Shown here: positions 1 through 64,000 of the stretch, in pieces
Numbering within the stretch: the first letter of the stretch is position 1
Layout of the letters: each line of letters opens with the position of its first letter
NCBI GenBank assembly: GCA_050950105.1
Contig: JBMNGZ010000008.1
Coordinates: 121,416 to 185,415 of the forward strand
Source: Candidatus Hydrogenedentales bacterium
GTDB lineage: Bacteria; Hydrogenedentota; Hydrogenedentia; Hydrogenedentales; SLHB01
DNA length: 64,000 bases
Direction: 5' to 3'
Notes under the pieces: model-generated
Told to the model about the DNA's origin: nothing
Database searches by the model: none
Seen by the model: the letters and a program-made list of their open reading frames with translations, nothing else
Made by a program: the position numbers and the translations under genes

Positions 1-1548
1 AGACCGTTATCTCGAGGGCTGGATCGACCTGACGCGCATGAGTACGGGCGATCAAAATGTGGATGTGCGCTCCGAACTCCTTCAGGAGAATGTCAGGTGT
101 CGGGCCGCTCGAACCGCTGAACCCGTGCTGCAGTTTAAGGTTATCCTGGACGGTGAAGGGTTAGGAAAGCCTGTCTCGCGCGAGTTCGCCTGGCGCCTTC
201 CGGCAATCCATCCCTACCGCGTCGCCGATGAACTCATCCAGTGGGCTGCCGATCGGCTCAAACAGGCCGGCAACTACTGCCTGCCTGTCTTTCATGTCCC
301 GTACTATGAAGAACTGATACTTGCCAAGGATGACGAGGAAACGCGTCGCGTGCTTCTGCACTGCATTCACGATGAAGCAGATGGCCTCAGCAATCTCTTC
401 AACGCGCGCGAACTCCCTGAAGCCGATCCGCTGCGGAGGGTCTCTCAAAAACTTGCGCTCGAATACGGCAGATTCATTCAGCTCGCACGCGCAGAGGGCA
501 TACACACGGCTCTGCTTGAAGCCTGGGATAACCTGAGAAAGGCCCACAGCGCGGCAACGGGCGCCTATCTCAGCTTGCCTTCTTCCGACGCCAGCGCTAT
601 GGCTCCGATGCTGTTTCGTTCATTTCTTTTGATCGACCGCCCCTCGCCCGCCGAGGCTGACCGCTGGATCTGGGAACCATTCGAGCCTTCCTGTGCGGTG
701 ACCATCTTGCATCCAGCCCTCCTGGAGATGCTTCAAGCCCAGATCGTTTACCTGCTCACGGCCTTCTCGACGGTCGCGTCCCAAGAACTTCGTTCTCCCG
801 GAACGCGATCTTTTTCCGACGAGCGTTGGCACGGCTATGTCGATCTGGCAACGATTCAGACGCCGTTGACAGGGCTCCTCAAGGATAACAATCGCATTCT
901 CGACACCGATGTGCGCGGAACCGGCCTGATTCATCGTATCGGGCACAGTGGACAAAAGGATGCCCCTCTGACGACGCGCCTGCTGCTTCGCTACGACGCC
1001 TTTGAAGACGAAGATGTTTCCGATGCGGAATTGTTTCGAAGCAGCCGGGAATCACAACTTATTTCGCGCATTCTGCATGATTATCGCGCACTCCACCCGC
1101 ACGCAGAGGATGGCCTCGCGATTGCTGTGTACCAGAATCAGGATATCCAGCCTCTTATCGCGGCCGTAGACAAGTTTCTGGAAAGTGTCTGCAAAGAACG
1201 CCCAGAGAACGCAAATCCGTATGCCATGTCCGTCACGGTCTTTACGGAATCAAGTGACGACAGCAGCGTCGCGCGCTGGGTTGGGCAGTGGAAGGAACGA
1301 TGGGAGGCCGCGGAGACCGAGAGCAGGCTGGCCCGTTATCGAAAAACGCAGCTTTCGGTCGCCCATCGGATTGTCTCGTCTGGTGAACACTATGGCCAGT
1401 TTGTCGAGCTTGTCGAAACGAGTCTCGATGTCGACATCGCCATACTGAACAGATTCATTCGCGCGGGGGCGCACGGCAATGAATTTGAGCCCGTCGAACC
1501 CTATGACGTTACCACGCGAACGCTGAAATTTCCGATCCTTGAGAAGTC
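1..1548 (+). pseudogene. 5' part (starts before the window) of a giant nuclease/HerA-type ATPase gene (DptH/DndH-like), interrupted by IS30
   Basis: Frame is open from position 2 through ...FPILEK. After 1548 the listed ORF 38..1984 reads into IS sequence. Removing the IS and one copy of the gtc repeat rejoins it in frame to SFCSLDAPG at 2777. Confidence 0.8.
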
Positions 1549-2773
1549 CGCGCATTCTAATACTAAGTGCACGGTTGCTAGGTTTAGCCCTTTCCCGTCG
1601 GAGCCGTCCGTCGCTCACGATGAGCGGCGGCGGACGGCGACAGAGGGAAGGGCGGCCTTTTTCCTGTTGGTGAGTCTTGAGCGAGGAGGTGGAAAAGAAG
1701 AAGACATCGGGACCCATTCGGTATTCTTGGAGATAGCAAACAACCAAGAGCGAAAGGAATCCCGATGTCCTACACCCATCTTACCCCAATGGAGCGCGCG
1801 AAGATCGAACTTTTTATCGCACAGGGATGGAGCTACACTGCGATTGCTTGCGAATTGGGCCGGCATCGCACAACGATTAGCCGTGAGTACCGGCGCAACA
1901 AGAGCGCCAGCGCGTACCGTGCAGAAACGGCTGAGGAACGGTACAAAGCGCGCAGGCAGGCTTGCCGACCCAAGGGCAGGCTGAATCATGAGCCGCTACG
2001 TGACTACGTGGAGGTCAAGATTGCCGTGGAAAAGACGAGTCCGGAGCTGGTGGCCGGGCGTCTGCGCATAGACTTCCCCGAGGACCCGCGGATGCGGGTG
2101 TGCCACGAGACCATCTACCAGGCGATCTACTCCAACCGGCACTACCTCGATTATCTCTGGGAATTTCTGACTCAGGCCCGCCCCAAACGGCGTAAACGGG
2201 GCCAGGGAAAGACCCGCAGAGGCCCTATAATCCCGAACCGGGTCAGCATCGCTGAACGCCCCGCTGCTGTCGAGCATCGCGTCGAAACCGGGCATTGGGA
2301 AGGCGACCTGATCGTCGGAAAAGGGCAGAACTCGTTTATCCTCACGCTCCTGGAGCGGGCCTCGCGTATCCTCCACGCCGTCAAGCTCACGACCAAGCGG
2401 GCGGCCGAAGTCTGCCACGCGGTGGTCGAAGCACTCCTGGACCGTCCAGCCTCCTGGATCAAAACCATTACCTTTGATAACGGCACCGAGTTTGCCGCGC
2501 ACAACATCATTACCGAGCAGCTCGGCGCCCGCATCTACTTCGCAGACCCTTATGCCGCCTACCAACGCGGAAGCAACGAGCAGGTCAACGGACTCATTCG
2601 ACGCTATCTGCCTAAGGGCACATGCTTTAAACAACTCCCCGAAGAAAAACTCCAGGAGATAGTCGATGAACTAAACAACCGACCAAAAAAATGCCTCGGA
2701 TACCGAACACCCAATGAAGTCTTCCTGCAAAAACGAAAAATCGCCTGGCGTGCACTTAGAACTTGAATGTGCC
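1549..2773 (+). mobile_element. IS30-family insertion sequence (~1225 bp)
   Basis: Imperfect terminal inverted repeats: left cgcgcattctaatactaagtgcacg, right (reverse complement) ggcacattcaagttctaagtgcacg. Flanked by 3-bp direct repeat gtc (1546-1548, 2774-2776). Encodes an IS30-type transposase. Confidence 0.9.
1765..2766 (+). CDS. IS30-family DDE transposase
   Basis: N-terminal HTH (YTHLTPMER...IACELGRHRTTISREYRRN), GHWEGDLIVG, TITFDNGTEF, QRGSNEQVNGLIRRYLPK, LNNRPKKCLGYRTP. Confidence 0.95.
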   Translation: MSYTHLTPMERAKIELFIAQGWSYTAIACELGRHRTTISREYRRNKSASAYRAETAEERYKARRQACRPKGRLNHEPLRDYVEVKIAVEKTSPELVAGRLRIDFPEDPRMRVCHETIYQAIYSNRHYLDYLWEFLTQARPKRRKRGQGKTRRGPIIPNRVSIAERPAAVEHRVETGHWEGDLIVGKGQNSFILTLLERASRILHAVKLTTKRAAEVCHAVVEALLDRPASWIKTITFDNGTEFAAHNIITEQLGARIYFADPYAAYQRGSNEQVNGLIRRYLPKGTCFKQLPEEKLQEIVDELNNRPKKCLGYRTPNEVFLQKRKIAWRALRT

Positions 2774-5261
2774 GTCTTTCTGTTCGCTTGATGCCCCGGG
2801 GAAAGGCCTGCAACGGGCCCGCGTGCTGAGCAATCGCCAATTCCGTATCTCGGCCAGCCATGCAGAGGTCATGGCGCGCTTAAAAAATAAAAGTACCCCG
2901 CGCGACGACCAGCACGTCGTCCTGGGCTTCGGAGATTATCAACCCTGGCAGGCGCTTGTTGACGCCCTGCATCACCGCGCTGAGTGGGTGGTCTGCATTG
3001 ATCCAAACGTCGATGCCCAGTTGATCGCCCAAAAGGCTGGCGCTACGCACGAGGCAAGGGAAATCATTGGCTTCGGTTCGGGGGTGGGCACACACGGCGA
3101 GGCAAACTTTACCATCTCAACAGAGCAGTTTCGCCTCTCGGATGTGCTGTATAAACTCACGGTATCCATCGAAGAACTCTGCAGCAGCTGGTCTTCCGCA
3201 CGGATCGCGGAGAGTGTTTTAGATGAATCCCGTCGTTTATCCGGCCTTTCTCTGGTCCGCGCAACAGGAATCGGCCAGTATATCCGCGATTTCATGGCCT
3301 ACGCTCTGACTCGTAAGCTCTTGAAAACAGACGAAGATGTTCTCTGCGATCAACTCGTGTCGCTGGATGCCTTTCACCATTGGTTCGACTCCGCCTATAG
3401 CGATGTCAGGCCTGATCTCCTTTGGCTCACGGCCACGGTCGGCGAATCAGGCCGGTTGCGCCTGGACCTGCGGCTGATCGAATGCAAACTCGCCAAAAGG
3501 GCGGATACCCACCTGGAAAAGGCAAGAGAGCAACTCGAAAGCGGACTGGAGCATCTCATTTCAGTGTTCATGCCGCGAACAGACGCCGGCATGGTCGAAG
3601 ATGAGCGGCCGGATCAGAGGTATTGGTGGCTACAGCTTCACCGCCTGATCGCGAGCAACTCGAAAATCCTGGGACGCGATCAAAAACGCGTGTTATCGGC
3701 CTTAGAGCGTCTTGCCGAAGGTGAATTCGATGTTTCCTGGCGGGCGGCCGCGGTCACTTTCTGGACAGACCAAAGCAAAGCGGATATTTCCCAGACAGAC
3801 TCGTGGCCGTTCTCGATTGAAGGCCTGAACATGAATATCGGCATTGTGTCCTGCGGGACTGAGTTTGTTCAGGCGCTGTGTGAAAAACAGGCAGACTCCA
3901 CGCTCCCATGGTCGGAGTCCTGTGTCCAGTTCCGAGCGACCGGCCGGTCTTCGCTAGACGAGCCCAATGACGATGCTGACGAGGCGCAGGACGGCGCTCC
4001 TGATGAGACGCCAAAAGGCGTTGTAAAACGTGATGCGTTGCCAGACATCGGCCCACCGCATTCTGAAGCGGAGGTCCATGCCACGAGATCGCTGACGAAG
4101 GAGACGCACCGCCCCCAAATCCCGGGTCGAATATTGCTCGGACAGTCGATATCCGGTTCACGCGACGTGTATTGGGAATTCGGGCACTCGGAACTCAACA
4201 ATCGCCACATGCTCATCTTCGGGACGTCCGGCATGGGAAAAACCTACACGATCCAATGCCTCCTCTTCGAGCTGGGCCGGGTGGGTCAAAATTCTCTAAT
4301 TGTGGACTATACAAATGGTTTCTTCGACAGCCAGCTGGAGTCCGTATTTCGAAGCAAGCTTCAGCCCATTCAGCATGTGATTAAAAAAGAGCCCTTGTCG
4401 ATTAACCCATTCCGCCAACAGATCGGGTTAGTCGTAGACGAGCCGCTTCCGGAGGCGGCATCCTCCACCGCGCAGCGAGTCAGCGGTGTCTTTTCCGAAG
4501 TCTATAGCTTCGGCGACCAACAAAAATCGGCCCTGTATCAAGCGATCAAAACGGGACTGGAACGTTCCGGCACTCGGGGTATGACGTTAGTGGATCTGCT
4601 GCCTTTGCTCGAAGAATTAGCCGAGGAAAAGGGCACGGTCGGACAGGCTGCGGGTAGTGTGGCCAGTAAAATTATACCCTTCGTAGATCAAAATCCCTTT
4701 GGCGAAGAAGACCCGGAGAGTTGGGAGAAGATTTTCACCGACATAACCAATCGATGCCACATTCTTCAACTCAGCGGTTTTGCAAAGGACTCTACGCGCC
4801 TGGTAACGGAATTCAGCCTCATCGACCTCTACTCGTTCTATCGCAGTCGCGGCACGCAGCATTCCCCGCGCGTGGTCGTTCTAGATGAAATTCAGAATCT
4901 GGACCATCGGGAGGAGAGCCCTCTTGCGCAACTATTGTGCGAAGGGCGCAAATTTGGGTTTTCATTGATCCTCGCCACGCAAATCATGAGCAGCTTGAAC
5001 AGAGACGAGCGCGATCGCTTATTCAACGCTGCGCACAAGCTCTTTTTCCGCCCGGCGGATACGGAAATCAAAACCTACGCTGAGATTGCTGCTGTCAGCA
5101 CGGGCGAGAAGGCCGATGTCTGGGTCAAACGTCTTGCCAAACTCAAGAAAGGACAATGCTATTCCATTGGACCGAGCCTGAATGAAGTCAGTGGCGAACT
5201 CGAAGTTAAGGCTTTCAGCATTCAAATCAGTCCGCTGAATAAGAGGATCATGAATGTCTAA
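2774..5261 (+). pseudogene. 3' part of the IS-split giant protein: PD-(D/E)xK nuclease-like motif plus C-terminal HerA/VirB4-like ATPase
   Basis: RPDLLW...LIECKL motif (~3405-3490), Walker A GTSGMGKT (~4221), Walker B VVVLDEIQ, GRKFGFSLILATQ. Confidence 0.8.
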
Positions 5262-6102
5262 CGCTTACCCGCATAGCCGGCTTCCCCGGAATTTCCATAA
5301 GACCTTCAAGCCAGAGCGGCAATATATTGGCGCCATGTTGAGATTTGCGGCGTCGGGGCAAGAAGGGGATTACCAGACAATATCGGAGATCACGGGAATC
5401 CCCACGGGAGCGTCCAGTGGCAAGGTCCCGGCTATTCTTGATTATTGCCGGGGTATGGGGCTTCTGACATTGGAAGGCGGAGCCCGCGGCGCCGTGAAGA
5501 AGCCGCAATTAACACCGTTTGGCCGCATGGTCCTCCTGGAAGACCCATTCTTGAAAGAAGCGATCACCCAGTGGATTGCTCATTTTAACCTGTGCAGCCC
5601 GAAAACCGGCGCCGATGTGTGGTATCAGGTGTTCTTTAAAGCCGCCAGGGCATTAGGAACCAGCTTCAAACGGGTAGACATAGAGCAGCAGCTCTCTCTG
5701 GTCTACGAAATTCAAGGTGGAAACCTCCTGGGACCGCTTATTGGTACGTATGAGGATGAAGCGGCTTTTGCTGAGTGCGGCGCGCTGAAGGAACGAAAAG
5801 GCCTCCTGGTGCGCGCAACAGCGCCCGTCCAAAGAGAGTTCGGCCTTGGTATCGGCGCCTGGATTCTGCAACTCATGCAAGACCATTTTCCAGGAAGCAC
5901 ACAAGTCACTCTTGTGGAACTGGATGAGGCAGCAGGATGGCGAACCATTCCCGGTTGGGACATGCCAACTCGTAATCGCTTACTCCAGATTCTTGAACAA
6001 AAAGCACTGGTTGATATTGACAGGCAGATGGAACCCTGGCTGCTCAGAGCAAAGATTTCTCCTCATGATGCGTGGGCACAGATTTACGACGATCTTATTT
6101 AG
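5254..6102 (+). CDS. DUF4007-family protein (SspB-like)
   Basis: FHKTFKPER, LTPFGRMVLLEDPFL and TQWIAHFNL resemble the DUF4007 signature. Overlaps the upstream stop. Confidence 0.7.
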   Translation: MSNAYPHSRLPRNFHKTFKPERQYIGAMLRFAASGQEGDYQTISEITGIPTGASSGKVPAILDYCRGMGLLTLEGGARGAVKKPQLTPFGRMVLLEDPFLKEAITQWIAHFNLCSPKTGADVWYQVFFKAARALGTSFKRVDIEQQLSLVYEIQGGNLLGPLIGTYEDEAAFAECGALKERKGLLVRATAPVQREFGLGIGAWILQLMQDHFPGSTQVTLVELDEAAGWRTIPGWDMPTRNRLLQILEQKALVDIDRQMEPWLLRAKISPHDAWAQIYDDLI

Positions 6103-6111
6103 AGGCATGAG

Positions 6112-9100
6112 ATGAAAAAACTGAATGACATTGTGCAGTTCCGTGGGGATCGCCTCTTTAACGGGGCAGTCAATATAGATTGGTTCTTGACAGACGACAA
6201 ACGAAGGCGCGACGCATCGGAGGCTTTCATCTTCCACGGGCCCGCCTACCACGGTGTTACCCAGGCTGATGTCGGCTCGTTGCACGGCCACCAGCTTCAA
6301 GATACAGCAAGCTTTGTCAACGCGATTGTGAAACGTTGCGCAGGGCTCGAAGAACAGCCATTTACCCTGGCTATCGCCGGCTACGGCACCGGCAAATCCC
6401 ATTTGGCTTTGACGCTCGCCACTCTTTTCAGAGATCCTTCTGACCCGGAAGCCGAAGGAATTCTCGCGCGGCTTTGCTCAGCAGATGCAACTATCGGTGG
6501 GGAAGTACGAACCCTTTTTCAAGAAAACAATGTTCCCTACCTTGTTGTCGCGTTGAACGGCATGCGCTCCTTCGACCTGGTTGCCGAGATGACTCAACAG
6601 ATTCTGGCCCAAGTCCAAATGCACCATTTGGACACCCGGCCACTGGATGATTTGCGGCCAAGGTTTAGTCAGGCCGCAAATTTAATCCGGATGTCAAATG
6701 CTGCCGTGGTCGAGGAGTTGGTTGAATCATCCGGGGCTCCCAGCGCCGAATCGTTGCTGCAGGCGCTCGACGAGCACGATGAAGAAGCTTACGCCGGGGT
6801 GCATGATTTTTTCGCCTCGAAAGGCATGCCTATCCGGGCACTGGGTGGCGAGTCCGTCAAGGAATTAATCGATGCCGTTGCGCAGGAATACTGCGGCCCG
6901 GGGAAGCCGTTTGGGAGACTTGTGGTTCTCTTCGATGAATTCGGACGCTTCACGGAGTTTGCCACGGTGCGAAGCCAGGTCGCAGGCAGCGGCGTGCTCC
7001 AAGATCTCTTCGAGGGTATTCAAAGCAACTCGGACAGTGCTGCTTTTGTCGGTTTTATTCAATTTGAACTCAATGCCTATGTCCAACGCGTCGCAAGTGA
7101 ATTTCGAAATGATATTCTGAGGTACGTTACGCGTTATCAAAGTGCGAGCAAAGCGTATCTGTCGGTAAATCTGGAGACCCTCATTGCACATCTCCTGCAA
7201 AAAAACGATCCGAAGCGGCTCGACCAATGGTTTGACACCAAAGCGCAGCTCACGGAATCCTCGAATTTACTGCACGACATAAATGAATGGTTTCCTCAGT
7301 CAAGAAGCTATCGGCTCTGGTCCACCGATGAGCAGTTCCATACGGTTATTCGAAAAGGCTGCTGGCCACTGTCTCCCATGGCCTTGTGGCTGCTTTTTTA
7401 CCTCACCATTGCCGGCAAGCATCTCCAGGAACGTTCGGTTCTGGCTTTGCTGGCCGAAGTCTTTGAGCACTATGGCAACAAAAAGATTCCATCGGATGGG
7501 GAGTGGCTTCTGCACCCTGTCGACCTCTGGTCTGATGCGTTGCAAGAAGAGCTCCTTAGCTCTGAGGAGACCGGCCAGCGGGGAACGATTACACACTCGT
7601 ATGCTGCGGTCGTGGCTCGACACGGCGCACGGCTGGATGCCGGGCACCTCCGCCTCCTTCGCGCGGTGGTGCTTTGTGGAAAGCTTGGCCTCTGCTCTGA
7701 ATCCAAAGAAGATGCCGTTGAAGCGCTGGCCCAATGCGTGGGCCAGCCAACCGGAACGGTAGCGGAACAAGTCGACCAACTCGACACTGAATACAACGTC
7801 ATCCACTGGGACGAAAGCTTCAAACTGTTTGATATTCTGGGCGACGCTGTACCGAGGACTCAATTCCTCGCGTTTCTCCGGCAACAGGTGGCAAGTAGTT
7901 TCGACGAGAACGCAAAAGCCTGCCTCTTCAGTTCGAAGGGACAAGATTGGTGCGAGTTACTAAAAGATCTGGATTGTGACTATGCGGAAAGCAACCAGAT
8001 ATCAACACGCGAATGGAAATATTCAGCGGTCACGTCGACGCTGGAGCAGCTCGAGACCCAGTTAAAGCTTGCACTCGAGCGATGGAGGAAGTCCGCACTC
8101 GCGGTCGATGTTCCGCGCGGCACTCTGATCTACTGCTATGTGGGACAGAGCAAAGAGGCCCAATCGGCCGAGGTCTACGCACAGAAACAACTCCGGAAAA
8201 TAGTGCGTGAAGCAAAAACCGCTTTTCCTGTCTTGGTCGTGCTTCTATGCGATGAAGAAGGGCTGCTAGGGCAGGCTATGGCCGAACTCACTGTCCTGGA
8301 GGATGAACTGACGGAGGAAGACAAGGCAAAGTTTGGCTCGCTTGTGGGGGCTCATATCGAAAAATTATCCGATAGTATAAGAACCCACGTTGAGGCCATG
8401 ATCCGGGCACGAAAATACCTTACTGCAACCAACAAAAAATTTGAAGCCGCGCGCCTGGTCCACTTTGGGAGCAAGCTCTTTGCCCACATATACAAGAGCC
8501 CACTTGCTTTTCCTTTCGATGGTTTCACGACAACGCGTGGCAATGCTGCAGATACATGCCAGCAGCTGACCTCGGAATTGATTGCTGGGAAGCTGGATTA
8601 TGAATCCGTGATGGCGAAGCAAAAGAAAAGCAAGAATCGCGCTGTCGCTGTCCTTAAAGACTGCTGGGGGATCTTTAATCGGAGCGGCGCGGTGTTGAAA
8701 AAGCCGAACAATCGTGTTCTACGCTCCCTTTCAGGAAATTGGGATGCCCAGCTCCAATCACAGCAAAACCTCTCTATTGGGGCTCTCTTGAGCGAGTTGT
8801 GTTCGCCTCCCTATGGAGCCAACCTTGCATCAGCAGGGCTGGCCCTTGGAGTCTTCATTGCAGCGCGTGCTGAGACGCTGGTCGTAGTGCGTGGCGGTGA
8901 ACAAATAGCCCTCTCGCAGTGGGTCCAGGATGGCGCCTTTAAGGGCAAATTCATCGATGTCGAGAATGCTCACCAAGTGGAGCTGGCCCAGCTTGGCAAG
9001 GCTTCATCGGAATGGGAGAACCTCATTGAAGAATGGGAACAAGCCGAGAGCCACCACGCCCGATCAATGTGTCTTGAACGGGCACACGATCTGCAAGAAC

Positions 9101-10392
9101 GTATCCCAGTTCCACCAACCTTAAGAAGTCATGTCGAACTTCTGACCGAGCAAGCCGAAGAATCCTTGAAGGCCTTGGTGGCATTCGCGCAGGAAGAGGA
9201 CGATGCGCACAATCAAATTAAGCGTGGTGAAGAAAGGAAAAACGTGCGCCTTCTCAGCTCTGGTGGCGCTAACCTGCTCAGACTGTTGCGTACAGCGGAA
9301 GGCGAAGGGCCGCGCTGGACCCAGGATGAAATCGAGAGCCTGCAGCGCGGAATTGAGCGTTCGCGCCTGTTGATCGCCCAGAACTTTCAGGAGTGGCTGG
9401 AGCGTCAGGCTCCAAAGAATGATAACCCGGAAACCGTTGGTGATTTTAAACATAGAATGAATCGAGTGATCGGGGGAAATCTCCAGGAACTTGGATTTCA
9501 ACAGGAATTTGAAGCGCTTTCTATACGTGTAGCCGGCTTACTCAAAAACGTCGAAACGGCTGCCGAGGCGCAGCAGCTACTGCGAGATGTCCAGTCATGG
9601 ATCGACCAACAGGGCGATCCATGTCGCATCGTGCGCATAGCCCGTTTGCGCGATCTTCACAAGGTAGGAAGGGAATATCAAGCCAAGCTTCAGGGCATGT
9701 CGCGACGAATTCAACTAACGGAAATCAGTGAACGCCGCAGCACATTGTCAGAGTTTCTAAAAGAACTGAAGTCGACGCAAGAAGAGATGGTGCGCCGGGC
9801 TTCAACGCTGCACAAAGCGAAACTGCGCCCCGACAAAAACATCGATGAATTGATCCAGGAAGTAGAGCAACTCATCACGATATTCGAAGGATGCGACACA
9901 GATCTCGAAGACCTGCGCTTGATGCAGCAGGCGCTCAGATTCTATGAGAAAACCTACAATCAACTGGGTGACCAGCGCTTGACGTGGAAAGAGTTCGAAG
10001 CCCTTAAAAAGACGCTCCGTAAGGAAGCAGAAAAAACAGTCGTTGATGAAGGAATTCCCTGGGATCTTACAGAGACCTTCGCCTGCATGGATGAACAATT
10101 GACTAAAGAGCGAAAGGCCAAAAGTCTCGACTGGGTGCAGGAACGTGAAGCAGATGCGGCCGCGGTAGGTTCCATGTCAGCGGAAGAGGCCAACCAGCTT
10201 CATAACAAGATCACCGCGCCGCCCGCCTGCATTACAAAAGAACATGCCAAAAGAGTCGACAAGGTAAAACAAAAAGTCGAAGCTCGACTCAACACGCTGA
10301 CCGTCGATTGGCTTTTAGAAAAATTCAAAGAGTTGCCCCAAAAAGCCCGAAAAGACTTCCTCAAAAAAATTGACACTCTCGAAAAAGCCTAG
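6112..10392 (+). CDS. Large P-loop ATPase (SspC/BrxC-like) with long helical C-terminus
   Basis: Walker A GYGTGKSH, Walker B VVLFDEFG, CWPLSP and SPPYGA motifs. 1426 aa, directly after the DUF4007 gene. Confidence 0.7.
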   Translation: MKKLNDIVQFRGDRLFNGAVNIDWFLTDDKRRRDASEAFIFHGPAYHGVTQADVGSLHGHQLQDTASFVNAIVKRCAGLEEQPFTLAIAGYGTGKSHLALTLATLFRDPSDPEAEGILARLCSADATIGGEVRTLFQENNVPYLVVALNGMRSFDLVAEMTQQILAQVQMHHLDTRPLDDLRPRFSQAANLIRMSNAAVVEELVESSGAPSAESLLQALDEHDEEAYAGVHDFFASKGMPIRALGGESVKELIDAVAQEYCGPGKPFGRLVVLFDEFGRFTEFATVRSQVAGSGVLQDLFEGIQSNSDSAAFVGFIQFELNAYVQRVASEFRNDILRYVTRYQSASKAYLSVNLETLIAHLLQKNDPKRLDQWFDTKAQLTESSNLLHDINEWFPQSRSYRLWSTDEQFHTVIRKGCWPLSPMALWLLFYLTIAGKHLQERSVLALLAEVFEHYGNKKIPSDGEWLLHPVDLWSDALQEELLSSEETGQRGTITHSYAAVVARHGARLDAGHLRLLRAVVLCGKLGLCSESKEDAVEALAQCVGQPTGTVAEQVDQLDTEYNVIHWDESFKLFDILGDAVPRTQFLAFLRQQVASSFDENAKACLFSSKGQDWCELLKDLDCDYAESNQISTREWKYSAVTSTLEQLETQLKLALERWRKSALAVDVPRGTLIYCYVGQSKEAQSAEVYAQKQLRKIVREAKTAFPVLVVLLCDEEGLLGQAMAELTVLEDELTEEDKAKFGSLVGAHIEKLSDSIRTHVEAMIRARKYLTATNKKFEAARLVHFGSKLFAHIYKSPLAFPFDGFTTTRGNAADTCQQLTSELIAGKLDYESVMAKQKKSKNRAVAVLKDCWGIFNRSGAVLKKPNNRVLRSLSGNWDAQLQSQQNLSIGALLSELCSPPYGANLASAGLALGVFIAARAETLVVVRGGEQIALSQWVQDGAFKGKFIDVENAHQVELAQLGKASSEWENLIEEWEQAESHHARSMCLERAHDLQERIPVPPTLRSHVELLTEQAEESLKALVAFAQEEDDAHNQIKRGEERKNVRLLSSGGANLLRLLRTAEGEGPRWTQDEIESLQRGIERSRLLIAQNFQEWLERQAPKNDNPETVGDFKHRMNRVIGGNLQELGFQQEFEALSIRVAGLLKNVETAAEAQQLLRDVQSWIDQQGDPCRIVRIARLRDLHKVGREYQAKLQGMSRRIQLTEISERRSTLSEFLKELKSTQEEMVRRASTLHKAKLRPDKNIDELIQEVEQLITIFEGCDTDLEDLRLMQQALRFYEKTYNQLGDQRLTWKEFEALKKTLRKEAEKTVVDEGIPWDLTETFACMDEQLTKERKAKSLDWVQEREADAAAVGSMSAEEANQLHNKITAPPACITKEHAKRVDKVKQKVEARLNTLTVDWLLEKFKELPQKARKDFLKKIDTLEKA

Positions 10393-10619
10393 GGTGGGAA
10401 CGGTCTAAATTCATTTATTGATCGCCTTTTCTGACGTATCCGGCGCCGCGTTCTTCGTACACCCAGTGTCGCGCTCGGCCTGTAGGCGCCCGTGTCTCAG
10501 CGGCTTATGTGGTGCCGGGCGCAGGAGTGCGAGAGATCGAGATCGGCGATTGGGCAGCGACGGTGCCAGCGGCGGCTCGTGCGCAGGGAGAGTCTGGGCT
10601 GGCGCGGCGTTGGGGCGGG

Positions 10620-10716
10620 GTTACGGAAAAGAAAAAGGACCTAGGCGGGTTCGCGTAAGTCCTTGAGGTGCCGGGAGCTGGAGGGGGGATCGAGCCCCCG
10701 ACCTCATCATTACGAG
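10620..10716 (-). repeat. att-like direct repeat containing the 3' half of tRNA-Thr (10673-10716); copy of 36358-36455
   Basis: ~97 bp with about 4 differences from 36358-36455. Identity stops just past the anticodon loop (…cattacgag). Confidence 0.9.
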
Positions 10717-10717
10717 G

Positions 10718-11979
10718 GTCAAAACTGATTACTTCGAGCCGCTCTGTCTTTGGACCTGCTGCGCATTGCCTTCAGGCTCGCGCAAGAGCGCAGTCTTGGC
10801 ACAAGCCATGGCGCCTCTGAACGCTTGGGAGAAGGCTGAACGCGAAAGACTTGAACCAATCATCCAAGAGCGGGAGTCAGAGAGAAAAACGATTATATCC
10901 AGGATCGACGGCCTCCGAAAACAGGCGGCCAAGCCTGGATGCAAGAATCTGGAAGATATTACGAAAGAAATCACGGACCTTGAAGCGCGCCTCCCAACGA
11001 TCCCGATTTTCCCGCGATTATGGACAAGCGATATCACTCCCGAGTACCTGGGAACACCCATGGACCTGAACCAGGAGCGCATGGCTGTGCTCTGTGACGA
11101 AGCTGGTGTCCTCGAGATTATCAACGGCAGGTATTCCAAGAAGGGGCCCAACCTCGACCTCTTCCTCCAGGGACATGCCTCCACTGCAGTTCGTGTGGAC
11201 CGTGGCTCACGGCCCTCCGTTATGCTGAAAAGGCCTGTTCTCTCCGTTGTGCTGACACCGCAACCCGATGTTATCAGGTCGCTCACGGACAGCCCCGAGT
11301 TTCGCGGGCGCGTTTTTTGTACACCATGCCGGAACATAATCTGGGCGCCCGCACAGGTGATGGACTACCAGTGTCACCGCAGGTTCTCCAGGGCTACAAC
11401 TCGGTTGTGAACGCCCTGTTGAAGCGAAAAGGGGAGAATGACGAGGATGGCTCTGAGAAGGCCCATGTCCTTAAGCTGGCGTCAGACGCATACGACCTGT
11501 GGAAAGAATTCTGGTCAGAAATCGAGACCAAATTGGCGGACGGCGGTATGCTCGAGCACCTTCGTGACTGGGGCGGAAAACTGCCGGGCGCCGTCGCGCG
11601 CATTGCGGCTATCTTCCACGTGACCCGCCATGCTTTTGAAAACGAACGCAATTACCACATCTCCGCGGAGGATATGGGTGCGGCAATTAGACTGGGACAT
11701 GTATTCTTGAAACATGCCCTGATCGCCTTCGACGCGATGGGCGCTGACCGGGCGCGACATGACAGAACTGACAGAACTCCGCGGGTGTCCCGTCGGCTCG
11801 TGGGTTTTGTCAGTTTTGTCATGGTGAGGCGGGCGAGAGCGATCGCGGAGAGCGTCCAGGCAATTGGGCCACTTCCAGTCCTCGAGTGCACATCCGCCTC
11901 CCCGCGCAAGGGGGCAGCTTGTATACAGGGCCGAAGCGCCGTGCTTTGGTGTCAGATAGAAGCCATTTGCAGCCAATGA
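10718..11979 (+). pseudogene. DUF3987/YfjI-like replication protein, 5'-truncated and frameshifted
   Basis: EPLCLWT..LPSGSRKSAV, SDITPE, DEAG, GRYSK, VDRGSR, LTPQP in one frame. It continues as FLYTMP...WGGKLPGAVARIAA in another frame (shift near 11310). No start codon after the att site. Confidence 0.75.
11758..11823. repeat. Inverted pair of tandem 9-mers (iteron/origin-like)
   Basis: catgacagaactgacagaac (11758-11777) and gttttgtcagttttgtcatg (11804-11823) are 18/20 reverse complements. Confidence 0.6.
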
Positions 11980-12007
11980 GTTAAACGGAAAACGGGGGTA
12001 GAGAATC

Positions 12008-12283
12008 ATGGGACGTGTACCAAACATAGGGAGCAACTCGCGGCAACTCAAACATCTCACCGACCAGCACCTCGAGATGATCCGCAGGGTCGTCGCGGGA
12101 CAGCGCGTGGGGAAGATCGCGTCCGAGATGGGCGTGCACCGTACTACGGTGTCGAGGGTCTTGAACAGCCGACTGGGCAGAGCGTGCCGGGAACGGCTGC
12201 ACCAGGAGATGGACCGCATGGTGGCCAAAGCAGGGGCGGTACTGCCCTTTGTGCATATTGTGCCAGGCATCATGGGGAAATAG
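12008..12283 (+). CDS. Small HTH DNA-binding protein
   Basis: GQRVGKIASEMGVHRTTVSRVLNS helix-turn-helix. Confidence 0.65.
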   Translation: MGRVPNIGSNSRQLKHLTDQHLEMIRRVVAGQRVGKIASEMGVHRTTVSRVLNSRLGRACRERLHQEMDRMVAKAGAVLPFVHIVPGIMGK

Positions 12284-12284
12284 G

Positions 12285-12755
12285 GTGAACGACTACCTGA
12301 CACCGGCAGAGAAGCCTTCCGTGGCCCTCCTGGGCGCCATCATGCGGGCACGTGCACTTGGACTCCACCCCGGCCAAATCGCGAGCGTCACGGGGCTCAC
12401 AGAGGCTCATACCAACGCCATACTCGCGTCGGAGCGCTATGCGAGAGCGGAGGACGCCCTGCAAGTCGCCCGCAGGCTCCCTCTGGACCTGCTGGACTTC
12501 GACGAACTGCTCGATGCTGCCCTGGCGGCCATGGGCAAACTCTTGGACGATCCCAAGACGTCCGCACTGACGAAACTCCGTATCATCGAAGAAATCTTCG
12601 ACCGCGACCCCACTGGCGCCCTTGCCAAACGCACCCAGCCCGTCACGCCGGCCAACCACCCCAGCCCCGTCTTCGACAATGAGGCCATCCGGAAGCTCAA
12701 GGAGCGGGCCATGGAACTGAAGCGCGAAAACTCCCCGACGATTTCCAGGAAATAG
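12285..12755 (+). CDS. Hypothetical mobile-element protein with HTH-like N-terminus
   Basis: GTG start right after the upstream stop. GLHPGQIASVTGLTEAHTNAIL is HTH-like. Confidence 0.5.
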   Translation: MNDYLTPAEKPSVALLGAIMRARALGLHPGQIASVTGLTEAHTNAILASERYARAEDALQVARRLPLDLLDFDELLDAALAAMGKLLDDPKTSALTKLRIIEEIFDRDPTGALAKRTQPVTPANHPSPVFDNEAIRKLKERAMELKRENSPTISRK

Positions 12756-13212
12756 ACACAACCTTCTTTTTTTGCAGGCATTTGCACCGAGGTCAGCTCT
12801 GGCTGGGCGACTGGTCCATCTTCTACATTGATTCTGCATTTTTCATCGGCGATCACTGCGCGCAGAGTTTTCAACTCCGAACACCATACTATATACGTGC
12901 AGCCATTTTTGTCGATGGGAGGGCTACGAGGATGTTCTAGCGTGAGTTTCGGTGCTTTTATGTAATTGACAGTCATGTCATTAAACGCACTATTGATCTC
13001 ACATGGCGAGATGTTCTATGGTGGAGTCACTGCGATGCGGGGGACCGCTGAGACCCCTGACAATCCCGGCAACGTCGGTTCGTGGCGCGAATGCTTCGGT
13101 CTGGTTTCACACAGCAGGTCCGTCGGCGCGGGAGAGGACCAGGGACTTGCCGAGCGACCCAGGCGGGCTCGAGTATTCTTCCCTTTGCCGCCTCGGAATA
13201 GTGAGGGGTTCC

Positions 13213-14733
13213 ATGGCCACGAAGCGTAGCGAGACCAACAGTGTGACCAACCTGGACATCGGGCCACTGTCCAACCACCTCTGGGAAGCCGCAAATATCC
13301 TCCGCGGTCCGGTAGATGCCGCCGACTTCAAGACCTACATCTTCCCGCTCCTCTTCTTCAAACGCATCTCCGATGCCTACGATGACGAAGTTGCCGCTGC
13401 CTTGGAAGAATCTGGCGGTGATCCTGAGTTCGCTCAGTTCCCGGAGAACCACCGCTTTCAAATCCCTGCGGACTGCCACTGGACAGACATACGCGCCAAG
13501 AGCGCAAACATCGGCCATGCGCTCCAGAAAGCGATGCGCGGAATCGAGCAGGCCAACCCGGACACCCTGCACGGCATCTTCGGCGATGCCCAGTGGACCA
13601 ACAAGGACCGCCTTTCGGACGCGCTGCTCAAGGACTTGATCGAGCATTTCTCGTCGCTCAACCTGGGCAATGAACACTGCAAGGCAGACATTCTCGGCCA
13701 GGCCTATGAATATCTGATCAAAAAATTTGCCGACCTGACTAACAAGAAGGCCGGAGAATTTTATACCCCGCGTTCCGTGGTTGCGCTGATGGTTCGTATC
13801 CTTGCGCCCGAGGCCGGAGAAACCATCTACGACCCGGCCTGCGGGACCGGCGGTATGCTCCTCGAGGCACTGCATCATGTCAAAGAGCATGGCGGCGACG
13901 AAAACCTCATGCTGGGCAAGCTCTACGGCCAGGAAAAGAACCTGACCACATCCTCCATCGCCCGGATGAACCTCTTTCTCCACGGCGCGGAGGACTTCCA
14001 TATCGAACGTGGCGATACCCTGCGCGCGCCCGCCTTTTATTCGGGCGATAGCCTCGCCACCTTTGACTGCGTCATCGCCAATCCTCCGTTCTCCCTGGAA
14101 AAGTGGGGAGACGACGCCTGGATCAACGATGCTTACGGCCGTAACTTCGCGGGCCTGCCCCCCGCCAAATCCGGCGACTTCGCCTGGGTCCAGCACATGA
14201 TCAAGTCTATGGCCCGCAAAACCGGCCGCATGGCCGTGGTGCTTCCCCATGGCGTCTTGTTCCGCATGTCCAAGGAAGGCGAGATCCGGCGCAAGCTGCT
14301 GGAGATGGACATCCTCGAAGCGGTGATCGGTCTCGGCCAGAACATCTTTTACGGTACCGGTCTCGCGCCCTGCGTGCTGGTCTTCCGCGACAGCAAGCCC
14401 AAAGCCCACCGCCATAAGGTGCTGTTCATCGACGCCTCAAAGGAGTTCAAGACCGGCCGCGCCCAGAACGAACTCCTGCCGGAACACGTCGACAACATTC
14501 ATCGCTGGTACGCGGACTACAAAGACGTCGAGGGCGTCTCCCGTGTGGTCTCCCTCGACGAAATTCGCGAGAACGAGTTCAATTTGAACATCCCCCGCTA
14601 CGTGGAACCGGTGATCGAGGAAGAAACCATCACGCTCGAGGAGGCTGTCGATAACCTGAAGAAATCCCTGGAGGCGGCGTATGCCGCGGAGGATCGGCTG
14701 AAGGAACTGCTGCATCGAGAGGGTCTGCTCTAA
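13213..14733 (+). CDS. hsdM: Type I R-M methyltransferase subunit 1 (NPPF)
   Basis: LWEAANILRG, GEFYTPRSVV, IYDPACGTGGML, VIANPPF. ATG at 13213 with gagggg RBS. Confidence 0.95.
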   Translation: MATKRSETNSVTNLDIGPLSNHLWEAANILRGPVDAADFKTYIFPLLFFKRISDAYDDEVAAALEESGGDPEFAQFPENHRFQIPADCHWTDIRAKSANIGHALQKAMRGIEQANPDTLHGIFGDAQWTNKDRLSDALLKDLIEHFSSLNLGNEHCKADILGQAYEYLIKKFADLTNKKAGEFYTPRSVVALMVRILAPEAGETIYDPACGTGGMLLEALHHVKEHGGDENLMLGKLYGQEKNLTTSSIARMNLFLHGAEDFHIERGDTLRAPAFYSGDSLATFDCVIANPPFSLEKWGDDAWINDAYGRNFAGLPPAKSGDFAWVQHMIKSMARKTGRMAVVLPHGVLFRMSKEGEIRRKLLEMDILEAVIGLGQNIFYGTGLAPCVLVFRDSKPKAHRHKVLFIDASKEFKTGRAQNELLPEHVDNIHRWYADYKDVEGVSRVVSLDEIRENEFNLNIPRYVEPVIEEETITLEEAVDNLKKSLEAAYAAEDRLKELLHREGLL

Positions 14734-14957
14734 TGCGTCCGCAGATTACGCAGATGAACGCAGCTTGTTCAAAAGGAGATGAACTGACCTGCGCCATTAT
14801 TGGCGCGGCCAAGGCGGTTCATTCCGAGCTGGGCAATGGATTCAAAGCCCTGCTGATCAATTTCGGGACCAGAAGCCTTCGACATGAGAGGCTCGTCCTC
14901 AATCTGCGAGAATCCGCGTCATCTGCGGATAATTCTTTTGCAGGGGGCACGCCATGA
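14733..14957 (+). pseudogene. Internally deleted GxxExxY-family protein remnant
   Basis: Family-like N-terminus ELTCAIIGAAKAVHSELGNGF joined directly to C-terminus LLINFGTRSLRHERLVL. The central ExxY region is missing. Confidence 0.65.
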
Positions 14958-16492
14958 TCTCTCAATCCCAGCTTGAATCCTACCTCTGGGGCGCGGCCAC
15001 CTTGCTGCGCGGCTACATCGACGCCGGGGATTACAAACAGTTCATCTTCCCGCTGCTGTTCTACAAGCGCCTGTGCGACGTCTATGACGAGGAGCTGGCC
15101 GATGCGTTGGAGGAGTCCGGCGGCGATCAGAAATATGCGGCCCTTCCCGAACAGCACCGCTTCCAGATCCCGGAAGACGCCCATTGGAAGATCACTCGCA
15201 CCAGGGTCAAGAACGTGGGCAAGGCCATCCAGGAGGCTCTGCGCGCTATCGAAACTGCCAACCCCGATACTCTGTACGGGGTTTTCGGCGATGCTCCGTG
15301 GACCAATAAGGACCGCCTGCCGGACCGTATGCTGCGCGAGCTGATCGAACATTTCAGCTCGCAGACGCTTTCGCTCTCAAACTGCCCCGAGGATGAGCTG
15401 GGCGTAGGCTACGAGTTTCTGATCAAAAAGTTTGCCGACGATTCCGGCCACACTGCTGCGGAGTTCTATACTAACCGCACCGTGGTACATCTGATGACCG
15501 AGATGCTCGCACCCAAACCGGGCGAGTCGATCTATGACCCCACCTGCGGGTCGGCGGGCATGCTGCTCTCCGCCGTCGCTCACCTGAAGCGGCAGAACAA
15601 AGAATGGCGGAATCTGCGACTGTTCGGCCAGGAACGCAACCTGCTCACCTCGGCCATCGGCCGGATGAACCTGTTCCTGCACGGCATCGAGGATTTCCGC
15701 ATCGTCCGGGGGGATACCCTGGCCAACCCCGCCTTTGTTCAAGGCGACCGGCTCATGCAATTCGACGTAGTCCTGGCCAATCCGCCGTACTCCATCAAAC
15801 AGTGGGACCGCGACGCCTGGTCCGCTGATCCCTGGGGCCGCAACCTTTACGGCACCCCGCCCCAGGGCCGCGCCGACTATGCCTTCTGGCAACACATCAT
15901 CAAGAGCATGAAAGCCAGGAGTGGGCGCTGTGCCATCCTGTTTCCACATGGCGTCCTCTTCCGCAACGAAGAGTCGGCCATGCGCGAGAAACTGGTGGCC
16001 CACGACGTGGTGGAGTGCGTGTTGGGCCTTGGCCCCAACCTCTTTTACAACTCGCCGATGGAAGCCTGCGTCGTCATCTGCCGGATGAGTAAGCCCAGGG
16101 AGCGCAGGAACAAGGTGCTCTTCATCAACGCGGTGAACGAGGTAACCCGCGAACGGGCGCAGAGCTTCCTCACTGACGACCACATCCAGCGCATGGTCGC
16201 CGCCTACCAGGCTTTCGGTGATGAAGACGGCTTTGCCCGGGTGGTCAGCAATGAAGAGATCCGGGAAAAGGCCAACAATCTCAGCATCCCGCTCTACGTG
16301 CGTGCGCCAACTCTGGTAACGAATGGAGTGGCCGAAGAACAGGCCCGCTACGGAAAAACCACCCTCGCGCAGGCCATTGCTGACTGGCAGCAAAGCTCCA
16401 GGGAATTGCGGGAATCGATGGGCGGCCTTTTCGAGATGCTTGAGCAACAGACAGATCCGTTCGGTGATGCCGGGAAAATGATTAAGCACTAA
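14954..16492 (+). CDS. hsdM: Type I R-M methyltransferase subunit 2 (NPPY)
   Basis: LWGAATLLRG, AEFYTNRTVV, IYDPTCGSAGML, VLANPPY. Confidence 0.95.
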   Translation: MISQSQLESYLWGAATLLRGYIDAGDYKQFIFPLLFYKRLCDVYDEELADALEESGGDQKYAALPEQHRFQIPEDAHWKITRTRVKNVGKAIQEALRAIETANPDTLYGVFGDAPWTNKDRLPDRMLRELIEHFSSQTLSLSNCPEDELGVGYEFLIKKFADDSGHTAAEFYTNRTVVHLMTEMLAPKPGESIYDPTCGSAGMLLSAVAHLKRQNKEWRNLRLFGQERNLLTSAIGRMNLFLHGIEDFRIVRGDTLANPAFVQGDRLMQFDVVLANPPYSIKQWDRDAWSADPWGRNLYGTPPQGRADYAFWQHIIKSMKARSGRCAILFPHGVLFRNEESAMREKLVAHDVVECVLGLGPNLFYNSPMEACVVICRMSKPRERRNKVLFINAVNEVTRERAQSFLTDDHIQRMVAAYQAFGDEDGFARVVSNEEIREKANNLSIPLYVRAPTLVTNGVAEEQARYGKTTLAQAIADWQQSSRELRESMGGLFEMLEQQTDPFGDAGKMIKH

Positions 16493-16563
16493 GTTCCTGA
16501 CGCCGGAAAATTGATCGTGGCCTCTGGCGGAAAAGGGTCTCGAACGCGAAAACGGAGCAGAGA

Positions 16564-17598
16564 ATGAGCGAACTGACTGAAAACAATCACGGCCGGGACT
16601 ACGCACACCTTCTCGCCGAGGTGAAAGAGCGCGTTCGTTCGGCCCAGTACACCGCGCTGAAAGCAGTCAATACCGAACTGGTCGGGTTGTATTGGGATAT
16701 CGGGCGGATGATCGTGGAACGACAGACAGACGCCGAGCATGGCACAGCCATCGCCGAACAGTTGTCCAATGACCTGCGGACGGAGTTTCCAGGAATCAGC
16801 GGTTTTTCCAGGCGCAATGTGTTCTACATGCGGGAGTTTTACCTGCTTTACTGCGATGACAAGCGAGTGCAACCACTGGTTGCACAAATCGGATGGACTC
16901 ATAATCTGGTGATATTCCAACGCTGCAAAGACCCCATGGAACGTGAATTCTACATCCGCATGACCCGCAAGTTCGGCTGGTCCAAGAACGTGCTCATTCA
17001 CCAGATCGACAACCAGAGTTATGAAAAATCCCTGCTCGGCCAGACCAATTTCGACCAGGCGCTCACACCGGAACTTCGCGCCCAGGCCAGGCTGGCGGTG
17101 AAGGATGAATACACCTTCGGTTTTCTGGAATTGGATGAGGAGCACAGCGAACGGGAGCTGGAACGGGCGCTCATTGCCCGGATCGAGGATTTTCTGCGGG
17201 CCATGGGCGGCATGTTCGCCTTTATGGGAAGCCAGTACCGGCTGGAGATCGATGGCAAAGAGTTTTTTGTCGACCTCTTGCTGTTTCATCGGCGCCTGCG
17301 CTGCCTTGTCGCCATTGAATTGAAAGTCGGCGAATTCCTGCCGGAGTTCGTCGGCAAGATGCAGTTTTACCTGACCGCGCTGGACCGGCAGCTTCGTCAG
17401 GAAGACGAAAACTCTTCCATCGGCATCATTCTATGCAAAGAAAAAAGCCGCACCATTGTCGAGTACGCCCTGCATAACAGCCGCAAGCCCATTGGTGTGG
17501 CAACGTATAAAATTACCCGCACACTGCCCAGGGAGCTAAAAGGACAACTCCCCCGGCCGGAAGAGATTGCAGCCTTGCTGCAGGAGATTGAAGAATGA
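16564..17598 (+). CDS. YhcG/DUF1016 PD-(D/E)xK nuclease-family protein
   Basis: VNTELVGLYWDIG, GFSRRNVFYMREFY, KDEYTFGFL, DLLLFHRRLRCLVAIELK, GKMQFYL, IGIILCK. Confidence 0.9.
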   Translation: MSELTENNHGRDYAHLLAEVKERVRSAQYTALKAVNTELVGLYWDIGRMIVERQTDAEHGTAIAEQLSNDLRTEFPGISGFSRRNVFYMREFYLLYCDDKRVQPLVAQIGWTHNLVIFQRCKDPMEREFYIRMTRKFGWSKNVLIHQIDNQSYEKSLLGQTNFDQALTPELRAQARLAVKDEYTFGFLELDEEHSERELERALIARIEDFLRAMGGMFAFMGSQYRLEIDGKEFFVDLLLFHRRLRCLVAIELKVGEFLPEFVGKMQFYLTALDRQLRQEDENSSIGIILCKEKSRTIVEYALHNSRKPIGVATYKITRTLPRELKGQLPRPEEIAALLQEIEE

Positions 17599-18803
17599 GT
17601 GCGCAATCCCTGAAGCCCCGCTGGAAGATGGTAAAATTTGGCGAGGTGGTGAAGGACGCCAATCTCGTGGAGCGTGACCCCGAGGCCAACAATATTGAGC
17701 GCGTTGTGGGGCTCGAACACATCGATCCCGAGAATCTGCACATTCGTCGCTGGAACTCCGTTTCCGATGGCAGCTCATTTACCCGTAAATTCGTGCAGGG
17801 ACAGACACTTTTCGGCAAGCGCCGGGCTTATCAACGCAAGGTCGCCTATGCCGAGTTTGAGGGCATTTGCTCCGGAGACATCCTGACCTTCGAGCCAAAA
17901 AACACAAAGGTTTTGCTGCCGGAACTTCTGCCGTTTATCTGCCAGAGCGATGCCTTCTTTGATCATGCGTTGGGTACTTCGGCAGGCTCTCTATCACCCC
18001 GAACCAGCTGGAAAGCACTTAAAGAGTTTGAATTCCCCCTCCCTCCCCTTGATGAACAGAAACGCATTGCCGAGATCCTGTGGGCAGCAGATGAGGCGGT
18101 GGAGGCCTATGAGTCAGTTACACAGAATATAGAGAGAGCAATTAATGCTTATAGCGACAAAAAACTTCTCTTACACGAAGCGAGAAAAAAAAAGCCGAAT
18201 ATACCTTCTGGATGGAGAATTGGTTTTCTCCATGAAATTGCACAAATAGACCCTCCTATGCCAAAGGGGTTACCGGACGATCTTGAAATCTCGTTCGTGC
18301 CAATGGAAAGTGTCGATGAAGAAGGTAGTATAAGTAAGCTCGAGATAAAGAAGCTTGGCGAAGTGAGAAAAGGATATACCTACTTTGAAGAAAATGATGT
18401 TCTGTTCGCAAAAATTACCCCTTGTATGGAAAACGGAAAAGGGGCAATAGCTGTTTCTTTAAAAAATAACAAAGGGATGGGAAGCACTGAGTACTACGTA
18501 TTTAGAGCGATCAAGTCGGAGGATACTCAGTTTATTTACCACCTGACGATGTCTGGCGTTTTTAGAAAGAGAGCTGAAAAGTGGATGCAAGGATCGGCTG
18601 GGCATCGCCGAGTTCCAAAAGATTTTTTTGCGCGACGAGCAATTGTCATTCCCGACTCTGAAAGCAGGAGAAAAATTAGCTTTGTCTTGAATAGCCTTCA
18701 ATCACAGAAATTCGAGGCTCGCAGACACATTGATGTAATAAGAAAAATTCTTGCTGTTTTTCTGCAAAAAAGCCTAAGCCAGACAGGAGCCGCTCATGTT
18801 TAA
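17595..18803 (+). CDS. hsdS: Type I R-M specificity subunit
   Basis: WKMVKFGEV, PLPPLDEQKRIAEIL, IPSGWR, DVLFAKITPCMENGK, STEY, MQGSAGHRRVP; two TRDs. Confidence 0.92.
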   Translation: MSAQSLKPRWKMVKFGEVVKDANLVERDPEANNIERVVGLEHIDPENLHIRRWNSVSDGSSFTRKFVQGQTLFGKRRAYQRKVAYAEFEGICSGDILTFEPKNTKVLLPELLPFICQSDAFFDHALGTSAGSLSPRTSWKALKEFEFPLPPLDEQKRIAEILWAADEAVEAYESVTQNIERAINAYSDKKLLLHEARKKKPNIPSGWRIGFLHEIAQIDPPMPKGLPDDLEISFVPMESVDEEGSISKLEIKKLGEVRKGYTYFEENDVLFAKITPCMENGKGAIAVSLKNNKGMGSTEYYVFRAIKSEDTQFIYHLTMSGVFRKRAEKWMQGSAGHRRVPKDFFARRAIVIPDSESRRKISFVLNSLQSQKFEARRHIDVIRKILAVFLQKSLSQTGAAHV

Positions 18804-18912
18804 TGAAGAAAACACGGTCGAGCGGATGGTTCTCGACACGCTCTGCGGCGGCGTGACTTCGAATAGGGTTGCCGAAAAGCTCGCCAGCGATCGCGCGCGA
18901 CGAGAACAATGA
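18796..18912 (+). pseudogene. Duplicate 5' stub of hsdR (38 aa)
   Basis: MFNEENTVERMVLDTL versus the HsdR start YFNEENTIEQLVLDTL. Overlaps the hsdS stop. Confidence 0.7.
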
Positions 18913-18927
18913 TCGGGAGCGCCCCAA

Positions 18928-20073
18928 ATGAAATTTGAGTCTTTCAAGTCCGGCAGTTGGAAACAGCAGTACCAGTACAAGAGTTTTCAGCCGGCACGGA
19001 TCAATGAGGAATGGTCCTGGGATGACCCCCGAATCAACGTGCTGCTGGAAAAGGCCACCAAAGCTCTGGGAGAGTTGAACGCCTTCACGTTGATCGTACC
19101 CGATGTGGATCTTTTCATTCACATGCACATCATCAAGGAGGCTAACACCTCCAGCCGTATCGAGGGCACCCGCACTGAGATGGACGAGGCCGTGCTTGAT
19201 GAGGCGGCTATTCGTCCTGAACGCCGCGACGACTGGCGCGAGGTGCGTAACTATGTGCAGGCCATGAATAGCGCGATTGACGAACTACAGCGACTGCCTC
19301 TGTCCATGCGCCTGCTTCGCAATACCCATGAGATCCTTTTGAGCGGGGCCAGGGGGGAGCGCAAGGCTCCCGGTGAATTTCGGCGCAGTCAGAATTGGAT
19401 TGGTGGCGCTTCTCTATCTGATGCGGCTTTTATCCCGCCCCATCCTGACGATCTTCCTGACCTGCTGACAGATCTTGAAGCTTTCTGGCATAACGACAGC
19501 GTCCATGTCCCACACCTGGTACGATGTGCCCTCAGCCACTACCAGTTTGAAACCATTCATCCCTTTCAGGATGGCAATGGCCGTATCGGCCGCCTGCTCA
19601 TCACGCTGTACCTGGTCAGTCACGGTCTGCTGAACAAGCCTTCTCTCTACCTGTCCGCCCATCTGGAGAAGCATCGGGGAGCCTACTATGATGCCCTGAC
19701 GCGGGTTCGGGAGTCCCATGATATTGGCCAGTGGGTACGTTTTTTTCTCCAGGCAGTGATCGAGACTGCTGAAAACGGAAAGCAGACCTTTGAGCGTATT
19801 TTGGCTTTGCGTCAGGAGGTGGATGCTCAAATCGTGACTTTGGGACGTCGGGCGGAAAATGGCCACGTTCTGATGCGACGTCTTTACCAGGAACCGGCTG
19901 TGAATGTAAATCAGGTGGCAGATCTGCTTGGGATTAAATATTATGCGGCCAATCAGCTGGTGGGGGCTTTGGTTGACCTTGGGATTCTGCAGGAAATGAC
20001 GGGCTGGCAACGAAACCGGCTTTTTGTCTTCCGCAGGTATCTGAATGTTTTTCGCGATGAAAATGCAACATAA
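18928..20073 (+). CDS. Fic-family protein with C-terminal HTH
   Basis: Fic motif HPFQDGNGRIGR, SSRIEGT, PGEFRRSQNWIGG. Confidence 0.93.
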   Translation: MKFESFKSGSWKQQYQYKSFQPARINEEWSWDDPRINVLLEKATKALGELNAFTLIVPDVDLFIHMHIIKEANTSSRIEGTRTEMDEAVLDEAAIRPERRDDWREVRNYVQAMNSAIDELQRLPLSMRLLRNTHEILLSGARGERKAPGEFRRSQNWIGGASLSDAAFIPPHPDDLPDLLTDLEAFWHNDSVHVPHLVRCALSHYQFETIHPFQDGNGRIGRLLITLYLVSHGLLNKPSLYLSAHLEKHRGAYYDALTRVRESHDIGQWVRFFLQAVIETAENGKQTFERILALRQEVDAQIVTLGRRAENGHVLMRRLYQEPAVNVNQVADLLGIKYYAANQLVGALVDLGILQEMTGWQRNRLFVFRRYLNVFRDENAT

Positions 20074-20172
20074 AATATCTTGTTGTGCATTTGGGGGCTT
20101 AAAACACAATAAGAATCCGTTTGTTCTCTTTTTTGTATCACAACGCATCACCGTCGGCTAAATTTGCGGGAG

Positions 20173-23160
20173 ATGAATGTGAGTTACTTCAACGAAGAAA
20201 ACACGATTGAACAGCTCGTGCTGGACACGCTGTCTGACAGGGACAATCAGTGGTGCGTTGCCGAGCCGCAAGCTGATTATCTCGATTCCCACCTCAGTCT
20301 TCAGATTTCAAACCTCCGCTGGCGATTTGCGCCCGCGGAATCCTTGCCGCGCCCGCATTCCGACGTGCTGGTGGAGTCGATGGTGCGCGACGCCCTCATC
20401 CGCCTGAACCCGGAAATCGAGGCCCAGCCCGACCGCGCCGACGAGGTGCTCTACCGCCTGCGGGCCATTGTGTTGTCGGTGCAGAGCGAGGGCCTGGTGC
20501 GGGCCAACGAACTCTTTGCCGAATGGCTGCGAGGCGAGAAATCCATGCCCTTCGGCGAGCGTGGCGAACATACGCCGGTACGCCTGATCGACTTCGAGAA
20601 TCTCAGCAACAACGATTACGTGGTCACCAACCAGTGGGTTTATCCGGTCAAGGAAGGCGGCCGCCGCTTCGACATTATCCTGCTGGTCAACGGCATCCCG
20701 CTGGTGATCGGCGAGGCCAAGACGCCGGTGCGCCCCGCGGTGACCTGGGTGGACGGGGCCAGCGACATCCACAACGGCTACGAACAGAGCGTGCCGCAGA
20801 TGTTTGCGCCGAACATTTTTTCCTTTGCCACCGAGGGCAAGTGCTTTCGCTACGGCTCGGTGCGCATGCCCATCGAGCTTTGGGGGCCCTGGCACGAGGG
20901 TGAAAACAAGGCCGAAGGGACGCTTGCAGACGTTCAGCGTTCCCTCCGCTCCATGCTGCGCCCCCATGTGGTGCTGGACATCCTGCAGAACTTCACCCTC
21001 TTCGCCACCGACAAGAAACACCGGCGCATCAAGATCATCTGTCGCTACCAACAATACGAGGGCGCTAACCTGCTGGTGGACCGCGTGGTCAAAGGTTTTC
21101 CGAAGAAGGGCCTGATCTGGCATTTCCAGGGCTCGGGCAAATCGCTGCTGATGGTCTTCGCGGCACAAAAATTGCGAATGCACCGCCGGCTGGGCAACCC
21201 CACAGTACTCCTTGTGGTGGACCGCATCGACCTGGACACCCAGATCACGGCCACCTTCAACGCCGCCGATATCCCGAACATGATCGGAGCGTCTACCCGG
21301 CAGGAGCTGCAAAACCTGCTGGCGGCCGATACCCGCAAGATCATCATCACCACGATTCATAAATTCGGCGAGGCGGACGGCCGCCTGAACGAGCGCTCGA
21401 ATATCATCGTCATGGTGGACGAGGCGCACCGCACCCAGGAAGGCGATCTCGGGCGCAAAATGCGAGAGGCGTTGCCCAGGGCTTTTCTATTTGGCCTGAC
21501 CGGCACGCCGATCAACAAACGGGACCGAAACACTTTCTGGGCTTTCGGCGCAGACGAGGATGAGCAGGGCTACCTGAGCCGCTACTCCTTCCAAGACTCA
21601 ATCCGAGATAAGGCCACATTACCACTGCATTTCGAAGCGGTGGATGTGAAACTGCGCATCAACAAGGGCGCTATCGACGAAGCCTATGCTGAAATCACCA
21701 ATGAGTTGAGTGAACTGGATCGCGACGACCTGGCCAGGCGTGCTGCCAAGATGGCGGTGTTGATTAAGGCTCCGGTGCGGGTGAACGCCATTTGTCAGCA
21801 CATCGTAAAGCACTTCCAGGAGAAGGTAGAACCGAACGGCTTCAAAGCCCAGGTGGTGACTTTCGATCGCGAGTGCTGCGTGCTCTACAAAAAGGCCATG
21901 GACGAATTGATCGATCCGGAGACCAGCCGCATCGTCATGCACGTCCAGGGCGGCAAATCGGACGAATATGCAGAATGGAAATTGAGCAAAGATGAGGAAG
22001 AAAGACTGCTGGATCGCTTCCGTGACCCTAACGATCCGCTCAATTTCCTGATCGTCACGTCCAAGCTGCTAACGGGTTTTGATGCTCCGATTCTGCAGGT
22101 GATGTATCTGGACAAGCCGATGAGAGATCACAACCTCCTGCAGGCCATCTGCCGTACCAACCGCGTTTATCCCGACAAGACGCACGGCCTGATCGTCGAT
22201 TATCTGGGTATTTTTGATGAGGTGGCCACAGCGCTCGATTTCGATGAAAAGGCGGTCCAGAAGGTCATCACCAATCTGGATGACCTCAAGAAAGAGCTGC
22301 CCGGCGCGGTTGCAAGCTGCCTGGCCTTCTTTCCTGGCGTAGATCGCACCGTGGGCGGCTACGAGGGACTCATCACGGCACAGGATTGCCTGCCCAATAA
22401 CGAGGCCCGGGACAGTTTTGCGGCCGAATTCTCGGTGCTATCCCAGCTGTGGGAGGCGCTGTCTCCCGATCCCTGTCTCGCCCCTCATGAAAAGGACTAC
22501 AAATGGCTCACTCAGGTCTATGTGTCGGTGAAGCCGCCCAGTGGCAATGGCAAACTGCTTTGGCACGCCTTGGGAGCGAAAACCATCGAATTGGTGCATG
22601 AGAATGTGCATCTGGAGATGGTGCGCGATGATCTGGAAACCCTGGTGATGGACCCTGAAATATTTGAAGAGCTGCTCGCTGCGAAAGATCCTGACAGGAA
22701 ATCCAGGGAAATAGAGAACAAGATAATTACCCGGCTCCGCAAACACCAGAACATTCCAGAATTCATCGCCCTGGGCGAACGCCTCGAAAAACTCAGAGAA
22801 CGGCACGAGCAGGGTCTGCTGCATAGTATAGATTTCCTCAAAGAGCTGCTGACCCTCGCCAAAGAGGTCGTTCAGGCCGAAAAACAGGCTAACCCTGCCG
22901 ATGAACAAGCCAAGGCCAAAGCGGCTCTGACCGAATTGTTCGCCGAGGTTAAGAATGCCAAAACGCCGGTGGTAGTTGAGCGGATCGTCACCGATATTGA
23001 CGAGATCGTCCGGCAGGTCCGTTTTCCCGGTTGGCAAAACACCAAGTCAGGGGAACGCGATGTACAAAAAGCCTTGCGCAGGGTGATTTACGTGAAGTAT
23101 CAGATCAAAGACCAGGATCTATTCGATAAGGCTTTTGGATATATACGTCAGTACTACTAG
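20173..23160 (+). CDS. hsdR: Type I R-M restriction subunit
   Basis: DIILLVNGIPLVIGEAK nuclease motif, WHFQGSGKS, DEAHR, TGTP, LLTGFDAP, QAICRTNR. Confidence 0.95.
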   Translation: MNVSYFNEENTIEQLVLDTLSDRDNQWCVAEPQADYLDSHLSLQISNLRWRFAPAESLPRPHSDVLVESMVRDALIRLNPEIEAQPDRADEVLYRLRAIVLSVQSEGLVRANELFAEWLRGEKSMPFGERGEHTPVRLIDFENLSNNDYVVTNQWVYPVKEGGRRFDIILLVNGIPLVIGEAKTPVRPAVTWVDGASDIHNGYEQSVPQMFAPNIFSFATEGKCFRYGSVRMPIELWGPWHEGENKAEGTLADVQRSLRSMLRPHVVLDILQNFTLFATDKKHRRIKIICRYQQYEGANLLVDRVVKGFPKKGLIWHFQGSGKSLLMVFAAQKLRMHRRLGNPTVLLVVDRIDLDTQITATFNAADIPNMIGASTRQELQNLLAADTRKIIITTIHKFGEADGRLNERSNIIVMVDEAHRTQEGDLGRKMREALPRAFLFGLTGTPINKRDRNTFWAFGADEDEQGYLSRYSFQDSIRDKATLPLHFEAVDVKLRINKGAIDEAYAEITNELSELDRDDLARRAAKMAVLIKAPVRVNAICQHIVKHFQEKVEPNGFKAQVVTFDRECCVLYKKAMDELIDPETSRIVMHVQGGKSDEYAEWKLSKDEEERLLDRFRDPNDPLNFLIVTSKLLTGFDAPILQVMYLDKPMRDHNLLQAICRTNRVYPDKTHGLIVDYLGIFDEVATALDFDEKAVQKVITNLDDLKKELPGAVASCLAFFPGVDRTVGGYEGLITAQDCLPNNEARDSFAAEFSVLSQLWEALSPDPCLAPHEKDYKWLTQVYVSVKPPSGNGKLLWHALGAKTIELVHENVHLEMVRDDLETLVMDPEIFEELLAAKDPDRKSREIENKIITRLRKHQNIPEFIALGERLEKLRERHEQGLLHSIDFLKELLTLAKEVVQAEKQANPADEQAKAKAALTELFAEVKNAKTPVVVERIVTDIDEIVRQVRFPGWQNTKSGERDVQKALRRVIYVKYQIKDQDLFDKAFGYIRQYY

Positions 23161-23278
23161 TGATGTTCGTCGCCTTAGCGAGGTTGTAAATTGGCGACTT
23201 GCTGGAGCGACTGATTCTTCTACTAGAGGAGTAGCAACCTGAAAATCGTTGCCGTTGGGAAACCATTTTCGTTGCTCG

Positions 23279-24838
23279 TCAGGCCTTTTGCGCCTCTTGC
23301 CTTTCCAGAAACTTCTGTACGGCTTGGGGAGAGATTCCCAGCAAGCGCGCCGCCTTGCTCTTGTTTCCGCCCGTAAACTCAAGCGCTTGAACAAAGAAGC
23401 GTTTTCGGGCTTCCTCCAAAAACGATTTGACGCAGAAGCCTTCGTGGGGCAGGGGAAACGTCTGCAGGGCGGCCTTTAGACTCTGGTCGCGCGAGAAGAC
23501 CACGTCACCGGCATCGATTACATCCCCTTTGGAAAACAGACACGACTGCGAAAGAACGTTGTGCAAGTCTCGCACGTTGCCCGGCCACGAGTGCTGTTGG
23601 AGTTTCCGTAATGCGCCCCGGGAGAGTTGTTTGGGTGTCCGCAACTGTTGGTTGATCCCGTCAAGGAGATGAAGCGCTATTCGCGGGATGTCACTGGGTC
23701 TCTCGCGCAGGGCGGGTATCTGCAGTTCCACCGAGGCCAAACGGTAATACAGGTCCTCTCGGAATTCCCGTTTCGCGGCTCGCTCCCGCAGATCCCGGTT
23801 GCTTGCGGCAACAATGCGGACATTGACTTTTTTGGCCTTTCTTGCACCGATGGGTTGGACCAGGCCGTCCTCCAGAACTCTCAGCAGTTTTACCTGAACA
23901 TCGAGCGGGAGTTCGCCCACCTCGTCCAGGAAAAGCGTGCCGTTGTCTGCGGTCGCGAACCTCCCCTCCTGGTCACGCACGGCTCCGGTAAAGGCCCCTT
24001 TGATATGCCCAAACAGAGTGCTTTCCGCGAGATCCTTTGGAATCGCGCCGCAATTCAGGGGAACGAATGGTGCGGTTACACGGTCGCTCAACATGTGAAT
24101 CAGGCGCGCGAGCAGTTCCTTGCCGGTGCCCGTCTCCCCGGAGATCAGCACCGTCAGCGTGCTCGCAGCCGCTATTCTCGTGCGCTCAAGTACCTCTATC
24201 ATCTGAGGATGGTCTCCGACGATCCCCAGTTTGGCACGTGCCGTGTGCAACGCGGAATCCGATGGCCTGGATACGTCTTCTGCGCCGCCCTGGCGTCGTG
24301 AACGGGCGGGCGGGCGCTCTCTGCGTGCCACGCTCTCTGCCCGCGGAGGGACGCCTTTTCCCATCTGGAAAAGGCTCTCCGGGTCCAGTTCCATTACCGG
24401 AGGCACGTCGTCCGTCACAAACCTTGGCGGACGCGCCTGCAGCAGTCGCACAGGAAAAGGAGTCTCATTCAAAAGCACCAGCCAGCACGCATGGATTTGC
24501 GGTGTCCCGGATGCCACGGAAACGAAGAAACTCGCTTTCGGAAAAGCTCGGCGCAGTTTGTCCAATTCGAGGCGCATCACGGCCAATATGGCACGGTAGT
24601 CCGTCGGGTCAGCCAGTGGTACGTCGCGAAGGTCTACGGCTATATGGGGAAAGCGCGTTTCCAACGCCTCGCACGTGTGCTCCGCGCTCTCTCGCATGCC
24701 AGGCGTACCAAACAGGACCACACGATCAAAGGCGCGGTGCCCAAGCACCGTGAGTACTGGTCCCGGCAGCTCGTCTCCTTCCAATACACCAAACGCATAG
24801 GGGTCGTGATTGCCTGTAAACGTCAATAAGATATCCAT
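23279..24838 (-). CDS. Sigma-54-dependent activator (bEBP) with N-terminal CARF/RtcR-like sensor domain
   Basis: Start MDILLTFTGNHDP (ATG 24838, gaggtg RBS). CARF-like GPVL, DPTDY and VSVASGTPQ. AAA+ GETGTGKE, intact GAFTGA, FLDEVG, FREDLYYRL. Fis HTH GNKSKAARLLGISPQAV. Confidence 0.88.
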   Translation of the reverse strand: MDILLTFTGNHDPYAFGVLEGDELPGPVLTVLGHRAFDRVVLFGTPGMRESAEHTCEALETRFPHIAVDLRDVPLADPTDYRAILAVMRLELDKLRRAFPKASFFVSVASGTPQIHACWLVLLNETPFPVRLLQARPPRFVTDDVPPVMELDPESLFQMGKGVPPRAESVARRERPPARSRRQGGAEDVSRPSDSALHTARAKLGIVGDHPQMIEVLERTRIAAASTLTVLISGETGTGKELLARLIHMLSDRVTAPFVPLNCGAIPKDLAESTLFGHIKGAFTGAVRDQEGRFATADNGTLFLDEVGELPLDVQVKLLRVLEDGLVQPIGARKAKKVNVRIVAASNRDLRERAAKREFREDLYYRLASVELQIPALRERPSDIPRIALHLLDGINQQLRTPKQLSRGALRKLQQHSWPGNVRDLHNVLSQSCLFSKGDVIDAGDVVFSRDQSLKAALQTFPLPHEGFCVKSFLEEARKRFFVQALEFTGGNKSKAARLLGISPQAVQKFLERQEAQKA

Positions 24839-24887
24839 GTTCACCTCGGGTCTGATTCGGGAACTCCCCCCCGACCTTCTCATCATC

Positions 24888-24921
24888 CAACCTTGGTTGA
24901 GGAATTTCAACCCGGGTTGAA
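24888..24921. promoter_or_regulatory. Two palindromic CAACC-N2-GGTTG sites, candidate upstream activator sequences
   Basis: caaccttggttg (24888-24899) and perfect palindrome ttcaacccgggttgaa (24906-24921). Centres are 20 bp apart. Confidence 0.65.
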
Positions 24922-24973
24922 GCCAGGATTTGCCCGTTTCCACAAAGAGCCATTCCGGGAGGCACTTTTCGCG

Positions 24974-24990
24974 TTGGCATGCGGCTTGCT
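24974..24990 (+). promoter_or_regulatory. Sigma-54 (-24/-12) promoter facing cas10
   Basis: TTGGCATGCGGCTTGCT matches YTGGCACG-N4-TTGCW at all but one specified position. GG-N10-GC spacing is exact. Confidence 0.8.
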
Positions 24991-25158
24991 GAACCTCTGT
25001 TGCATAACTACAATGGGCATGGATGCCGCGCATGGTATACGCAGCGATGGTCGCAGCTAGCAGACATCATCCATGCAGGCCCTGGCGGGGGGCTTTATCC
25101 GATTGCTCAACAGGCCTTTCTCGATCAGCAGGGTCGCAAGTGACATACGGAGGGTTGT

Positions 25159-27606
25159 ATGGACACCAAGCTTGAACGTCTGGCGACGGCCGCGCTGCTC
25201 CACGATATTGGGAAGTTCTGGAGCAGAACGGGAGCACCCAGGCCATTCACAGAACAGGAAGCGGCCCATTTCAGTGGCTCCTGGCAGTATGCGCTCTGGA
25301 CCGGCCAGTTCGTGGAACAATATCTCGAGGATGCCGAACTTGCCGCCTGGGCCAGGATGCACCATTCGCCTGATTCTATCGAATCCAGCATCATCTCCCT
25401 GGCCGACTGCTTGTCTTCCGGAGAGCGGAGGCTGGACGATACACAGCAGACCGGCGCGCCCGAATCCGCGCCACTGGTAAATATTCTCAGCTGTCTGCGA
25501 ATTTCGGAGGAACAGCCGGAGTGCGCGCCGCGAAGCGTGCTGCCGTTGTCTCAGCACGGGGATTTTGAGGCAGCGTCGCTCCCTCTGTCTGCCGAGACGA
25601 CGCTTTCAAAGGACGATTACGGTGCGCTCTGGAAGGCATTTTCGGCGCAGGCTGAATGCGCCGGGCGGCGGCCTCTGCGCCACAGCACCTGGCTGGCGCT
25701 GATCCGCCGCTTTTGTTCGCGCATACCGGCAGCCACGCCTACCCGCGTGGGCGCGTGGATACCGGACATCAGCCTCTACGACCATGCACGCACCACCGCT
25801 GCCATTTCGGCGTGCCTTTATGCCCAAGGCCTATCGGAGGCGAAGGTATCGGAACTGCGGACCGCCCTCAGCAGCAGGAAAGCAGGCCACCCGGTTCTAG
25901 CCGAACCCATCTGCCGCCTCATTTGCGGAGATTTGTCCGGGATACAGCAATTTCTCTACACCATCGCCACGAAGCATGCCGCCAAAACCCTTCGTGGCCG
26001 TTCTTTCGCGCTGCAGCTTGTTGCCGAGGCCTGTGCCCTCTACCTCTGCGAACAGGCGGGCGTGCCGGAATGCTGCATCCTCTACAACGGCGGGGGACGG
26101 TTTTACGCCTTGCTACCCGTGAAAACCGACGTCCAGGCCATGGCAGATTGCCTCAGCGAGCGGGTTCATGCGGCCTTTGAGGGCCGTTTGTCGATGCATC
26201 TGGGTGATGTAGCGGTTACTCCATCAGATTTTCAGGCGGGCCGGTTCTCGCAGCTCTGGGCTGCCGCCGGGCGGGCGGCAACGGCTGAGAAAGCGCGCAA
26301 ATATACGATGCTGGCCCGCAACGACTACGACGCGGTGTTTGGGTTCCAGGATCAGGGGGGAGAAACGTCCAAATGCTCCGTATGCGGCGCGGAAGGCAAA
26401 CTTCAGCCCTACGAGGCGGATATCGAAGTTTGTGAGGACTGCGCCGAATATGAGGAACTCGGCAGGCATCTCCCGTACGCCCAATGGCTGGTCCGGAGCG
26501 CTCCCACGGACCGTTCAAGTGCGCTCCACAGATTTTTTAACACGCTCGGCTGCGATTATACGATCGCCGTCAAAGCCGAGGAGGTACAGCGTCTGGACGC
26601 CTGGGAAATCACGCAGTTGAACGGTTTTGACATCAAGGGGCTCGAGGCATTGAGGCCTCCGTCCAACTGCGCATTGAACTACCGGCTCACCGCGCGCGCC
26701 TGGCCTCGCGACAATAGCGGAAGCGTCCTGACCTTTGAGGAGATGGCGGCACAGGCCCGCGGCACGAAGAAGCTTGGCGTTTTCCGGGCGGACGTGGATA
26801 ACCTGGGCGCGCTGTTCAGCCTGGGCCTGGGCGACGGCGCCACCATGAGCCGGGTGGCGGCGGTCAGCACCCTGCTGTCCGACTTTTTTGAGGGATACCT
26901 CCATCACCTGGTGGATACGGAGTATGCGAATACCGTGGGCGTGGTCTTTGCCGGGGGCGACGACCTCTTTGTCGTGGGCGCGTGGGACGATATATTTGAT
27001 TTTGCCGTGCGGCTGGGCCGGGATTTTGATACCTATACCGGTGCGAACCCCGATCTCACATTCTCAGGGGGAATCGTCATCGTAGACGATCATCTCCCGA
27101 TACGCTATGCCGCCCAGATGGCTGCGAACGCCGAGGAAACCGCAAAATCCTATTCGCGTGGCGGGCGTGAAAAAAATGCCCTCACGCTGTTTGGCACTCC
27201 CCTCGGGTTCGAGGAATTGCCGGCGTTCACCAGTTTCAAAGAGCTGCTGCTTGACACGTTGGCCCCCGCAGATGGGCCCGGCGTGCCCAAATCGTTTCTG
27301 CGGCGGCTCTTCGACATCTGGGAAGCCTATCTGCGCGAACGGAAAATCATCGACCGGCGTGTCCGAGGGCGCGATCCAACGCTCGAGACCGCCAAGGCCG
27401 AGGCGCGCTGGCAACGCTGGCGCTGGCTGCTCGTGTATGGCATCCGCAAATTCGCGAAGAGTTGCTCCGAACGGAGCGCCGAAATCAAGGAAGTTCAACG
27501 GCGCCTGCTGGAACCGTATGAAGGGAAACTGTCAATCGAGGATCGGCTCGGCGTGCCCCTGCGGTGGGTCGAGCTGCTAACGAGGGAGGAACGTCGGGAT
27601 GAGTGA
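25159..27606 (+). CDS. cas10: Type III-A CRISPR Cas10/Csm1
   Basis: HD motif ALLHDIGK, DISLYDH, GDLSGIQQFLY, LRGRSF, CxxC..CxxC, ADVDNLG, intact Palm2 FAGGDDLF. Confidence 0.96.
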   Translation: MDTKLERLATAALLHDIGKFWSRTGAPRPFTEQEAAHFSGSWQYALWTGQFVEQYLEDAELAAWARMHHSPDSIESSIISLADCLSSGERRLDDTQQTGAPESAPLVNILSCLRISEEQPECAPRSVLPLSQHGDFEAASLPLSAETTLSKDDYGALWKAFSAQAECAGRRPLRHSTWLALIRRFCSRIPAATPTRVGAWIPDISLYDHARTTAAISACLYAQGLSEAKVSELRTALSSRKAGHPVLAEPICRLICGDLSGIQQFLYTIATKHAAKTLRGRSFALQLVAEACALYLCEQAGVPECCILYNGGGRFYALLPVKTDVQAMADCLSERVHAAFEGRLSMHLGDVAVTPSDFQAGRFSQLWAAAGRAATAEKARKYTMLARNDYDAVFGFQDQGGETSKCSVCGAEGKLQPYEADIEVCEDCAEYEELGRHLPYAQWLVRSAPTDRSSALHRFFNTLGCDYTIAVKAEEVQRLDAWEITQLNGFDIKGLEALRPPSNCALNYRLTARAWPRDNSGSVLTFEEMAAQARGTKKLGVFRADVDNLGALFSLGLGDGATMSRVAAVSTLLSDFFEGYLHHLVDTEYANTVGVVFAGGDDLFVVGAWDDIFDFAVRLGRDFDTYTGANPDLTFSGGIVIVDDHLPIRYAAQMAANAEETAKSYSRGGREKNALTLFGTPLGFEELPAFTSFKELLLDTLAPADGPGVPKSFLRRLFDIWEAYLRERKIIDRRVRGRDPTLETAKAEARWQRWRWLLVYGIRKFAKSCSERSAEIKEVQRRLLEPYEGKLSIEDRLGVPLRWVELLTREERRDE

Positions 27607-27964
27607 GTTCGCAATAGCCGTAGAAAAGGGCATCGACAATACCTTCGTCAAGTGGGCCGACGGATTTGGACAGAGTATTGCCCGCGGCGTCACGACCAGC
27701 CAGATCCGCAACATCTTCGGCAGTGTTAAAAAGCTCGAGATGAGCGGAGACCTCGACCTGCCGCAATTGCTGCTGCTGAAACCCAAAATCGCCTATGCAC
27801 GGCAACGAACCAGAGGATTGGCGCCGCTGGCAGACCAGCTCACGTCGGCCATCGATGCGGTCGATGCCGCCAGCGACCCGGCCGGTAAACAGGAACGTTT
27901 CCAGCGCTTCTGCCAAGGGTTCGAAGCCATTCTTGCCTACCATCGCGCGCATGGCGGCAAATAA
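27599..27964 (+). CDS. csm2: Type III-A small subunit Csm2
   Basis: TTSQIRNIF, LLKPKIAYA, FEAILAYH. Confidence 0.93.
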   Translation: MSEFAIAVEKGIDNTFVKWADGFGQSIARGVTTSQIRNIFGSVKKLEMSGDLDLPQLLLLKPKIAYARQRTRGLAPLADQLTSAIDAVDAASDPAGKQERFQRFCQGFEAILAYHRAHGGK

Positions 27965-27982
27965 GCCAGGAGGGGTGACATC

Positions 27983-28753
27983 ATGACGGAATTGAGACAT
28001 ATCGGACGAATCAAGATTTCAGGGCGTATCGAGGCCCTTACCGGGCTGCATATCGGAGGGACCGAGGTCGGGCTGGCGATCGGCGGGGCCGACAGCACCG
28101 TGGTGCGCAACGGTCTGGACGGCCGGCCCTACATTCCCGGCTCGAGCCTGAAGGGCAAGATGCGCTGCCTGCTGGCGCGCGTGTACACCCCCGGCAGGCT
28201 CGAGGACCCGCGCGGCAGCAGATTCCCGCGATTGTTCAAAGTGACCAGCAGAGAGGAATACGAGGATCCCTCGAAGTCTTTCCTCTTTCACATCTTCGGC
28301 GTGACGCCCGAGGAAATTCGCAAGCTCGAGGGGGAAGCCCTTCCCACGCGGCTTATCGTGCGCGACGCCATGATGACCGATGAAACCGCCGAGGCCCTCG
28401 AACGGAGCCTCTACACCGACATGCCCATGACGCAAGTGAAAACGGAAGTGATTATCGACCGCATCACCTCGCAGGCCACGCCCCGACAAATGGAGCGCGT
28501 GCCTGCCGGCGCCCAGTTCGCTTATGAACTGGTCTTCAACGTGTTCTTTGAGTCCGACCTCGCGTTTCTGCCGTATGTGGCGGAAGCGATGGATCTGCTC
28601 GAGAACGACTATCTCGGCGGGCAGGGCTCCCGCGGCTATGGCCAGGTGCAGTTCACAACCTGTCAGGTGGATGTCGTGTCGTTTAATGGCGTCGATCTGG
28701 CCGCGAAAAACGAGGTGGCGGCCTTCAGGCAAACCGTGGAACGCGGAGTGTAA
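27983..28753 (+). CDS. csm3: Type III-A Csm3 (Cas7)
   Basis: TGLHIGG, IGGADSTVVR (catalytic Asp present), PYIPGSSLKGKMR, ERVPAG, YLGGQGSRGYG. Confidence 0.95.
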   Translation: MTELRHIGRIKISGRIEALTGLHIGGTEVGLAIGGADSTVVRNGLDGRPYIPGSSLKGKMRCLLARVYTPGRLEDPRGSRFPRLFKVTSREEYEDPSKSFLFHIFGVTPEEIRKLEGEALPTRLIVRDAMMTDETAEALERSLYTDMPMTQVKTEVIIDRITSQATPRQMERVPAGAQFAYELVFNVFFESDLAFLPYVAEAMDLLENDYLGGQGSRGYGQVQFTTCQVDVVSFNGVDLAAKNEVAAFRQTVERGV

Positions 28754-28758
28754 GCGCC

Positions 28759-29763
28759 ATGGAAATCTATCGCGTGCACATCCGGCCCAGGGCGCCCTTT
28801 TTCAATGGGCCCCACAGCCGCGCGCCCAAAACGGGGGCGTTGGTCCATTCCGACACGTTGCATGCAGCCTTGGTGAGCGTCGCGGCCATGCACGGCTCAC
28901 CCCTGCTCAAACGCGCGGAAACCCTGCGGGTCTCGTCGCTGTATCCGAGCTGGGGGGGAGTCTGCTTCCTGCCGAAACCGTTTTTGCGTCCTCCCGGCGA
29001 AGAGGGGGCGAGCAATCCGCTCGAACGCAAACGATGGAAGACGATCCGGCTGGTCTCTGAAGGCATGCTTACGGCGTGGCTCGCTGGCGCCCTCGAGGAA
29101 TCGCAATTGGCCTCGGAAGCCCCGGCCGGGTGCGCCCTGCTGCAGGATGAGCTGCCCACGGGAGCGCCCGTGCCTCGCGCGCTGATGGCGGAGGAGATTT
29201 CGGCGGCCGTCGCCGTTGACCGGCACGGTGCGGGCACGATGCCCTTCGATCGCCGCGGATTGCGCGTCAACACCGGTGAAGGGTGCGGTGCGTATTTTCT
29301 CGCCGAGCTGGAGGACGCCGAATCCGGCCCATTTCGCGCTCTGGCCGACCACCTGGGCGAGCAAGGGCTGGGCGGGGAACGCTCGGTCGGCTACGGCCGC
29401 TTCGAGGTCGCATCGTGTGAGCCCGTTGGCGGCACATTGTTCGCGACGCACGGCGCTGCCGATGCCTTCCTGACCCTGAGCCTCTACCTGCCCACGGAGG
29501 AGGAAGTCGCGGCGGGAGCGCTCGAGGCGCCCGCGGCCTACGATTGCACCGTGCGCGGCGGATGGATACACAGCGCGGGCGGCACGACCCAGCGAAAGCG
29601 CTCGCTCCGCATGTGCGTTGAAGGCGGCGTCTTCAAAAAAATCTCCGGCCGGCACGGTGACGTGCGCAACACGGCCCCTGCCTCTTTTACGAGGCATCCC
29701 GTCTACCGTTCCGGCTTGGCCTTCGAACTCCCGTTCCAGTTCAAGGAGGGTATCCACTCATGA
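28759..29763 (+). CDS. csm4: Type III-A Csm4 (Cas5)
   Basis: HSDTLHAAL, VSSLYP, FLPKP, GLGGERSVGYG, RGGW, HPVYRSG. Confidence 0.92.
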   Translation: MEIYRVHIRPRAPFFNGPHSRAPKTGALVHSDTLHAALVSVAAMHGSPLLKRAETLRVSSLYPSWGGVCFLPKPFLRPPGEEGASNPLERKRWKTIRLVSEGMLTAWLAGALEESQLASEAPAGCALLQDELPTGAPVPRALMAEEISAAVAVDRHGAGTMPFDRRGLRVNTGEGCGAYFLAELEDAESGPFRALADHLGEQGLGGERSVGYGRFEVASCEPVGGTLFATHGAADAFLTLSLYLPTEEEVAAGALEAPAAYDCTVRGGWIHSAGGTTQRKRSLRMCVEGGVFKKISGRHGDVRNTAPASFTRHPVYRSGLAFELPFQFKEGIHS

Positions 29764-31010
29764 GTACCAGTCGTCAAATCCAGGGTCATTTCGTATTGAC
29801 CCCCATCAGCCCGGTGCACATCGGCTCGGGCGAGATCCTCCAGGGGCTCGACTATACTCTGCGCGGCGACCAGTTTGCCGTCAAGGATGTCCTGGCCTTT
29901 TTCGAAGCCCACAAGGACAATACGAAATATGCCCTCGACGCCGTCGAGACCGGGCTCGACATCGGCGAAGACTACGTCCGGTACCGGATTCCGGCCTGCG
30001 CCGAGCCAGCGAGAAAAAAGCGAGGTCCACAGCGCGGCGGACCGCCCCGAAAAGACCAACCCTTTCTTGAAGGAAGGAGACCTCGGGGGCGAAAGACCAA
30101 GATGGACGCTCAAATGGCGAAGCTCCAGCGCCAGTCGGCTAGAAAGTATGGCGCGTCGCAGACCCCGAAAAAGCCTGACCCGCAGTCGGATGGGGGCGGC
30201 GGGGAGGTGCGCGCGTTCATCAAAGACCCCTTTGGCCAGGTGTTTTTCCCGGCCACGTCCTTCAAGGGCACCGTGCGGACCGCCCTGGCCTGTCACCTGG
30301 CCGAACAGGCTCCCGATGCATTCGCAGCCGCCCTGCGCGGGGTCGGGCGGCAGCGCAGGCAGAGCCCGGCATTTCAGCCCATCAAAGACGCCCTGTTTGG
30401 AAGAAGTGCCCATGAAGACCTGCTCAAGGCTCTGCGCATCCAGGACTCCCAGCCTCTGGCCCCGGAGGCCTGCCTCTTTTTGGCCCAGGTCAAGGTCATG
30501 AATGTTTTCCGCGGGCGGTTCAGCGAGAAACGCGGCGTGCCGATCCAGGCCGAATGCCTTGTGCCGGGAACGAATGGCATTCGGCTGCCGTTCCAGATCG
30601 ACCGGTTCGCGCTCGAGCGAGACCATGCGCTCAAACGCCCCCTCAAGGGCACGGGCGCGGCCCTCCTGCAGGACCGCGCCGCCTTCGAACACGCCTTGCG
30701 CGCTCATGGAGCGGCCCTGGCCCAGTACGAAAGCGATTTCTATGCCGGCCAGAACGAAACCCGCGCCCAACGCTTCTTCCAGAACCTCATCGGCAGCCAA
30801 CACATCCATCTGCCCGTCGGTTTTGGAACGGGCTGGCACACCAAGACCGTTGGCCGTCTCATCCCGGAGAGCGATCTCGCAAGACTACGCGAGAGAGGCG
30901 TCCTGAAGCGCCCGGCTGCGGCCATTTTTCCCAAAACACGCAAATGGGCCCGCTGTAAAGAAGGAGAGCTGCCTATGGGATGGCTCAAGGTCGCCATCGA
31001 ATGGAAATAG
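29760..31010 (+). CDS. csm5: Type III-A Csm5 (Cas7-like)
   Basis: TPISPVHIGSGE, FIKD, PATSFKGTVRTAL, LRIQDS, VGFGTGWHTKT, FPKTR, PMGW. Confidence 0.9.
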   Translation: MSTSRQIQGHFVLTPISPVHIGSGEILQGLDYTLRGDQFAVKDVLAFFEAHKDNTKYALDAVETGLDIGEDYVRYRIPACAEPARKKRGPQRGGPPRKDQPFLEGRRPRGRKTKMDAQMAKLQRQSARKYGASQTPKKPDPQSDGGGGEVRAFIKDPFGQVFFPATSFKGTVRTALACHLAEQAPDAFAAALRGVGRQRRQSPAFQPIKDALFGRSAHEDLLKALRIQDSQPLAPEACLFLAQVKVMNVFRGRFSEKRGVPIQAECLVPGTNGIRLPFQIDRFALERDHALKRPLKGTGAALLQDRAAFEHALRAHGAALAQYESDFYAGQNETRAQRFFQNLIGSQHIHLPVGFGTGWHTKTVGRLIPESDLARLRERGVLKRPAAAIFPKTRKWARCKEGELPMGWLKVAIEWK

Positions 31011-31265
31011 AAACCACGGCCGAAGATTGAAAATACAGCTCATTGCACCTTCAATCTTCGAATCGGTATAACTGAAGAAACCAAAAGGAGTTGCAGACAA
31101 TGAACAAGCTAAATGCCCCGCCAGGAGGGCCTCAATCGGCGTATATCGGGCCGATCTTCGCCCGAATTTCCGAGAAATGCCGAAACCCTTGTGCCCAAAC
31201 GCTTTCTCTGCCCCAAGCGCCCCCAGGAGTCGACCCCGTTGCCCAAAAAAACCAGGAAAAAGTCT
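31011..31265 (+). promoter_or_regulatory. Putative CRISPR leader
   Basis: Non-coding, A-rich stretch next to the first perfect repeat. The degenerate repeat is at the opposite end. Confidence 0.6.
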
Positions 31266-32175
31266 GTTGAAGAAGATGACCTGATGAAGAAGGGATCGAA
31301 ACAATGAGTGCATATGCCACTTCACTTTCCGCTTCAGTTGAAGAAGATGACCTGATGAAGAAGGGATCGAAACTCCAGAAGGAATCTAAGCCTTTCCATG
31401 GCCTCGATGAGTTGAAGAAGATGACCTGATGAAGAAGGGATCGAAACCGATTGACCCCGACAACGACAAGACCGGGTATTAGGTTGAAGAAGATGACCTG
31501 ATGAAGAAGGGATCGAAACTGATTTTATTTAACGTTCTTTTGAATTGGAACAGGACGTTGAAGAAGATGACCTGATGAAGAAGGGATCGAAACTTATTCT
31601 CGAACGCTATCGCTTCTTCGTAATACAGACTGTTGAAGAAGATGACCTGATGAAGAAGGGATCGAAACACGTATTGTGCCAATTTCTCATGGAACACCAC
31701 CCATGTTGAAGAAGATGACCTGATGAAGAAGGGATCGAAACTGGAACCCCTTCAGAATGTTGGGGTTCTTCGCATCGGTTGAAGAAGATGACCTGATGAA
31801 GAAGGGATCGAAACGTTGTCACGAACACACGTTTTGCTACGCGTACCTGCAGTTGAAGAAGATGACCTGATGAAGAAGGGATCGAAGCCTCTCCAATTCT
31901 TTCCATTTCCGAATGGAGAAGGACTGTTGAAGAAGATGACCTGATGAAGAAGGGATCGAAACGCATCCAAATCTTCCAGTGTTTCAGCCTTGAAATGCGT
32001 TGAAGAAGATGACCTGATGAAGAAGGGATCGAAACTCGAGGCCCACAGCATCGGGATTCTCGATCTCCAGCAGTTGAAGAAGATGACCTGATGAAGAAGG
32101 GATCGAAACCCACCAGCGCGGGCCCTCGTCCCAGTCTTGCACGGCCGTTGAAGAAGATGACCTGATGAAGAAGGG
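31266..32175 (+). CRISPR. CRISPR array: 13 repeats (last degenerate), 12 spacers of 34-38 bp
   Basis: 37-bp repeat GTTGAAGAAGATGACCTGATGAAGAAGGGATCGAAAC starting at 31266, 31337, 31411, 31483, 31557, 31632, 31705, 31778, 31852 (ends GAAGC), 31926, 31999, 32073 and 32147 (truncated). Confidence 0.99.
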
Positions 32176-32325
32176 GTGCGTGGACAATCGCAGTGCGGGT
32201 GGATGGGGACATAGGGGCTGGTGGTTTTTGTGCAGTTGGGCCTGGCATGTACCTCTCCCGGGATGGAGGAGCAGGTGCTGGAGCCGTGTCTGGTTTGCCG
32301 GGTGCCCGAGCCGGAGGGCGTGCAT

Positions 32326-32457
32326 ATGGAGCTTCTGCTGACGGAATACGGGGCGAAGCTGGGCAAGCGGGGAGAATGCCTGGTGGTGAAGCGTGCCAAG
32401 GGGCCGGATGTCGAAGTTGTGGCGGAGGATGTGACGTCGGTGGCCGGACTCTGGTAG
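32326..32457 (+). pseudogene. cas1: Truncated cas1 N-terminus (43 aa)
   Basis: ggagg RBS, then MELLLTEYGAKLGKRGECLVVKR..EVVAEDV, which resembles the first beta strands of Cas1, then a stop. Confidence 0.7.
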
Positions 32458-32494
32458 GGGCGCGGGTTTCACACGTTAAAGGGGTACAGGTCCT

Positions 32495-33922
32495 ATGAAG
32501 ATATGTCTCATCGCAAACGTGGGTAAGCGGGATTTGCAGCTGGACGGCGCCCCGCTGCCTGCCAAGGGAGAAGGCGGCCTTCGTGGGCAGGCTGCCGCGC
32601 TTCTGAAGGACTACGACACGGTCCGGGAGCGTCTCAGTGCGCCGATGATTTTGCCCGCGCTGGGACGGATCTTCCGGCTGAGAGCGGAACGCATCGCGGC
32701 GCTCCTGCTGGTGGCGACCGACCAGGAAGATGAGGCTTTTCGAGGCGGAGACACCATTGAATGCGCTGAAGTGCTGAAACGGTTCGTGTTCGACCAGTGC
32801 TCGCGAGGGAAGGCGCCGGAAAAGAAGCAGCTCACGCAAGAACCGATTGTGGTACGGATTTCCGAGGCCCCTCACCAATACGACCGCATGGCGGATTTTT
32901 ATCGGAAGAAAATAGTCACGGAGAAAGCGTTGCGCGATGCGGATTGCGTATATCTCTTGTGCGCGGGCGGCACCCCGGCATGCAATACGGCCTTGCTTCT
33001 CGCGGGCGTGGCGCGGTTTCGGGAGAAGTGCGAGGTGCTCAACGTGGACGAAGGGACCGGCACCGTCGGGCTATTGAGCATCGGGCGGGAGATGCTCGAC
33101 GGGTACCGCAGAGAAGCGCGGGGCCGCCTGCTCGAGCGCTGGGATTTTGACGCCATCGCCTGCGATCCTGCCTACGACACAACCCTGCGCCAGGTGGCCG
33201 AGGCTGCGGAAGCCCGGCTGAACTTCGATTTTGAGCGCCACGAACGGCTTGTCGCGGATTTGGCTCCCACCGAGGCCCGGCACCGGCGCGACTTGGATGC
33301 CCTGGACGTGGAGGCCCAATACCTGACGAAACTTTGCGACGAAGCAAAGCTTTTGCAGGAACTCTTTTGGAATGCTCATGTCAAATGGCAGCGGAACGAA
33401 TGCGCGGATTTTCTGGGGCGGGTGTGGCGCTTGTGCGAGGCGGCGTTGTACCGCGTTGTGGGCCAGATCACGGGGCTTAAATTTGACGGCACGCGTAAAT
33501 CCGAGGTGTGTTTTGAGCGCTGGGCATCCGCCCAGAGCGGGCTGATGGAATGGGTGCAAAAAGAGATGCGGCAGCCTCAGGTCGCGCTCCGGCCAAATAC
33601 CGAAATTCTGCAACATACCCTGACTTATATGATTCAGCCGGAGAATCTTTCGCGCTTTCCTGCGGCGCCCCCGGAACTGGGCGAGATTGCGCGCCAGGTT
33701 AAAGCGCTGTACAGAGCGCGCGGACTTCGCAATAAGTCGATTATCGCCCACGGCTATCAGGGCTTATCAAAGGAAGGCATCCGCAAAGCACTTGGAAACG
33801 ACGAGACGAGCCCTTTCGAAACCTTACAGAGACTCCTGGAAGCCCAGGGTGTTGCCATCAACGACAATCCTTTTGATCGCTATGCGAAACTCATACGCGC
33901 GCTCGATAAGGACGGTGCCTGA
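32495..33922 (+). CDS. CARF-HEPN ancillary ribonuclease (Csm6/Csx1-like)
   Basis: CARF-like LIANVGKRD, ATDQ...DT, LCAGGTPA. C-terminal HEPN motif RNKSIIAHG. Confidence 0.82.
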   Translation: MKICLIANVGKRDLQLDGAPLPAKGEGGLRGQAAALLKDYDTVRERLSAPMILPALGRIFRLRAERIAALLLVATDQEDEAFRGGDTIECAEVLKRFVFDQCSRGKAPEKKQLTQEPIVVRISEAPHQYDRMADFYRKKIVTEKALRDADCVYLLCAGGTPACNTALLLAGVARFREKCEVLNVDEGTGTVGLLSIGREMLDGYRREARGRLLERWDFDAIACDPAYDTTLRQVAEAAEARLNFDFERHERLVADLAPTEARHRRDLDALDVEAQYLTKLCDEAKLLQELFWNAHVKWQRNECADFLGRVWRLCEAALYRVVGQITGLKFDGTRKSEVCFERWASAQSGLMEWVQKEMRQPQVALRPNTEILQHTLTYMIQPENLSRFPAAPPELGEIARQVKALYRARGLRNKSIIAHGYQGLSKEGIRKALGNDETSPFETLQRLLEAQGVAINDNPFDRYAKLIRALDKDGA

Positions 33923-34923
33923 TGTTTGAAGAACTCACCGCCACAAAGCAGCGCGTGACCTTTCGTGTTCTGGAACCGCTTGTTCTGCCCGAATACAAGG
34001 GGGCAACGTTTCGTGGGGCTCTCGGATTTGCGTTCAAACGAATCGCCTGTGCGTTGCCCCGGAAGACCTGCGACACGTGCCTGCTCCGCGAACGCTGCGC
34101 CTACAGCGTGTGTTTCGAAACCCCCGTGCCGGCCGGGTCCGAAACCATGCGTAAATACCCCTTCGCACCGCATCCCTTTGTGCTCGAGCCTCCTGTGGGC
34201 GGGCGACGCAGCTACCAGCCCGGAGAGGAACTCGCACTCAATCTGTGCCTGGTCGGCCGGGGAAATGACTATCTCGCTCACTTCATCTATGCCTTCGAGG
34301 AAATGGGCAGCCAGGGCCTCGGACGAGACCGCGCGAAATGCGAGCTGGGAACCGTGGTCTCGACTGCAGCTCAGGAAAAGCCGATCTATGATCATGCGAA
34401 ACAGTCTTTTGTCGGCGAAACAGACCGGATCTCCGCAACCGACATAATCGCCCGTGCAGAGGATTTTATCGACATCCCCATCCGCATCGTTTTTGAGACC
34501 CCGACGCGCGTGAAGTCGAGGGGAAACCTCACGGATTCGCCCGATTTGGGCGTGTTGTTCCCGGCACTGCTCCGGCGCTTGAATTCGCTCAATTATTTTC
34601 ATTGTGGCGGGCCCAGCGATGTTGATGTGAAGCCTGTGCTTGAGGCAGCGCGGGCGACCGAAGTGGAGCGGAGCGATGTGCAATGGATCGACTGGGATCG
34701 CTACTCCGGGCGGCAACAACGGCGGATGAAATTGGGCGGATTTGTCGGGACTGTGGATTACCCGCCGCTGGACCCGGTATTGCTTCCCGCGCTGCTCTGG
34801 GGAGAACTGCTGCATATGGGCAAAGCCAGCGCCTTTGGCCTGGGGAAATTTCGCCTCGAAAAACGCCAGGCCAGGAGGACCGCTCAGGCTCCGGGATTCA
34901 ACGACTGCGCGAACAGCGCCTGA
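33922..34923 (+). CDS. cas6: Cas6 crRNA-processing endoribonuclease
   Basis: GATFRGALG, CDTCLLRERCAY, PHPFVL, ETPTR, RYSGRQ, Gly-rich loop HMGKASAFGLG. Confidence 0.93.
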   Translation: MFEELTATKQRVTFRVLEPLVLPEYKGATFRGALGFAFKRIACALPRKTCDTCLLRERCAYSVCFETPVPAGSETMRKYPFAPHPFVLEPPVGGRRSYQPGEELALNLCLVGRGNDYLAHFIYAFEEMGSQGLGRDRAKCELGTVVSTAAQEKPIYDHAKQSFVGETDRISATDIIARAEDFIDIPIRIVFETPTRVKSRGNLTDSPDLGVLFPALLRRLNSLNYFHCGGPSDVDVKPVLEAARATEVERSDVQWIDWDRYSGRQQRRMKLGGFVGTVDYPPLDPVLLPALLWGELLHMGKASAFGLGKFRLEKRQARRTAQAPGFNDCANSA

Positions 34924-34975
34924 ACGCGCCGTCTATTGCGCCCCATCTTGAATCTGCACGCTTCCTGGCACTCCT

Positions 34976-35407
34976 TCAGGTCCGGGCGTGCCCGTTAATC
35001 CAAGCGTCCACGGCATCGATATCGTAACGAATCAGGCGGCCGATGCGGACATAAGGCGGCATCCCGCCATGTTCCCCACGGTCTCCATTCACCCGGCTCT
35101 TTCGCAGGTATTGACGGCTGACTCCCAAATACTCGGCGGCTTCTTTCTCGGATAGCAGCTTCTTGCAGGGAAGCGTCTCAGGGCTGTTTCCAAGTCGCAT
35201 TTGGGGTGAAGGCGGTTCCGCAGGAATTGAGTTCTTCTCCAGGGCCGTACATTCGCCACACCAGTCATGAGAGCCTGTTACAACCCAGGCAACTTCATCA
35301 CCAAGAGGAAGGTTCCTCGGCGTGGCACGCGGAGGATATCTCCGGCATTCCCCAAGGCCGCTTCGCAGCACGTTCCAACAGGCGCAAACTGAACATGTAT
35401 GACTCAT
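34976..35407 (-). CDS. Excisionase/AlpA-like HTH protein with Cys-rich N-terminus
   Basis: LLSEKEAAEYLGVSRQYLRK...PPYVRIGRLIRYDIDAVDAWI. N-terminal CSVC..CRRYPP..DWCGE. Confidence 0.7.
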   Translation of the reverse strand: MSHTCSVCACWNVLRSGLGECRRYPPRATPRNLPLGDEVAWVVTGSHDWCGECTALEKNSIPAEPPSPQMRLGNSPETLPCKKLLSEKEAAEYLGVSRQYLRKSRVNGDRGEHGGMPPYVRIGRLIRYDIDAVDAWINGHART

Positions 35408-35528
35408 TGCTAAGTTCGCCCTTCGGCGCAGGGCCAAAATGCGCGATGGTTGGATATTTCGGGCGCGAACACTCTGTGAATACGGCTGGTCGCGAGCAGT
35501 GAAAACTGTGTGCCGCGGGCAGCGGGTA

Positions 35529-35801
35529 CTACACTTCTGAACCCACCCCCCGCTTCACTTCTAAACCGGCAAGCACACCACCAGGTAGCGACAGGATACC
35601 GGCACGAACAAGAGCATCAAAAAATTTCAGAAATTTTGTGCGAGCGACAGTACACACCTTCAGCGGTCCACGTTTCCCCCCCCTGGCCCCCAGTCGGCTT
35701 TTCCACAGGACCAGCCATGGTTTCGGGTCGAGGACTTTGCCTAGCCGGGGCCGCCGCCACAGCTTCTTCCGGGCTTCGGCCGGGATCTTGCTCTCATCCA
35801 C
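35529..35801 (-). CDS. Hypothetical basic protein
   Basis: 90-aa ORF with ATG, co-oriented with the HTH gene. No recognised motif. Confidence 0.3.
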   Translation of the reverse strand: MDESKIPAEARKKLWRRPRLGKVLDPKPWLVLWKSRLGARGGKRGPLKVCTVARTKFLKFFDALVRAGILSLPGGVLAGLEVKRGVGSEV

Positions 35802-36410
35802 GGGCGCACGGCCCCATCGAAGAAGACCGAAGCTGGAGGCTTGCTTGAGACCAGGCTTTCGAGCGGCATGGGGACGTGTCGGCTATCGAGGCCTTGGCAT
35901 GCAGCACGAACAGCACCGCCGTACTCTGCGGCGGCACCTCGCCCGTACGTTGTGCGCTTGGTGCCAGGGGAGCGCGGCGGCCGATTCGCCACATAGGATG
36001 GACTGCGCACGCGCGCCCAGGCAAAAGAAGCAGCGCCACGGACGCAATGGGCACAACACTGCCGCGGTGCGTTCCGAACTCGGGTATGCGGTTACAGCGC
36101 GAGGGGATGCAGCCGAAGACGCCGCCGCAATGTGAGGTTCGACGAGAGGCTCTGGCACTCTGGCGGTCCAGCCCAAGCCCTGCAACGCAGCGAGTGTGCT
36201 TGTACAACGCGCAGGGGCAAGCCAGGGGTTTTGTCAGTTCTGTCAGCGATTTCTCTATCGGTGAATACAAAAGGCGTCAGAGACCGAAATCGAAGATTGA
36301 ACTTCCAACCACAGCAGCAACACCCCATGAACGGGCGGCAATTGGAGTTACGGCGGCGTTACGGGAAAGAAAAAGGACCTAGGCGGGTTCGCGTAAGTCC
36401 TTGAGGTGCC

Positions 36411-36486
36411 TGGAGCTGGAGGGGGGAATCGAACCCCCGACCTCATCATTACGAGTGATGCGCTCTGCCAACTGAGCTACTCCAGC
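36411..36486 (-). tRNA. tRNA-Thr(CGT)
   Basis: Reverse complement GCTGGAGTAGCTCAGTTGGCAGAGCGCATCACTCGTAATGATGAGGTCGGGGGTTCGATTCCCCCCTCCAGCTCCA; 76 nt, CCA end. Confidence 0.97.
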
Positions 36487-36495
36487 AAAAAAAAA

Positions 36496-36571
<76 letters not shown>

Positions 36572-36580
36572 ACGGGCACG

Positions 36581-36610
36581 ATAATACAATTTGGGGCGGG
36601 CGAAAGTCAA
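36581..36610 (-). promoter_or_regulatory. Sigma-70-type promoter of the tRNA pair
   Basis: TTGACT-N18-TATTAT immediately upstream of tRNA-Phe. Confidence 0.6.
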
Positions 36611-36809
36611 TGTATTCCAAGCGATATTTTACGCGGGGATGCTTGTGCGGGTCGGAAGGCGATCCCAACGCGGCATCGGGAGCCGGGTGGTGGCTCTGCG
36701 CCGGGCGCGTGTTCTTGGTTGGCGTCGATCGTTCGCACGCGGGTTTTTCCAGAGGCGCACAAATCGGCGTCCCGCACGGCGTGCTTCAATCGGGAGGCGT
36801 GCGGGCCGG

Positions 36810-38270
36810 TCACGGCTCTGGCGGCGCGGTAGATGGCCGCTGGGCGTGTTCGCGGAGGCGGTCGATGGCGAGGCGTTGCAGCGCAGCGCGGCTGGGTTTG
36901 AGGCCGGTCTGCGGGGTGTCCTCGGGCCAGTCCAGGAAGTGCGCCGGCAGCTTATATCGTGGCAGGATTTTCGCCAGGCGCGCACGCAATGCATCGGGTT
37001 CCCACGTGAACCCGGGGGCCGGGGCAATGAATGCCACGGGGCGCGAGCCGAACTCGGGGTCGGGCACAGGCACGACGATTGCCCGAGCCACGTCCTGAAA
37101 GGCGCAGAGGGCCGTTTCGATCTCCTCGGGCTGGATGTTTTCCCCACCCGATACAAACAGATTGTCTTTCCGGCCCGTAAGCACCAGATTGCCGGCCTCG
37201 TCGAGGCGTCCCAGGTCGCCGGTCGGAAACCATCCGTCGGAAGTCAGGGGCCGGCGCAGGGTCCCGTCGCGCTGAAGGTAACCGAGGAACAGGGTCCTGC
37301 CGCGCACCTGAATTTCCCCGCCGGATGCAATGCGCACGGTACCGGCCGTCAACGGCAGGCCCGAGGTTTTCAATGCGCCGAGGGTCGCGCCCGGGGGATT
37401 GGTGGCCATCTGCGACGCGGTTTCCGTGAGCCCGTAGGTGCTATAGAGCGGGACTTCACACGCCACAGCGCGCTCGATCAGTCTCGCGGGTGTCGCCCCG
37501 CCTCCGACCAGGACGGCCTTGAGCCGGCGCAGGGCGTGCTGTCCCGAGGGTGTGCTCAGCAGGCGCTGCAACTGGGCCGCAACAAGCGACAGATGGGTCA
37601 CGTCCAGGCGTGCGATCGCATGCTCAAGCGCTTCCTGGGGCTCAGGCAGCGCCACCGCAGCTCCGGCCAGCAGGCAACGAAACACGATTCCCAGTCCGGA
37701 CACATGATGCCAGGGCAGGGAGAGCAGCCACCGGTCGCCGGGCTGGATCTGCAGGTTCTTGTTTGAGGCGGCGGCGTTTGCCAGATGATTTCCGAGAGAA
37801 AGCACGGCCAATTTGGGCACGTTCGTGCTTCCTGAGGTGGCGATCAGGGTTGCCGGCGCGTCGGGCTCTACTTCCACGACGGCCAGGCGGTTTGGATAGG
37901 CCAGCAGGGCATCAGGCGCTACCCGGTGCGGTAATTCTCCCGCCTGTGCGGATGCTACAACGCATCGGCAGTCCGTATGAGCAAGATGTTCGAGGAGCGC
38001 CGGCCTGGGAAGGCGCGCGTTCGGGATATAGACGGCGCATCCCGCGCGAAACGCACCGAAGAGGATCGCCAGAGACCAGAGATCCGGCGGCTCCATGAGC
38101 GCAATCCGAGCCCCCGTGCTCAGGCCGGCCGAGCGGAGCGCCGCCGCAACCGCTGCGGCCTTCGCATCGCAGTCCGCGAACGATATCGTCTGTCCGGACG
38201 CGGCGACGAGCGCGGCTGCGTCCGGGTGGCGCAAGGTGGCGGTATGAAGAGGGCAGGGCATGCGGCTCAT
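36810..38270 (-). CDS. menE: O-succinylbenzoate-CoA ligase
   Basis: TSGSTNVPK, YGLTETASQ, TGDLG, GRKDNLFVSGGENIQPEEIE; operon context. Confidence 0.9.
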   Translation of the reverse strand: MSRMPCPLHTATLRHPDAAALVAASGQTISFADCDAKAAAVAAALRSAGLSTGARIALMEPPDLWSLAILFGAFRAGCAVYIPNARLPRPALLEHLAHTDCRCVVASAQAGELPHRVAPDALLAYPNRLAVVEVEPDAPATLIATSGSTNVPKLAVLSLGNHLANAAASNKNLQIQPGDRWLLSLPWHHVSGLGIVFRCLLAGAAVALPEPQEALEHAIARLDVTHLSLVAAQLQRLLSTPSGQHALRRLKAVLVGGGATPARLIERAVACEVPLYSTYGLTETASQMATNPPGATLGALKTSGLPLTAGTVRIASGGEIQVRGRTLFLGYLQRDGTLRRPLTSDGWFPTGDLGRLDEAGNLVLTGRKDNLFVSGGENIQPEEIETALCAFQDVARAIVVPVPDPEFGSRPVAFIAPAPGFTWEPDALRARLAKILPRYKLPAHFLDWPEDTPQTGLKPSRAALQRLAIDRLREHAQRPSTAPPEP

Positions 38271-39364
38271 GGCTCAAGTTTTTCCAGGCTGCCGGTGTTG
38301 AGGCGTCGGAGCAGATCCGCGGCGCGTGTAAGGTTCAAACGTCCCTGTTCGATGGGCAGGGGCGCGTCGAGCAGGTTTGCCGCGAACCAGTTCCAGGTGT
38401 CGAGCCCTGCCGCGACATCGGCTTCATTCACGAAGGCGGCCAGCCGGCCCAGGGCAATGAGGCCCACGGGAGACTCGAACGAGGAGCTGATCACGGGCAT
38501 CATGCCCAAGTTGATGGCTTTTCGCGCGAGAAACATCGCGATCTCGAACCCGCCCAGCAGCGTGGGTTTTATGACGGCGGCCCGGGCGCCGCGCCACTGC
38601 TGCAGCTCGTATTCTCCCTGCTCGGTGACGGTCTCGTCGAGGGCCACCGGCAACCCGGAGCGCCCGGCGAATGCCACGAGGTCCGCGGGATCCCGGAGCG
38701 GCTCTTCGATGTATTCGATGGCACATCCTTCAATGGCTTGAGCAAACGCCATGGCGTCGGGCAGTTCCCAGAGCCGGCCGGCATCGAGCCGCACAGCACA
38801 CTGGCCCTTGCACAGGGCGCACAACGCGCGCACGGTGTCCGCGTCTTCCCCGGGCGATTCCCGCCCTACCTTGAGTTTGAGGGTGGCATAGCCCTCGCGC
38901 AGCAGCGTCTCCGCCCGCGCAAGCACGGCGTCACGGGTTCCCCAGAGAAGCCCGTTGATCGAGATCGACGTCCGGTGCGGCTGCGAGGCCAGTCCAAACG
39001 CGGGAACGGCGTGTTCGGCCGTCAAAAGCTGCAACAGGGCGCTCTGGACCGCGAATTTCAGCGAATTCACCAATTCGAAGGGCATCAGCCAGCGTTCGAA
39101 ATGGTCCGTCACCAGTTCGAGGCGCGGCGGCAGCGTTGCGCCGCAGAGCGTTTTCGCCAGCATCAGCGCCTGCTGGCGGGTCTCGTCCAGGCCCTCGCGG
39201 CTGAAACAGGGCAACGGGGCCGCCTCGCCGAACGCGAACGCACCGGCTTCGTTTTCAAATCGCAGAAGCAGGCCGGCTCGTGACGTGCAGATGCAATCCC
39301 GCAACGCCAGCGGGCGGACAAGCGGGAGGTCGTACCGAAAGACGTCTACGCGGGCAATCCTCAT
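38267..39364 (-). CDS. menC: O-succinylbenzoate synthase
   Basis: GEAAPLP, KLKVG, RLDA, YIEEP, ALDE, VIKPT (enolase superfamily). ATG overlaps the menA stop. Confidence 0.9.
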   Translation of the reverse strand: MRIARVDVFRYDLPLVRPLALRDCICTSRAGLLLRFENEAGAFAFGEAAPLPCFSREGLDETRQQALMLAKTLCGATLPPRLELVTDHFERWLMPFELVNSLKFAVQSALLQLLTAEHAVPAFGLASQPHRTSISINGLLWGTRDAVLARAETLLREGYATLKLKVGRESPGEDADTVRALCALCKGQCAVRLDAGRLWELPDAMAFAQAIEGCAIEYIEEPLRDPADLVAFAGRSGLPVALDETVTEQGEYELQQWRGARAAVIKPTLLGGFEIAMFLARKAINLGMMPVISSSFESPVGLIALGRLAAFVNEADVAAGLDTWNWFAANLLDAPLPIEQGRLNLTRAADLLRRLNTGSLEKLEP

Positions 39365-40254
39365 AGAATGCTGCCCACTGAAAAGAGGACGCTGTACAGC
39401 AGCAGCATGGCGCCGGTACGGGCCAGCGCGCGGTTCAATGCCGGGCCGTCGCGCCGAAAAAACACGATGCGAAGCGTCGGTGCGGCGATAAAGACCAATA
39501 CCGCTGGGCACAGCATGAACCACAGGTCGCCCTCGTGCACGTAGAAACAGGTCGGCACGCCCACGCACGCAGCTACCACGCAAAACAGGTATTCCGCGCG
39601 TGCGAATCCGCGTCCGAAGCGCACCGCCAGGGTTTTCTTGTTTGCTTTGCGATCTTCGTCCACGTCGCGCAGGTTGTTCACGGTAAGCAGGGCCACCGCG
39701 AGCAGGCCGGGGCCCAGGCCCGCCACAAACGGCGCCGCCTGCAACGTGAGCGTTTGCAGGTAATAGGTCCCGACCACCGCCACCGGCCCGAAAAACACCA
39801 GCACAAACACGTCGGCAAGGCCCGTATAAGCCAATGAAAACGGCCCTGCCGTGTAGATGATGCCAAACACGACCGAAAGCAGGCCGATCGCGATGAACGG
39901 CCAGCCGCCACGCCAGACAATGTATGCCCCCGGAATAAAGGCCAGCAGATACGTCACCAGCGCAGCGCGCAGCACGTGAATGGGTTCCACCAGGCCCGAC
40001 TGTGTCGCGCGCAGCGGACCTTTCCGTTCCGCGGTATCAGCTCCTTTCAGGTAATCGAAGTAGTCGTTGGCGAAATTTGTGGCGATCTGGATCAACAGCG
40101 CTCCCGTGAGCGCGCAAAACGCGGCAGGCAGGTGGCTGGCCCGGTGGCCCAGTGCGAGCGCCGTACCGACAATGACCGGCGACACAGCCGCCCCCAGCGT
40201 TCTTGGACGCGCTGCCTCGATCCAGGCGTCTGTTGGTGTGAGTTCGTCTATCAT
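39361..40254 (-). CDS. menA: DHNA polyprenyltransferase
   Basis: AARPRTL, NFANDYFD, NNLRDVDED, KKTLAVRFG. Confidence 0.95.
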   Translation of the reverse strand: MIDELTPTDAWIEAARPRTLGAAVSPVIVGTALALGHRASHLPAAFCALTGALLIQIATNFANDYFDYLKGADTAERKGPLRATQSGLVEPIHVLRAALVTYLLAFIPGAYIVWRGGWPFIAIGLLSVVFGIIYTAGPFSLAYTGLADVFVLVFFGPVAVVGTYYLQTLTLQAAPFVAGLGPGLLAVALLTVNNLRDVDEDRKANKKTLAVRFGRGFARAEYLFCVVAACVGVPTCFYVHEGDLWFMLCPAVLVFIAAPTLRIVFFRRDGPALNRALARTGAMLLLYSVLFSVGSIL

Positions 40255-40296
40255 GGTGCTTGGAGCCGCCGCCGCGGCGGCTCGACCGTACCTCCG

Positions 40297-41118
40297 TTAG
40301 GGATGGCGCGGATACTTGCCGAAATCCGGCGGCCGTTTCTCATTGAAGGCGTTCCGCCCTTCCTGTGCCTCGGGGGACTGGTAAAACAGCAGGGTCGCAT
40401 TCCCGGCCAGTTCCTGCAATCCGGCCTGCCCGTCGCAATCCGCGTTCAGGGCCGCCTTGAGACAGCGCAGGGCCGTGGGGGAATTCGCCAGGATTTCGCG
40501 GCACCATTGCACCGTTTCCTCCTCGAGCCGTTCGTACGGCACGACCGCGTTGACCAGTCCCATGTCCAGCGCCTGGCGGGCGGAATACTGCCGGCACAGA
40601 AACCAAATCTCTCGGGCTTTTTTCTGTCCCACGATCCGTGCCATGTAACTCGCCCCGTATCCCCCGTCAAATGAGCCCACCTTCGGGCCGGTCTGCCCGA
40701 AAACCGCATTGTCGGCCGCGATGGTCAGGTCCGCCATCAGATGGAGCACGTGCCCTCCACCGATGGCATATCCCGCGACCATCGCGATAATGGGTTTGGG
40801 GCAGGTTCGCATCTCGCGCTGGAAATCCAGCACATTGAGGCGGTGGCGTCCCGTGTCATCGACATACCCGGCCTCGCCCCGGATTTTCTGGTCGCCGCCC
40901 GAGCAGAAGGCTTTCTCGCCCTCCCCCGTTAAGATGATGACTCCGATGTCGGGATCAAATCGCGCATCGGAAAGCGCCTGCGACATCTCATCGACGGTCA
41001 GCGGCCGGAACGCGTTGCGCCGTTCCGGGCGGTTGATGGTGATTTTTGCAATGCCTTCCGCCTTTTCGTAGCGGATGTCCGTAAAGGCGCCGGCGCGGCT
41101 CCAGGTGATGCTGGCCAT
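40297..41118 (-). CDS. menB: 1,4-dihydroxy-2-naphthoyl-CoA synthase
   Basis: [40 protein letters not shown]. Confidence 0.97.
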
Positions 41119-41135
41119 CGCTGACTCTCCTGTAT

Positions 41136-41966
41136 CTATGGATGCTGCGGCTCGTGCGCGGGCGTTCCGCGCAGCCCGTCAAGCCATTTCCGCAAAAGCG
41201 TAGTATAGTCCCCCGGTTTTTCGAAGTGTACATTGTGGCCCGCCCCGGACACCACCGCCGTGCTTGCGCGGGGCATCTTCGCGCCGATCGCCGCGGCCAG
41301 TGCACCGTATTTGGCGTCATATTCTCCCGCGATCAGCAGTGCCGGCATGGCCGCCTCCGCCAGCCGGTTCCACAACGAGGATTGCACCCCCGTGCCCATG
41401 CCGCGCAGGACCCGGGCCAGCTCACGAGGATTGTTGTTGCGACGCCGCATCAGCAGCTCCTCAAACCGTTCGCCGCAACCGTGCAATGATTCGAACATCG
41501 GCGTGCTGTACCAGTGCGACAGGAACGCCTCCCAGTCGCCGGTCTCCAGCTCGACCGCGCGTTGCTCGTCCGCTACGCGCCGTTCCGAGCGTTCTGTTTC
41601 GCTGCGCAGGCCCGGCGACGCCGATTCCAGGACCAGGGCTTGTACGCGATCGGCATACTCCAGCGCCAGATGGAGGGCAAGACGGCCTCCCATCGAATAG
41701 CCCACAAGCGTAAGCGGGCCAGGCGCGATCTGGTCCATCAGGCGCATCACATCCCCCGACACCGCGGCCATCGTGTACGCGGCGTCATCGCGGCGCACCG
41801 GCGTGCGCCCGTGGCCAGGCAGATCCGGCGCCACACAGCGATAATCGGGCGGCAATCCTTGTGCAATCGGACGCCAGTCTTCGCCGGAACCCATGAATCC
41901 GTGCAGAAACAGGACCGTTTTGTCTCCGGCCGGATTCAGCATCCAATAGTGAAGTTCACGCGCCAT
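41136..41966 (-). CDS. menH: SHCHC synthase
   Basis: LHGFMG, DLPGHG, GYSMGGR, ESASPGL, AGHNVH. Confidence 0.9.
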
Positions 41967-41985
41967 GACCCTCTGTCCAGGTTCG

Positions 41986-43755
41986 TCAGGCCTGCAGAGC
42001 CTTGAATACCTCTTCGTCAATTGCTTTGTGGAGCGCCACATTCTCCGCGCGGGCGGTCGTGATCTCGAGCAGCGTGGCGCCGGCATGTTCCAACGCAGCG
42101 GTGTACGCCTCTTTCAGAGCGCCCATCGAGTCCGGTTTCGCGTAGGCCAGGCCGAAGAGCGCCGCTGCGTTCTCAAAAGAGAGCCCGTGAGGCGTCGCGA
42201 AATAGGGGTCGAAAAGCGCGGTTTGAGACGAAACCGGCAGAAAATGGAAGATGCCGCCGCCGTTATTGTTGATAATCACCAGCACCGTGGGAGTTCTTAT
42301 CGTACGCAGTAATGCGAGGCTGTTGAGGTCGTGAAGCGCCGCGAGATCGCCTACGAGCGCCGTAAGCGCGCGGCCGCTTCCGAAAGCCGCGCCCGCCACG
42401 GTGGCGATGGCGCCGTCAATCCCGCTGGCGCCGCGGTTGGCGAAAACCACGGGTCCCGGCCCGCATGCGGAGGCATAGCGCTGCCCATCCCGGATGGGCA
42501 TGCTGTTGCCCAGGAACAATGCATCGGACGGCCCGGCATTCGCGGCGATGTATCGCGCAAGCGCCGGCTCGGTCAGGTCCCGGTGCATCGAAAAGAAGTG
42601 GTCCAGGGAGCGCGCGGCTCGTTCCTGATAGCCTCGCACGTGTTCAAACCAGGCGCCGGAGGCGTTGTTCGGGAGGCTATTCACGGTTCCACTGCCGGCG
42701 AAAGCGTCACAGATCTGGGGGAGAGCCGCCTGGATGCGCCAGGATACGAGATGGCCGGGATCATCGCGTTCGGGATGGCTGCTTATCCGCACGCAGCGCG
42801 CCGGGCGATGGTACTCGAGCCAGCGTTGAAAACTTTTTGAGACCATGGGGCCGCCCAGCTGGAGCACCAGATCGGGCTGGAGTTCCCGCGCGATTTCCGG
42901 CGCGGAAAGAAACAGATCAAAATGGGTCATCACGGAAGAGTCCGGAGGTCCCAGGCGGAGCCCGGAGGCTACGTCCGGGAAGACCGGGCATCGCAGCAGG
43001 GAGGCCAGCGCCGCAACCGCAGCCCGGTCTGCCGCGCGATTCAATTGACCCACGGCTACGACGGGCCGCTGCGCTTCCCCTGTCATCTCGTACAATCGGC
43101 GCACGGTCGCCGGCTCGAGGCCCATCTGAGTGGGCGCATACGCCGTATACGGTTCGCCGGAGTTGAGCCAGGGCGAAGAGGCGTGAACCTCCGACTTCCA
43201 GGCCATTTCGCCGGGGACGAGTGGCTCGCGGTAGGGACAGTTGAGGTGGACGGGCCCCGCATCCGGTCCGCAGGCGCGGAAGACGGCCTGATCGACGGTG
43301 GTCAACACGAACGCCTGAGGGATATCCCGGGTGGGACACGGCAAATCGAAGCGCCAGCGGGTGTACGGGCCAAACAGGCCCGCCTGGAGAATGGTTTGGT
43401 TCGCGCCGGTCTCTCGCAATTCAGGAGGCCGGTCCGCGGTCAGCACCATCAGGGGGATGCGCGAGCGGTCCGCCTCTATGACGGCCGGAAGGTAATTGGC
43501 AGCGGCCGTTCCCGAGGTGCAGATCAGCGCCGCCGGTTTTTCGGTGGCTCGGGCGTATCCCAGCGCGAAATAAGCCGCCCCGCGTTCATCAAAATGCACC
43601 ACGCAGCGTGCGCGGGCATTCTGTGCGGCGGCCATCGTGAGCGGCGTGGAGCGGGAACCGGGTGAGATGCAAAAGGTGGTGACGCCGTTACGCAGCAGTT
43701 CCTCGACCAGCAGCCCGGCCCAGAGATGATTCAGCGTCTCGGCGGTATCAGTCAT
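41986..43755 (-). CDS. menD: SEPHCHC synthase
   Basis: SPGSRSTPL, DERGAAYFALG, TSGTAAAN, NRGASGIDG, GDLAALHD, NNNGGGIF. Confidence 0.96.
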   Translation of the reverse strand: MTDTAETLNHLWAGLLVEELLRNGVTTFCISPGSRSTPLTMAAAQNARARCVVHFDERGAAYFALGYARATEKPAALICTSGTAAANYLPAVIEADRSRIPLMVLTADRPPELRETGANQTILQAGLFGPYTRWRFDLPCPTRDIPQAFVLTTVDQAVFRACGPDAGPVHLNCPYREPLVPGEMAWKSEVHASSPWLNSGEPYTAYAPTQMGLEPATVRRLYEMTGEAQRPVVAVGQLNRAADRAAVAALASLLRCPVFPDVASGLRLGPPDSSVMTHFDLFLSAPEIARELQPDLVLQLGGPMVSKSFQRWLEYHRPARCVRISSHPERDDPGHLVSWRIQAALPQICDAFAGSGTVNSLPNNASGAWFEHVRGYQERAARSLDHFFSMHRDLTEPALARYIAANAGPSDALFLGNSMPIRDGQRYASACGPGPVVFANRGASGIDGAIATVAGAAFGSGRALTALVGDLAALHDLNSLALLRTIRTPTVLVIINNNGGGIFHFLPVSSQTALFDPYFATPHGLSFENAAALFGLAYAKPDSMGALKEAYTAALEHAGATLLEITTARAENVALHKAIDEEVFKALQA

Positions 43756-45154
43756 GGTCTCCGGTGAGCGCGCTCAGCGCGTTGCTCAGTTTCGTCTCGA
43801 CTTCGTCCCATTCGCCGCCCGGCGTAGAACCCGCGACAATGCCCGCCCCCGAGTATAACGACAGCGTCTCGCCGCGTACCAGCCCCGACCGAATCGCCAC
43901 GGCAAACTCGCTCGATTCCGGTCCAACCCATCCCACCGGTCCCGCATACCATCCCCGATCGAACGGCTCCTGTTTGCGAATAAATTCGACGGCCCTGTCC
44001 GTAGGGACGCCCCCCACCGCGGGGCTCGGATGCAATGCCTGCACCAGGGCCGCATCCGACACGCCGTCGTTCAAGATGCCCTCCAGCGGGCACCACAGAT
44101 GCTGACAATTCGGAAGTTTCAGCACGGAGATCTCTCGTGTGCCATCGACGCTCCGGCACAGCCGTTCAAATACTTCCTCAATGGCGCGCACGACGAACGC
44201 ATGTTCGCGGCGATCTTTGTCGCATGCGAGCAGCTCGCGTGCCAGGGCTGCATCCTCGGGGTCCGTGGCTCCGCGTGGGCGGGTGCTGGCTATCGCCTCG
44301 CTCGCCACGCGCCTGCCCTGCCGGTGGTAGAGCCGCTCGGGCGTTGCGCCCAGAAATGCCGTATCCGCGCCCAGCCGAAAACAAAACGCATAAGAGGCCG
44401 GCGTCCGGGCCTGTATCCGCCTAAGCAGCGCAAGCGGATCCAGCGGAGCGTTGAACGAGAATACGGTTCGCCGCGAAAGAACCACCTTCGCCAGATGGTC
44501 TCGCCGGATGGCTTCCAGCGCAGCAGCGATCAGTGGTTCCCAAGCTGCGGAATCGGGTTGGTCCTGCCGCTGTTCTGGAACGGGCAGGGACTCCGGGACG
44601 ACGTTTTCGGGGAATTTCAGGGCGTCGAGCCCGGCCAGCGTGCGTTCGGATTCCTCCTCGCAGTCCGTGGCTGACCGCAAAAGCACCGTACACACCAGAT
44701 ACGACTGCGTGCCGCGATTTTCCAGTTGAAAGCGCGGGAGGATGAACCGGTACCTGCCAAACGGCTGCCATTCGGCCGAAGGTTCCCGCGCGGGGTTGAA
44801 GGCGATTCCCCCGTAGTACCGCAGGCGGGGATGCGCCGGTGTCAGACAACGTTGCAGCGCCGTAAATGCGGATTCGAGGTTGCCATCATCTCCGGCCAGA
44901 ACGTGGGCAACCTCCACGCCGGCGATCTGCTCGAGGCCGTCGCGCCCGGCCCAATACACGCTGTGGTCCGCTTGCTGGGCACGGAGCCAGTCGAGCGCAT
45001 CCATGTGCACGACGGGCGCCTCGAAACGCAGGCACCGGGGAAAGGCCGGGGACGCCGTGCTGGCGGCCTTCATTGCCTGTGATACCTGGGTCGCCAGCCA
45101 GTCCCGGGCGCGGCCGGGGTCCAGCGCCGCTGTCTGCGGCTGTTGCGCCCTCAT
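43748..45154 (-). CDS. menF: Isochorismate synthase
   Basis: KVVLSR, FLGATPERL, KDRREH, LHPSPAVGG, FDRGWYAGPVG, GAGIV. Confidence 0.92.
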   Translation of the reverse strand: MRAQQPQTAALDPGRARDWLATQVSQAMKAASTASPAFPRCLRFEAPVVHMDALDWLRAQQADHSVYWAGRDGLEQIAGVEVAHVLAGDDGNLESAFTALQRCLTPAHPRLRYYGGIAFNPAREPSAEWQPFGRYRFILPRFQLENRGTQSYLVCTVLLRSATDCEEESERTLAGLDALKFPENVVPESLPVPEQRQDQPDSAAWEPLIAAALEAIRRDHLAKVVLSRRTVFSFNAPLDPLALLRRIQARTPASYAFCFRLGADTAFLGATPERLYHRQGRRVASEAIASTRPRGATDPEDAALARELLACDKDRREHAFVVRAIEEVFERLCRSVDGTREISVLKLPNCQHLWCPLEGILNDGVSDAALVQALHPSPAVGGVPTDRAVEFIRKQEPFDRGWYAGPVGWVGPESSEFAVAIRSGLVRGETLSLYSGAGIVAGSTPGGEWDEVETKLSNALSALTGDHD

Positions 45155-45160
45155 GACAGC

Positions 45161-45889
45161 CTACCGCTCTCCACTGTAGATCGTGGCAATCCCCAGCGTC
45201 TGGGGACAGGCCTGCACTCTATGGAAGCCCGCCTCGCGCATCAGGTCGCAAAATGTCTCTGAGCAGGGGAAACTCTCAATGGTTCGGTTCAGGTATTCAT
45301 AGGCCGCTGCGTCACCGGACACATATCCCCCGATGCGCGTCATCACGTGCCGGAGATAGAACAGGTACACCTGGCAGAAAGGTCCCCGTGGAATCGAAAA
45401 TTCGAGGATGAGCAGGCGGCCTCCGGAACGCAGCACCCGTCGCGTTTCCTGCAAGGCGGTAAACATCTGCTCCACGTTTCGAATGCCAAATGCCATGGTC
45501 ACGGCATCAAAGAAGCCATCGGCCGCCGCGATCGAGGTCGCGTCGGCTCGCACCAGCTGCGCGGCATGACGAAGCGGGCGCCCGCGAAGTTTTTCTCTCC
45601 CGCGGGACAGCATTTTCGCGGACATATCCATGCCCATTATGCGGCCGACGTTCGGATTTTCGTCCTGGATTGCGAAGAGCATGTCCCCCGTACCTGTGGC
45701 CAGGTCGAGTACGCGCAGGCCGGGCCTGTCGGGCAGCATCCGCGCCACCTGCCGGCGCCACAGCTGATCGAGCCGGAACGACAGCACGCGGTTCAGCAGG
45801 TCATATCGACGCACAATGCGATCGAACATGCGCCAACTGTCCCGGCGTGCGGGAAACACCGTACTTTGCGAAGTCACGTAATCGGTCAT
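45161..45889 (-). CDS. menG: Demethylmenaquinone methyltransferase (MenG/UbiE)
   Basis: MFDRI..RYDLLNRVLS, LDLATGTGD, FGIRNV, AYEYL..TIESFP. Confidence 0.9.
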   Translation of the reverse strand: MTDYVTSQSTVFPARRDSWRMFDRIVRRYDLLNRVLSFRLDQLWRRQVARMLPDRPGLRVLDLATGTGDMLFAIQDENPNVGRIMGMDMSAKMLSRGREKLRGRPLRHAAQLVRADATSIAAADGFFDAVTMAFGIRNVEQMFTALQETRRVLRSGGRLLILEFSIPRGPFCQVYLFYLRHVMTRIGGYVSGDAAAYEYLNRTIESFPCSETFCDLMREAGFHRVQACPQTLGIATIYSGER

Positions 45890-46127
45890 TCTCTCGTAAT
45901 CCTTGCGTGCGACGTAGGCCGGGCTCAACCGCGGGGACCGGCTGTCCGGCACGGCGGGCTCTTCCGGAAGGAGAAGACAGGGAATTGTCGCATGGATGCG
46001 CCGAAATGTAAAATTTGCCTGTATCCGTCCAGCGTCGCGCAGTCCACGGCCTCACGGAACTAACACCGCGGCGTGGGCATCTCTTCCGAGGCAGTCCCTG
46101 AGTTGCCTTGCGCGCCCTGCGCCTGGT

Positions 46128-46868
46128 TCAGTCCCGGGATTGGGTCTCCGCAGTGCGCTGGCGCTCGAGGAAGGCCTGCACGAAAGGCGTCGCGGGTTGA
46201 TAGAGAATTTCGTCTGGCGAGCCGATCTGGTGACATATTCCGTCTTTGAGCACGGCAATCCGGTGGGCCAGCGCGAGGGCTTCTTCCTGGTCGTGGGTGA
46301 CGTAGATGGCCGTGATGCCGAGCCGCTGCTGAAGCTCGGCAAGCTGCTGGCGCGTGCTGAAACGCAGTTCGGCGTCGAGGTTGCTCAAGGGTTCGTCGAG
46401 AAGAAGAATGCGTGGCCGCACGGCCAGCGCGCGTGCAAGCGCCACCCGCTGCTGCTGGCCCCCGCTGAGTTCGGCCACGGCGCGTTTGCCCAACCCCGCA
46501 AGCTGCACCAGAGCAAGCGATTCGTCAACCCGCGAAACGAGCTGCGCCTTGGGCATTTTGCGCGCGCGCAATCCAAATGCGACATTTTCGAACACGTTCA
46601 TATGCGGAAAGAGGGCGTAACTCTGGAACACCATGGCCGCGTTGCGTTTCTCAGGCGGGAGTTCCGTGACGTCCTGTCCGTCAAATGCGACCCGTCCGGA
46701 ATCGGGCGTTTCGAGACCGGCGGCAATACGCAGTGTGGTTGTTTTTCCGCATCCGCTCGGGCCCAGCAGGGCAAAAAATTCCCCTTCCGCGATGTTGCAG
46801 GAAAATTCGCGGATGCCGCCGCCTTCGGGAAAAAGCCGGGTCACCTGCTGAAATTGCACACTGCTCAT
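46128..46868 (-). CDS. ABC transporter ATP-binding protein (Fe3+/polyamine class)
   Basis: GPSGCGKTT, LSGGQQQRVALARAL, LLDEPLSNLD, VTHDQEEA. Confidence 0.92.
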   Translation of the reverse strand: MSSVQFQQVTRLFPEGGGIREFSCNIAEGEFFALLGPSGCGKTTTLRIAAGLETPDSGRVAFDGQDVTELPPEKRNAAMVFQSYALFPHMNVFENVAFGLRARKMPKAQLVSRVDESLALVQLAGLGKRAVAELSGGQQQRVALARALAVRPRILLLDEPLSNLDAELRFSTRQQLAELQQRLGITAIYVTHDQEEALALAHRIAVLKDGICHQIGSPDEILYQPATPFVQAFLERQRTAETQSRD

Positions 46869-47938
46869 GGGGCGCCGTAGACCTCGGTTTTCCACCGGTT
46901 AATGCGCGCACGCTCCTGTTCCGCGAAGCTGCGCCAGTCGATTTCCATGGCGTCGATGGTCAAATTGTTCATCCATTCCGGCAGCGTAGCGGGTTCCATG
47001 TCGTTGCGGGCGGGCACTTTGGCGTAGGCATGCGCCTGATCTGCCAGGGCCTCGGGGGTCGTGACGAATTCGTAAAAACGCTCGGCCCATTCGCGATGCG
47101 GCGCTCCGGCGACGATCGCGATGCCTTCCGTGATCACCGGCGTGTCCGGCGGCAGGACAGTGTCGAGTGGATAGCCGTTTCGCTCACGCTGGAGGGCGAT
47201 GTCGGCCAACAGCCAGACGCTGATCAGATCCTCATTCCGCTTGAGGTGATCGTACAGGAGCTGCGGGTTGCCCATGTAGGCTTCGGTAGCGTCATCCAGA
47301 TGTTTGAGCCATGCGATGCCCTCATCTTCCGACGGAGCGCGCAGCATCATCGCGCAGACGAAGGTCCGCATCGTGCCCGAGGGCAGGGGTTCGCGGAGGG
47401 TGATCTTCTGATGCCATTCCGGCAGGAGCAGCTCGTCCCAGGTCCGCGGCACCGCGTCTTTGTTGTATTTCCGGTTGTTAAACACGACAGCCAGCGGAGA
47501 AAGGTAGGTTCCGTACCACCGGTGTTCGCTGTCCCGGAACGCGGCCTCCACGCGATCCGCCCATGTCGGACGGTACGGCGCGAGCAGGCCGTCTTCAGCC
47601 GCCTGGATGAACATCGAAGAGGGCGCGCCCCACCAGATATCGGCCTGGGGGTTGTTTCGCTCGCCTTTGATGCGTTCGTAGACCTCCTGCGAGCCCATAT
47701 CGAGGCACTGCACGGTCACACCGGGATACGCCGCTTCGAATTTCGCCTTGTAATCACCCAGCACATCGGGGCCGTGCGGGCTGTAAATCAGCACGGTGTC
47801 TTTTGGCGAAGAGCAGGCCACGAGGCCGGGCAGCACGCTCAAAAACAGAACGCCGAGAGCAGGAATGACCCCAGACCAGACTCCGGCTTTACGTGGGGCA
47901 AATTTTGACAGCAGCGCGTGAGCAGGCGTGCAATTCAC
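46865..47938 (-). CDS. ABC transporter substrate-binding lipoprotein (AfuA-like)
   Basis: Lipobox LVAC, IYSPHG, ERNNPQADIWWG, PRTWDELL, SGT. Confidence 0.8.
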   Translation of the reverse strand: MNCTPAHALLSKFAPRKAGVWSGVIPALGVLFLSVLPGLVACSSPKDTVLIYSPHGPDVLGDYKAKFEAAYPGVTVQCLDMGSQEVYERIKGERNNPQADIWWGAPSSMFIQAAEDGLLAPYRPTWADRVEAAFRDSEHRWYGTYLSPLAVVFNNRKYNKDAVPRTWDELLLPEWHQKITLREPLPSGTMRTFVCAMMLRAPSEDEGIAWLKHLDDATEAYMGNPQLLYDHLKRNEDLISVWLLADIALQRERNGYPLDTVLPPDTPVITEGIAIVAGAPHREWAERFYEFVTTPEALADQAHAYAKVPARNDMEPATLPEWMNNLTIDAMEIDWRSFAEQERARINRWKTEVYGAP

Positions 47939-48643
47939 TCAAGGTTTCCTTATTCGGGCCGGCCGCAGCGCCGCCAGCAGGAAGGTGCGATAAATACGGT
48001 ACGAATCGCGTATCTTTTTGAAATGAGACGATCGATTGTCTTCCTCATAGATGGTGCGTATCGGTTCGGAGACCAGCCGGTAGTCTTCACGCGCCGCTTT
48101 GCTCAGTATGGCCATTTCGGTCTCGTAACGCCCGCCCGGGATCGCCGCCAGGACGTCTTCCAGGAACCGGCGTGAATGGATGCGGTACCCCGATTGCGTG
48201 TCGGGGATGGCCCGGCGAAGCAACACGCGCGTCAGGAGCGCCGTAACTGAATTGCCGAACCAGCTCGCCCACGGGACCTGGTCGCGTTCAAGCGTGCGCG
48301 CACCGATGAGCAGATCCGCCCGCTGCTCAACAAACGCCGCATACAGGCGCGGAAGCTCAGCAGGATCGTGTTGGCCGTCTGCATCAACAACGACCACCGC
48401 AGATATATCCGGCAGCTCCAGAGCGGCCTGGAACCCCGCCAGCATGGCGAATCCTTTGCCGCGGTTCTCGTGGAAGGCCAGGAGGGTGGCGCCCAAATCG
48501 CCCACGGACTGCGCCGATCCGTCCGTGCTCCCATCATCCACGATGAAGACCCGGTCCAGCAGGCCCTCGAGCTGCATGACCACGGCGCGGACGCGGCCGC
48601 CCGCATTGTAGCACGGGACTACTGCGGCGAGCTGCGTCCGCAT
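47939..48643 (-). CDS. Glycosyltransferase family 2
   Basis: [33 protein letters not shown]. Confidence 0.9.
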
Positions 48644-48847
48644 GGCGCGTGTACCCTGTCCAGCGTCGTCCATGGCCCGTATTGTAGCGTCACAACCCGT
48701 TTGCGGCAATCGGCCCGGCCGCGGGTTCTCTGCTGCCCCGCTGCGCCTGGCTGCCGGGTTTGCCGCGAGCTCATGGCGTTCCTGTATAATGATTTTCGAG
48801 AGTCTGGGAATCGGCAGCCAGTCCGAGCCGTGCAGAAGGGAAGAACC

Positions 48848-50125
48848 ATGTTTCCAAAGGCGAACGAAGCATTGATCGAGCAGGCCTATTTCAACGCGCA
48901 GGAAGTCTATGCGCAATTCGGCGTGGACACGGCGAAAGCCCTGGAGCGCCTGAGCGCAATCCCCATTTCCCTGCACTGCTGGCAGGGCGACGACGTGGCC
49001 GGTTTCGAACGCATCGAGGCGGCGTCTGGCGGCGGCATCCAGGCGACGGGCAACTATCCCGGCAAGGCGCGGACGCCCGATGAACTTCGCCAGGATGCTG
49101 AGAAAGCCTTGAGCCTCATTCCCGGCACGCATCGATTCAACGTGCACGCGATGTACGCCGAAACCGGTGGCAAAAAAGTTGAGCGAAATGAGATTCAGCC
49201 CGAACATTTTCAGGCGTGGATCGACTGGGCAAAAGCAAACGGACTGGGCATGGATTTCAATCCCACCTGTTTCGCTCACCCGAAAGCCGACGACGGCTTC
49301 ACCCTGTCGCACCACGATAAAGGCATCCGCGAGTTCTGGATTGAACACTGCATCGCATGCCGGAAGGTGGGGGAGCACATCGGCCGGTCTCTGGGCGCCC
49401 CGTCTGTCACCAATGTATGGGTTCCCGATGGGTTCAAAGATATCCCGGCGGACCGGCTGGCGCCTCGTGCCCGCCTGAAAGAATCGCTCGACACGGTGTT
49501 CGCGGAAGCCATTGAACCGAAATACAATCTGGATGCCGTCGAATCGAAACTCTTTGGGATCGGGTCCGAGTCCTATGTGGTGGGTTCGCACGAGTTCTAC
49601 CTGGGCTATGCCCTCACAAATCAGAAGCTGCTATGCCTGGATGCGGGCCATTTTCATCCCACCGAAGGTATTGCCGACAAGATCTCGTCGGTATTGCTGT
49701 TCCTCGACGAAATTCTGCTGCACGTGAGCCGCGGGGTGCGTTGGGACAGTGATCATGTCGTAATTCTCTCCGATGACTTGCGCGCTATTGCCGAGGAGGT
49801 AGTTCGGCACGATTATCTGAACCGGGTACACATTGGCCTGGATTTCTTTGATGCCAGTATCAACCGCGTTGCCGCGTGGGTCACCGGCACACGCGCTATG
49901 CTCCAGGCCGTGCTGCTCGCGCTGCTCGAACCGCGGGACAGACTGCTTGAACTGGAACTCGCCGGGGATTACACGGCCCGGCTTGCCCTGCTTGAAGCGT
50001 TGAAGACGTTGCCATTTGGCGCGGTGTGGGACTATTACTGCCGGAAACTTGAAGTGCCGGCCGGCTGCGCCTGGCTCAACGACGTAAAACAGTATGAGAA
50101 GGATGTGCTCGCGGCCCGGGGATAG
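48848..50125 (+). CDS. rhaA: L-rhamnose isomerase
   Basis: [60 protein letters not shown]. Confidence 0.96.
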
Positions 50126-50212
50126 TCCCAAACCATGACATAGGCCGCAAGACCGCCCCTTCCCATGACCCGGCAAGCATGCTGCGCGTCGGCAGTGCGT
50201 CGAGAGGATGGT

Positions 50213-51544
50213 ATGGACTGGTACTATGCGGACGGGACGAATCAGGTAGGACCTCTGGACGGTCGTCAAATGGGGCAATTGGCCCAGCAGGGCAAAATCA
50301 CCGCGGAAACGCTGGTGTGGCGCGCTGGATTTCCAGCATGGGTGGCCGCGAAAAGGGCGGCTCCTCACTTGTTTTCGGGGGCAGCGCCCCAAGCAGCCCC
50401 AGCTCAGGCAGCCGCACCAAAACCGGGGGAAGGTGCTCCGGGCGCCGGGCGCGAACCGGTCTCTTCGCTTAATCTGCAAAGCAATCTGGCCGATGCGCTG
50501 GGCGACACGGGCAAAGCGCCGAATCTGCTCAATGCTCTGGGTGATTTCTCCGGTTTGAGCGGCCTGGGCGTGCTGGGCGAGGCGATGGGTCCCGTTGCGA
50601 CCGAGCCGGTGGTTGGGGAAGAGTTTTTCTGCGCCGCCTGCGGCACCATGAAGCCCAGCTCGCAGGCCGCGACCTTTGAAGGAAAGGTCTTATGCCTGCA
50701 GTGCGGCCGAAAATTGGGCAAAGAAGGCGGCCTCGACTACGCTGAGGGAGAGGCGTTCTACAGGGAAAAAACCAAGCGGCGGCCGCTGCGGCGCTTGGTG
50801 GCCTTTTTCGAACGCAACCGCCTTCAGTTTATTCTGGCAGGCTTGGCGCTGGGCCTCCTGCTCGTGATCCTGCTCTTGCGTCTGGCGGAAGCTCATGAAC
50901 TTGCGGGTGTTCTCGTTTTCGTTCTGGCGGCAGCGGTGCTGGGCGCGGCCTATACCGGAAACGGGCTGGGGCGAGCCTACGGACGGACCGTCTTAATCGC
51001 CACTATTTTCGCGCTGGTCGGGGAGTTGTTTCTCTTTCGAGGGAGCGGATTGCTCCTGATCGGAGCGCTTTCCTTTCTCGCGGCGCATGGCGCCTTTCTC
51101 ATTGCGTTTTGGATACGGGGGTTTTCGCTGGGCTGGAGCATCGGGGCGGCGATTCCACTGCTCGCCATCAGTGGAGCGAGTTATTTCTGGCTTCACGCCG
51201 ACGCCTCCGTTGAGATGGAGATCGCCCTGATTGGATTTGGGCTGCTGCTGACGACCATGACCATCTTCGGCATCGCGACCGTTGGCGCAGGCTGTGGCTA
51301 TCTTATTCTACTCGGCTCGATCGGTTTCTACGTGTCCGATTTACTGTTTGCCCGCGCCCTGGTCTACGATCTTCGCGCGGGGCTGGGCGACACCCTCTGC
51401 GCGTTTCCCCTTCGCCACGTTGCGCTGCTCTTGTTCGCATTCAGCATTTCCAGGGAACGTGAGCAGAGCATCCGGCTGGAAGAGCAACGGCAAGCCGCTG
51501 CCGCCGGGGCCCCACAGCCCTATGACCCGCTGATTCATTTTTGA
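50213..51544 (+). CDS. GYF_2 domain + Zn-ribbon + YhhN-like membrane domain protein
   Basis: WYYA...GP..ETLVWRAGFPAW, CAACG..CLQCG, then multi-TM GALSFLAAH and GFYVSDLL. Confidence 0.7.
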   Translation: MDWYYADGTNQVGPLDGRQMGQLAQQGKITAETLVWRAGFPAWVAAKRAAPHLFSGAAPQAAPAQAAAPKPGEGAPGAGREPVSSLNLQSNLADALGDTGKAPNLLNALGDFSGLSGLGVLGEAMGPVATEPVVGEEFFCAACGTMKPSSQAATFEGKVLCLQCGRKLGKEGGLDYAEGEAFYREKTKRRPLRRLVAFFERNRLQFILAGLALGLLLVILLLRLAEAHELAGVLVFVLAAAVLGAAYTGNGLGRAYGRTVLIATIFALVGELFLFRGSGLLLIGALSFLAAHGAFLIAFWIRGFSLGWSIGAAIPLLAISGASYFWLHADASVEMEIALIGFGLLLTTMTIFGIATVGAGCGYLILLGSIGFYVSDLLFARALVYDLRAGLGDTLCAFPLRHVALLLFAFSISREREQSIRLEEQRQAAAAGAPQPYDPLIHF

Positions 51545-51547
51545 GGG

Positions 51548-53293
51548 CTATCCCTGGCCCGACAGGGCTTTTTCAAGATCCGCCGCGATCGCGTCGGCGA
51601 GCCTGCGGTTGGGGATGTGTTTTGCTACCGGACAAACCCTTCCGTCGCGTGTTTTGACCTCTACGTTAAAAAACACCTGATTTCCGGATTGCATCCCGAA
51701 ACGCGTCGTGATGGCGTCCATATCGGCGTAGTAGAAGCTCTTTTGCCGGGCCAGACCCGCAAAACGGCTGGTCGCGGTCAATTCCTGGAAACTCACGTCC
51801 AACTGCTGCGAGCCAAACCACAGACTGAACACGACCACGCCGAGCGCCAGCTCGATGATGCAAAAGATGGCCGTTATCAGGACTGGTGCACCGAGCACGG
51901 CCAGCAAGACGCAGACGCCCGCCCACAGCACGAAGAAAACGGTCAGAAAGGCAGCCGCACCCTTCACCCGCCCTATGCTGAAATCGTAGCGTAGCCCGCC
52001 CGACGGTCTGGGGGTGCGGACGATGCCCGCCGCCCGCAGTTCCCGCTCCAGGTCGAACGCCTCGTGCCCGCTTTCAATGAAAGACTCGCCGGCGGGGTAA
52101 TCCGCCCGGCTATCCGGGGTGCAAAAAACCGGCACCTCAAACTGGGCGCGGTAATCGACGCCGGGCGTGGCCGCGCTCGCCTCCAGTCGCCAGAGGATGC
52201 GGTCGCCCCTGGTATTGTCGCTGGTCTGCTCGACGTCGAAGGGGATGGCGAATTGGACGGGAATGACGGTCTCGGCCATGTCTTGCGTGATCTGGCTGCG
52301 CGGCACCGCGCGGGCGTCCTGCCAGAGAATCCGTTCCTCGGTGCGGCGGTTTTTTCCTGCGCCAGTGGTCCGAACGCGGATGCAGTTCAGGGTGAGCTTG
52401 ACTCCGTCGTCCGGCTGAAGCCGGGCCTGTGCGCGGATGACTCCGGAGAGCGGGCCGCCGACAAGCCCGGGTACCGACGCCATTTCAAACTGGGAATTGC
52501 CGTATTTCCGCCAGCGAAGCAACGCCACCGCTGCCCAGACGGCCAGGCCAAGGCCGATCGCGGGAAACAGGAGCACCAGCAGGGCCGCCGTCTCACCTTC
52601 GCGCAGACTTTCCGGCACGATGACTATGATCAGCAAGAGTGACACCAGATTCCAGAAACCTGCGAACAGGAGCGAGAAAAGGGCGAATGCCTTGTTGGAG
52701 GAGGTGATTGTCCCGGTGGCCCAGGCGCTGTTCCATTGCCAGGGCTGCTCCGGGTACAGCTCGCGGACGCGGCGTTCGTTGCGGAGGCGGCTGCGCCCGT
52801 ACAGGGCCGCGGCGATCATGCCTGCGGCGGCGCCGCCAAATGCCAGGATAAATACCGTGTACAACAGGAGCATCTCGGGGCGAAGCTGGCGATACAGCAC
52901 AGCCTCCGAAGGGTTTTCGGGATTCACGAAGCATCGAAATGGCGTATCCGAGCCCTCGTATGGAGCCAATTCGCGCCAGACCTTCTGTTGAAAGGGGCCG
53001 AGGTTGTCCGAACCGTTCCCGATGGCCACGCGCTCGCCGGTATACTCCTGTCCGCCGTACGTGTAGCGGTATCGAGCCGTGGCCCGGTAGGTGGAACCGT
53101 CGGAATCGTGGGAGGTCTCGAGCCGGACTTCCTGGATGAATGCAGGCACTTCCTCCCACGGGCGCATATCGTGCCAGGCCACAACGGTCGTTGCCGCCAA
53201 GTAGCTCATGAACAGAGCGACCCCTGCAAAGGGAAGGGCGAACAGGATGAGGCAGCCCACGCCGCTTTTCGCGCTGCCAAACGAGATTTTCAT
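51548..53293 (-). CDS. DUF3592-containing membrane protein
   Basis: TM segments, W..VPA.I, YRYTYGGQEYTG, VNPENPSEAVL. Confidence 0.7.
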   Translation of the reverse strand: MKISFGSAKSGVGCLILFALPFAGVALFMSYLAATTVVAWHDMRPWEEVPAFIQEVRLETSHDSDGSTYRATARYRYTYGGQEYTGERVAIGNGSDNLGPFQQKVWRELAPYEGSDTPFRCFVNPENPSEAVLYRQLRPEMLLLYTVFILAFGGAAAGMIAAALYGRSRLRNERRVRELYPEQPWQWNSAWATGTITSSNKAFALFSLLFAGFWNLVSLLLIIVIVPESLREGETAALLVLLFPAIGLGLAVWAAVALLRWRKYGNSQFEMASVPGLVGGPLSGVIRAQARLQPDDGVKLTLNCIRVRTTGAGKNRRTEERILWQDARAVPRSQITQDMAETVIPVQFAIPFDVEQTSDNTRGDRILWRLEASAATPGVDYRAQFEVPVFCTPDSRADYPAGESFIESGHEAFDLERELRAAGIVRTPRPSGGLRYDFSIGRVKGAAAFLTVFFVLWAGVCVLLAVLGAPVLITAIFCIIELALGVVVFSLWFGSQQLDVSFQELTATSRFAGLARQKSFYYADMDAITTRFGMQSGNQVFFNVEVKTRDGRVCPVAKHIPNRRLADAIAADLEKALSGQG

Positions 53294-53372
53294 GGAATTT
53301 AGCCTCCGCCCTGAATTCCTCCGGCCCGTAGTATACCCACGACAGCCCGGGAGGAAAATGGCGGAAACAGAC

Positions 53373-54014
53373 TCAGTGTGGCATGTCACCCAGACGCGCC
53401 ACGATGTCCACAATATCGGCCGCGACGCGCGCATGGGCGTCCGCATGGTGAAATTCTGCGTCCGTGCCGTATCCGTAGCGCGCTGCGATGGCATAGGCGC
53501 CGTTGGCTTTGGCGGCCTCGATGTCAGTGGCGCGGTCGCCCACGACGATGGCCGGCCGCAGCTGGATGGTGCCCATAATGTGGCGCACCATCGCAGTCTT
53601 GTCCGGGTAGCCCTGGCCGATGCATGTGTTGAGTTGGAAAAATTTCCGCAGGCTGAATTCCTGGAGCACCTGAGTCAAATAGGGGACGGACGCATTGGTG
53701 CAAGTCGCCAGAGCGTGCCCGGCACGCGTCAGTGCCTGCAAGGCCGGCAGAACGCCCGGAAAGAGCGCCCCGGCGGTAGCAATAAACTCGAGTTCCCGCT
53801 CATTGACGGCCTCAACGATGTCCGGGGCCGTTTGCGGCGGGCACCGGCGTGCAAGCCAGGCCTCAAACTCGTGTACCGGCAGGCCGACGGTCTGCCGAAT
53901 GGCCGCCTCGCTTGGCGGCGTTAAACCCTGGGCCTGGAAGACCTCGCGGATCGCCGGCACGGTCGCCCGCTGCGACTGCAGCAGCGTTCCGTCGACATCG
54001 AAAATGATAAGCAT
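53373..54014 (-). CDS. HAD-family hydrolase (phosphoglycolate phosphatase-like)
   Basis: IIFDVDGTL, CTN, VGDRATDIEAA. Confidence 0.9.
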   Translation of the reverse strand: MLIIFDVDGTLLQSQRATVPAIREVFQAQGLTPPSEAAIRQTVGLPVHEFEAWLARRCPPQTAPDIVEAVNERELEFIATAGALFPGVLPALQALTRAGHALATCTNASVPYLTQVLQEFSLRKFFQLNTCIGQGYPDKTAMVRHIMGTIQLRPAIVVGDRATDIEAAKANGAYAIAARYGYGTDAEFHHADAHARVAADIVDIVARLGDMPH

Positions 54015-54303
54015 GGGATGCGCCAAAATCCCCTCCCGAAGAATTGACCTTCACTTCAAATGCGGAAGTATCTATACGCTAACACAGCGGCGAAGAACGT
54101 GCGCCTATGGGCGGAGTCGATACCCGGCAACTGCTGCCCAACGCGACGGCTGACAAGCTTGATGCCGCAACCGCGCGGCTGTGCTGCGCAAAACAGCCGC
54201 TCGAAACCGCGTTGCCGTGAGCCGCTTTGCGAAAAGGCGTTTTTCGCGAGTTACCGGGGCTTGCCGCCGGCCCGCCATCGCACAGCCGGCGGCTTCTCTC
54301 TCC

Positions 54304-57183
54304 TTAGACAAGTTGCTGGGTGCGGTTGATGACCATGTCCTGCCAATCTTTGGTCAGGGTGGCGAAACGGGCCGACCATCCCGCAATGCGAACCGACAGA
54401 TTGGGGTAGTTCTCGGGGTGCTGTTGCGCATCCAGGAGCATCGCCGAGTCAACCACATCCGTATGCATGAACCAGCCGCCAAGACTCACAAAGGTTCGCG
54501 ACAGCGCCACCATGGCATCGATGCCTGTCTCTCCTTTGACGCTGTCCGGATGCAGTTTGAGTTCCACGGTCGCGCCGTTGGGGCTGCGGGTAAAATCGAG
54601 TTTGCAGTACGATTTCAGGACCGCCGTGGGCCCTTCCCGGTCCGTTCCGGGCGATGGCGAACAGTTGGTCGCCAGTAGCTCGCCCCGCTGATGCCCGTCG
54701 GGTGACGGGCCGGTGTTCCGCCACTCGATTTCGCGGCCGAAGGTGCTGATACCCGCCGGGCGCAGGACGCCATGGCGCTCTTTTACCTCCGCCATAAGAT
54801 CCGTGTAGTCATTGAACACGCGGATGGCCATGGCGTCGGCTTCGTCGTCGTCGTTGCCGTAGAAGGTCGAGCGGTTCAGCACGCGGCGGCGAAGGTTTTC
54901 CTGGCCGTCCCAGTCGTTGCACACGATGTTCAGAAACTCGGGGAGCGTCAGGTGCTGCTCCTCGTACACCAGCTTCTTGATAACGTGCAGGCTGTTGGCG
55001 ACGTTTGCCAGACGGCCGATGTGTGCTGCAAATACCGTGTATACCGCGCCGCGATCGTAATAGGAGCGGCCGGATTCAATGCAGCCGTCAACGAACATGG
55101 ACACGAGCGGCGTGGGGATGCCATTCCGGGCCCAGCCGTCGGCCGCGCGGTGGTGGGCGTCGAGGGCCTGGGCCAGGCATTTGAGCCAGGTGGCGTAGAG
55201 GGCCTCGAAATCCGGAAAGTCCACCGGGTTGCCGCCGCGCAGGGCAAGCGCGTCCTGCAGAATGCTCAAACCGTCAAAGGGGCGGTAAATGAAACACGTC
55301 TTGCCGGGGATGATGGCCTCCCAGCAGCCGTCGTTGGCGAACGTGCGGGCCTCGTCAAGCGGATAGCCGAATTTGACCAGCCCGTCGATGGCGACTTCCT
55401 CGTTGTATGCGGCGACAATGCCGCCCCCGTGCCGCTGCACCTCCGCCATTCGGCGGAGCAGCCGCTCGGGTGAATGGCGATTGAGGCGTACCGCAATCGG
55501 GAAATCGCTGATGTGCAGTTCCTCGACCACGTCGAGAACCAGCCAGGTGACGTCGTTGGTGACGTCCGTTCCGTCGGGCCCAATCCCGCTGAGCACGATG
55601 TTCTGGTAATGCTGGGCATCGCCGGAGCCGCGGGTTTCAAAGGCGCCGATCCATTCGCAACCCTTGATCCAGAAATGGGCAAGCAGTTCGCGCGCCTCAT
55701 CCCGCGTGATGCGTCCTTCAGCCAGATCGCGTTTGAGATAGGGTCCCAGCATGGCGTCCAGGCGCCCGATACCCGACCAGGTACCCATAAGCCGCTGGAA
55801 TGCATACATGAACCACAGGGATTGCACGGCCTCTCGGAAAGTTTGAGGCGGGTTTTCGGGCACACGGCGCAAGGTTTCACGCACGTCGAGATAGTGCTGG
55901 CGTTCGGCGTCCGTGGATGTCTCCGCGAGGCGGGCCAGCTCGTCCATATGCCGCTGGTGCCACAGCTCCGCCGCATCCAGGCAGATCAGCATGGAATGCA
56001 GCAGGTCCTCGCTGGTGCGCGGGCCGGGGCTGAAATGGGCGGGATTACGGAGCTGCGACGCGTCTGTGAGGACGGGCCGCCCGTCCGCCTCGCCAACGCG
56101 CCAGAGACCGACGGTGTGGCTGTCCGCGGTCCAGGATTCGCCCGGCGCTGTTTCACGTACGACATTGGAGATGCGCACTTCCGCGATGGCGCCGCGGCAT
56201 CCGAGGTTGCCGGGCGGATATGCGCCGAAATACAGCGCGCCGGCCTCTACATCGGACGCATCCCTCGCGTGAACCGCCTCATCGGCGACGCATTCGCCGT
56301 CCACAAACAGGGCGACCCGCGCCCCGTCGAACGTCATGGCCAGCTCGTGCCAGGCGCCATCGGCAATGAAGCGCTGCGATTTGATCTCGGCGGGCGTATA
56401 ACCGGGCAAATACGCGCTGAAACAGCCCGTACCGGCATAGGAGTAGAGTTCCCAGTGCCGGCGGCTCTCTTTGTTGCGGTTCAGCACCAGGACGTTGAAT
56501 CCGTCCTTGGACTCAATCCGGGCGCGGCATTCCACGGTAAGCGGCGGCGTATCGTATGCCGCACGGGGAGCGGCCGCGGCCCAGTGCGCAGCCTGGCCGC
56601 TGGTGCTGAATATCCGACCCTGCGGGCCATCAGCCAGAAACCCGGGTGTGGCGGATGAATTATCAAACCCGCCCCGGGCCAGACGTTCCTCAATGCGGCG
56701 CCGCAGTCCTTGGTACCCTTCGTTCAGCACCCGGTCGAAGCCCAGGGTCGTGTGGCTGACGCTTGAAATGCCGGCTACGGGCGTCTGATGCGCCGCGGCC
56801 TCGATCAGCGTCGCCGAACCCACGACTTTCTCGCCGGGGAGAATGCGGATCGGCGCGTGTTCCGCGACCAGTTGACAGGCTTTCGCGTACCGGATGTCCG
56901 GCGACAGCGACGCCATCGCGCTCTCATCGAGCGAGACACCCGCTTTTACCATCGAACGGCCGTGCTCGCCGGCGATGGCCCGCGCCGCCAGTTCATGAGT
57001 CGCAGCCGACAGCCTTTGGGGCGAAGCAGGCCGCCACGCCGCGCCCCAGCGCTTCAATGAAGCCTCGGCCTGCGTGTGCGCCGCTGCACCACCCATCCAA
57101 TACAAGCCGCCGCCCAGCGCGGTCATCCGCGACACGGCGCCAACGAAATCCCTGCGGCTGATGCTCTTCTTCTGTCCCGGCAT
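54304..57183 (-). CDS. PFL-family glycyl-radical-type enzyme with Tat signal and inserted LamG-like domain
   Basis: SRRDFVG plus hydrophobic stretch and AxA. PPQTFREAVQSLW, GRLDAML, Cys loop DGCWE, Gly loop VRIAGWSARF. LamG-like TVEC, DGAWHELAMTFDG..LFVDG, GAIAEVRIS. Confidence 0.82.
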   Translation of the reverse strand: MPGQKKSISRRDFVGAVSRMTALGGGLYWMGGAAAHTQAEASLKRWGAAWRPASPQRLSAATHELAARAIAGEHGRSMVKAGVSLDESAMASLSPDIRYAKACQLVAEHAPIRILPGEKVVGSATLIEAAAHQTPVAGISSVSHTTLGFDRVLNEGYQGLRRRIEERLARGGFDNSSATPGFLADGPQGRIFSTSGQAAHWAAAAPRAAYDTPPLTVECRARIESKDGFNVLVLNRNKESRRHWELYSYAGTGCFSAYLPGYTPAEIKSQRFIADGAWHELAMTFDGARVALFVDGECVADEAVHARDASDVEAGALYFGAYPPGNLGCRGAIAEVRISNVVRETAPGESWTADSHTVGLWRVGEADGRPVLTDASQLRNPAHFSPGPRTSEDLLHSMLICLDAAELWHQRHMDELARLAETSTDAERQHYLDVRETLRRVPENPPQTFREAVQSLWFMYAFQRLMGTWSGIGRLDAMLGPYLKRDLAEGRITRDEARELLAHFWIKGCEWIGAFETRGSGDAQHYQNIVLSGIGPDGTDVTNDVTWLVLDVVEELHISDFPIAVRLNRHSPERLLRRMAEVQRHGGGIVAAYNEEVAIDGLVKFGYPLDEARTFANDGCWEAIIPGKTCFIYRPFDGLSILQDALALRGGNPVDFPDFEALYATWLKCLAQALDAHHRAADGWARNGIPTPLVSMFVDGCIESGRSYYDRGAVYTVFAAHIGRLANVANSLHVIKKLVYEEQHLTLPEFLNIVCNDWDGQENLRRRVLNRSTFYGNDDDEADAMAIRVFNDYTDLMAEVKERHGVLRPAGISTFGREIEWRNTGPSPDGHQRGELLATNCSPSPGTDREGPTAVLKSYCKLDFTRSPNGATVELKLHPDSVKGETGIDAMVALSRTFVSLGGWFMHTDVVDSAMLLDAQQHPENYPNLSVRIAGWSARFATLTKDWQDMVINRTQQLV

Positions 57184-57339
57184 ACAACGCCTCCTGTCCG
57201 ATCGGGTATAAAGACAGCCCGACGCATAACGATTGTACACGATGACACGGCGGTATTCCTGTCTGAATGAACGTTCAGGTCTGACCGCGTCGCTGTGTTA
57301 CCGTCGTCCGCGCTGTTCAGGATGCCGCCCGGCCGGCAT

Positions 57340-59358
57340 TTATCTGGTCACGGCCATCATCACGCTGTGAGGGGGCAGAGAGAACAAAACACGTTCGCCC
57401 AGACGCTTCCTCTCTTCCACGCTTCGGGAAATGGCGTCGGGCTGGTCGGCGGTATTGAACGACCCGGGAGACGCTGCGGTCAGGGTGACCAGCTCGGCCC
57501 GGGAGCGTGCGAAACCCGGTGCAGACAGCTCCCAGGACAGGTCGACCGTTTCACCGTGGAAATTGAGCGCAATGAGGAGCAGGTGCTCGCGGGAGGCGTC
57601 GTAAGCGGCCTGCGCCACCACCGCAGAGTCTTCGCCTTCCATCTCCAGCCGAAGCGGCCAGGCGGCGGGATTGGCCGAAAACAGTTCGAATACCCTGCCC
57701 GTTGCGGAAAGGTAAGCGCCTTCTTTCGGACATTCGAGCACGTTCTGGCCCCAGGCATTGGCCAGATTGCTGAAATTGGCGAAGGCAAACTCTCCACCCA
57801 GGCGCTGGAACAGCAGAACTTGTCTCGCTGCATCCATCGCATCGCCCCAGCGCAGCGCCCGATTCTGGAGCACCGTCTCACGCTGGTCCGATGAGGCTGG
57901 AGCGTCGTTACCCGGAGCCCGCCATTCGGTGTTGCACAGCCGGATGCCGCGGCCCGCCCGGGCGTTGTATTCGCGCAGCGTTTCGAGCACGCCGCGGAGC
58001 CGATCCTCGTCAAGCTCCCGGTCGGCAACGAAATCGATATGGGGGCCGGCAATCTCGAGCATCTGCGGCAAAAAGGCATGAAAACGCCAATAAACAGCCA
58101 TGATCACTTGTATGCCGGGCGCGGCGGCTTTCATCGCCCGGGCAAAATCGACGCAGCGCCGGGCGTATTCGAGGGCATCGTATTTCCGGTACGGTTCGTT
58201 GCCAAGCTCCCAATACGTGACGCCGAACGGCTCGGCGTGCCCGTGCAAGGCGCGCAGTGCACCTTGGGGATGTTCCGCCGGAGCATTGCAGTAGGCGGCC
58301 CAGTCTGCAGCTTCCGCGGGGCTGCCGGTCAGGACATTGACGCAGATCAGCGGTTCCGCGCCGATTTCACGGCACAAAGCGGTGAATTCGGCTGTCCCGA
58401 CGTCGTTATTTTCCAGTCCGCCCCAATAGGGGCTTTCGCGGGGCCGGCGTTCGTCTACCGGGCCGATACCGTCGCGCCAGAAATAAAACGATGCAGAGCA
58501 GCCGCCTGGCCAGCGCAGGACGCCAGGGCGCACCCGCCTCAGCGCGTCGATTGCGTCGCGCCGCCAGCCCTCCACATTGTCTGAGGGCATCAGCGAGAGG
58601 CCGTCGAGGGCAAGTGTGATGCCCGGGGGGACGGTGATGCCCAGCATTGCGGGGCCTTGGTAATCACTGCCGGGTAATTCGCATTCAAGTTGCTGCCAGG
58701 AGTTCCCGATCCCGCGCAGGGTGCCGGTGGCCAGCGGGCTGTCGGTTCGGCTCTCCTCGTACAGGCCCACGGTGACATGGATCGCTGGCGTCTCCGGCTC
58801 CATCAACTCCCCGTGTCTCACATAACCGCGAAGACGGTAGGACATCCCCTTGCGCAGCCAGAGCCCGTCCTGTGCCAGGATCGCCGTGGAGGTATTATTG
58901 CGATTGGTCACATGCGCCGAACGTTCTCCGTGTCGAAAATCCCGGTACGCTGAATAGCCCAAATGGGCCTCGGGGTTACCTGGAGCGATGTACCAATCCG
59001 CTTCCTTATAGCCCGAATGCCACCAATCTTCGGTACTCAGATCATCGTCCGGTCTGCGGTGCAGCCACCCCCATACGGATTCCTTGAAAGGCGTGACTTG
59101 TTCAAAGCTGCGGTTAAACAGCATCTCCGCCCACAGACCATCAAGCTGGCGCCCGAATCCGCTCTGGATAAGATGGCCGTAGAGCAGAGGAGAGGCGGGC
59201 TCGGGCATAAGCTCATCGGGGGTCACAACCACCCGGAGGGGCGGCCGGGCCGCGTCGGAGGGGACGCGTCGCTCCCGGGAGGCCGCGAACGACGTGGCCG
59301 GCAGGACCAAAAGGAGGAAGAGCAGCGCGCCCCGTTGCAATCTACCCGGAATGTCCAT
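57340..59358 (-). CDS. Secreted GH51 alpha-L-arabinofuranosidase-like protein
   Basis: Signal peptide, GLWAEMLFNRSFE, LRWPGGC, WRDGIGP, YWELGNE, NTEW. Confidence 0.85.
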   Translation of the reverse strand: MDIPGRLQRGALLFLLLVLPATSFAASRERRVPSDAARPPLRVVVTPDELMPEPASPLLYGHLIQSGFGRQLDGLWAEMLFNRSFEQVTPFKESVWGWLHRRPDDDLSTEDWWHSGYKEADWYIAPGNPEAHLGYSAYRDFRHGERSAHVTNRNNTSTAILAQDGLWLRKGMSYRLRGYVRHGELMEPETPAIHVTVGLYEESRTDSPLATGTLRGIGNSWQQLECELPGSDYQGPAMLGITVPPGITLALDGLSLMPSDNVEGWRRDAIDALRRVRPGVLRWPGGCSASFYFWRDGIGPVDERRPRESPYWGGLENNDVGTAEFTALCREIGAEPLICVNVLTGSPAEAADWAAYCNAPAEHPQGALRALHGHAEPFGVTYWELGNEPYRKYDALEYARRCVDFARAMKAAAPGIQVIMAVYWRFHAFLPQMLEIAGPHIDFVADRELDEDRLRGVLETLREYNARAGRGIRLCNTEWRAPGNDAPASSDQRETVLQNRALRWGDAMDAARQVLLFQRLGGEFAFANFSNLANAWGQNVLECPKEGAYLSATGRVFELFSANPAAWPLRLEMEGEDSAVVAQAAYDASREHLLLIALNFHGETVDLSWELSAPGFARSRAELVTLTAASPGSFNTADQPDAISRSVEERKRLGERVLFSLPPHSVMMAVTR

Positions 59359-59602
59359 CTCGTCTCCGCAGCTTTAAACACGTCTCCATCACGGTCGCGC
59401 CATCCTCTGGCGAGACCGGATGTAAGCGTTTACCAGAGAAAACGTCAACGCAGGAAAGCATGGTGTCCCGCTCCGGCTGAGAAAAACATCGTGATTCCGC
59501 TGCCCAGGCACGCCATTTCCCACACACAATAGCCGACGTGTGCGGCTGCCCCTAAGCTAGCATAATACTGCCTGTATAGGTAAGCGATTACCTGCCGCAG
59601 AG

Positions 59603-59631
59603 TTGACAAGCACCTGATTCTCAAGTACTCT
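59603..59631 (+). promoter_or_regulatory. Sigma-70-type promoter
   Basis: TTGACA-N17-TACTCT upstream of the prepilin-type gene. Confidence 0.5.
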
Positions 59632-59736
59632 CTGGCACTTTCGCGGCCACATCGGGCAACGCAAACGCCTATTAGACCCGAGCCGCGAAGAGGTTTGCAA
59701 ACGCAACGGCTGAACAGGCCGGCAAAGGAGCTGAAC

Positions 59737-60684
59737 ATGCACAAACGAATACGCGCCGTGGGGTTTACTTTGATCGAATTACTGGTGGTGATCGCCATCA
59801 TCGGTATATTGGCGGCTATTTTGCTGCCGGCGCTGGCTCGTGCCCGCGAAGCAGCGCGCCGGGCTTCTTGCGCCAACAACCTGAAACAGATCGGGCTGAT
59901 GCTCAAAATGTACTCCAACGAAGCGAGGGGAGAGAAATTTCCGCCCATGCTCCGGTATACCTCCTTGTCGGATCCGGATGATCCGACGACGTACGTATCA
60001 CAGTGCGGCCTGACAAATCCGCCGATGAGCCCCTTGCTGGGCGGCGATGCGGAATTTATCTTTGATGGCCCGTCCGTGTACCCCGAGTACCTGACCGATC
60101 CCAGCGTGGTCGTGTGTCCGTCGGATTCGTCGGCAGCGAGCGAGGTGGAGGCTGGCCGCTTCAACGTGGACGGCGACCCCAACGGCGTCCTCGATCCCTG
60201 CGCAATATCGGCCATTTCGTATATGTATGTGGCCTGGGCGCTCCAGGGGAAAGAAGACTACATGAATGTGGGGAGTGAAGAGAATGACAGCTACGGCTGG
60301 TCGGCTTTTGGCACGCCAGACACGGTATCAGCCGATTTCATCCTCGCGATCTTCAACGTCTTGACAGAATCCGCCGATGGAAATCCGGATATTTTTGAGC
60401 AGGACGTCACCTATGACAATGATTACGGCACCCGGACGCTCTACCGGCTTCGTGAGGGAGTGGAGCGGTTCTTCGTGACCGACATCAACAATCCCGCAGG
60501 CTCGGCACTGGCGCAGAGCCAGGTGCCCGTCATGTGGGACTTGCTCAGCACCGAAGTGTCGAAATTTAATCACGTCCCCGGTGGAAGCAACGTGCTGTAC
60601 ATGGACGGTCATGTCGAGTTCATGCGATTCCCCGGCGAATTTCCAGTTACCCGGGCCTTCGCGGGCGTGATCTCGGCCTTCTAG
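59737..60684 (+). CDS. DUF1559 prepilin-type N-terminal cleavage protein with H-X9-DG motif
   Basis: [43 protein letters not shown] and [19 protein letters not shown]. Confidence 0.93.
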
Positions 60685-60704
60685 AGTCCGAGAACGACGT
60701 TTAC

Positions 60705-60748
60705 AAAAGACCGGAAACGCTACCCCAAGAGCGTTTCCGGTCTTTTTT
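60705..60748. terminator. Bidirectional intrinsic terminator
   Basis: aaaagaccggaaacgct-loop-agcgtttccggtctttttt between convergent genes. Confidence 0.85.
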
Positions 60749-60776
60749 ATTCCGGCTCTCGAAAGGCAGGACCTTG

Positions 60777-61610
60777 CTATTCGTCGAATTTGAGAATTTC
60801 GACCTTACGGAACTCGACGGGATGGCTCTCGGACTGGAGCGAGATCGTGCCGCCCGTTAACAAAGAAGCCTGTCCTGCTTCAAGGAGTTTTTGAGCGTCT
60901 TTGTCGCCATCGTCGAGCTGCGGGTCAGTGTAGCTCAGGACAAGCTCTCCGTTGATGAAGTGTTTGATCGCATTGCCGCGCACCTCCACTTCGGCGGTGA
61001 CCCACTGATCGCCATGGAAGGTCTTTGAAGACGAGTTGATGCAATGCTTCGTTTCGAGTTTGCCGTCAATCACGATGTGCGTGCCCGGCGTGCACACGTT
61101 GCCGGTGCTGCGCTCGCCCGACCCGGAACCGCCCAGCAGCTGCACTTCGATGGACACCGGAAAACTCTGGTCTTTTCCCATGCTCTGAGGCGTTTGGCCA
61201 TGGATCATGATACCGCTGTTCCGGAAGGCCCAGCCGGCCCCGCCCTCGATCTGGTCTCCCACAAACCGGTATTCCACCCGCAGCCGGTAGTTCGAAAACG
61301 GTTCCTTGTAGAACAGGTGCCCGAACTGGTCGTCAAACGGACCGTATCCGTCGTAGCTCACCTTAAGAATGCCATCTTCCACACGGAAGGTGTTGGCGTA
61401 GTTGTCACCGCACTCGTGTTTGGCTATTTTCGGGATCCAGCCATCGAGGTTCTTGCCGTTAAACAGGCTGACCCATTTCTCTTTGGGCGCGGCTTCGTCT
61501 TCGGCCCGGGCCATCGGGGCGGTCGATGCCAGGCAGACCGCGCAGAGCAGCGCCAACCAGCCCAAGCCATTCCGGGCACAATGGCCATTGAACAATCGAG
61601 TCATTTTCAT
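60777..61610 (-). CDS. DUF1080 (3-keto-disaccharide hydrolase-like) secreted protein
   Basis: WVSLFNGKNLDGW, NSGIM, IEVQL, GTISLQSESHPVEFRKV. Confidence 0.88.
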   Translation of the reverse strand: MKMTRLFNGHCARNGLGWLALLCAVCLASTAPMARAEDEAAPKEKWVSLFNGKNLDGWIPKIAKHECGDNYANTFRVEDGILKVSYDGYGPFDDQFGHLFYKEPFSNYRLRVEYRFVGDQIEGGAGWAFRNSGIMIHGQTPQSMGKDQSFPVSIEVQLLGGSGSGERSTGNVCTPGTHIVIDGKLETKHCINSSSKTFHGDQWVTAEVEVRGNAIKHFINGELVLSYTDPQLDDGDKDAQKLLEAGQASLLTGGTISLQSESHPVEFRKVEILKFDE

Positions 61611-61733
61611 GGTACGTCCTCAGTTTGGTGTGTGTTCAAGCAACTCGTGTGAGTGTAGCGCGCCGGCAAAGATTTTTCGACCCGAACTAGCCTGGCGCGC
61701 AGCCCGGCCCCTTGAGACGGGCGCGTATACGGC

Positions 61734-62291
61734 TCAGACGAAGAAGGGATTGTACCGGCTTTCGATGGCTACCGTCGACGACGGGCCGTGGCCCGTGTGA
61801 ATTTCCGTGTCTGCGGGCAAGCGGAAGATGTGGCTCTGGATGGCCTCGGCCTGTTGACGGGCAAGCGCGGGAGACGCCGTGCCGCCCACCGAGCCGGCAA
61901 ACAACGCATCGCCGGTAAAGACCATGCCGGGAAACGCCAGGCTCAACGCATCGGGCGTGTGCCCTGGCGTGGCGAGCACCCGGCCTTCCAGGCTGCCAAC
62001 GCCGATTGTGTCGCCATGACCCACGACGGCCGCCTGGCAAGCTCCGGGATTTGCCGAGCCGGCGTAGACCTGCGCGCCATAGCGGTCCACGATCTCACGG
62101 AGACCACCCGTGTGATCATAATGGTCGTGGGTGATGAATACGCTTGTGAGCTTCAGGCGCTTCGTTTCGATAAACGCTGCGATGGCGGGCTCGAACGCGC
62201 CGGCATCGATTAACAGGGCGTCCCGGCTTTGGTCGCAGGCCAGAATGAAGGCGTTGCTCTCGTTGACGGATGTCAGAAAATGCTTAAACAT
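61734..62291 (-). CDS. Metallo-beta-lactamase-fold hydrolase (glyoxalase II-like)
   Basis: THDHYDH, TPGHT, FTGDALF, GHG. Confidence 0.9.
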   Translation of the reverse strand: MFKHFLTSVNESNAFILACDQSRDALLIDAGAFEPAIAAFIETKRLKLTSVFITHDHYDHTGGLREIVDRYGAQVYAGSANPGACQAAVVGHGDTIGVGSLEGRVLATPGHTPDALSLAFPGMVFTGDALFAGSVGGTASPALARQQAEAIQSHIFRLPADTEIHTGHGPSSTVAIESRYNPFFV

Positions 62292-62821
62292 TACCGGCGC
62301 ATCCCTGTTTGGGTGGCATTTTCGAAATTGGCCTGGCCTTCTGCCCCCGTGAAATCGGCGTTGGTCAGATTGGCCCGGCGGAAGATAGCCCGCTGTATCT
62401 GGGCGTTATGGAATGTCGCGCCCGCGAAATCGGCGTTTCCCGGCCGCGCATAATAAAGGTCCGCGCCGTCAAAGCAGGCCTCGACGCCGGACGCGCCTAC
62501 CAGGTTTGCACGCCGCAGAATCGCAGCCCTGAATACGGTGCGTGTCAGCGTTGCAGCGCCCAGCACCGCGAATTCGAAGTCAGCGCCGCTGCAATCGGCC
62601 TCTGAGAGATCGGCGCCGTCGAGAAAGGCCCCCCGCAGAATGGCGTTAGAGAGCTTGGCACGGCGGAGATTCGCGCCCGACAGGCGCGCATCCGTCAAAT
62701 CCACACCGGAGAGGTCCGCCCCTTCGAGCTGGACCCGCGGCAATCGGGCTCCCACGCCACGTCCCTGCCGCAAGGCGGCAATCAAGGCATCCGGTGAGTC
62801 TATAGGCAGCAGCTTGGTCAT
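62291..62821 (-). CDS. Pentapeptide repeat protein
   Basis: Repeated A(D/N)LxG pentapeptides. Confidence 0.9.
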   Translation of the reverse strand: MTKLLPIDSPDALIAALRQGRGVGARLPRVQLEGADLSGVDLTDARLSGANLRRAKLSNAILRGAFLDGADLSEADCSGADFEFAVLGAATLTRTVFRAAILRRANLVGASGVEACFDGADLYYARPGNADFAGATFHNAQIQRAIFRRANLTNADFTGAEGQANFENATQTGMRR

Positions 62822-63483
62822 CAGAAATCGTCCAGTCCGCCGAGTTTGCTCTCAATCCAGTCGCCATACACGGCGAGTTCTTTCATGGACGCCTTGATCT
62901 GCGATGGCGTTGCCGCCCGGGCGAGGAAGCAATTTGTCAGCACCATGCGTTCCTCCTCGCCGTCACGGGTGAGCGCCAGCGCGCCCAGCGAGATCTTCAT
63001 GTTGGCCCGCAGCGCCCATTCAAAGGCATCCGCGCGCGGTTTCCCGCAGACCGTAAACACGCGGATCAGCTTCGTGCCATCCCTGCGCACATGATGGTTC
63101 AAAAACACCGCCTGGTGCCGTCCGGACTTCAGGGTCACCTGCACCACGTAGCCTTTGCCGTGGGGGGCGACCACGCGTTCGCCGTCTTTGGCACAGGCGA
63201 TCGCCAACTCTTCCAGGGTGTATTGCTTGACGGGCGGCCGGGCCGGCACGCCGGCCAGCGCCGCACTGGCTTCGCCGAGCGCCTGGTCCACTGCACGCCG
63301 CACATCCACGTCCATTTCATCCGAATATTCGTGCAGGGCGTCCAGCGCAAAGCTCACGGCCTGGCCGAGCGCCTGGGCGGCATCGCGCCGCGCGACCCAG
63401 CCAGTCTGAGTATCCCGCAGTTGCTGGGCGAGTCTTTCAAGTTCTTCTGACACAGCCTCTTCCCTCCCCACTATGGAGGCCAT
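62821..63483 (-). CDS. HEAT-repeat + YbjN/CesT-like domain protein
   Basis: RRDAAQALG and DVRRAVDQALG, then GRHQAV, WALRANMKISLGALAL, GDWIESKLGGLDDF. Confidence 0.6.
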   Translation of the reverse strand: MASIVGREEAVSEELERLAQQLRDTQTGWVARRDAAQALGQAVSFALDALHEYSDEMDVDVRRAVDQALGEASAALAGVPARPPVKQYTLEELAIACAKDGERVVAPHGKGYVVQVTLKSGRHQAVFLNHHVRRDGTKLIRVFTVCGKPRADAFEWALRANMKISLGALALTRDGEEERMVLTNCFLARAATPSQIKASMKELAVYGDWIESKLGGLDDF

Positions 63484-63701
63484 TCTATCAGACCTTCCTC
63501 TGCTGCGCTACTGGTCTGCCGGAGCCCGGATTGGCCCAGCCGCGGTCGAGCTGCGGGCCCGGACCCGCCTTCGGCACGGGCCGGCACGGCTGATTTGACT
63601 GCGGAATGCCGTCCCATTCCCCGGTAAGCTCACTCCCGGACTGGCAGACAAAGCTGGCCGGTCGCGTTCAAAGATCTACCCGTACCCTGAGCCGTCGCGT
63701 T

Positions 63702-64000
63702 TCAGATGACAGCTCCGGCACTTGCCGGGGATTTAGGGGCCGCATCATTGCCAGACAATGATTCGATGAAATTTTCAAGTTGGAGCACTTCCGGCGCGCT
63801 GGGATCGACGGCTTTCGCGTCGTCGATGGCCTGCTGCAGGCTGGAGAGAATACTCTCGAGCGTCGCTCCGGCGAGCTGGCGCGGATGCTCGGCAACTACG
63901 GTCAACTGGCGAAGGTATACCTTGGCGCGCTCAATGTTACAGATGACCTCGAAATACGTGTCTGAAAATCGCGCGATCGGGCTGTGTTTTCCCTGGGCCA
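63702..64000 (-). CDS. Partial CDS (C-terminus; start outside the window), hypothetical
   Basis: Frame of ORF 63702..63905 stays open to the window edge. Confidence 0.55.
   Translation of the reverse strand, partial: AQGKHSPIARFSDTYFEVICNIERAKVYLRQLTVVAEHPRQLAGATLESILSSLQQAIDDAKAVDPSAPEVLQLENFIESLSGNDAAPKSPASAGAVI

Follow-up and report, generated by a model that had tools for sequence, protein, structure and literature searches.

A candidate five-gene restriction arm with a second SspB/SspC-like pair in a phosphorothioate operon of a Candidatus Hydrogenedentales bacterium

Five consecutive genes of a nine-gene operon, F-G-H-B2-C2, probably encode a five-protein, phosphorothioate (PT)-reading restriction arm next to an sspBCDA writer, a reading drawn from gene order and protein comparisons in which B2 and C2 would serve as a scanning unit on the restriction side. 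The operon is one-stranded and overlapping (G000:C8:107610-131807), and positions 1-10392 of the window (the whole 64,000-nucleotide stretch of DNA analyzed) are its 3' end. What remains unusual at this locus is the B2-C2 pair, fixed 3' of FGH.

Gene content and interruption of the operon

The nine genes are arranged in the order sspB-sspC-sspD-sspA-F-G-H-B2-C2. Overlaps on the writer side were 4 nt (sspB/sspC), 23 nt (sspC/sspD), and 11 nt (sspA/F), and those on the restriction side were 11 nt (F/G), 4 nt (G/H), and 8 nt (H/B2). Only two junctions are small gaps, of 15 nt (sspD/sspA) and 9 nt (B2/C2). The tight coupling of the last three genes, described in the original prediction from the downstream sequence, was thus confirmed. 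The locus is situated in a defense island.

All four writer genes lie upstream of position 1 on the same strand. These were sspB (SspB, E = 5.6e-90; Pfam DUF4007, 5.9e-85), sspC (PADLOC SspC, E = 0, with no match in Pfam or NCBIfam), sspD (SspD, 3.6e-113; PAPS_reduct, 9.7e-14), and sspA (SspA, 9.2e-133). No gene of the operon matched DndD or DndE, on which a Dnd writer is based; among Dnd writer proteins, SspA matched DndA and SspD gave a weak match to DndC (8e-4), and there were no others. The locus has the adjacent sspB, sspC, and sspD, with sspA or a housekeeping desulfurase, that define SspABCD-SspFGH, and sspBCDA is predicted to be an ordinary single-strand PT writer. The original prediction was correct in finding neither a PAPS-reductase nor a desulfurase gene in the window; both are found 8-10 kb upstream of position 1. 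The upstream DNA, which it had proposed to inspect, contained SspD, the desulfurase, and F-like and G-like genes, all co-oriented with the genes in the window.

An SspF-like gene, F, and an SspG-like gene, G, are placed between sspA and H (PADLOC SspF, 3.5e-22 on F; SspG, 1.7e-17 on G), which makes the effector a cassette of the SspFGH type, although matches of F, G, and H to the PADLOC SspF, SspG, and SspH models were weak and partial (E = 1e-17 to 1e-26), as they also were in intact orthologues. F is of the SspF/DndF type, with the domain order sulfur-binding domain (SBD), NERD nuclease, two kinase domains, and P-loop core. The PADLOC SspF models start at the P-loop core, with model position 1 corresponding to residue 938 here and to residue 174 in a short-form orthologue of F. 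These model boundaries suggest that the SBD was added to the canonical SspF protein.

A profile built from 18 F sequences over their first ~150 aa matched SBDHga (PDB 8H0L) with an E value of 3e-35, and the single sequence from this genome matched it at 6.4e-4. The SBDHga sulfur-cavity residues H25, K26, L75, P76, and H79 (PMC10602919) align with H30, K31, Y83, P84, and H87 of F, so that PHK of F falls on PHK and YPFSH falls on LPYYH. By both homology and cavity residues the F N-terminus is an SBD and a predicted PT reader. The start of F lacked an SBD in 2 of 20 fetched upstream regions (L088 and L099).

The gene between G and B2 encodes a DndH/SspH-like nuclease-HerA giant. H starts at G000:C8:120193, 1222 nt before position 1, and has a reconstructed length of about 1750 aa, of which about 1340 aa are encoded inside the window in two pieces on the plus strand. 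The middle part (1..1544) is open from the window edge and in frame from position 2, and the C-terminal part resumes at 2778..5261 with a PD-(D/E)xK nuclease (RPDL at 3408-3419 and ECK at 3480-3488) and a HerA/FtsK-type ATPase (Walker A GTSGMGKT at 4221-4244; Walker B VVVLDE at 4872-4889). The nuclease D, E, and K residues and the Walker A/B motifs were invariant among 25 orthologues. The C-terminal part matched Pfam DUF87 (8.5e-11), PADLOC DndH (9.6e-60), and PADLOC SspH (2.1e-22), and the N-terminal piece gave a weak PADLOC SspH match. A PD-(D/E)xK REase followed by a C-terminal HerA/FtsK ATPase in a protein of ~1700 aa is the DndH-type arrangement, and H has it. The original prediction of a >1340-aa giant with PD..ExK and HerA-type motifs and a 5' end outside the window therefore holds, with the motifs now located.

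H is split at about 1545-2777 (plus strand) by an IS30-family element of 1.23 kb, with 30-nt inverted repeats at 1544-1573 and 2749-2778 and a transposase open reading frame at 1765-2766 (HTH_38, 1.6e-13; rve, 5.3e-11). Seven further full-length copies with 98.8-100% identity are present in the same genome on contigs C1, C3, C5, and C9, and no clear target-site duplication was apparent on reading the element ends. This element was recently active, and H was recently broken by it. Against the intact orthologue from locus L008, residues 16-939 of the N-terminal piece cover residues 1-924 (68% identity) and residues 6-829 of the C-terminal piece cover residues 924-1748 (70% identity). Since intact orthologues are matched over the full extent of both pieces, the insertion was clean and the rest of the gene is undamaged. 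With H split, restriction has most likely been lost in this genome, whose writer and B2/C2 are intact. For this genome the message is an ordinary one, of a nuclease recently knocked out by an insertion sequence.

The B2 and C2 proteins

B2 (5254..6102, plus strand, 282 aa) is a diverged SspB paralogue, a DUF4007/BrxA-like predicted DNA-binding protein. Its match to Pfam DUF4007 (PF13182; 4.2e-8) scored 33.1 bits, above the cut-off of 27, and was confined to residues 82-149, or 68 of 288 model positions. Seven PADLOC SspB models gave weak matches, and hhalign against SspB profiles returned a probability of 94.4% (E = 8.7e-8, 215 columns). Consensus comparison revealed HxTF, GK, and DPFL motifs common to B2 and SspB, and the B2 clade was separate from SspB with a FastTree support of 1.0.

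C2 (6112..10392, plus strand, 1426 aa) is a BrxC/SspC-like ATPase of the predicted ORC/Cdc6-clade AAA+ type, with Walker A GYGTGKS at 6379-6399, Walker B VVLFDEFG at 6922-6945, and a PPYG motif at 8806-8817. Walker A K95 and Walker B D275/E276 were invariant. The DUF4007-like gene and 1426-aa ATPase of the original prediction were thus borne out by the Pfam score and the Walker motifs. No match to C2 in Pfam, NCBIfam, or PADLOC exceeded curated family thresholds; NCBIfam and PADLOC gave none at all, and the sole Pfam match was a subthreshold one to LinB-like_C (E = 0.0099, 16.1 bits, cut-off of 27). Comparison with SspC by hhalign gave a probability of 96.3% (E = 1.8e-9, 740 columns), the L008 orthologue matched five PADLOC SspC models and no BrxC model, and neighbors in the ESM Atlas were DUF6079/BrxC/PglY clusters. 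The C2 family comprised 468 representative clusters at E<=1e-30 from many phyla, with relatives labeled "hypothetical" in almost every named source entry.

An AlphaFold model of C2 residues 1-960 (pLDDT 87) had its best Foldseek matches in BrxC structures 9zll and 9zdx (E = 5.7e-9 for 9zll_D; TM 0.55-0.59 on target), followed by ORC/Cdc6 structures. As modeled, these 960 residues adopt a BrxC-like fold and place C2 in the BrxC/PglY/SspC class (DUF6079, ORC/Cdc6-clade AAA+). The remainder differs: a C-terminal helical domain of about 470 aa is family specific and without counterpart in SspC. A model of residues 891-1426 (pLDDT 88) begins with a winged-helix-like segment, continues as all-alpha, and had no match in the PDB, and the PPYG motif was its sole alignment with SspC. 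The C2 clade was separate from SspC, again with a FastTree support of 1.0. Profile and tree comparisons together indicate that B2 is a paralogue of SspB, and C2 of SspC, in both cases with an ancient and deep divergence.

These relationships bear directly on the original prediction, in which the DUF4007-like and ATPase genes at 5254-10392 were the SspB/SspC marking core of a novel hybrid with a Dnd-type effector. The weak DUF4007/SspB matches on B2 and the P-loop motifs in C2 fit such a role. However, the same operon has a complete canonical SspB/C/D/A set upstream, with very strong scores, and in the trees B2 and C2 are set apart from the SspB and SspC encoded at the same loci. The pairing of Ssp marking with an FGH effector, which the original prediction did not recognize as described, is already published as SspABCD-SspFGH (PMC8092258). 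A marking-core role for B2 and C2 is accordingly very improbable. What stands of that proposal is a PT-type defense locus whose effector is DndH-like and whose DUF4007-like and ATPase genes are related to SspB and SspC.

Conservation and co-variation of the cassette

The order F-G-H-B2-C2 recurred in 79 other loci, which together with the present one formed a synteny set of 80 from many phyla. B2 was present in 76/76 loci with at least 900 nt of upstream sequence and H in 73/73 with at least 1.5 kb; G was in place in 57/59 loci with at least 8 kb, and F in 53/57 with at least 9.5 kb. No further conserved gene was found 3' of C2 in the 80 loci. An independent H-anchored search of 401 genomes from one phylum detected this H clade in 5 genomes. 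C2 was adjacent in three; in the other two, C2 was on another contig of a fragmented locus (one genome) or B2 was followed by the contig end (one genome).

One could read B2-C2 as a self-contained add-on that rides with the operon, such as an autoimmunity brake or a BREX-like exclusion unit, rather than as an FGH subunit. BrxC-like ATPases do anchor several different defense systems (PMC12839542), and 40 genomes have been listed with sspBCD operons near brxCZL genes, 7 of them cyanobacterial (PMC12914056). Yet B2-C2 never occurred without an upstream H where sequence allowed (the 73/73 loci above), C2 is followed by no conserved gene, H and B2 overlap, and PglZ was undetectable in this genome, which is 92% complete, making an independent add-on unlikely.

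The writer is a regular companion of the cassette. Genes for sspB-sspC-sspD were directly upstream in 20/20 fetched regions (two of the sspD genes being located through a genome search for SspD), and sspA was found in 12/20. One SspD was present per locus. SspD was detected at E<=1e-89 in 48/50 genomes tested with the cassette, so that homologous loci do carry sulfur-transfer genes, the consistent lack of which the original prediction had named as grounds for rejecting a PT-type system.

Co-variation separated the two halves of the operon. Spearman correlations between pairwise-identity matrices from 17-21 genomes, whose relatedness means that they do not count as independent observations, were 0.88 for B2 with C2, 0.78-0.88 among SspB, SspC, and SspD, 0.77-0.80 for B2/C2 with G/H, and 0.25-0.46 for B2/C2 with SspB/C/D. 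In their co-variation B2 and C2 follow G and H and not SspB/C/D, a pattern that could simply be due to closer physical linkage with G/H than with sspBCD. Reshuffling of the writer module relative to the restriction module appears to have taken place.

These data are most relevant to a writer-side role for B2-C2, which is the natural alternative because SspB and SspC have published roles solely in writing PT. The pair would then be the writer's second target-recognition/scanning pair, using the same SspD/SspA to phosphorothioate either an additional motif or the opposite strand, and its place after H would be no more than operon history. Homology to SspB and SspC, for which PT synthesis is the sole demonstrated role (PMC12914056, PMC8092258), is consistent with this, as are the retained core motifs (Walker A/B in C2 and HxTF/GK/DPFL in B2) and the single SspD per locus. 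Four observations argue against it: the stronger co-variation with G/H than with SspB/C/D, the position of B2/C2 always downstream of H and never beside sspD in 80 loci, the helical domain of C2 that SspC lacks, and the apparent reshuffling of writer and restriction modules. We consider a second writer pair to be improbable.

In the favored reading, with B2 and C2 on the restriction side, SspBCD(A) would write PT on host DNA and F-G-H-B2-C2 would act as a five-protein restriction machine. C2, as an ORC/Cdc6-type AAA+ protein like BrxC, and B2, as a BrxA/SspB-type multi-winged-helix protein, would form its ATP-controlled DNA-loading and scanning unit. The SBD of F would read PT as a "self" signal that restrains H, and PT-free foreign DNA would be nicked or cut, and translocated, by H. 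The B/C scanning pair would thus have been duplicated and its labor split, one copy serving the writer and the other the restriction arm. This specific version, a distinct five-subunit machine in which B2/C2 loads and gates a DndH-like nuclease-translocase while the SBD on F reads PT as "self," is put forward more tentatively than the assignment of the pair to the restriction side.

Comparison with known systems

The closest published relative is SspABCD-SspFGH of Vibrio anguillarum FF-93 (Wang et al. 2021; PMC8092258). In both, sspB-sspC-sspD (with sspA or IscS) adjoins co-oriented genes for F (P-loop), G, and H (FtsK/HerA-like C-terminus), bearing in mind that the model matches here are weak and partial. 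The published system has exactly three effector genes, whereas five are invariably linked here, and for the HerA portion of H the DndH model gives a better score than SspH. Canonical SspFGH restricts non-PT DNA, and the three Vibrio genes with SspBCD/IscS suffice to defend Escherichia coli (PMC8092258), so a B2/C2-like pair is not generally required by such effectors.

DndFGH/DptFGH, dissected by Rakesh, Aravind, and Krishnan in 2024 (PMC10853773), shares the REase and HerA/FtsK C-terminus of H, the domain fusion of F, and the type of G. In the text of that study, a wHTH-NERD-inactive/active kinase-P-loop core fusion is described for a DndF subset, G has three wHTH units and a relationship to SspB, the SBD is equated with wHTH, and DndFGH is treated as a three-gene stand-alone unit. 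In contrast to these systems, the writer here is Ssp and not DndABCDE. Orc/CDC6 ATPases and SspB-like wHTH proteins are placed by the same text in non-DndFGH "HerA/FtsK capture" neighborhoods, and the portion of it consulted makes no mention of a BrxC/SspC-like ATPase and SspB-like gene fixed downstream of DndH. No description of a B2-C2 addition to FGH was found in the literature searched; the supplementary tables of PMC10853773 may already list the neighborhood. The study also provides a parallel in the PbeABCD, or CxC-ABC-ATPase-DndE, systems beside DndCDEA, where the writer's ATPase and DNA-binding pair is likewise duplicated and the paralogues (CxC-DndE, PbeC/PbeD) are joined to nuclease or motor genes by the writer (PMC10853773). 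The families differ, being an ABC ATPase, an RHH-type DndE, and an HKD-helicase there and a predicted ORC/Cdc6-type AAA+ protein, a DUF4007 protein, and a DndH-like FGH here.

The N-terminus of F resembles the SBDs of PT-dependent type IV nucleases (SBDHga 8H0L, ScoMcrA, and SprMcrA; PMC10602919) in the correspondence of its five cavity positions, and a clade with SBD, unknown domain, and kinase makes up 3% of SBD homologues in that report. The SBD of type IV nucleases directs cutting of PT-DNA, whereas F belongs to a cassette of which the published relatives attack DNA lacking PT, and for this reason its SBD probably signals "self." Discrimination of self from nonself by PT is described as an open problem, with a fraction of sites modified and no known reader for SspFGH or DndFGH (PMC12914056, PMC8092258). 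The locus offers two handles on it, a PT-reader-like domain fused to F and a putative dedicated BrxC/BrxA-like pair in the restriction arm. Two conserved components would escape current catalogs, with no significant match on C2 from PADLOC or Pfam.

BREX offers a counterpart of the pair in BrxA-BrxC (9zll, 9zdx, and 9zn5; PMC13326643), given the BrxC-like fold modeled for C2 residues 1-960 and the description of DUF4007 as BrxA-like. Unlike BREX and type 4 BREX (PMC12914056, PMC12839542), this locus has two BrxC-like ATPases in place of one and a DndH-like effector. Type 4 BREX combines PglZ (BrxZ) and BrxL with BrxP/BrxC; here PglZ had no match in the whole genome, and BrxL, BrxB, and BrxP had none among the operon genes scanned. 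The BrxC AAA+ domain assembles with the effector subcomplex BrxB:PglZ, in assemblies that differentially affect methylation and restriction (PMC13326643), and a single BrxC serves both modification and restriction. Because the writer and the restriction arm would each own a scanning pair here, the operon may be a natural separation-of-function system for BrxC/SspC-class ATPases. If the proposed five-subunit machine is real, it would be a mechanistic bridge between BREX and Dnd/Ssp, with the two duties of BrxC/SspC, modification and restriction, divided between two paralogues, and the switch of a BrxC-type ATPase between marking and killing would become approachable gene by gene.

Genes upstream of the window and the insertion in H

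Analysis of the 20 kb of DNA 5' of the window revealed six further co-oriented genes, which makes the three genes of the window genes 7 to 9 of an operon with the order sspB-C-D-A-F-G-H-B2-C2. The upstream genes lie on the same forward strand as the window genes, and their frames overlap or nearly touch. They encode SspB (PADLOC, 5.6e-90; Pfam DUF4007, 5.9e-85), SspC (PADLOC, E 0), SspD (3.6e-113; PAPS_reduct), SspA (9.2e-133; class-V aminotransferase), the 1524-aa protein F with an SspF-like core at residues 938-1237, the 546-aa SspG-like protein G (1.7e-17), and the 5' part of the giant DndH/SspH-like gene H. The PAPS reductase and cysteine desulfurase that the original prediction could not find in the window sit 8-10 kb 5' of the window start.

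Within the window, ORF calls on the forward strand gave a 5'-open frame encoding an N-terminal piece of H (positions 2..1984), a C-terminal piece of H (2763..5261), the 282-aa SspB paralogue B2 with a Pfam DUF4007 match (5254..6102), and the 1426-aa SspC/BrxC-like ATPase C2 with Walker A and B motifs (6112..10392). An IS30-family element at positions ~1545-2777, bounded by 30-nt inverted repeats (1544-1573 and 2749-2778), carries a 333-aa IS30-type transposase ORF (1765..2766; HTH_38, 1.6e-13; rve, 5.3e-11); its ends were read, and no target-site duplication was identified at them. Many partial copies of the element are also present in the genome. Only H is split by the element, and the other eight operon genes are full-length. 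Residues 16-939 of the N-terminal piece aligned with residues 1-924 of the intact H of orthologous locus L008 at 68% identity, and the C-terminal piece continued from residue 924 to 1748 at 70% identity. Because both pieces aligned end to end with this orthologue, the insertion is clean and H otherwise undamaged. The C-terminal piece encodes a PD...ExK motif (RPDL, window 3408-3419; ECK, 3480-3488) and a HerA/FtsK P-loop (Walker A, 4221-4244; Walker B, 4872-4889), and it matched Pfam DUF87 (8.5e-11) and PADLOC DndH (9.6e-60). Together, the ORFs, motifs, domain matches, and inverted repeats bear out the gene layout originally read from positions 1-10392, including an implied insertion sequence. 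A promoter and terminator scan of positions 5000-11000 gave nothing beyond shuffled expectation. Seven additional full-length copies of the element, with 98.8-100% identity, were found on contigs C1, C3, C5, and C9 of the source genome, evidence that it is active now or was recently; together with the partial copies, they indicate that it spread there recently.

Downstream, a split DUF3987 gene on the forward strand (10766-11410 and 11317-11979; Pfam 4.7e-40 and 2.6e-29 at model positions 43-221 and 229-363) is probably a frameshifted mobile-element remnant at the 3' border of the operon. It is followed by a forward-strand type I restriction-modification cluster (13003-23157) consisting of two tandem hsdM genes (13003-14733 and 14954-16492), a YhcG/DUF1016 PD-(D/E)xK nuclease (16564-17595), hsdS (17595-18800), a Fic/DOC gene (18928-20070), and hsdR (20164-23157). 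A reverse-strand sigma-54 activator with an RtcR-like N terminus (23279-25030) adjoins a type III-A CRISPR csm operon that extends up to position 31007 and encodes Cas10 (25159-27603), Csm2, and RAMP proteins. The region 3' of C2 is a typical defence island.

Relationship of B2 and C2 to SspB and SspC

B2 passed the Pfam DUF4007 cut-off marginally (33.1 bits versus 27) and over residues 82-149 only. The sole Pfam match of C2 was sub-threshold (LinB-like_C, E 0.0099, 16.1 bits versus a cut-off of 27), and C2 had no PADLOC or NCBIfam match. Pairwise BLASTP of C2 against the SspC of the same operon, and of B2 against SspB, gave weak collinear patches. Alignment of family profiles with hhalign matched C2 to SspC (96.3%, E 1.8e-9, 740 columns), with C2 residues 59-933 corresponding to SspC residues 42-853, and B2 to SspB (94.4%, E 8.7e-8, 215 columns). 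The C2 orthologue from L008 matched five PADLOC SspC models and zero BrxC models, while ESM Atlas placed C2 among DUF6079/BrxC/PglY clusters, a placement treated as no more than a lead.

An AlphaFold model of C2 residues 1-960 (pLDDT 87.2) found its best Foldseek matches in the Acinetobacter BrxC structures 9zll, 9zdx, and 9zn5, followed by ORC/Cdc6, with E-values against BrxC from 5.7e-9 and TM-scores on the target of 0.55-0.59. The model of residues 891-1426 (pLDDT 88.3) has a winged-helix-like start followed by long helices, and Foldseek returned no PDB match to it at E<=1e-3. Since this region also aligned with SspC at a PPYG motif only (47 columns), the ~470-aa helical C terminus is specific to the C2 family. 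A sequence-profile search of the PDB with full-length C2 gave chance coiled-coil matches only (E 0.4).

FastTree analysis cleanly separated 40 C2 sequences from 23 SspC sequences of like loci (support 1.0, two truncated C2 sequences from L030 and L072 having been left out) and 40 B2 sequences from 21 SspB sequences (support 1.0). These separate clades, together with the profile matches, identify B2 and C2 as old paralogues of the SspB-SspC pair of the phosphorothioate (PT) writer rather than the writer itself.

Spread of the cassette and its link to the writer

C2 homologues numbered 666 at E<=1e-3 among 8000 candidates scored. Their length is nearly constant: the 120 matches listed were all 1372-1441 aa long, and all lacked any precomputed Pfam domain; where named, they were 'hypothetical', 'conserved hypothetical', or 'uncharacterized', with the exception of P0088, a 'tetratricopeptide (TPR) repeat protein'. 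An exhaustive profile search of 1.84 billion representatives gave 1248 homologues at E<=1e-3, of which 468 passed E<=1e-30, and tblastn against plasmids gave 2 weak partial matches. When one genome per species was scanned, 130 C2 relatives were found, and 79 loci were retained with flanks of up to 10 kb, from Desulfobacterota, Planctomycetota, Verrucomicrobiota, Acidobacteriota, Cloacimonadota, Bacillota, Chloroflexota, Bacteroidota, and others. Two of the carriers are in culture, namely Syntrophorhabdus aromaticivorans UI (L060) and Desulfopila sp. IMCC35008 (L068). C2 was missing from all 40 relatives of the source genome examined (7 from the same genus, 17 from the same family, and 16 from the same order), so the operon was acquired horizontally.

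Synteny was assessed over 80 loci, including that of the source genome, by clustering ORFs and re-searching missing genes with hmmsearch on six-frame translations. B2 was directly 5' of C2 in all 76 loci that had 900 nt or more of upstream sequence, H was 5' of B2 in 73/73 loci with at least 1.5 kb, G was in place in 57 of the 59 with at least 8 kb, and F was present in 53 of the 57 with at least 9.5 kb. The cassette of L029 is rearranged, with G on the opposite strand, and in L043, G is displaced (hmmsearch of the six-frame translation gave no G match) and B2 is split by a ~5.9-kb insertion. Genome G369 (L102/L103) has a fragmented sspC, an sspD remnant, and a frameshifted B2. Across the 80 loci there was no conserved gene 3' of C2. 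Independently of C2, an H profile was run against 401 genomes of one phylum. Five carried H of this clade, and C2 was adjacent in three; a fourth locus was fragmented, its C2 lying partly on a separate contig, and in the fifth the contig ended after a frameshifted B2.

A strong SspD match (E<=1e-89) was found in 48/50 cassette-bearing genomes, and sspB-sspC-sspD lay immediately 5' of F in all 20 upstream regions fetched, so homologous loci do carry sulfur-transfer genes. These regions included sspA in 12 cases, and F took a long NERD-kinase form in 9 and a short form in 11. The original prediction cast B2 and C2 as the marking core itself. That role is contradicted by the canonical sspBCDA set upstream, by sspB-sspC-sspD in every related region fetched, and by the separate tree clades, and is now highly improbable. 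In L011, L014, and L074, Ssp-like genes lie 3' of C2 instead, convergent in the first two and co-directional in L074, each set comprising an SspC-like gene for 1115-1209 aa and neighbours for ~305 and ~400 aa. SspC is fragmented in L090, and L091 has a short SspC fragment plus an inserted ORF between sspB and full-length sspC. With decayed orthologous operons at L043, L029, L102/L103, L090, and L091, the system seems to be often inactivated.

Pairwise-identity matrices for the same 17-21 genomes were correlated as a measure of co-variation. Coefficients were high between G and H (rho 0.94), between B2 and C2 (0.88), between B2/C2 and G/H (0.77-0.80), and among SspB, SspC, and SspD (0.78-0.88), versus 0.25-0.46 between B2/C2 and SspB/SspC/SspD, in genomes that are related and in which adjacency alone could yield part of the pattern. 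This pattern indicates that SspB, SspC, and SspD form one evolutionary module and G, H, B2, and C2 another, with the two reshuffled relative to one another. Two other roles were weighed here. As paralogues of SspB and SspC, B2 and C2 could give the writer a further pair of specificity proteins; this is unlikely, and 0.25-0.46 is the range of their correlation with writer genes. Equally unlikely is a self-contained add-on or brake. Similarity patterns of writer and restriction genes were also compared over 20 genomes (loci L082-L101 against L008-L072). SspB of the source genome shares 73% identity with that of L082 and 37% with that of L088, while its H shares 66-68% with the H of each partner. 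Such discordant similarity of SspB/C/D versus G/H/B2/C2 suggests that modules have been swapped between the writer and the restriction arm.

Predicted PT sensing and comparison with known systems

In addition to its SspF-like core, F contains a NERD nuclease and two protein-kinase domains (PglW/MAD6-like), and a wHTH-NERD-inactive/active kinase-DndF core architecture is already known for a subset of DndF (PMC10853773; PMC12839542). Residues 12-141 gave a faint match, far under the cut-off, to the NCBIfam model 'phosphorothioated DNA-binding restriction endonuclease' (9.2e-4). A profile of the first ~190 residues of F aligned from 18 loci matched PDB 8H0L, the SBDHga sulfur-binding domain (SBD; E 3e-35, profile positions 4-154), and F of the source genome alone matched it at E 6.4e-4. 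Of the 20 upstream regions, 18 encode this domain (G000:C8:113992-114560, or L001:12577-13146), the exceptions being L088 and L099. The sulfur cavity of SBDHga is formed by H25, K26, L75, P76, and H79 (PMC10602919), positions that align with conserved KPHK and (Y/x)PFxH motifs of F and correspond to H30, K31, Y83, P84, and H87 in the source genome. The N terminus of F is thus a predicted PT-reader domain. A clade combining an SBD, an unlabelled domain, and a kinase makes up 3% of SBD homologues, with no role assigned (PMC10602919), and the SBD has been equated with a wHTH (PMC10853773), so the SBD-F fusion is half-known; a link between this fusion and the sensing of PT by SspFGH-type cassettes was not found in the portions of the literature searched.

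In the mechanism we favor, SspBCD(A) would mark host DNA, the SBD of F would read PT as 'self' and restrain H, and H would cut and pump PT-free DNA, by analogy with canonical SspFGH, which damages non-PT DNA (PMC8092258). Within the restriction arm, C2 and B2 may together form an ATP-controlled unit for DNA loading and scanning. The analogy here is with BrxC: its AAA+ domain shows ATP-dependent binding to DNA and to the BrxB:PglZ effector sub-complex, and its assemblies have differing effects on methylation and on restriction (PMC13326643). We infer this mechanism from gene content, order, paralogy, co-variation, and the reader-type and BrxC-type domains. Complex prediction for C2 residues 930-1426 with H residues 1-500 scored 0.00 versus a mark of 0.32, which speaks neither for nor against binding. 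With H split by the insertion, restriction is probably off in the source genome; as speculation, loss of H could relieve autoimmunity.

We compared the system with published descriptions (PMC8092258, PMC10853773, PMC12839542, PMC12914056, PMC13326643, and PMC10602919, in part). It is not BREX, as the source genome (92% complete) has no PglZ, and it is not Dnd, as no operon gene matches DndD or DndE. A BrxC/SspC-like plus DUF4007-like pair fixed 3' of an FGH cassette was not found in the main-text passages searched; operons of sspBCD close to brxCZL genes have been described (PMC12914056). The theme of a second BrxC-like ATPase within an effector arm thus occurs in other systems too. The PADLOC SspH model, run against 401 genomes of the class of G002, matched the FtsK domain of cellular FtsK in 384/400, with no full-length SspH among the matches listed. 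Gene content is like that of SspABCD-SspFGH, but the three-gene restriction cassette of that system (PMC8092258) is not matched here. In Dnd/Pbe, duplication of DndD-DndE to CxC-DndE (PbeC/PbeD) parallels the step from writer pair to restriction-side pair in this operon (PMC10853773).

Follow-up and report, generated by a model that had tools for sequence, protein, structure and literature searches.

The CARF domain of RtcR keeps the protein inactive until a ligand is bound (PMC7790460). RtcR-like CARF activators encoded before restriction-modification (R-M) systems were predicted in 2014 to be sigma-54 activators (Makarova et al., PMC4012209) and were described in 2024 for CoCoNuT/R-M superoperons (Bell et al., PMC11090510), and the 2014 paper treats the RtcR-like family as an exception, one not usually found near cas genes. 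The enhancer-binding protein Nla28 of M. xanthus has confirmed target loci that include CRISPR-associated genes, and its preprint (10.1101/2021.11.28.470282) is the sole experimental indication, among the results of our literature search, that an activator may control cas genes. The same search returned no report of a CARF sigma-54 activator beside type III genes. The novelty claimed in the original prediction was overstated in that sigma-54 activation by such CARF proteins had been predicted in 2014 and 2024 (PMC4012209, PMC11090510).

Here, we investigated a 64-kb stretch of a Hydrogenedentales contig (the window) in which a gene for a CARF-AAA+-HTH protein lies head-to-head with a type III-A CRISPR-Cas operon (Table 1). 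The best explanation of the locus as a whole, to which we assign a probability of roughly 0.78, is that this activator, a sigma-54 promoter and a ligand together gate the operon. Every part is found intact, the regulatory cassette is conserved among homologues and the link to type III-A recurs within the phylum. Because a sensor-activator of the R-M type, its candidate sites and a sigma-54 promoter lie ahead of the type III-A genes, signal-gated immunity is probable, and the operon is probably switched on only upon a signal.

Table 1. Features of the activator/type III-A locus and the adjoining R-M block, in window positions
Feature	Position	Strand	Basis or remark
hsdM (type I R-M block)	13003-14733 and 14954-16492		N6_Mtase in block (Pfam)
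YhcG nuclease (type I R-M block)	16564-17598		YhcG_C in block (Pfam)
hsdS (type I R-M block)	17595-18803		Methylase_S in block (Pfam)
Fic (type I R-M block)	18928-20073		
hsdR, final gene of type I R-M block	20164-23160	plus	SWI2_SNF2 236 bits, HSDR_N 95 bits (Pfam)
CARF-AAA+-HTH sigma-54 activator	23279-24838	minus	ORF, 519 aa; Pfam and NCBIfam matches, motifs, AF2 fold
Activator HTH	23318-23392	minus	residues 483-507
Activator AAA+ domain	23723-24223	minus	residues 206-372
Activator CARF domain	24371-24838	minus	residues 1-156
Activator-cas10 intergenic gap	24839-25158		320 bp
Sigma-70-like site TTGAAA-17-GATGAT	24882-24910	minus, facing activator gene	9/12; consensus scan
Candidate upstream activator site 1, TCCAACCTTGGTTGAG	24886-24901		family palindrome TTCAACC-N2-GGTTGAA, 2 mismatches
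Candidate upstream activator site 2, TTCAACCCGGGTTGAA, perfect palindrome	24906-24921		exact TTCAACC-N2-GGTTGAA match
Sigma-54 -24/-12 box TGGCATGCGGCTTGCT	24975-24990	plus, facing cas10	11/12 consensus positions
cas10/csm1	25159-27606	plus	TIGR02578 565 bits; HD, zinc finger, GGDD Palm
csm2	27599-27964	plus	NCBIfam equivalog above cut-off
csm3	27983-28753	plus	NCBIfam equivalog above cut-off
csm4	28759-29763	plus	NCBIfam equivalog above cut-off
csm5	29760-31010	plus	NCBIfam equivalog above cut-off
CRISPR array, 13 repeats x 37 nt (GTTGAAG...ATCGAAAC)	31266-32183	plus	between csm5 and csm6
csm6-like CARF-HEPN ribonuclease	32495-33922	plus	AF2 and Foldseek, RNKSIIAH
cas6	33922-34923	plus	PF10040 57.5 bits

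The activator matches the Pfam families Sigma54_activat (PF00158) at 221 bits and HTH_8 at 33 bits, and its Walker and loop motifs are intact (GETGTGK at residue 234, GAFTGA at 281 and DEVGE at 305). It has the AAA+ domain with Walker A, GAFTGA loop and Walker B expected of a bacterial enhancer-binding protein (bEBP), together with a C-terminal Fis-type HTH and upstream sites that are putative. The original prediction of a bEBP with GAFTGA and Fis-type HTH motifs head-to-head with cas10 agrees with these matches; the right gene had been named, but with a start at 24839, one base out of frame, where the correct start is 24838. The host encodes rpoN, found as a 481-aa open frame on contig C4 (Sigma54_DBD 212 bits). 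The N-terminal domain is a CARF fold in the AF2 model (residues 1-156, pLDDT 89, pTM 0.86), as the original prediction had expected, and its best Foldseek match is the Csm6 CARF of 6tug (E 2.8e-9). Of 46 PDB structures matched with E no higher than 0.001, the approximately 30 listed are all CARF proteins, with top TM-scores of 0.75-0.79.

The near-consensus sigma-54 promoter that had been predicted to point at cas10 was located in the gap as the box TGGCATGCGGCTTGCT, 54 bp past site 2 and 169 bp ahead of the cas10 ATG, with GG and GC 10 nt apart in the TGGCAC-N5-TTGCW pattern. It is the sole exact match to TGGCA-N6-TTGCW in the 64 kb, with 0.40 expected per window, so that a correct-strand match within the 320-bp gap is expected about 0.001 times; two other sites in the window score at least 10/12, both outside the gap. 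The gap also holds a pair of palindromes that the original prediction did not mention. With up to two mismatches, TTCAACC-N2-GGTTGAA is expected 0.22 times per window, and the tandem pair occurs once in the 4.62-Mb assembly, at 24886-24921. Overlapping the palindromes is the sigma-70-like site (one found versus 0.4 expected in shuffles), which could possibly, on weak sequence evidence, be an autoregulated promoter of the activator gene. A simple consensus scan found no sigma-70-like site pointing at cas10; since such a scan is insensitive, the operon could have a constitutive promoter besides the sigma-54 one.

Downstream, the complement of a type III-A system is found: Cas10 with HD and GGDD motifs, Csm2-5, an array, Cas6 and a Csm6 effector, with cas1 on other contigs only. 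Cas10 carries the HD motif at residue 15, two CxxC pairs and, at residue 599, the GGDD of the intact Palm that had been predicted. The effector matches profiles weakly (TIGR02672 36.7 bits versus a cut-off of 150), and its homologues carry PF09659 and PF09670. Its AF2 model (pLDDT 92) has Csm6 of E. italicus, S. thermophilus and T. thermophilus as best Foldseek matches and RNKSIIAH lies at residue 412, in line with the CARF-HEPN effector proposed originally. The embedded 13-repeat array, absent from the original prediction, is co-oriented with the cas genes, as judged from the degenerate last repeat at its 3' end, and scans found no sigma-70-like or sigma-54-like sites in the array leader or ahead of csm6.

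Homologues of the activator were compared in 80 metagenome loci, 77 of them with a called activator gene and 62 assessable for a box. A box was counted if it scored ≥10/12 and lay on the activator strand no more than 300 bp past the stop codon of the activator gene (background 0.0078 per 300 nt). By this rule a sigma-54 box is present in 47 of the 62 and missing at that threshold in 15, and tandem TTCAACC-N2-3-GGTTGAA lies upstream in most of the 47 cassettes, as judged by eye. The family is not CRISPR-specific: the contexts among the 77 rows include R-M (28), VWA-FtsK-Card1 (11), AAA15 (4) and ARPP-phosphatase (1), most members precede R-M or other operons lacking cas10, and neither cas10 nor csm3 was found near any of the 80 loci, 49 of the 77 with a called gene having at least 3 kb on at least one side. 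The activator is co-directional with its operon in all 47 box-scored cassettes and divergent in the window, where the rule for RtcR-like defence-linked activators, a same-direction gene heading its operon, consequently fails. Besides this inversion of the activator gene, the window sites lie about 35 bp closer to the box than is the family norm and the 94-aa SNase-like first gene of the family layout is absent; given these three departures, the activator-cas10 junction is a rearrangement that could be recent.

Is the adjacency then an accident of island shuffling, with the activator belonging to the type I R-M block or being a relic, and the cas genes expressed from an unrecognised constitutive promoter? 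The inverted gene does abut hsdR, four metagenome loci have a similar hsdR immediately upstream of the activator, and the whole region is an island adjoining two tRNA genes. Such an accident is nevertheless highly improbable, as activator and cas10 flank both palindromes and the box, which faces cas10 and not hsdR, hsdR and the activator gene are tail-to-tail so that hsdR ends rather than starts there, every part is intact, and activators from other clades accompany csm genes in seven further genomes of the phylum. The type I R-M block is context, outside the switch.

Across the window's phylum, Csm1 was above cut-off in 17 of 135 genomes, 15 of them assessable, and a CARF activator lies directly beside csm genes in eight of the 15 (G000, G084 and, with the activator co-directional, G032, G097, G098, G100, G101 and G102). 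The pairing recurs in seven genomes besides that of the window, and five of the seven show a sigma-54 box before cas10. The five boxes are of TGGCA type, about 45 bp before cas10, and two of them are degenerate at -12; at three g42 loci the box is under threshold or degenerate at -12, the nearest candidate in G098 ends in GA at -12, and no box was found in G101. Upstream of the closest Cas10 relatives, in G022 (54%) and G042 (53%), there is no activator. In the tree, the window activator falls within an R-M/VWA/ARPP clade and the type III-linked g42 activators form a separate clade (SH-aLRT 99), so the link between activator and type III arose at least twice; true RtcR orthologues (58% identity), present in other genomes of the phylum, are outgroups.

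One possible ligand of the CARF domain, on balance a doubtful one, is the cyclic oligoadenylate that Cas10 produces, with cA6 the probable form. On meeting its target, a small basal amount of Csm complex would then increase transcription of the operon that encodes it, and the outcome would be a bistable alarm driven by positive feedback. A sequence profile built from the N-domain matched only cA6-binding Csm6 among PDB sequences (6tug at E 2e-7, 8pcw at 2e-4), in agreement with the fold comparison. The residues needed for cA6 sensing by E. italicus Csm6, which are Asn10, Thr39, Thr114 and Gln116 (PMC7101355), correspond to N10, T45, T112 and Q114 of the activator; across 44 homologues T45 and T112 do not vary and Q114 hardly does. 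The activator's pocket motifs are GNHDP and SGTPQIHACW, different from the GTxLD and TGTHVAQ of E. coli RtcR and its 58%-identical orthologue, and a classification as an RtcR-motif CARF was rejected since both of the latter are lacking. The Csm6 of the window likewise has cA6-type Csm6 as its best Foldseek matches by E-value, and a Card1-like CARF nuclease closes a second family context. Against Cas10 as the source stand the metagenome loci devoid of cas10 and csm3 and a 98% complete genome (G059) that has an R-M-linked family member and no Cas10 palm match, so that a Cas10 product cannot be the ligand for every family member. Igniting a loop dependent on its own product would also be hard from a sigma-54 promoter with little basal expression, and the Csm6 pocket holds the A3>p cleavage product as well, which means that the conserved residues do not separate cyclic oligoadenylate from cyclic-phosphate RNA.

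A second candidate, which we entertain at somewhat less than even odds, is that the activator senses 2',3'-cyclic phosphate RNA ends, as RtcR does, on fragments that ribonucleases of phage or host produce at an early stage of infection, with type III-A among several operons under a general alarm. No prior Csm expression would be necessary, and the position of the family ahead of unrelated systems fits a signal independent of the controlled system; the same ligand is proposed for the RtcR homologues of PMC11090510 by its authors. The RtcR N-domain is the only N-domain Pfam family above its cut-off (27.7 versus 23.1 bits), Cas_Csm6_CARF staying under its own at 19.4 bits. However, a branch 2.7 substitutions per site long parts the family from true RtcR, the RtcR motifs are lacking, and NF038308 yields 322 bits where 650 are required.

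For the preferred reading of a signal-gated operon, we infer that cas10-csm2-5 would be transcribed from the sigma-54 promoter, on a transcript that probably also takes in the array within the operon, csm6 and cas6. The activator, encoded divergently, would bind both palindromes, which lie near -65 and -85 relative to the box, and open the promoter, after an oligomerisation that, by analogy with RtcR, would require the CARF ligand; because of this requirement, the operon would show next to no expression until a signal of nucleotide type reports infection or RNA damage. The signal we propose is a molecule derived from RNA whose ribose-phosphate group is a cyclic phosphate or resembles that of cyclic oligoadenylate. 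Cas10 would not necessarily be its maker; with the operon expressed, the sensor could in turn receive feedback from what Csm3, Csm6 and Cas10 produce. We offer a cyclic-oligoadenylate feedback loop on type III-A as a hypothesis; that these CARF activators generally respond to cyclic oligoadenylate, probably cA6, closing such a positive loop here and switching other defence operons elsewhere, seems to us unlikely. If true, they would be a sigma-54-gated hub linking immunity by second messengers with transcription across entire defence islands, and a nucleotide alarm would induce R-M, the VWA-FtsK-Card1 system and other defence operons elsewhere.

Among known systems, RtcR of E. coli and Salmonella, which activates rtcBA, has the CARF-AAA+-HTH order, the divergent layout and the (here predicted) sigma-54 dependence in common with the window activator, at 31% identity over residues 79-426. 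Loss of its CARF domain renders RtcR constitutively active. An assignment as RtcR ortholog was rejected given the RtcR equivalog NF038308 (322.4 bits versus a cut-off of 650), the different pocket motifs and the lack of adjacent rtcB/rtcA, tblastn finding no rtcB near the activator and a sole RtcB match on contig C2. The cA6-activated CARF-HEPN RNases Csm6 of E. italicus and S. thermophilus are the best sequence and fold match of its CARF domain and share the G-N-x-D-P and S-G-T-P-Q motifs at about 23% identity, but their output is a HEPN RNase and that of the activator a sigma-54 AAA+ domain plus HTH. To our knowledge, a sigma-54 AAA+ motor is found in none of Csa3, the other CARF-HTH regulators and the CalpL-CalpT-CalpS cascade. 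These resemble the window in leading from a type III-linked nucleotide sensor to transcription, and use sigma-70-type promoters or an ECF sigma factor, going by the passages of PMC11229360 that concern them. Nla28, as characterised in its preprint, is a starvation-induced response-regulator type without CARF, unlike the window activator. The latter belongs to the class delineated by Makarova et al. in 2014, CARF-NtrC AAA+-HTH proteins outside rtc loci and beside defence genes; it has the domain order of the RtcR-like R-M/CoCoNuT-linked activators (CARF-NtrC-HTH), is nested within a clade whose members stand before type I R-M genes and shares its palindromic sites and sigma-54 box. It differs from them in that its gene is divergent rather than co-directional, the SNase-like first gene is missing and the controlled operon is type III-A CRISPR-Cas. 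Both PMC4012209 and PMC11090510 predict activation of the adjoining defence genes through sigma-54, with neither the promoter nor the palindromic sites described in their passages on it; what is new is the placement of a known, uncharacterised kind of regulator before a type III-A operon.

A complete type III-A locus lies on the plus strand of the window, and head-to-head with its cas10 stands the gene of a sigma-54 activator (see table). The presence and orientation of this activator gene were as originally predicted, and only its start, which had been placed one base out of frame, was corrected. The encoded protein combines a Sigma54_activat domain (221 bits) and a Fis-type HTH with an N-domain that matches the Pfam RtcR model (27.7 bits against a cut-off of 23.1), its Walker A, GAFTGA and Walker B motifs are all intact, and sigma-54 itself is encoded in the genome. 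The CARF fold proposed for the N-domain was borne out by an AlphaFold model of residues 1–156 (pLDDT 89), for which the structural matches were CARF domains only, the best being the cA6-bound Csm6 of Enterococcus italicus (E 2.8e-9, TM 0.75–0.79). No similarity to the window's own Csm6 was detected with this domain by BLASTP.

Features of the type III-A locus, its control region and the surrounding genes (window coordinates)
Feature	Position	Strand	Remarks
Open frame	6112-10392		1426 aa, no Pfam match at E ≤0.001
DUF3987 gene	10766-11410		part of island
Type I R-M (restriction-modification) block	13003-23160		two hsdM, YhcG/DUF1016 PDDEXK nuclease, hsdS, Fic-domain gene, hsdR
Activator gene	23279-24838	minus	519 aa, head-to-head with cas10
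Palindrome 1 (predicted activator site)	24886-24901		TCCAACCTTGGTTGAG, upstream of box
Palindrome 2 (predicted activator site)	24906-24921		TTCAACCCGGGTTGAA, upstream of box
Sigma-54 box	24975-24990	plus	TGGCATGCGGCTTGCT, faces cas10, within 320-bp gap
cas10	25159-27606	plus	HD at residue 15, two CxxC pairs, GGDD at 599
csm2, csm3, csm4, csm5	csm5 end at 31010	plus	downstream of cas10
CRISPR array	31266-32183	plus	13 repeats, between csm5 and csm6-like gene
csm6-like gene	32495-33922	plus	profile matches weak; fold CARF-HEPN
cas6	33922-34923	plus	
HTH_17 gene	34976-35437		part of island
Two tRNA genes	36414-36571		adjoin island

The gap between the activator gene and cas10 contains the predicted sigma-54 promoter directed at cas10, and its box TGGCATGCGGCTTGCT is the sole exact TGGCA-N6-TTGCW match in the 64 kb, where 0.40 would be expected per window. 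Upstream of the box, comparison with homologous loci revealed two palindromes, a tandem pair that is unique in the 4.62-Mb assembly. A simple scan of the gap found no sigma-70-like site facing cas10 and one weak site facing the activator gene, which overlaps the palindromes. Because palindromes and box are as in the cassettes of the activator's relatives (see below), the window carries the control cassette of that family. The predicted wiring from the activator through its sites and the sigma-54 promoter to the csm operon has good support from comparative evidence, and the original prediction is confirmed as a whole in what it observed. This includes the intact GGDD of Cas10 and the CARF-HEPN effector: the model of the csm6-like product (pLDDT 92) has this fold, its top PDB matches in a fold search, which succeeded where phmmer against PDB sequences gave no match, are Csm6 proteins, and the RNKSIIAH motif is present. 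No sigma-54-like site was found upstream of the array or csm6 with the threshold lowered to 8/12, and a scan of the array leader and the region before csm6 found no promoter-like element. Contigs from two other metagenome runs differ from the window here: the array (31302-32146) is represented by one different spacer between two repeats, which may be an assembly collapse of repeats, and array and csm6 are separated by some 1.2 kb of additional sequence (window 32442-32459).

About 75 clustered relatives of the N-domain, each in a protein of ~500 aa, share the architecture of the activator. A metagenome scan with a four-sequence N-domain alignment (an eight-sequence one was too divergent) gave 473 relatives, the best 80 of which were fetched. 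A contig scan with a full-length alignment was of little use: one of its patterns was a generic GAFTGA stretch, through which 76 of the 80 loci retained proved to hold unrelated sigma-54 activators; from it, L005 and L007–L009 alone were used. Among the best 80 of the 473 loci, no cas10 or csm genes were found near the activator, either by tblastn with the window's proteins or with HMMs built from five Cas10 and five Csm3 sequences. An activator gene was called in 77 metagenome loci, and in 49 of them the sequence on at least one side extends for 3 kb or more. In the commonest layout, the activator is followed after ~110 bp by a sigma-54 box, a 94-aa SNase-like ORF and type I hsdR-hsdM-hsdS, often with an AAA_15/DUF3696 ATPase thereafter; a second layout terminates in a VWA protein, an FtsK-like ATPase and a Card1-like CARF nuclease, and elsewhere an ARPP-1 phosphatase gene or one for an HNH protein is present. 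By context, the 77 family rows of the activator tree divide into R-M (28), VWA system (11), type III (6), AAA_15 only (4), ARPP (1), other (7) and too short to tell (20). Metagenome loci were scored for a box (at least 10/12 consensus, same strand, within 300 bp) where the gene end was complete and 200 bp or more of sequence followed it; of the 62 such loci, 47 had a box and 15 lacked one at this threshold, the background being 0.0078 per 300 nt. Most of the 47 box-bearing cassettes have, as judged by eye, a tandem palindrome (TTCAACC-N2-3-GGTTGAA) between stop codon and box.

Several features of these operons are recorded here in their own right. The 94-aa protein (L103:10281-10565, L135, L141 and most R-M-linked cassettes), conserved as the first gene after the box, shows the pattern IDGDT...VRP.GYDAPE, and in Pfam it matches staphylococcal nuclease alone, and weakly so (E 0.0096); its gene was not found in the window by tblastn, and the type III-linked cassettes likewise lack it. 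The VWA-type operon (L113:1074-10930 and ten further metagenome loci, such as L117, L124, L152 and L161, with the same activator and box) consists of the SNase-like small ORF, the VWA protein, three proteins without Pfam match, an FtsK/HerA-like ATPase of ~1060 aa and the Card1-like CARF nuclease, and no cyclase was recognised among its genes. A protein with ARPP-1 and dual-specificity-phosphatase domains (L097:2283-3311, L101:8280-9821) follows the activator in one locus and is divergent from it in the other; the closest relative of the window's activator is encoded in L097 (58% identity over 497 alignment columns). A second sigma-54 activator of the window's genome (contig C10:593578-595131, L095:8578-10131, minus strand), with an N-domain of weak similarity (27% identity, E 1.7e-4), has downstream of it the box TGGCATGGGGTTTGCA, a DUF2130 gene, an AAA_15/DUF3696 ATPase and a gene without assigned function.

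In 43 distinct metagenome cassettes, compared from sigma-54 box to first start codon, the 20 nt around the box are complementary to a stretch some 40–60 nt downstream, where the first gene has its Shine-Dalgarno sequence and start codon. The best duplex spans both elements in 32 of the 43, with a mean energy of −16.8 kcal/mol against −8.5 for the 20-mer 40 nt upstream; shuffling the box gave a mean z of −1.2, with 16 of the 43 loci having at most 5% of shuffles as low. In read-through transcripts from a co-directional activator gene, the box would be included and could cover the ribosome site, whereas transcripts initiated at the box would not include it.

Across 135 genomes of the phylum, the N-domain was matched at E ≤1e-10 in 15 and Csm1 scored above its curated cut-off in 17. 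The activator adjoins csm genes in 8 of 15 assessable loci (the window's genome, G032, G084, G097, G098, G100, G101 and G102), not counting G026 and G121, whose cas10 is cut by a contig end; no activator lies within the available upstream 1.3–6.7 kb in G010, G022, G029, G042, G054, G079 and G128. In six genomes (G032, G097, G098, G100, G101, G102) the activator is co-directional, and a TGGCA-type box occurs ~45 bp before cas10 in G032, G097, G100 and G102, those of G097 and G102 being under threshold or degenerate at −12; the nearest candidate in G098 ends in GA at −12, and G101 yielded no box. G084 has the activator with two boxes on two short contigs, one box facing csm6-cas6 and the other (12/12) cas10, which suggests, if the contigs join as we infer, an activator flanked by both. 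Family members in G059 and G078 instead precede type I R-M genes. The association with type III-A is genuine, yet bound to lineage. The same hsdR-activator-cas10 order at ~99% identity in other digester, bioreactor, leachate and landfill metagenomes represents close strains and adds little. The nearest database relatives of the activator (P0003, 70%) and of the Csm6-like protein (P0079, 67%) come from entries whose longest contig is given as 19,524 bases in each case, which suggests that a related organism has another such pairing of activator and type III system.

In the activator tree (IQ-TREE, LG+G4, quick search, SH-aLRT; 78 rows, rooted on E. coli RtcR), the window's activator nests in a large clade of R-M-, VWA- and ARPP-linked activators as sister to the ARPP-linked one (support 99), and the four type III-linked proteins of group g42 form their own clade (99) outside it. 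The starred branches require the type III label to have changed at least twice; the exact places of the window and G032 are uncertain because both have long branches. The closest Cas10 relatives of the window (G022, 54%; G042, 53%) lack the activator. We infer that the window's type III-A locus captured an R-M-type cassette, a capture that came with rearrangement, the activator gene being inverted and the SNase-like gene missing; the sites also lie ~35 bp nearer the box than is usual in the family. The type I R-M block terminates tail-to-tail with the activator and forms, with the CRISPR locus and the DUF3987 and HTH_17 genes, an island adjoining two tRNA genes.

Two ligands proposed for the CARF domain are both live. 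The activator is distant from true RtcR: it scores 322 bits with NF038308 (RtcR), where 650 are needed, a branch of 2.7 substitutions per site separates the family from E. coli RtcR and the phylum's 58%-identical orthologues, and the pocket motifs differ (GTxLD and TGTHVAQ in true RtcR; GxHDP, STP, DPTDY and SGTPQ(M/I)HACW in the family). The sole RtcB match in the genome (contig C2:125836-127145) is split over two frames overlapping by a few bases, which could be a frameshift or an assembly error. Against PDB sequences, the N-domain profile matched cA6-binding Csm6 proteins only (E 2e-7 and 2e-4). In the available text on E. italicus Csm6, Asn10, Thr114 and Gln116 are needed for cA6 sensing and Thr39 contacts a base (PMC7101355); these align with N10, T112, Q114 and T45 of the activator. 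Across 44 homologues, T45 and T112 do not vary and Q114 hardly does. Such Csm6-like pocket residues favour a ligand like cyclic oligoadenylate (cOA), and cOA made by Cas10 would close the proposed feedback loop. However, the Csm6 pocket also accommodates a cyclic-phosphate cleavage product, between which and cOA the conserved residues do not discriminate, and a Cas10 product as general ligand fits poorly with the family, most members of which have no cas10 nearby; G059 (98% complete) is without any Cas10 palm match. Weak palm matches of ~500 aa in G078, G134 and contig C9 of the window's genome were not counted as Cas10, because the palm Pfam model also matches in E. coli, which suggests GGDEF cross-hits. 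Cyclic-phosphate RNA is slightly ahead of Cas10-made cOA as the ligand.

Type III CRISPR-Cas systems are costly and can kill or arrest their own cell, and to our knowledge little is known about how their expression is restrained. Since a sigma-54 promoter fires very little unless its activator is present, a CARF-sensing activator before cas10 would make interference strictly inducible by a nucleotide signal. As the same cassette precedes many R-M and other defence operons, an answer on ligand and promoter would cover a widespread regulator family, and with an activator, two sites of 16 bp and one box the cassette is compact enough to be transferred into E. coli or Pseudomonas. Being compact, recurrent and directly testable, the finding is of solid interest.

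The activator belongs to a regulator family that is functionally uncharacterised and already known in print. In the accessible text, Makarova et al. 2014 described a family with an RtcR-like CARF domain, NtrC-like AAA+ and HTH, often adjoining R-M systems, predicted that it confers sigma-54-dependent activation when infection-derived ligands are sensed, and placed it with those CARF families that do not usually neighbour cas genes (PMC4012209). In the literature that could be searched, no description of an activator of this kind next to type III genes was found, although supplementary tables of PMC4012209 and PMC11090510 or the 2020 CARF/SAVED classification may list cases, and the palindromes and box of the family cassette likewise appeared in no report found there. 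The sole experimental hint found there of enhancer-binding-protein control over cas genes comes from a preprint on Nla28 of M. xanthus. According to the text available from Bell et al. 2024, RtcR homologues head superoperons of CoCoNuT, type I R-M and Druantia genes, and cyclic-phosphate RNA is proposed as their ligand (PMC11090510).

Follow-up and report, generated by a model that had tools for sequence, protein, structure and literature searches.

An RtcR-like activator gene opposite a type III-A csm operon

The window, that is, the whole stretch of 64,000 nucleotides analysed here, carries a csm operon with its CRISPR array and, divergent from it, a gene for an enhancer-binding protein (bEBP). 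Two palindromes and a sigma-54 -24/-12 box lie in the 320-bp gap between the divergent genes, and the box points toward cas10. The features, in window coordinates, are as follows.

23279-24838, minus strand: bEBP gene (519 aa) with an RtcR-like CARF domain, a sigma-54 AAA+ domain and a Fis-type HTH (from the translation, Pfam and PADLOC)
24882-24910, minus strand: candidate weak sigma-70-like promoter of the activator gene (by consensus match only)
24888-24899, no strand: promoter-distal putative enhancer site, CAACCTTGGTTG, centre 24893.5, about -107.5
24906-24921, core 24908-24919, no strand: promoter-proximal putative enhancer site, ttCAACCCGGGTTGaa, centre 24913.5, about -87.5
24975-24990, plus strand: sigma-54 -24/-12 box, TGGCATGCGGCTTGCT, near-consensus, predicted +1 near 25001
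25001-25158, plus strand: predicted 158-nt csm leader, with GGAGG at 25149-25153, 5 nt before the ATG
25159-27606, plus strand: cas10/csm1 (815 aa); HD motif LLHDIGKF, cyclase motif GGDD within FAGGDDLF
27599-27964, plus strand: csm2 (Pfam Csm2_III-A, 1.4e-22)
27983-28753, plus strand: csm3 (Pfam RAMP match in the csm2-5 block)
28759-29763, plus strand: csm4 (Pfam Csm4_C, 8.5e-14)
29760-31010, plus strand: csm5 (PADLOC Csm5, 1.8e-25)
31482-32175, plus strand: CRISPR array, 37-nt repeat GTTGAAGAAGATGACCTGATGAAGAAGGGATCGAAAC, period about 73-74 nt (Tandem Repeats Finder)
32495-33922, plus strand: csx1, a CARF-HEPN effector (PADLOC Csx1, 2.3e-72)
33922-34923, plus strand: cas6 (PADLOC Cas6, 3e-96; Pfam CRISPR_Cas6, 2.4e-15)

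The presence of cas10 with both HD and GGDD motifs, csm2 to csm5, cas6 and an array identifies the system as type III-A (Csm), and Pfam matches the cas10 product to Cas10-Cmr2_palm2 (4.3e-33), Csm1_B (3.6e-17) and HD (2.9e-5). The strand of the array is presumably as listed, following the convention that the repeat ends in GAAAC. Annotation of the ORFs from 10 to 45 kb showed neither cas1 nor cas2. To the left, a type I restriction-modification cluster runs convergently towards the activator gene. The 158-nt leader is unusually long, with the start of the box 184 bp before the cas10 ATG in the window versus about 45-80 bp in cas10-linked relatives. It has no match in Rfam, and its fold is not more stable than those of shuffled sequences (z = +1.0).

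In the activator, Pfam finds Sigma54_activat (8.7e-66), RtcR (2.2e-6; 27.7 bits, cut-off 23.1) and HTH_8 (4.1e-8), while PADLOC matches the protein to RtcR_PspF2--CARF_AAA_HTH at 5.5e-134 versus 2.5e-63 for the canonical RtcR model. Its Walker motifs and GAFTGA loop are intact (GETGTGKE, KGAFTGA, TLFLDEVGE) and invariant in the alignment of homologues, its C-terminal Fis-type HTH peptide is AARLLGISPQAVQKFL, and the solved sequences nearest to it are NifA, NtrC1 and ZraR. The start at 24838 (MDILLTFTG...) agrees with the N-termini of homologues; a longer ORF reaching 25033 is spurious, since homologues begin at the equivalent of MDILLTFTG. Instead of rtcB or rtcA, the gene is flanked by hsdR and by cas10-csm2-5, indicating an RtcR-like paralogue (PspF2 branch) rather than RtcR proper. 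The genome also has rpoN (Sigma54_DBD, 1.3e-62, in a 481-aa frame; contig C4, 19162-19635).

Palindromes and sigma-54 box in the divergent gap

The sequence-only reading had described two palindromes with centres 20 bp apart, followed by a sigma-54 box, and on reading 24600-25300 we find coordinates, spacing and box just as it gave them. Both dyads are perfect 5-N2-5 palindromes (CAACC-N2-GGTTG); the stretch at 24906-24921 is ttCAACCcgGGTTGaa, with the core CAACCCGGGTTG at 24908-24919. Their centres, 24893.5 and 24913.5, stand at about -107.5 and -87.5 relative to the predicted +1 near 25001, in agreement with the 90-110 bp before the predicted start that had been proposed, and the distance to the start of the box is 87 bp from the start of the distal site and 67 bp from that of the proximal one. 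With its 5' letter the box is TTGGCATGCGGCTTGCT (24974-24990); its GG occupies 24976-77 and its GC 24988-89, and the predicted +1 follows from the rule that sigma-54 transcripts begin about 12 nt past the GC. Counted plainly against the sigma-54 consensus TGGCACG-N4-TTGCW, in which GG and GC are exactly 10 nt apart, it has one mismatch and scores 11/12.

Upstream activating sequences of bEBPs are dyad-symmetric sites, usually at least two, located about 80-150 bp before the -24/-12 box, and the two window dyads, centred at -107.5 and -87.5, have this layout. It is the layout of NtrC at glnAp2 and PspF at pspA, where two dyads on the same face lie about 80-140 bp before -24/-12 and the PspF sites overlap the activator's own promoter, although the half-site and the sensory domain differ from those of the window.

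Chance alone might also have brought short, GC-rich palindromes and a string resembling a sigma-54 box together in one intergenic region, and some of the counts would allow it. The whole 4.62-Mb genome has three exact palindromes, two of them at the csm promoter, where about four are expected (half-site counts 4320 and 4436), so that the motif is not enriched genome-wide. The box alone is likewise unexceptional, with two matches of at most one mismatch in the window against 2.78 expected, and the genome has 41 boxes scoring at least 11/12, the csm box among them. However, exact CAACCNNGGTTG is found twice in the window against 0.08 expected, two or more copies appear in 0 of 100 shuffles, and by our own estimate two of three sites would fall 20 bp apart with a chance of about 3 x 40/4.6e6, or about 3e-5. 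The non-random feature is this pairing at 20 bp, not over-representation, and what gives weight to the box is where it stands, which strand it is on and that the architecture is conserved: by our own arithmetic, a box this good would fall on the right strand inside the 320-bp gap with a probability of about 0.007. Since the architecture moreover recurs at dozens of loci from other phyla, as described below, we regard coincidence as extremely improbable. A variant about 98.5% identical to the window (contigs from three runs) has no listed difference within 24875-25105 and differs in the flanks at 24866, 24874, 25106, 25124 and 25140, which is weak population evidence.

The palindromes likely serve the divergent RtcR_PspF2-type activator as its upstream activating sequence (enhancer). 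The sites, the box, the domain content of the activator, rpoN and the conservation of the layout are all read directly from DNA. In the mechanism predicted from them, C-terminal HTH dimers would bind both dyads on one face of the helix, and a signal reaching the CARF domain would cause the AAA+ domains to assemble. The AAA+ ring would touch sigma-54 RNA polymerase in a closed complex at TGGCAT-N5-CTTGCT (24975-24990), ATP hydrolysis would open the promoter, and sigma-54-dependent transcription would run from the predicted start at about 25001 into cas10-csm2-csm3-csm4-csm5, in a transcript that may extend to the CRISPR array, csx1 and cas6. With sigma-54 activation on signal, we propose, the type III-A effector complex would be made on demand. 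Bound activator would probably also damp its own synthesis, because the sites overlap a weak sigma-70-like promoter.

A wider defence regulon, which the sequence-only reading had envisaged, does not appear in this genome. The search for one gave the csm promoter and one co-occurrence expected by chance, and only at the csm promoter do exact sites and a good box occur together. Of the three exact palindromes, the remaining one (contig C4, 118141), rejected as a target, has no sigma-54 box within 300 bp; it adjoins a GH123 glycosidase gene or overlaps its beginning.

Recurrence of the sites beside homologous activators

Searching species genomes with the whole protein gave loci dominated by generic AAA+ proteins, with best full-length matches 33-38% identical, and none of the 80 loci had a paired site. 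Scanning metagenomes with the CARF domain gave three loci at 39-41% identity, two of them cas10-linked copies like that of G032 (see below), and homologues were few and distant in relatives of the window genome (61) and of a Verrucomicrobiota genome (101). Activators at the compared loci are no more than 53% identical to that of the window; in the CARF domain, the closest known protein, P0004, reaches 70%.

Scanning by DNA only, we found the double palindrome with the same spacing at eight loci in 185,579 species genomes (one genome per species). At one of them, in a Verrucomicrobiota MAG (L099), two dyads lie 27-58 bp past the stop of an activator gene encoding 514 aa. Over its full length this protein shares 44% identity with the window activator (E 2e-143), a better match than any from the whole-protein locus search, and its recognition helix is almost identical. 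A sigma-54 box, TGGCACGTCTTCTGCA, follows 115 and 135 bp beyond the sites and is itself followed by a small KTSC-domain gene. The sites at L097 directly adjoin a sigma-54 activator that is truncated. The other six loci (L096, L098, L100, L101, L102 and L103) have no activator of such kind nearby, suggesting that this type of palindrome is used by other regulators too. The window palindromes could likewise serve as operator for an unrelated regulator whose gene lies elsewhere, with the adjacency of the box incidental, as the double palindrome stands beside an ECF sigma factor at L096, ChrB/MFS at L103 and a response regulator/TPR at L101.

Loci picked solely by the C-terminal HTH peptide of the activator bear on this question. 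A first scan produced nine new loci. L120, L122 and L127 carry an exact dyad next to the gene, L118 has one at an ambiguous position relative to a disrupted gene, and L121 and L125 have the symmetric variant CAACT-N2-AGTTG. L124 has a one-mismatch site and, as its best box, one with a non-consensus -12 element, and no dyad was found in L123 or L126. A box of at least 9/12 comes after the sites in L120, L121, L122, L125 and L127. The gene at L122 is divergent like that of the window, with two sites 21 bp apart and 30-72 bp from the start codon.

A second scan gave 80 loci, of which 12 have an exact dyad no more than 350 bp from the gene ends (11 after the activator stop, one before the start). 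Allowing one mismatch, a dyad is present in 36 and absent in 44, and a sigma-54 box (at least 9/12) lies 40-260 bp beyond the site in 29. Nine control palindromes, made by other permutations of the half-site letters, occur exactly in 0/80 and with at most one mismatch in 0-3/80. The L099 contig is among the 80, so that the new loci amount to 11/79 exact and 35/79 near-exact, and many of the 80 are kin (e.g. L174/L181, L179/L188 and L225/L227), so that the counts overstate the number of independent events.

Distances from site start to box start, 44 in all, cluster at about 90, 112 and 135 bp (19 at 87-92, 12 at 109-117, 5 at 133-137 and 8 elsewhere). The distal site of the window, at 87 bp, falls inside the main 87-92 cluster, and the proximal site, at 67 bp, is one 20-bp step closer and has no counterpart at the other loci. 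The clusters are about 22 bp apart, as adjacent sites are, suggesting that all sites lie on one face of the helix. Moreover, a site is present in 19 of 31 loci whose activator has the helix PQAVHKFL and in 0 of 9 in which Q replaces its lysine (AVSQFQ, AVHQFx); judged from these sequences, HTH type and motif go together.

The sequence-only reading had named non-conservation at orthologous loci as grounds against its proposal that CAACC-N2-GGTTG is the operator of the activator. What we find is conservation beside homologous activators, at 12/80 loci exactly and 36/80 nearly so, together with phasing to boxes, and both support the proposal. For the same reasons, namely 12/80 exact dyads at loci chosen by the HTH alone against 0/80 for the nine controls, and sites at phased distances from sigma-54 boxes, an unrelated regulator is very unlikely; in addition, the window has no other HTH gene within 10 kb of the sites, the nearest being an HTH_17 ORF at 34976-35437.

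The position of the sites in the window, 50-83 bp from the activator ATG as measured (50-80 bp had been noted), had further suggested autorepression. A sigma-70-like consensus scan finds one site against 0.4 expected in shuffles, on the minus strand, with -35 TTGAAA at 24910-24905, a 17-nt spacer and -10 GATGAT at 24887-24882, and this candidate promoter overlaps both palindromes. PspF-type activators, which autorepress via their enhancer sites, offer a precedent. One could go further and suppose that the sites serve mainly for negative autoregulation, by the activator or another HTH protein, and that csm activation is independent of them. Yet the sigma-70 match is weak, at 9/12, and sites lie past the activator stop in 11 of the 12 exact and most of the 36 near-exact loci, where they are still about 90, 112 or 135 bp from a sigma-54 box. 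Autoregulation as the main role is therefore unlikely. Autorepression as a secondary effect of the enhancer is plausible in the window, where the sites overlap the weak sigma-70-like promoter, but it does not hold as a family trait, because the sites of most relatives lie downstream of the activator gene.

Neighbours and cargos at the HTH-selected loci include HsdR, vWA, deaminase/HAD, WYL-transglutaminase and ADP-ribosylglycohydrolase genes, and cas10 was found in the flanks of none of the 89 loci, which come from other phyla. Within the window's phylum, a Cas10 homologue is present in 16 of 135 genomes, and an RtcR-like activator lies directly upstream of cas10 in seven of these 16. The arrangement is divergent in the window and tandem in G032, G198, G199, G201 and G203; in G185 the contig edge leaves no more than the C-terminal HTH in view. 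No activator was found in the available cas10 flank of G022, G042, G229, G010, G029, G222, G054 and G180, and the contig of G202 ends too soon for its presence to be scored.

A sigma-54 box precedes cas10 in G032, G185, G198, G199, G201 and G203; that of G185 is TGGCACGGCAATTGCT, and the four g42 genomes have a conserved TGGCA...TTG. Upstream of its box G185 has the sites TAACCCGGGTTA and TAACTCAGGTTA, 21 bp apart, and G032, the closest cas10-linked relative, has degenerate sites only (CAACACAGGTTG and CAACCCGCATTG). The palindrome motif was not found in the g42 genomes, whose HTH differs (PQS/AxSQY). By this comparison, the upstream sites vary with the HTH. A FastTree phylogeny of 73 activators is compatible with the cas10 link having arisen once or several times.

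Candidate signals and related systems

A profile of 46 N-terminal domains of the window family matches the CARF structures of Csm6 (6tug, 6.5e-11) and Csm6' (8pcw, 2e-7), not the structure of RtcR. The motifs G.xDP and SGTPQM are shared with Csm6 and conserved in cas10-linked and other members alike, and the match and the shared motifs point towards cyclic oligoadenylate as the ligand. However, a strong Cas10-palm match is found in about 9-10 of 50 host genomes, counting only strong full-length matches because the search cross-matches GGDEF proteins (E. coli control). With most members away from cas10 and few hosts having Cas10, the family ligand is more likely a general cue. For RtcR, a general infection or RNA-damage cue has been proposed as the ligand in the available text of two reports (PMC7790460, PMC11090510). 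Thus, we consider an RtcR-type signal, a general cue of infection or RNA damage (2',3'-cyclic phosphate RNA ends, for instance), somewhat more likely than Cas10-made cyclic oligoadenylate, although the cas10-linked members may sense the Cas10 product.

We also put forward, as a tentative idea that is possible but doubtful, that the CARF domain senses the product of its own system, either cyclic oligoadenylate from Cas10 or 2',3'-cyclic phosphate ends from Csx1/Csm3, in a positive feedback carried by a cassette that is portable across phyla. If so, a few resident Csm complexes recognising a target would switch on the whole csm operon, and this feedback loop inside the immune system, reading cyclic oligoadenylate or cleavage products, would be an amplifier that makes type III immunity infection-inducible. 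The CARF activator, dyads about 90-135 bp from the box and the -24/-12 box would then form a portable cassette, set before different defence cargos in many phyla.

A close parallel in layout is RtcR/rtcBA of E. coli and Salmonella, where, as in the window, the gene of a CARF-AAA+-HTH activator is divergent from a sigma-54 promoter; in E. coli, the box TGGCACGACGGTTGCA lies before rtcB. As far as the accessible parts of two studies go (PMC9650030, PMC7790460), the CARF domain of RtcR keeps the activator off until a signal arrives. In contrast, the window has a type III-A csm operon in place of rtcBA as cargo, CAACC-N2-GGTTG is absent from the E. coli rtcR-rtcB gap, and the C-terminal HTH of E. 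coli RtcR differs.

RtcR-like CARF activators are also described, in the consulted portions of Makarova 2014 (PMC4012209) and Bell 2024 (PMC11090510), at the head of restriction-modification/CoCoNuT superoperons, with sigma-54 activation via an upstream site predicted and no motif given in those portions. They belong to the same family as the window activator and are likewise predicted sigma-54 activators of downstream defence genes; unlike them, the window has cas10-csm2-5 as cargo, and its enhancer motif and phasing are read from sequence. Makarova 2014 (PMC4012209), in its available text, counts RtcR-like proteins among the CARF families that are not usually neighbours of cas genes. Our literature search (the 2020 CARF classification and supplements, which may list such genes, lie outside its scope) found neither an RtcR-like activator at a type III locus nor the motif.

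Other regulators share single elements with the locus, according to what is accessible of the reports cited. Csa3, a CARF-HTH protein (PMC9704534), also fuses a CARF sensor to a DNA-binding domain and controls cas transcription, as is predicted for the window activator, but it has no AAA+ motor, does not use sigma-54 and is mostly associated with type I-A. CalpL-CalpT-CalpS (PMC11229360) turns a type III-linked infection signal into a change in transcription via an alternative sigma factor, much as proposed here; there, however, a SAVED-Lon protease frees an ECF-type sigma factor (PMC11229360), whereas the window is predicted to use an enhancer-binding ATPase acting on sigma-54, with the effector operon itself as the target. 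Nla28 of Myxococcus xanthus is an enhancer-binding protein tied, like the window activator, to CRISPR-associated genes, which are among its confirmed direct targets (bioRxiv 10.1101/2021.11.28.470282); it is starvation-induced, has many target loci and is not dedicated to an adjacent cas operon.

The control of type III CRISPR-Cas expression in bacteria is largely unknown, and a survey of type III loci, in the text at hand, set regulators aside for later study (PMC11229360). In the locus described here, a whole circuit is legible in the DNA: a CARF sensor from the superfamily to which the type III system's own effectors belong, a motor specific for sigma-54, a defined enhancer and a cas10 promoter predicted to be tight and normally silent. 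Whatever the signal, the enhancer consensus and its phasing of about 22 bp offer a means of predicting targets of RtcR-like activators in defence islands of many phyla.

Surroundings of the csm locus

The type III-A csm locus lies within an apparent defence island beside tRNA genes (window 6112-36571), with restriction-modification genes (hsdM, hsdS, hsdR) among the island's members and menaquinone-type biosynthesis genes beyond it. The ORFs annotated at 10000-45000 of the window, around the csm locus, include neither cas1 nor cas2.

Features in and beside the putative defence island (window coordinates)
13003-14733, hsdM, first of two, in the putative island
14954-16492, hsdM, second of two, in the putative island
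16564-17598, YhcG nuclease gene, in the putative island
17595-18803, hsdS, in the putative island
18928-20073, Fic gene, in the putative island
20164-23160, hsdR, in the putative island
34976-35437, HTH_17 ORF, excisionase-like, in the putative island
36411-36571, tRNA-Thr and tRNA-Phe, adjoining the putative island that holds the csm locus
from 36810, menaquinone-type biosynthesis genes, beyond the island and the tRNA genes

Two further features lie within 6112-36571. A DUF3987 protein is spread across two overlapping ORFs (10766-11410 and 11317-11979), and since the former aligns with the first half of the Pfam model and the latter with its second half, the pair (10766-11979) is probably one frameshifted gene. 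For the 1426-aa ORF at 6112-10392, PADLOC gave no match and Pfam nothing better than E 0.0099.

Strain variation in csm2

Contigs from three runs carry a strain about 98.5% identical to the window, in which 166 bases of csm2 (window 27671-27836) are swapped for 169 unlike letters, with the sequence on either side remaining alike.

Sigma-54-like strings and palindromes at other sites

In G032, a genome of the same phylum in which the RtcR-like activator gene and cas10 stand in tandem, a stretch of about 25 nt with CAATTGAAT(A/G)TTGGC occurs in two copies between these genes (locus L012, 13892-14180); the first copy, about 109 bp from the dyad, is degenerate, and the second contains a good sigma-54 box. 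The window itself holds a second sigma-54-like string, TGGCACGCGAGCTGCT, with one mismatch (44229-44244, minus strand), which is located within a chorismate-binding enzyme gene (43748-45154) and is probably a chance occurrence.

Two loci from the DNA-only scan for the double palindrome present other settings. On a Vicinamibacterales contig (L097, 6641-6676), the double palindrome adjoins the 3' end of an ORF for a sigma-54 activator. This ORF terminates directly past its Walker B motif (GGTLFLDEIGE), and the gene may have been truncated or disrupted. On a Roseomonas contig (L100, 5291-5440), a series of CAACC..GGTTG-like repeats lies beside a gene whose product, in a sequence read by eye only, resembles a ParA P-loop ATPase, and these repeats may be a partition site using a similar palindrome.

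Follow-up and report, generated by a model that had tools for sequence, protein, structure and literature searches.

Is the product of a minus-strand gene at positions 54304-57183 of a Hydrogenedentales contig a glycyl radical enzyme (GRE) that leaves the cytoplasm, and if it leaves, could it still carry a radical? The question arises since the radical of a GRE is installed by a SAM- and reductant-dependent activase and destroyed by oxygen. An earlier note on this DNA, the 64,000-nucleotide stretch that we call the window, had offered two options, activation ahead of folded Tat export or repurposing for non-radical glycan chemistry. The reading that we favour, with a probability of roughly 0.6, is a genuine GRE of the diol-dehydratase/1,2-eliminase type, from a mostly Tat-signalled subfamily, that would be activated in the cytoplasm and then exported by Tat in its folded state.

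Domain layout and catalytic residues

The open reading frame encodes 959 amino acids plus stop and begins with an ATG at 57183-57181, 6 nt upstream of which direct reading of the sequence finds a Shine-Dalgarno-like GGAGG (57190-57194, minus strand, as are all window features below). A predicted twin-arginine signal peptide (residues 1-41, 57061-57183), called from the translation, the TIGR01409 score and the motif conserved in relatives, is followed by an N-terminal helical GRE segment (residues 42-180, 56644-57060) that includes His144 (56752-56754) within SVSHTTLGF. The ten-stranded barrel core (residues 391-837, 54673-56013), assigned by Pfam and Foldseek, carries the Cys loop DGCWE (residues 618-622, 55318-55332), and the glycyl radical domain (residues 838-959 and stop, 54304-54672) carries the RIAGW motif with Gly935 (54376-54390). 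Between the helical segment and the barrel sits an inserted LamG, or concanavalin-A-like, domain (residues ~181-390, 56014-56643), recognised by Pfam, by its fold model and by comparison with relatives that do not have it. The Pfam matches are PFL-like (PF02901; residues 391-813, 321 bits), Gly_radical (PF01228; residues 838-940, 85.7 bits) and Laminin_G_3 (PF13385; residues 206-343, 52.7 bits against a cut-off of 27.6), and the predicted full-length model has a pLDDT of 89.2 and a pTM of 0.86. Domains, translation and fold model thus bear out the earlier description, in which a GRE carries both a twin-arginine-type signal and a LamG insert, and the DGCWE and RIAGW loops that it had called retained are both in place.

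The protein combines a PFL-like barrel, a finger-loop Cys and a C-terminal R-V/I-x-G-[FWY] motif with a cognate activase encoded in the same genome, as GREs do. Furthermore, a G-C-x-E loop with its general-base Glu and a His equivalent to His164 of glycerol dehydratase (GDH), whose catalytic role we take as given, place it in the 1,2-eliminase/dehydratase clade. The catalytic set of dehydratase type is His144, Cys620-Trp-Glu622 and Gly935; across 89 aligned sequences its His, Cys, Glu and Gly never vary, with GCWE present in all 120 of the nearest clusters and the Gly motif in 117 of them. By profile alignment His144 corresponds to His166 of 5i2a, His164 of 1r8w and chain His180 of 6vxc, and Cys620 in DGCWE to the GCVE of all three; the position of GDH His281 is occupied by Ser470. 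From its sequence and predicted fold, then, the gene product is a genuine GRE of the diol-dehydratase/1,2-eliminase type, with a predicted glycyl radical.

Relation to characterised enzymes

The top PDB matches in sequence are 1,2-propanediol dehydratase of Roseburia inulinivorans (5i2a/5i2g) and glycerol dehydratase of Clostridium butyricum (1r8w), with profile E-values of 1e-118 and 1e-113, and the same entries lead the fold matches (TM ~0.76-0.77 on the target; 5i2g E 6e-40). Both 5i2a and 1r8w align with the window protein at the catalytic His, at the Cys loop (G-C-x-E) and at the Gly motif, although identity over the structural alignment is ~20-22%. These dehydratases depend on a radical-SAM activase that carries additional ferredoxin-like clusters, and the activase of our genome is alike. 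Known diol-dehydratase GREs are cytoplasmic, some being housed in microcompartments, and the B12-independent diol dehydratases have neither a signal peptide nor a LamG insert. Microcompartment targeting was rejected here, for the genome (92% complete) gave no match to the BMC shell gene PF00936, and the annotated neighbours include no shell gene either.

The window protein reaches none of the curated cut-offs of HypD, HpsG/HpfG, CutC, indoleacetate decarboxylase, HPAD, PFL or TIGR01774, the last of these being its top NCBIfam model at 352 bits against a cut-off of 678. Second best is the model of trans-4-hydroxy-L-proline dehydratase, HypD (6vxc), at 328 bits against an equivalog cut-off of 1100. 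HypD shares the aligned His, Cys-x-Glu and Gly motifs and differs in having no signal and no LamG domain; furthermore, its Asp at chain residue 298, which binds the substrate amine, aligns with Ser470. The sugar-phosphate dehydratases YbiW and PflD (8id7, 8id0, 8yjo) belong to the same GRE clade at ~28-29% identity, again without signal or LamG, and their entry titles name 1,5-anhydroglucitol-6-phosphate and 1,5-anhydromannitol-6-phosphate. Clade members thus use sugar-derived substrates, the phosphorylation of which implies a cytoplasmic role for these two. A diol or sugar-like compound would be our guess for the substrate of the window protein.

The N-terminal signal

Residues 9-15 (57139-57159) read SRRDFVG and are followed by an uncharged stretch and by AEA at residues 39-41, which is the pattern of a Tat substrate (an S/T-R-R-x-F-L-K-type motif, an uncharged core and an A-x-A end). 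By profile the signal is borderline: the N-terminal 50 amino acids score 15.9 bits against TIGR01409 (TAT_signal_seq), slightly under the cut-off of 16.7, and this counts against export; a Pfam profile search of the N-terminus, TAT_signal included, gave no match. As their pLDDT is below 50 in the predicted model, residues 1-47 lie outside the fold. Similar N-termini are found on many other ORFs of the same genome, and those of several relatives weakly match models of cofactor-carrying Tat substrates.

The earlier note had raised the objection that the true start might lie downstream of the twin arginines. Met30, for example, lies near the position at which signal-less relatives start, and translation from there would yield a cytoplasmic product and reduce the signal to an artefact of annotation. 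We regard this as extremely improbable, since the ATG at 57183 is preceded by GGAGG at a spacing of 6 nt, Met30 is not conserved (it is absent from P0005 and P0010), even diverged relatives preserve the N-terminal peptide as protein sequence, and the region encoding it is intact in independent assemblies.

Distribution of the signal in the subfamily

The window gene belongs to an uncharacterised GRE subfamily of which 660 stretches were confirmed in GTDB species genomes. Of the 120 nearest protein clusters, 88 have an RR motif ahead of a conserved RLS anchor, and among 77 related loci the signal is RR-type in 30 and a single-Arg variant in 12. When scored against TIGR01409, 18 of the 30 RR-type relatives pass, nine fall under the cut-off and three give no match. 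A tree of 68 rows (L031, L038, L039, L041, L058, L067, L070, L076, L080 and L084 were left out for truncation, internal stops or a missing motif) is split with 99% support into two clades. One, of 49 rows, has members from Hydrogenedentota, Planctomycetota, Armatimonadota and Bacteroidota; the other, of 19 rows and about 60% identical, has no signal. In the clade of 49 the signal is RR (canonical RRxF) in 30 rows, single-Arg in 11 and absent from eight, three of which are cut by contig ends. The signal state changes five times on the tree, against a mean of ~21 for the signal-less label after label shuffling. Because the pairing is seen again in those 88 clusters and the signal state is grouped on the tree, the association of an RR signal with a GRE is not due to chance, and the window gene is no one-genome oddity but part of a large GRE subfamily whose members are mostly twin-arginine. 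Loss of the signal from homologues, the second objection of the earlier note, does not apply to the clade of 49, where the signal is mostly kept, but does apply to the sister clade. Signal-less relatives start at about the would-be mature N-terminus, the segment being simply absent.

In Bacteroidota, a subclade with 11 rows in the tree and 12 loci carries SR[SAKG][ED]FLK, with one Arg, and none of the 12 passes TIGR01409; if these signals are Sec-routed there would be no radical installation before export, which counts against our model. The LamG-sized relative P0103, which has no signal, likewise counts against it.

Remnant Tat motifs occur in some cytoplasmic redox enzymes, and the protein could be an ordinary cytoplasmic GRE whose RR N-terminus is vestigial or acts as a binding tag for a chaperone, the activase or the membrane. 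All GREs described to our knowledge are cytoplasmic, and this reading would also account for the signal-less sister clade, the sub-threshold score of the window signal and the loss of the second Arg from the 12 Bacteroidota loci. It would moreover avoid a difficulty of export, namely that the periplasm offers neither SAM nor reductant, so that a GRE quenched there could not be re-activated. However, motif, uncharged core and small-residue end are kept over several phyla (30 of the 68 rows), with 18 of the 30 passing TIGR01409, and residues 1-47 form a segment outside the fold that signal-less relatives do not possess. No chaperone-like conserved neighbour was found among the related loci, and the folds most similar to the LamG domain belong mostly to extracellular proteins. 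We therefore consider a cytoplasmic location unlikely, if by no means negligible.

Pairing with an activase

No activase is encoded in the 64-kb window, as none of the seven TIGR02494 matches of the genome falls inside C8:121416-185415. The genome as a whole has a single PFL-like match and a single activase over the TIGR02494 cut-off (319 bits), on contig C4, with a CxxxCxxC and two ferredoxin-like motifs. An activase homologue is present at 28 of the 77 related loci, 16 of them RR-type, and in 14 of these 16 it follows the GRE on the same strand at a distance of 9-131 nt, including the LamG-bearing L022 and L028. The activases next to relatives leave no room for a signal peptide. At the level of genomes, an activase is found at E<=1e-30 in all 50 related genomes, and one Gly_radical match accompanies one activase match in 13 of them. 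The earlier remark that no activase is nearby therefore describes the window correctly, but neither the genome, which has one on C4, nor the 14 RR-type relatives that adjoin one.

These results bear directly on the possibility that the protein is exported, never activated, and repurposed to bind or process glycans without a radical, as the window without an activase and the LamG insert had suggested. Because its own genome holds one activase beside one GRE match, because 14 signal-bearing relatives, two of them with LamG domains, adjoin an activase, and because Gly, Cys, Glu and His are invariant and the activase is kept in 50 of 50 related genomes, this option of the earlier note is now very unlikely. 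The other option, activation before folded Tat export, fits the signal-less activases and the conserved signal and would place the export step after radical installation.

The LamG insert

Comparison with relatives of ~750 amino acids, which have no insert, sets its limits at about residues 181-390 and its length at ~210 amino acids, in agreement with the ~200 amino acids at ~56020-56660 read earlier. Modelled alone, the domain is a beta sandwich (pTM 0.79), with 176 Foldseek matches in the PDB at E<=0.001, the leading ones being LamG and pentraxin domains; the best, 4dqa (E 4e-7), is itself described only as a putative carbohydrate binding protein. The ESM Atlas, in which the window protein has no model, yielded only LamG look-alikes, none scoring above 0.83, which we take as no more than a lead. 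Assignment of a LamG domain to L049, L057 and L060 was rejected as an artefact of upstream ORF extension.

Gene neighbourhood and genome context

The upstream neighbour (57340-59358, minus strand) is a GH51-like gene of arabinofuranosidase type with weak Pfam matches (Alpha-L-AF_C at 38 bits, ASD1_dom, CBM_4_9) and, from its N-terminus, a Sec-type signal, in line with the secreted GH51 gene noted earlier. It clusters with a neighbour in two loci only and is not a conserved partner. For the wider survey the ORFs of the 77 loci were clustered and Pfam was run on 19, then 107 neighbours. Besides the activase, mainly regulators recur (AraC in nine loci, IclR in six), with a sulfatase in five and an Fe-ADH in four; carbohydrate-active enzymes near related GRE loci are sporadic. 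A substrate assignment from gene context was accordingly rejected, no conserved neighbour among the 77 loci pointing to one, and this too counts against our model.

TatC is found in 46 of the 50 related genomes regardless of signal type, and so was rejected as a discriminator of signal type. In our genome a TatC match is present, as export would need, but it is split over two overlapping frames (C1:329499-329963 and 329948-330256), a further point against export. A weak COX1-family match (74 bits) suggests that the bacterium may meet oxygen, which likewise counts against our model. The window DNA occurs in metagenomes of anaerobic digesters, bioreactors, landfills and wastewater. No RNA dataset is among its listed carriers; one run, X10, is labelled RNA-Seq and is probably DNA.

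A model for activation before export

We propose the following model for the Tat-signalled GRE. The enzyme would fold in the cytoplasm, where the genome's single radical-SAM activase, itself without a signal peptide, would place the radical on Gly935. Tat would then move the folded, activated GRE over the inner membrane, with cleavage probably after AEA41. In this anaerobic-digester bacterium the periplasm would be anoxic, and there the Cys620 thiyl radical would take a hydrogen from a hydroxylated carbon, and Glu622 together with His144 would help a neighbouring leaving group depart. Finally, the LamG insert, which is specific to Hydrogenedentota, may keep a ligand, such as a glycan, close to the enzyme. 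Against the model, the ~60%-identical clade without a signal shows that the chemistry can do without export.

The order of events has precedents in periplasmic hydrogenases, molybdoenzymes and the NADP-bound glucose-fructose oxidoreductase, which receive their cofactor in the cytoplasm before Tat export. The logic of maturing in the cytoplasm and crossing the membrane folded is shared, as are N-termini of RRxFLK type; the cargo would differ, being a protein-based radical in the GRE and a bound cofactor in the known Tat enzymes. We know of no case of a protein-based radical carried through Tat, and the Tat-signalled GRE may be the first of its family to work in the periplasm. Full-text searches of the literature outside subscription journals returned no description of an exported GRE, the match in PMC9324843 being an entry in its reference list.

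A more specific version of the model, in which the radical made in the cytoplasm and carried by Tat is used in the periplasm on glycans or glycan-derived diols, with LamG as the glycan-holding module, is doubtful in our estimate. Under it, a sugar residue could be dehydrated, or a leaving group of glycosidic or sulfate type eliminated; the enzyme would then stand beside periplasmic glycoside hydrolases, lyases and sulfatases as their radical counterpart and might add an unrecognised step to anaerobic polysaccharide breakdown. More generally, if the model of activation before export is true, a protein radical survives translocation and works outside the cytoplasm, giving anaerobic radical chemistry a new compartment and Tat a new class of cargo. 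The signal-bearing clade includes gut Bacteroidota as well as abundant glycan degraders of digesters and sediments. The idea is directly testable, since the gene pair is small and cultured carriers are known, among them Alistipes hominis New-7 (locus L040).

Results

The open reading frame at window 54304-57183 (minus strand, 959 codons plus stop) coincides exactly with the gene delimited in the earlier note. Its ATG at 57183 is read with a GGAGG 6 nt upstream; an alternative GTG-initiated frame from 57240 would add 19 residues and has no GGAGG-like site. On translation the N-terminus, MPGQKKSISRRDFVGAVSRMTALGGGLYWMGGAAAHTQAEA, comprises a basic head, the twin-arginine (RR) motif SRRDFVG (residues 9-15), an uncharged core and AEA (39-41), and Pfam assigns Laminin_G_3 (residues 206-343), PFL-like (391-813, profile positions 195-638) and Gly_radical (838-940). 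The nearest NCBIfam model is TIGR01774 (PFL2/glycerol dehydratase subfamily), with 352 bits, followed by that for trans-4-hydroxy-L-proline dehydratase (HypD), with 328 bits; these scores are well short of the respective cut-offs, 678 and 1100, and no named equivalog among the NCBIfam models is reached.

Modelled at full length by AlphaFold with 89 relatives, the protein has a glycyl radical enzyme (GRE) fold (mean pLDDT 89.2, pTM 0.86), with pLDDT below 50 restricted to residues 1-47 and 937-939, and its best Foldseek matches are led by 1,2-propanediol dehydratase (5i2g, E 6e-40, TM 0.76 on the target) and include glycerol dehydratase (GDH, 1r8w). By the family profile, His144 (SVSHTTLGF) aligns with His166 of 5i2a, His164 of 1r8w and chain His180 of HypD (6vxc), Cys620-Trp-Glu622 with the G-C-V-E of these three structures, and Gly935 with their radical glycine. 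His144, Cys620, Glu622 and Gly935 are all invariant in the 89-sequence alignment, and the nearest protein clusters retain GCWE in 120/120 cases and the Gly motif in 117/120; the catalytic roles of these residues we take from the diol dehydratase literature, assigned here by alignment. Pfam domains, model, folds and invariant residues bear out the earlier note's identification of the protein as a GRE, and show further that it has the catalytic residues of the dehydratases. Ser470 occupies the position of the HypD Asp (chain residue 298) and GDH His281, which points to a substrate pocket unlike that of the characterised enzymes.

The LamG domain noticed in the earlier note is likewise borne out. 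Residues ~181-390, absent from relatives of ~750 aa, form an insert ~35 residues past the catalytic His; modelled alone, the domain is a beta sandwich (pTM 0.79) with 176 PDB matches at E<=0.001, led by 4dqa, a Bacteroides ovatus protein with a putative role in carbohydrate binding, and by the LamG and pentraxin domains found in extracellular proteins. The insert is present in 11 loci of Hydrogenedentota type. In a Chthonomonadales MAG (L041:9989-18891) the GRE has an RR signal but no insert, and 4 nt beyond it a separate 483-aa LamG+FIST protein is encoded. The N-terminal LamG of that protein is 52% identical to the window insert, a single case that gives a weak Rosetta-stone hint that the GRE and LamG modules may work together. 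A 1729-aa GH2-like protein comes next in that locus.

The best 120 clusters from a search of 5.8 billion proteins carry RRx[FLIVMW] ahead of a conserved RLS..T..LA anchor in 88 cases (44/46 LamG-sized and 44/74 short proteins); several of the others either carry near-variants (SRREFQQ, PRRVFGV) or begin within the hydrophobic core, in which case the start seems to be mis-called. Scanning one genome for each GTDB species gave at least 737 pattern matches, at least 660 of them confirmed relatives. The best 77 loci span Hydrogenedentota, Planctomycetota/Phycisphaerae, Armatimonadota/Chthonomonadales, Lentisphaerota/Victivallales, Bacteroidota (including the isolate Alistipes hominis New-7), Anaerolineales, Verrucomicrobiota and Clostridiales. 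The canonical RR motif is present in 30 of these loci. Another 12, from Bacteroidota without exception, show SR[SAKG][ED]FLK and a hydrophobic core, and the remaining 35 have neither, four of them (L030, L036, L052, L053) ending at contig edges. Against the TIGR01409 signal model the window N-terminus scores 15.9 bits (cut-off 16.7), so that the Tat motif of the earlier note is present with a score just short of the threshold; the 30 RR-type relatives divide into 18 above the cut-off, 9 under it and 3 without a hit, and none of the 12 single-Arg forms passes. The latter, from a Bacteroidota subclade (L040, L059, L062, L063, L071, L074, L075, L078, L080, L081, L087, L088) read SRSEFLK, SRAEFLK, SRKEFLK and similar, with the remainder of the signal retained.

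In a quick LG+G4 tree of the C-terminal ~500 residues (68 rows, signal and insert excluded), a 99%-supported split separates a signal-less clade of 19 from a clade of 49 (30 RR, 11 single-Arg, 8 with none, 3 of these 8 truncated). Signal presence requires 5 changes on the tree (shuffled labels give a mean of ~21 for the signal-less one), and signal-less relatives start near the expected start of the mature protein; the predicted signal is thus a conserved family trait, and a modular, selected add-on. The earlier note's counter-case, that homologs lack the signal, mostly does not hold, with the signal-less clade as a qualification. RR-signal GREs also occur in Chthonomonadales at L054 (a MAG labelled Chthonomonas calidirosea, with a rubrerythrin gene just downstream), L046 and L048; the cultured type species of this order is aerobic.

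The own genome (4.6 Mb, 92% complete) contains exactly one PFL-like match, this GRE gene, and seven matches to the activase model TIGR02494. None of the seven lies inside the window, as the earlier note had said in finding no activase nearby, but the statement does not extend to the genome, where one activase exceeds the curated cut-off (319 bits; L009:9865-12816, equal to 209364-212315 of contig C4) and carries CxxxCxxC and two ferredoxin-type cysteine motifs. It adjoins a GAF protein and an rve transposase, and 3-5 kb away there are two sulfatase genes; it is an orphan, and transposition may have split it from the GRE.

Searched by tblastn, the C4 activase matches in 28 of the 77 related loci, 16 of which have a GRE with the canonical RR signal; in 14 of these 16 the activase lies on the same strand 9-131 nt past the GRE stop, and two of the 14, L022 and L028, are Hydrogenedentota loci with LamG. 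Absence from the other loci carries little weight because many are short contigs. The activase frames start a few residues ahead of a conserved G-x-V-F-D-I-Q-R-F motif and so lack a signal peptide. All 50 related genomes contain an activase at E<=1e-30 (48 above cut-off), and 13 have one Gly_radical and one activase match, five of them (those of L017, L032, L037, L042 and L072) with an RR-type enzyme. The sole activase of such a genome can only serve the signal-bearing enzyme, which, together with the invariant catalytic residues, argues strongly against the earlier note's option of a protein repurposed for non-radical chemistry. Gly_radical matches are very numerous in the genomes of L066 (21), L035 (18) and L083 (15), the first two labelled Victivallales and the third only "uncultured bacterium", which suggests GRE paralogue expansion in glycan specialists.

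Discussion

We propose that these proteins make up a subfamily of genuine GREs in which a predicted Tat signal is conserved, joined in Hydrogenedentota by a LamG insert. The combination is apparently new; a literature search covering sources outside subscription journals turned up no description of a GRE that is exported, bears a signal or contains LamG. The data fit a model in which the GRE would fold in the cytoplasm, where a signal-less activase would install the radical, followed by putative export of the folded, active enzyme by Tat and diol-dehydratase-type 1,2-elimination in the periplasm. This model has to accommodate that the signal in the window itself scores at the borderline, that the signal-less clade has the same catalytic core, and that a GRE cannot be re-activated outside the cytoplasm. 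The single-Arg Bacteroidota signals, if Sec-dependent, would be incompatible with activation before export.

TatC is found in 46 of the 50 related genomes, and in the own genome it is matched over two overlapping frames (contig C1, 329499-330256; profile positions 1-112 and 108-208). No other TatC gene was found there, and the split into two frames is due to a frameshift or to an error in the assembly. A custom scan identified 79 own-genome ORFs with an RR motif and an uncharged stretch near the N-terminus, many of which, judged by the following motif only, look like Gfo/Idh/MocA-type oxidoreductases. Window DNA occurs at high identity in 20 runs from 12 studies whose labels read anaerobic digester, bioreactor, landfill or wastewater, and an anoxic habitat does away with the chief argument against a glycyl radical being exposed. 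A contig from one of these runs covers the GRE gene, with substitutions only inside the CDS. The own genome also gives a weak match to the heme-copper oxidase (COX1) family (74 bits, over two frames; contig C9, 1842-3148); the organism may possess oxygen-related respiration of some kind, or else a related reductase.

Besides the activase, the only recurrent neighbours in the related loci are regulators of the AraC (9 loci) and IclR (6) types, sulfatases (5) and Fe-ADH (4), and these neighbourhoods give no pointer to the substrate. The window also encodes a 3-keto-disaccharide hydrolase family protein (60777-61610, minus strand), a DUF1559/N-methyl (type IV pilin-like) protein (59695-60684, plus strand) and L-rhamnose isomerase (RhaA; 48368-50125, plus strand), whose true start is probably further downstream because the frame overlaps an opposite-strand GT2-like ORF.
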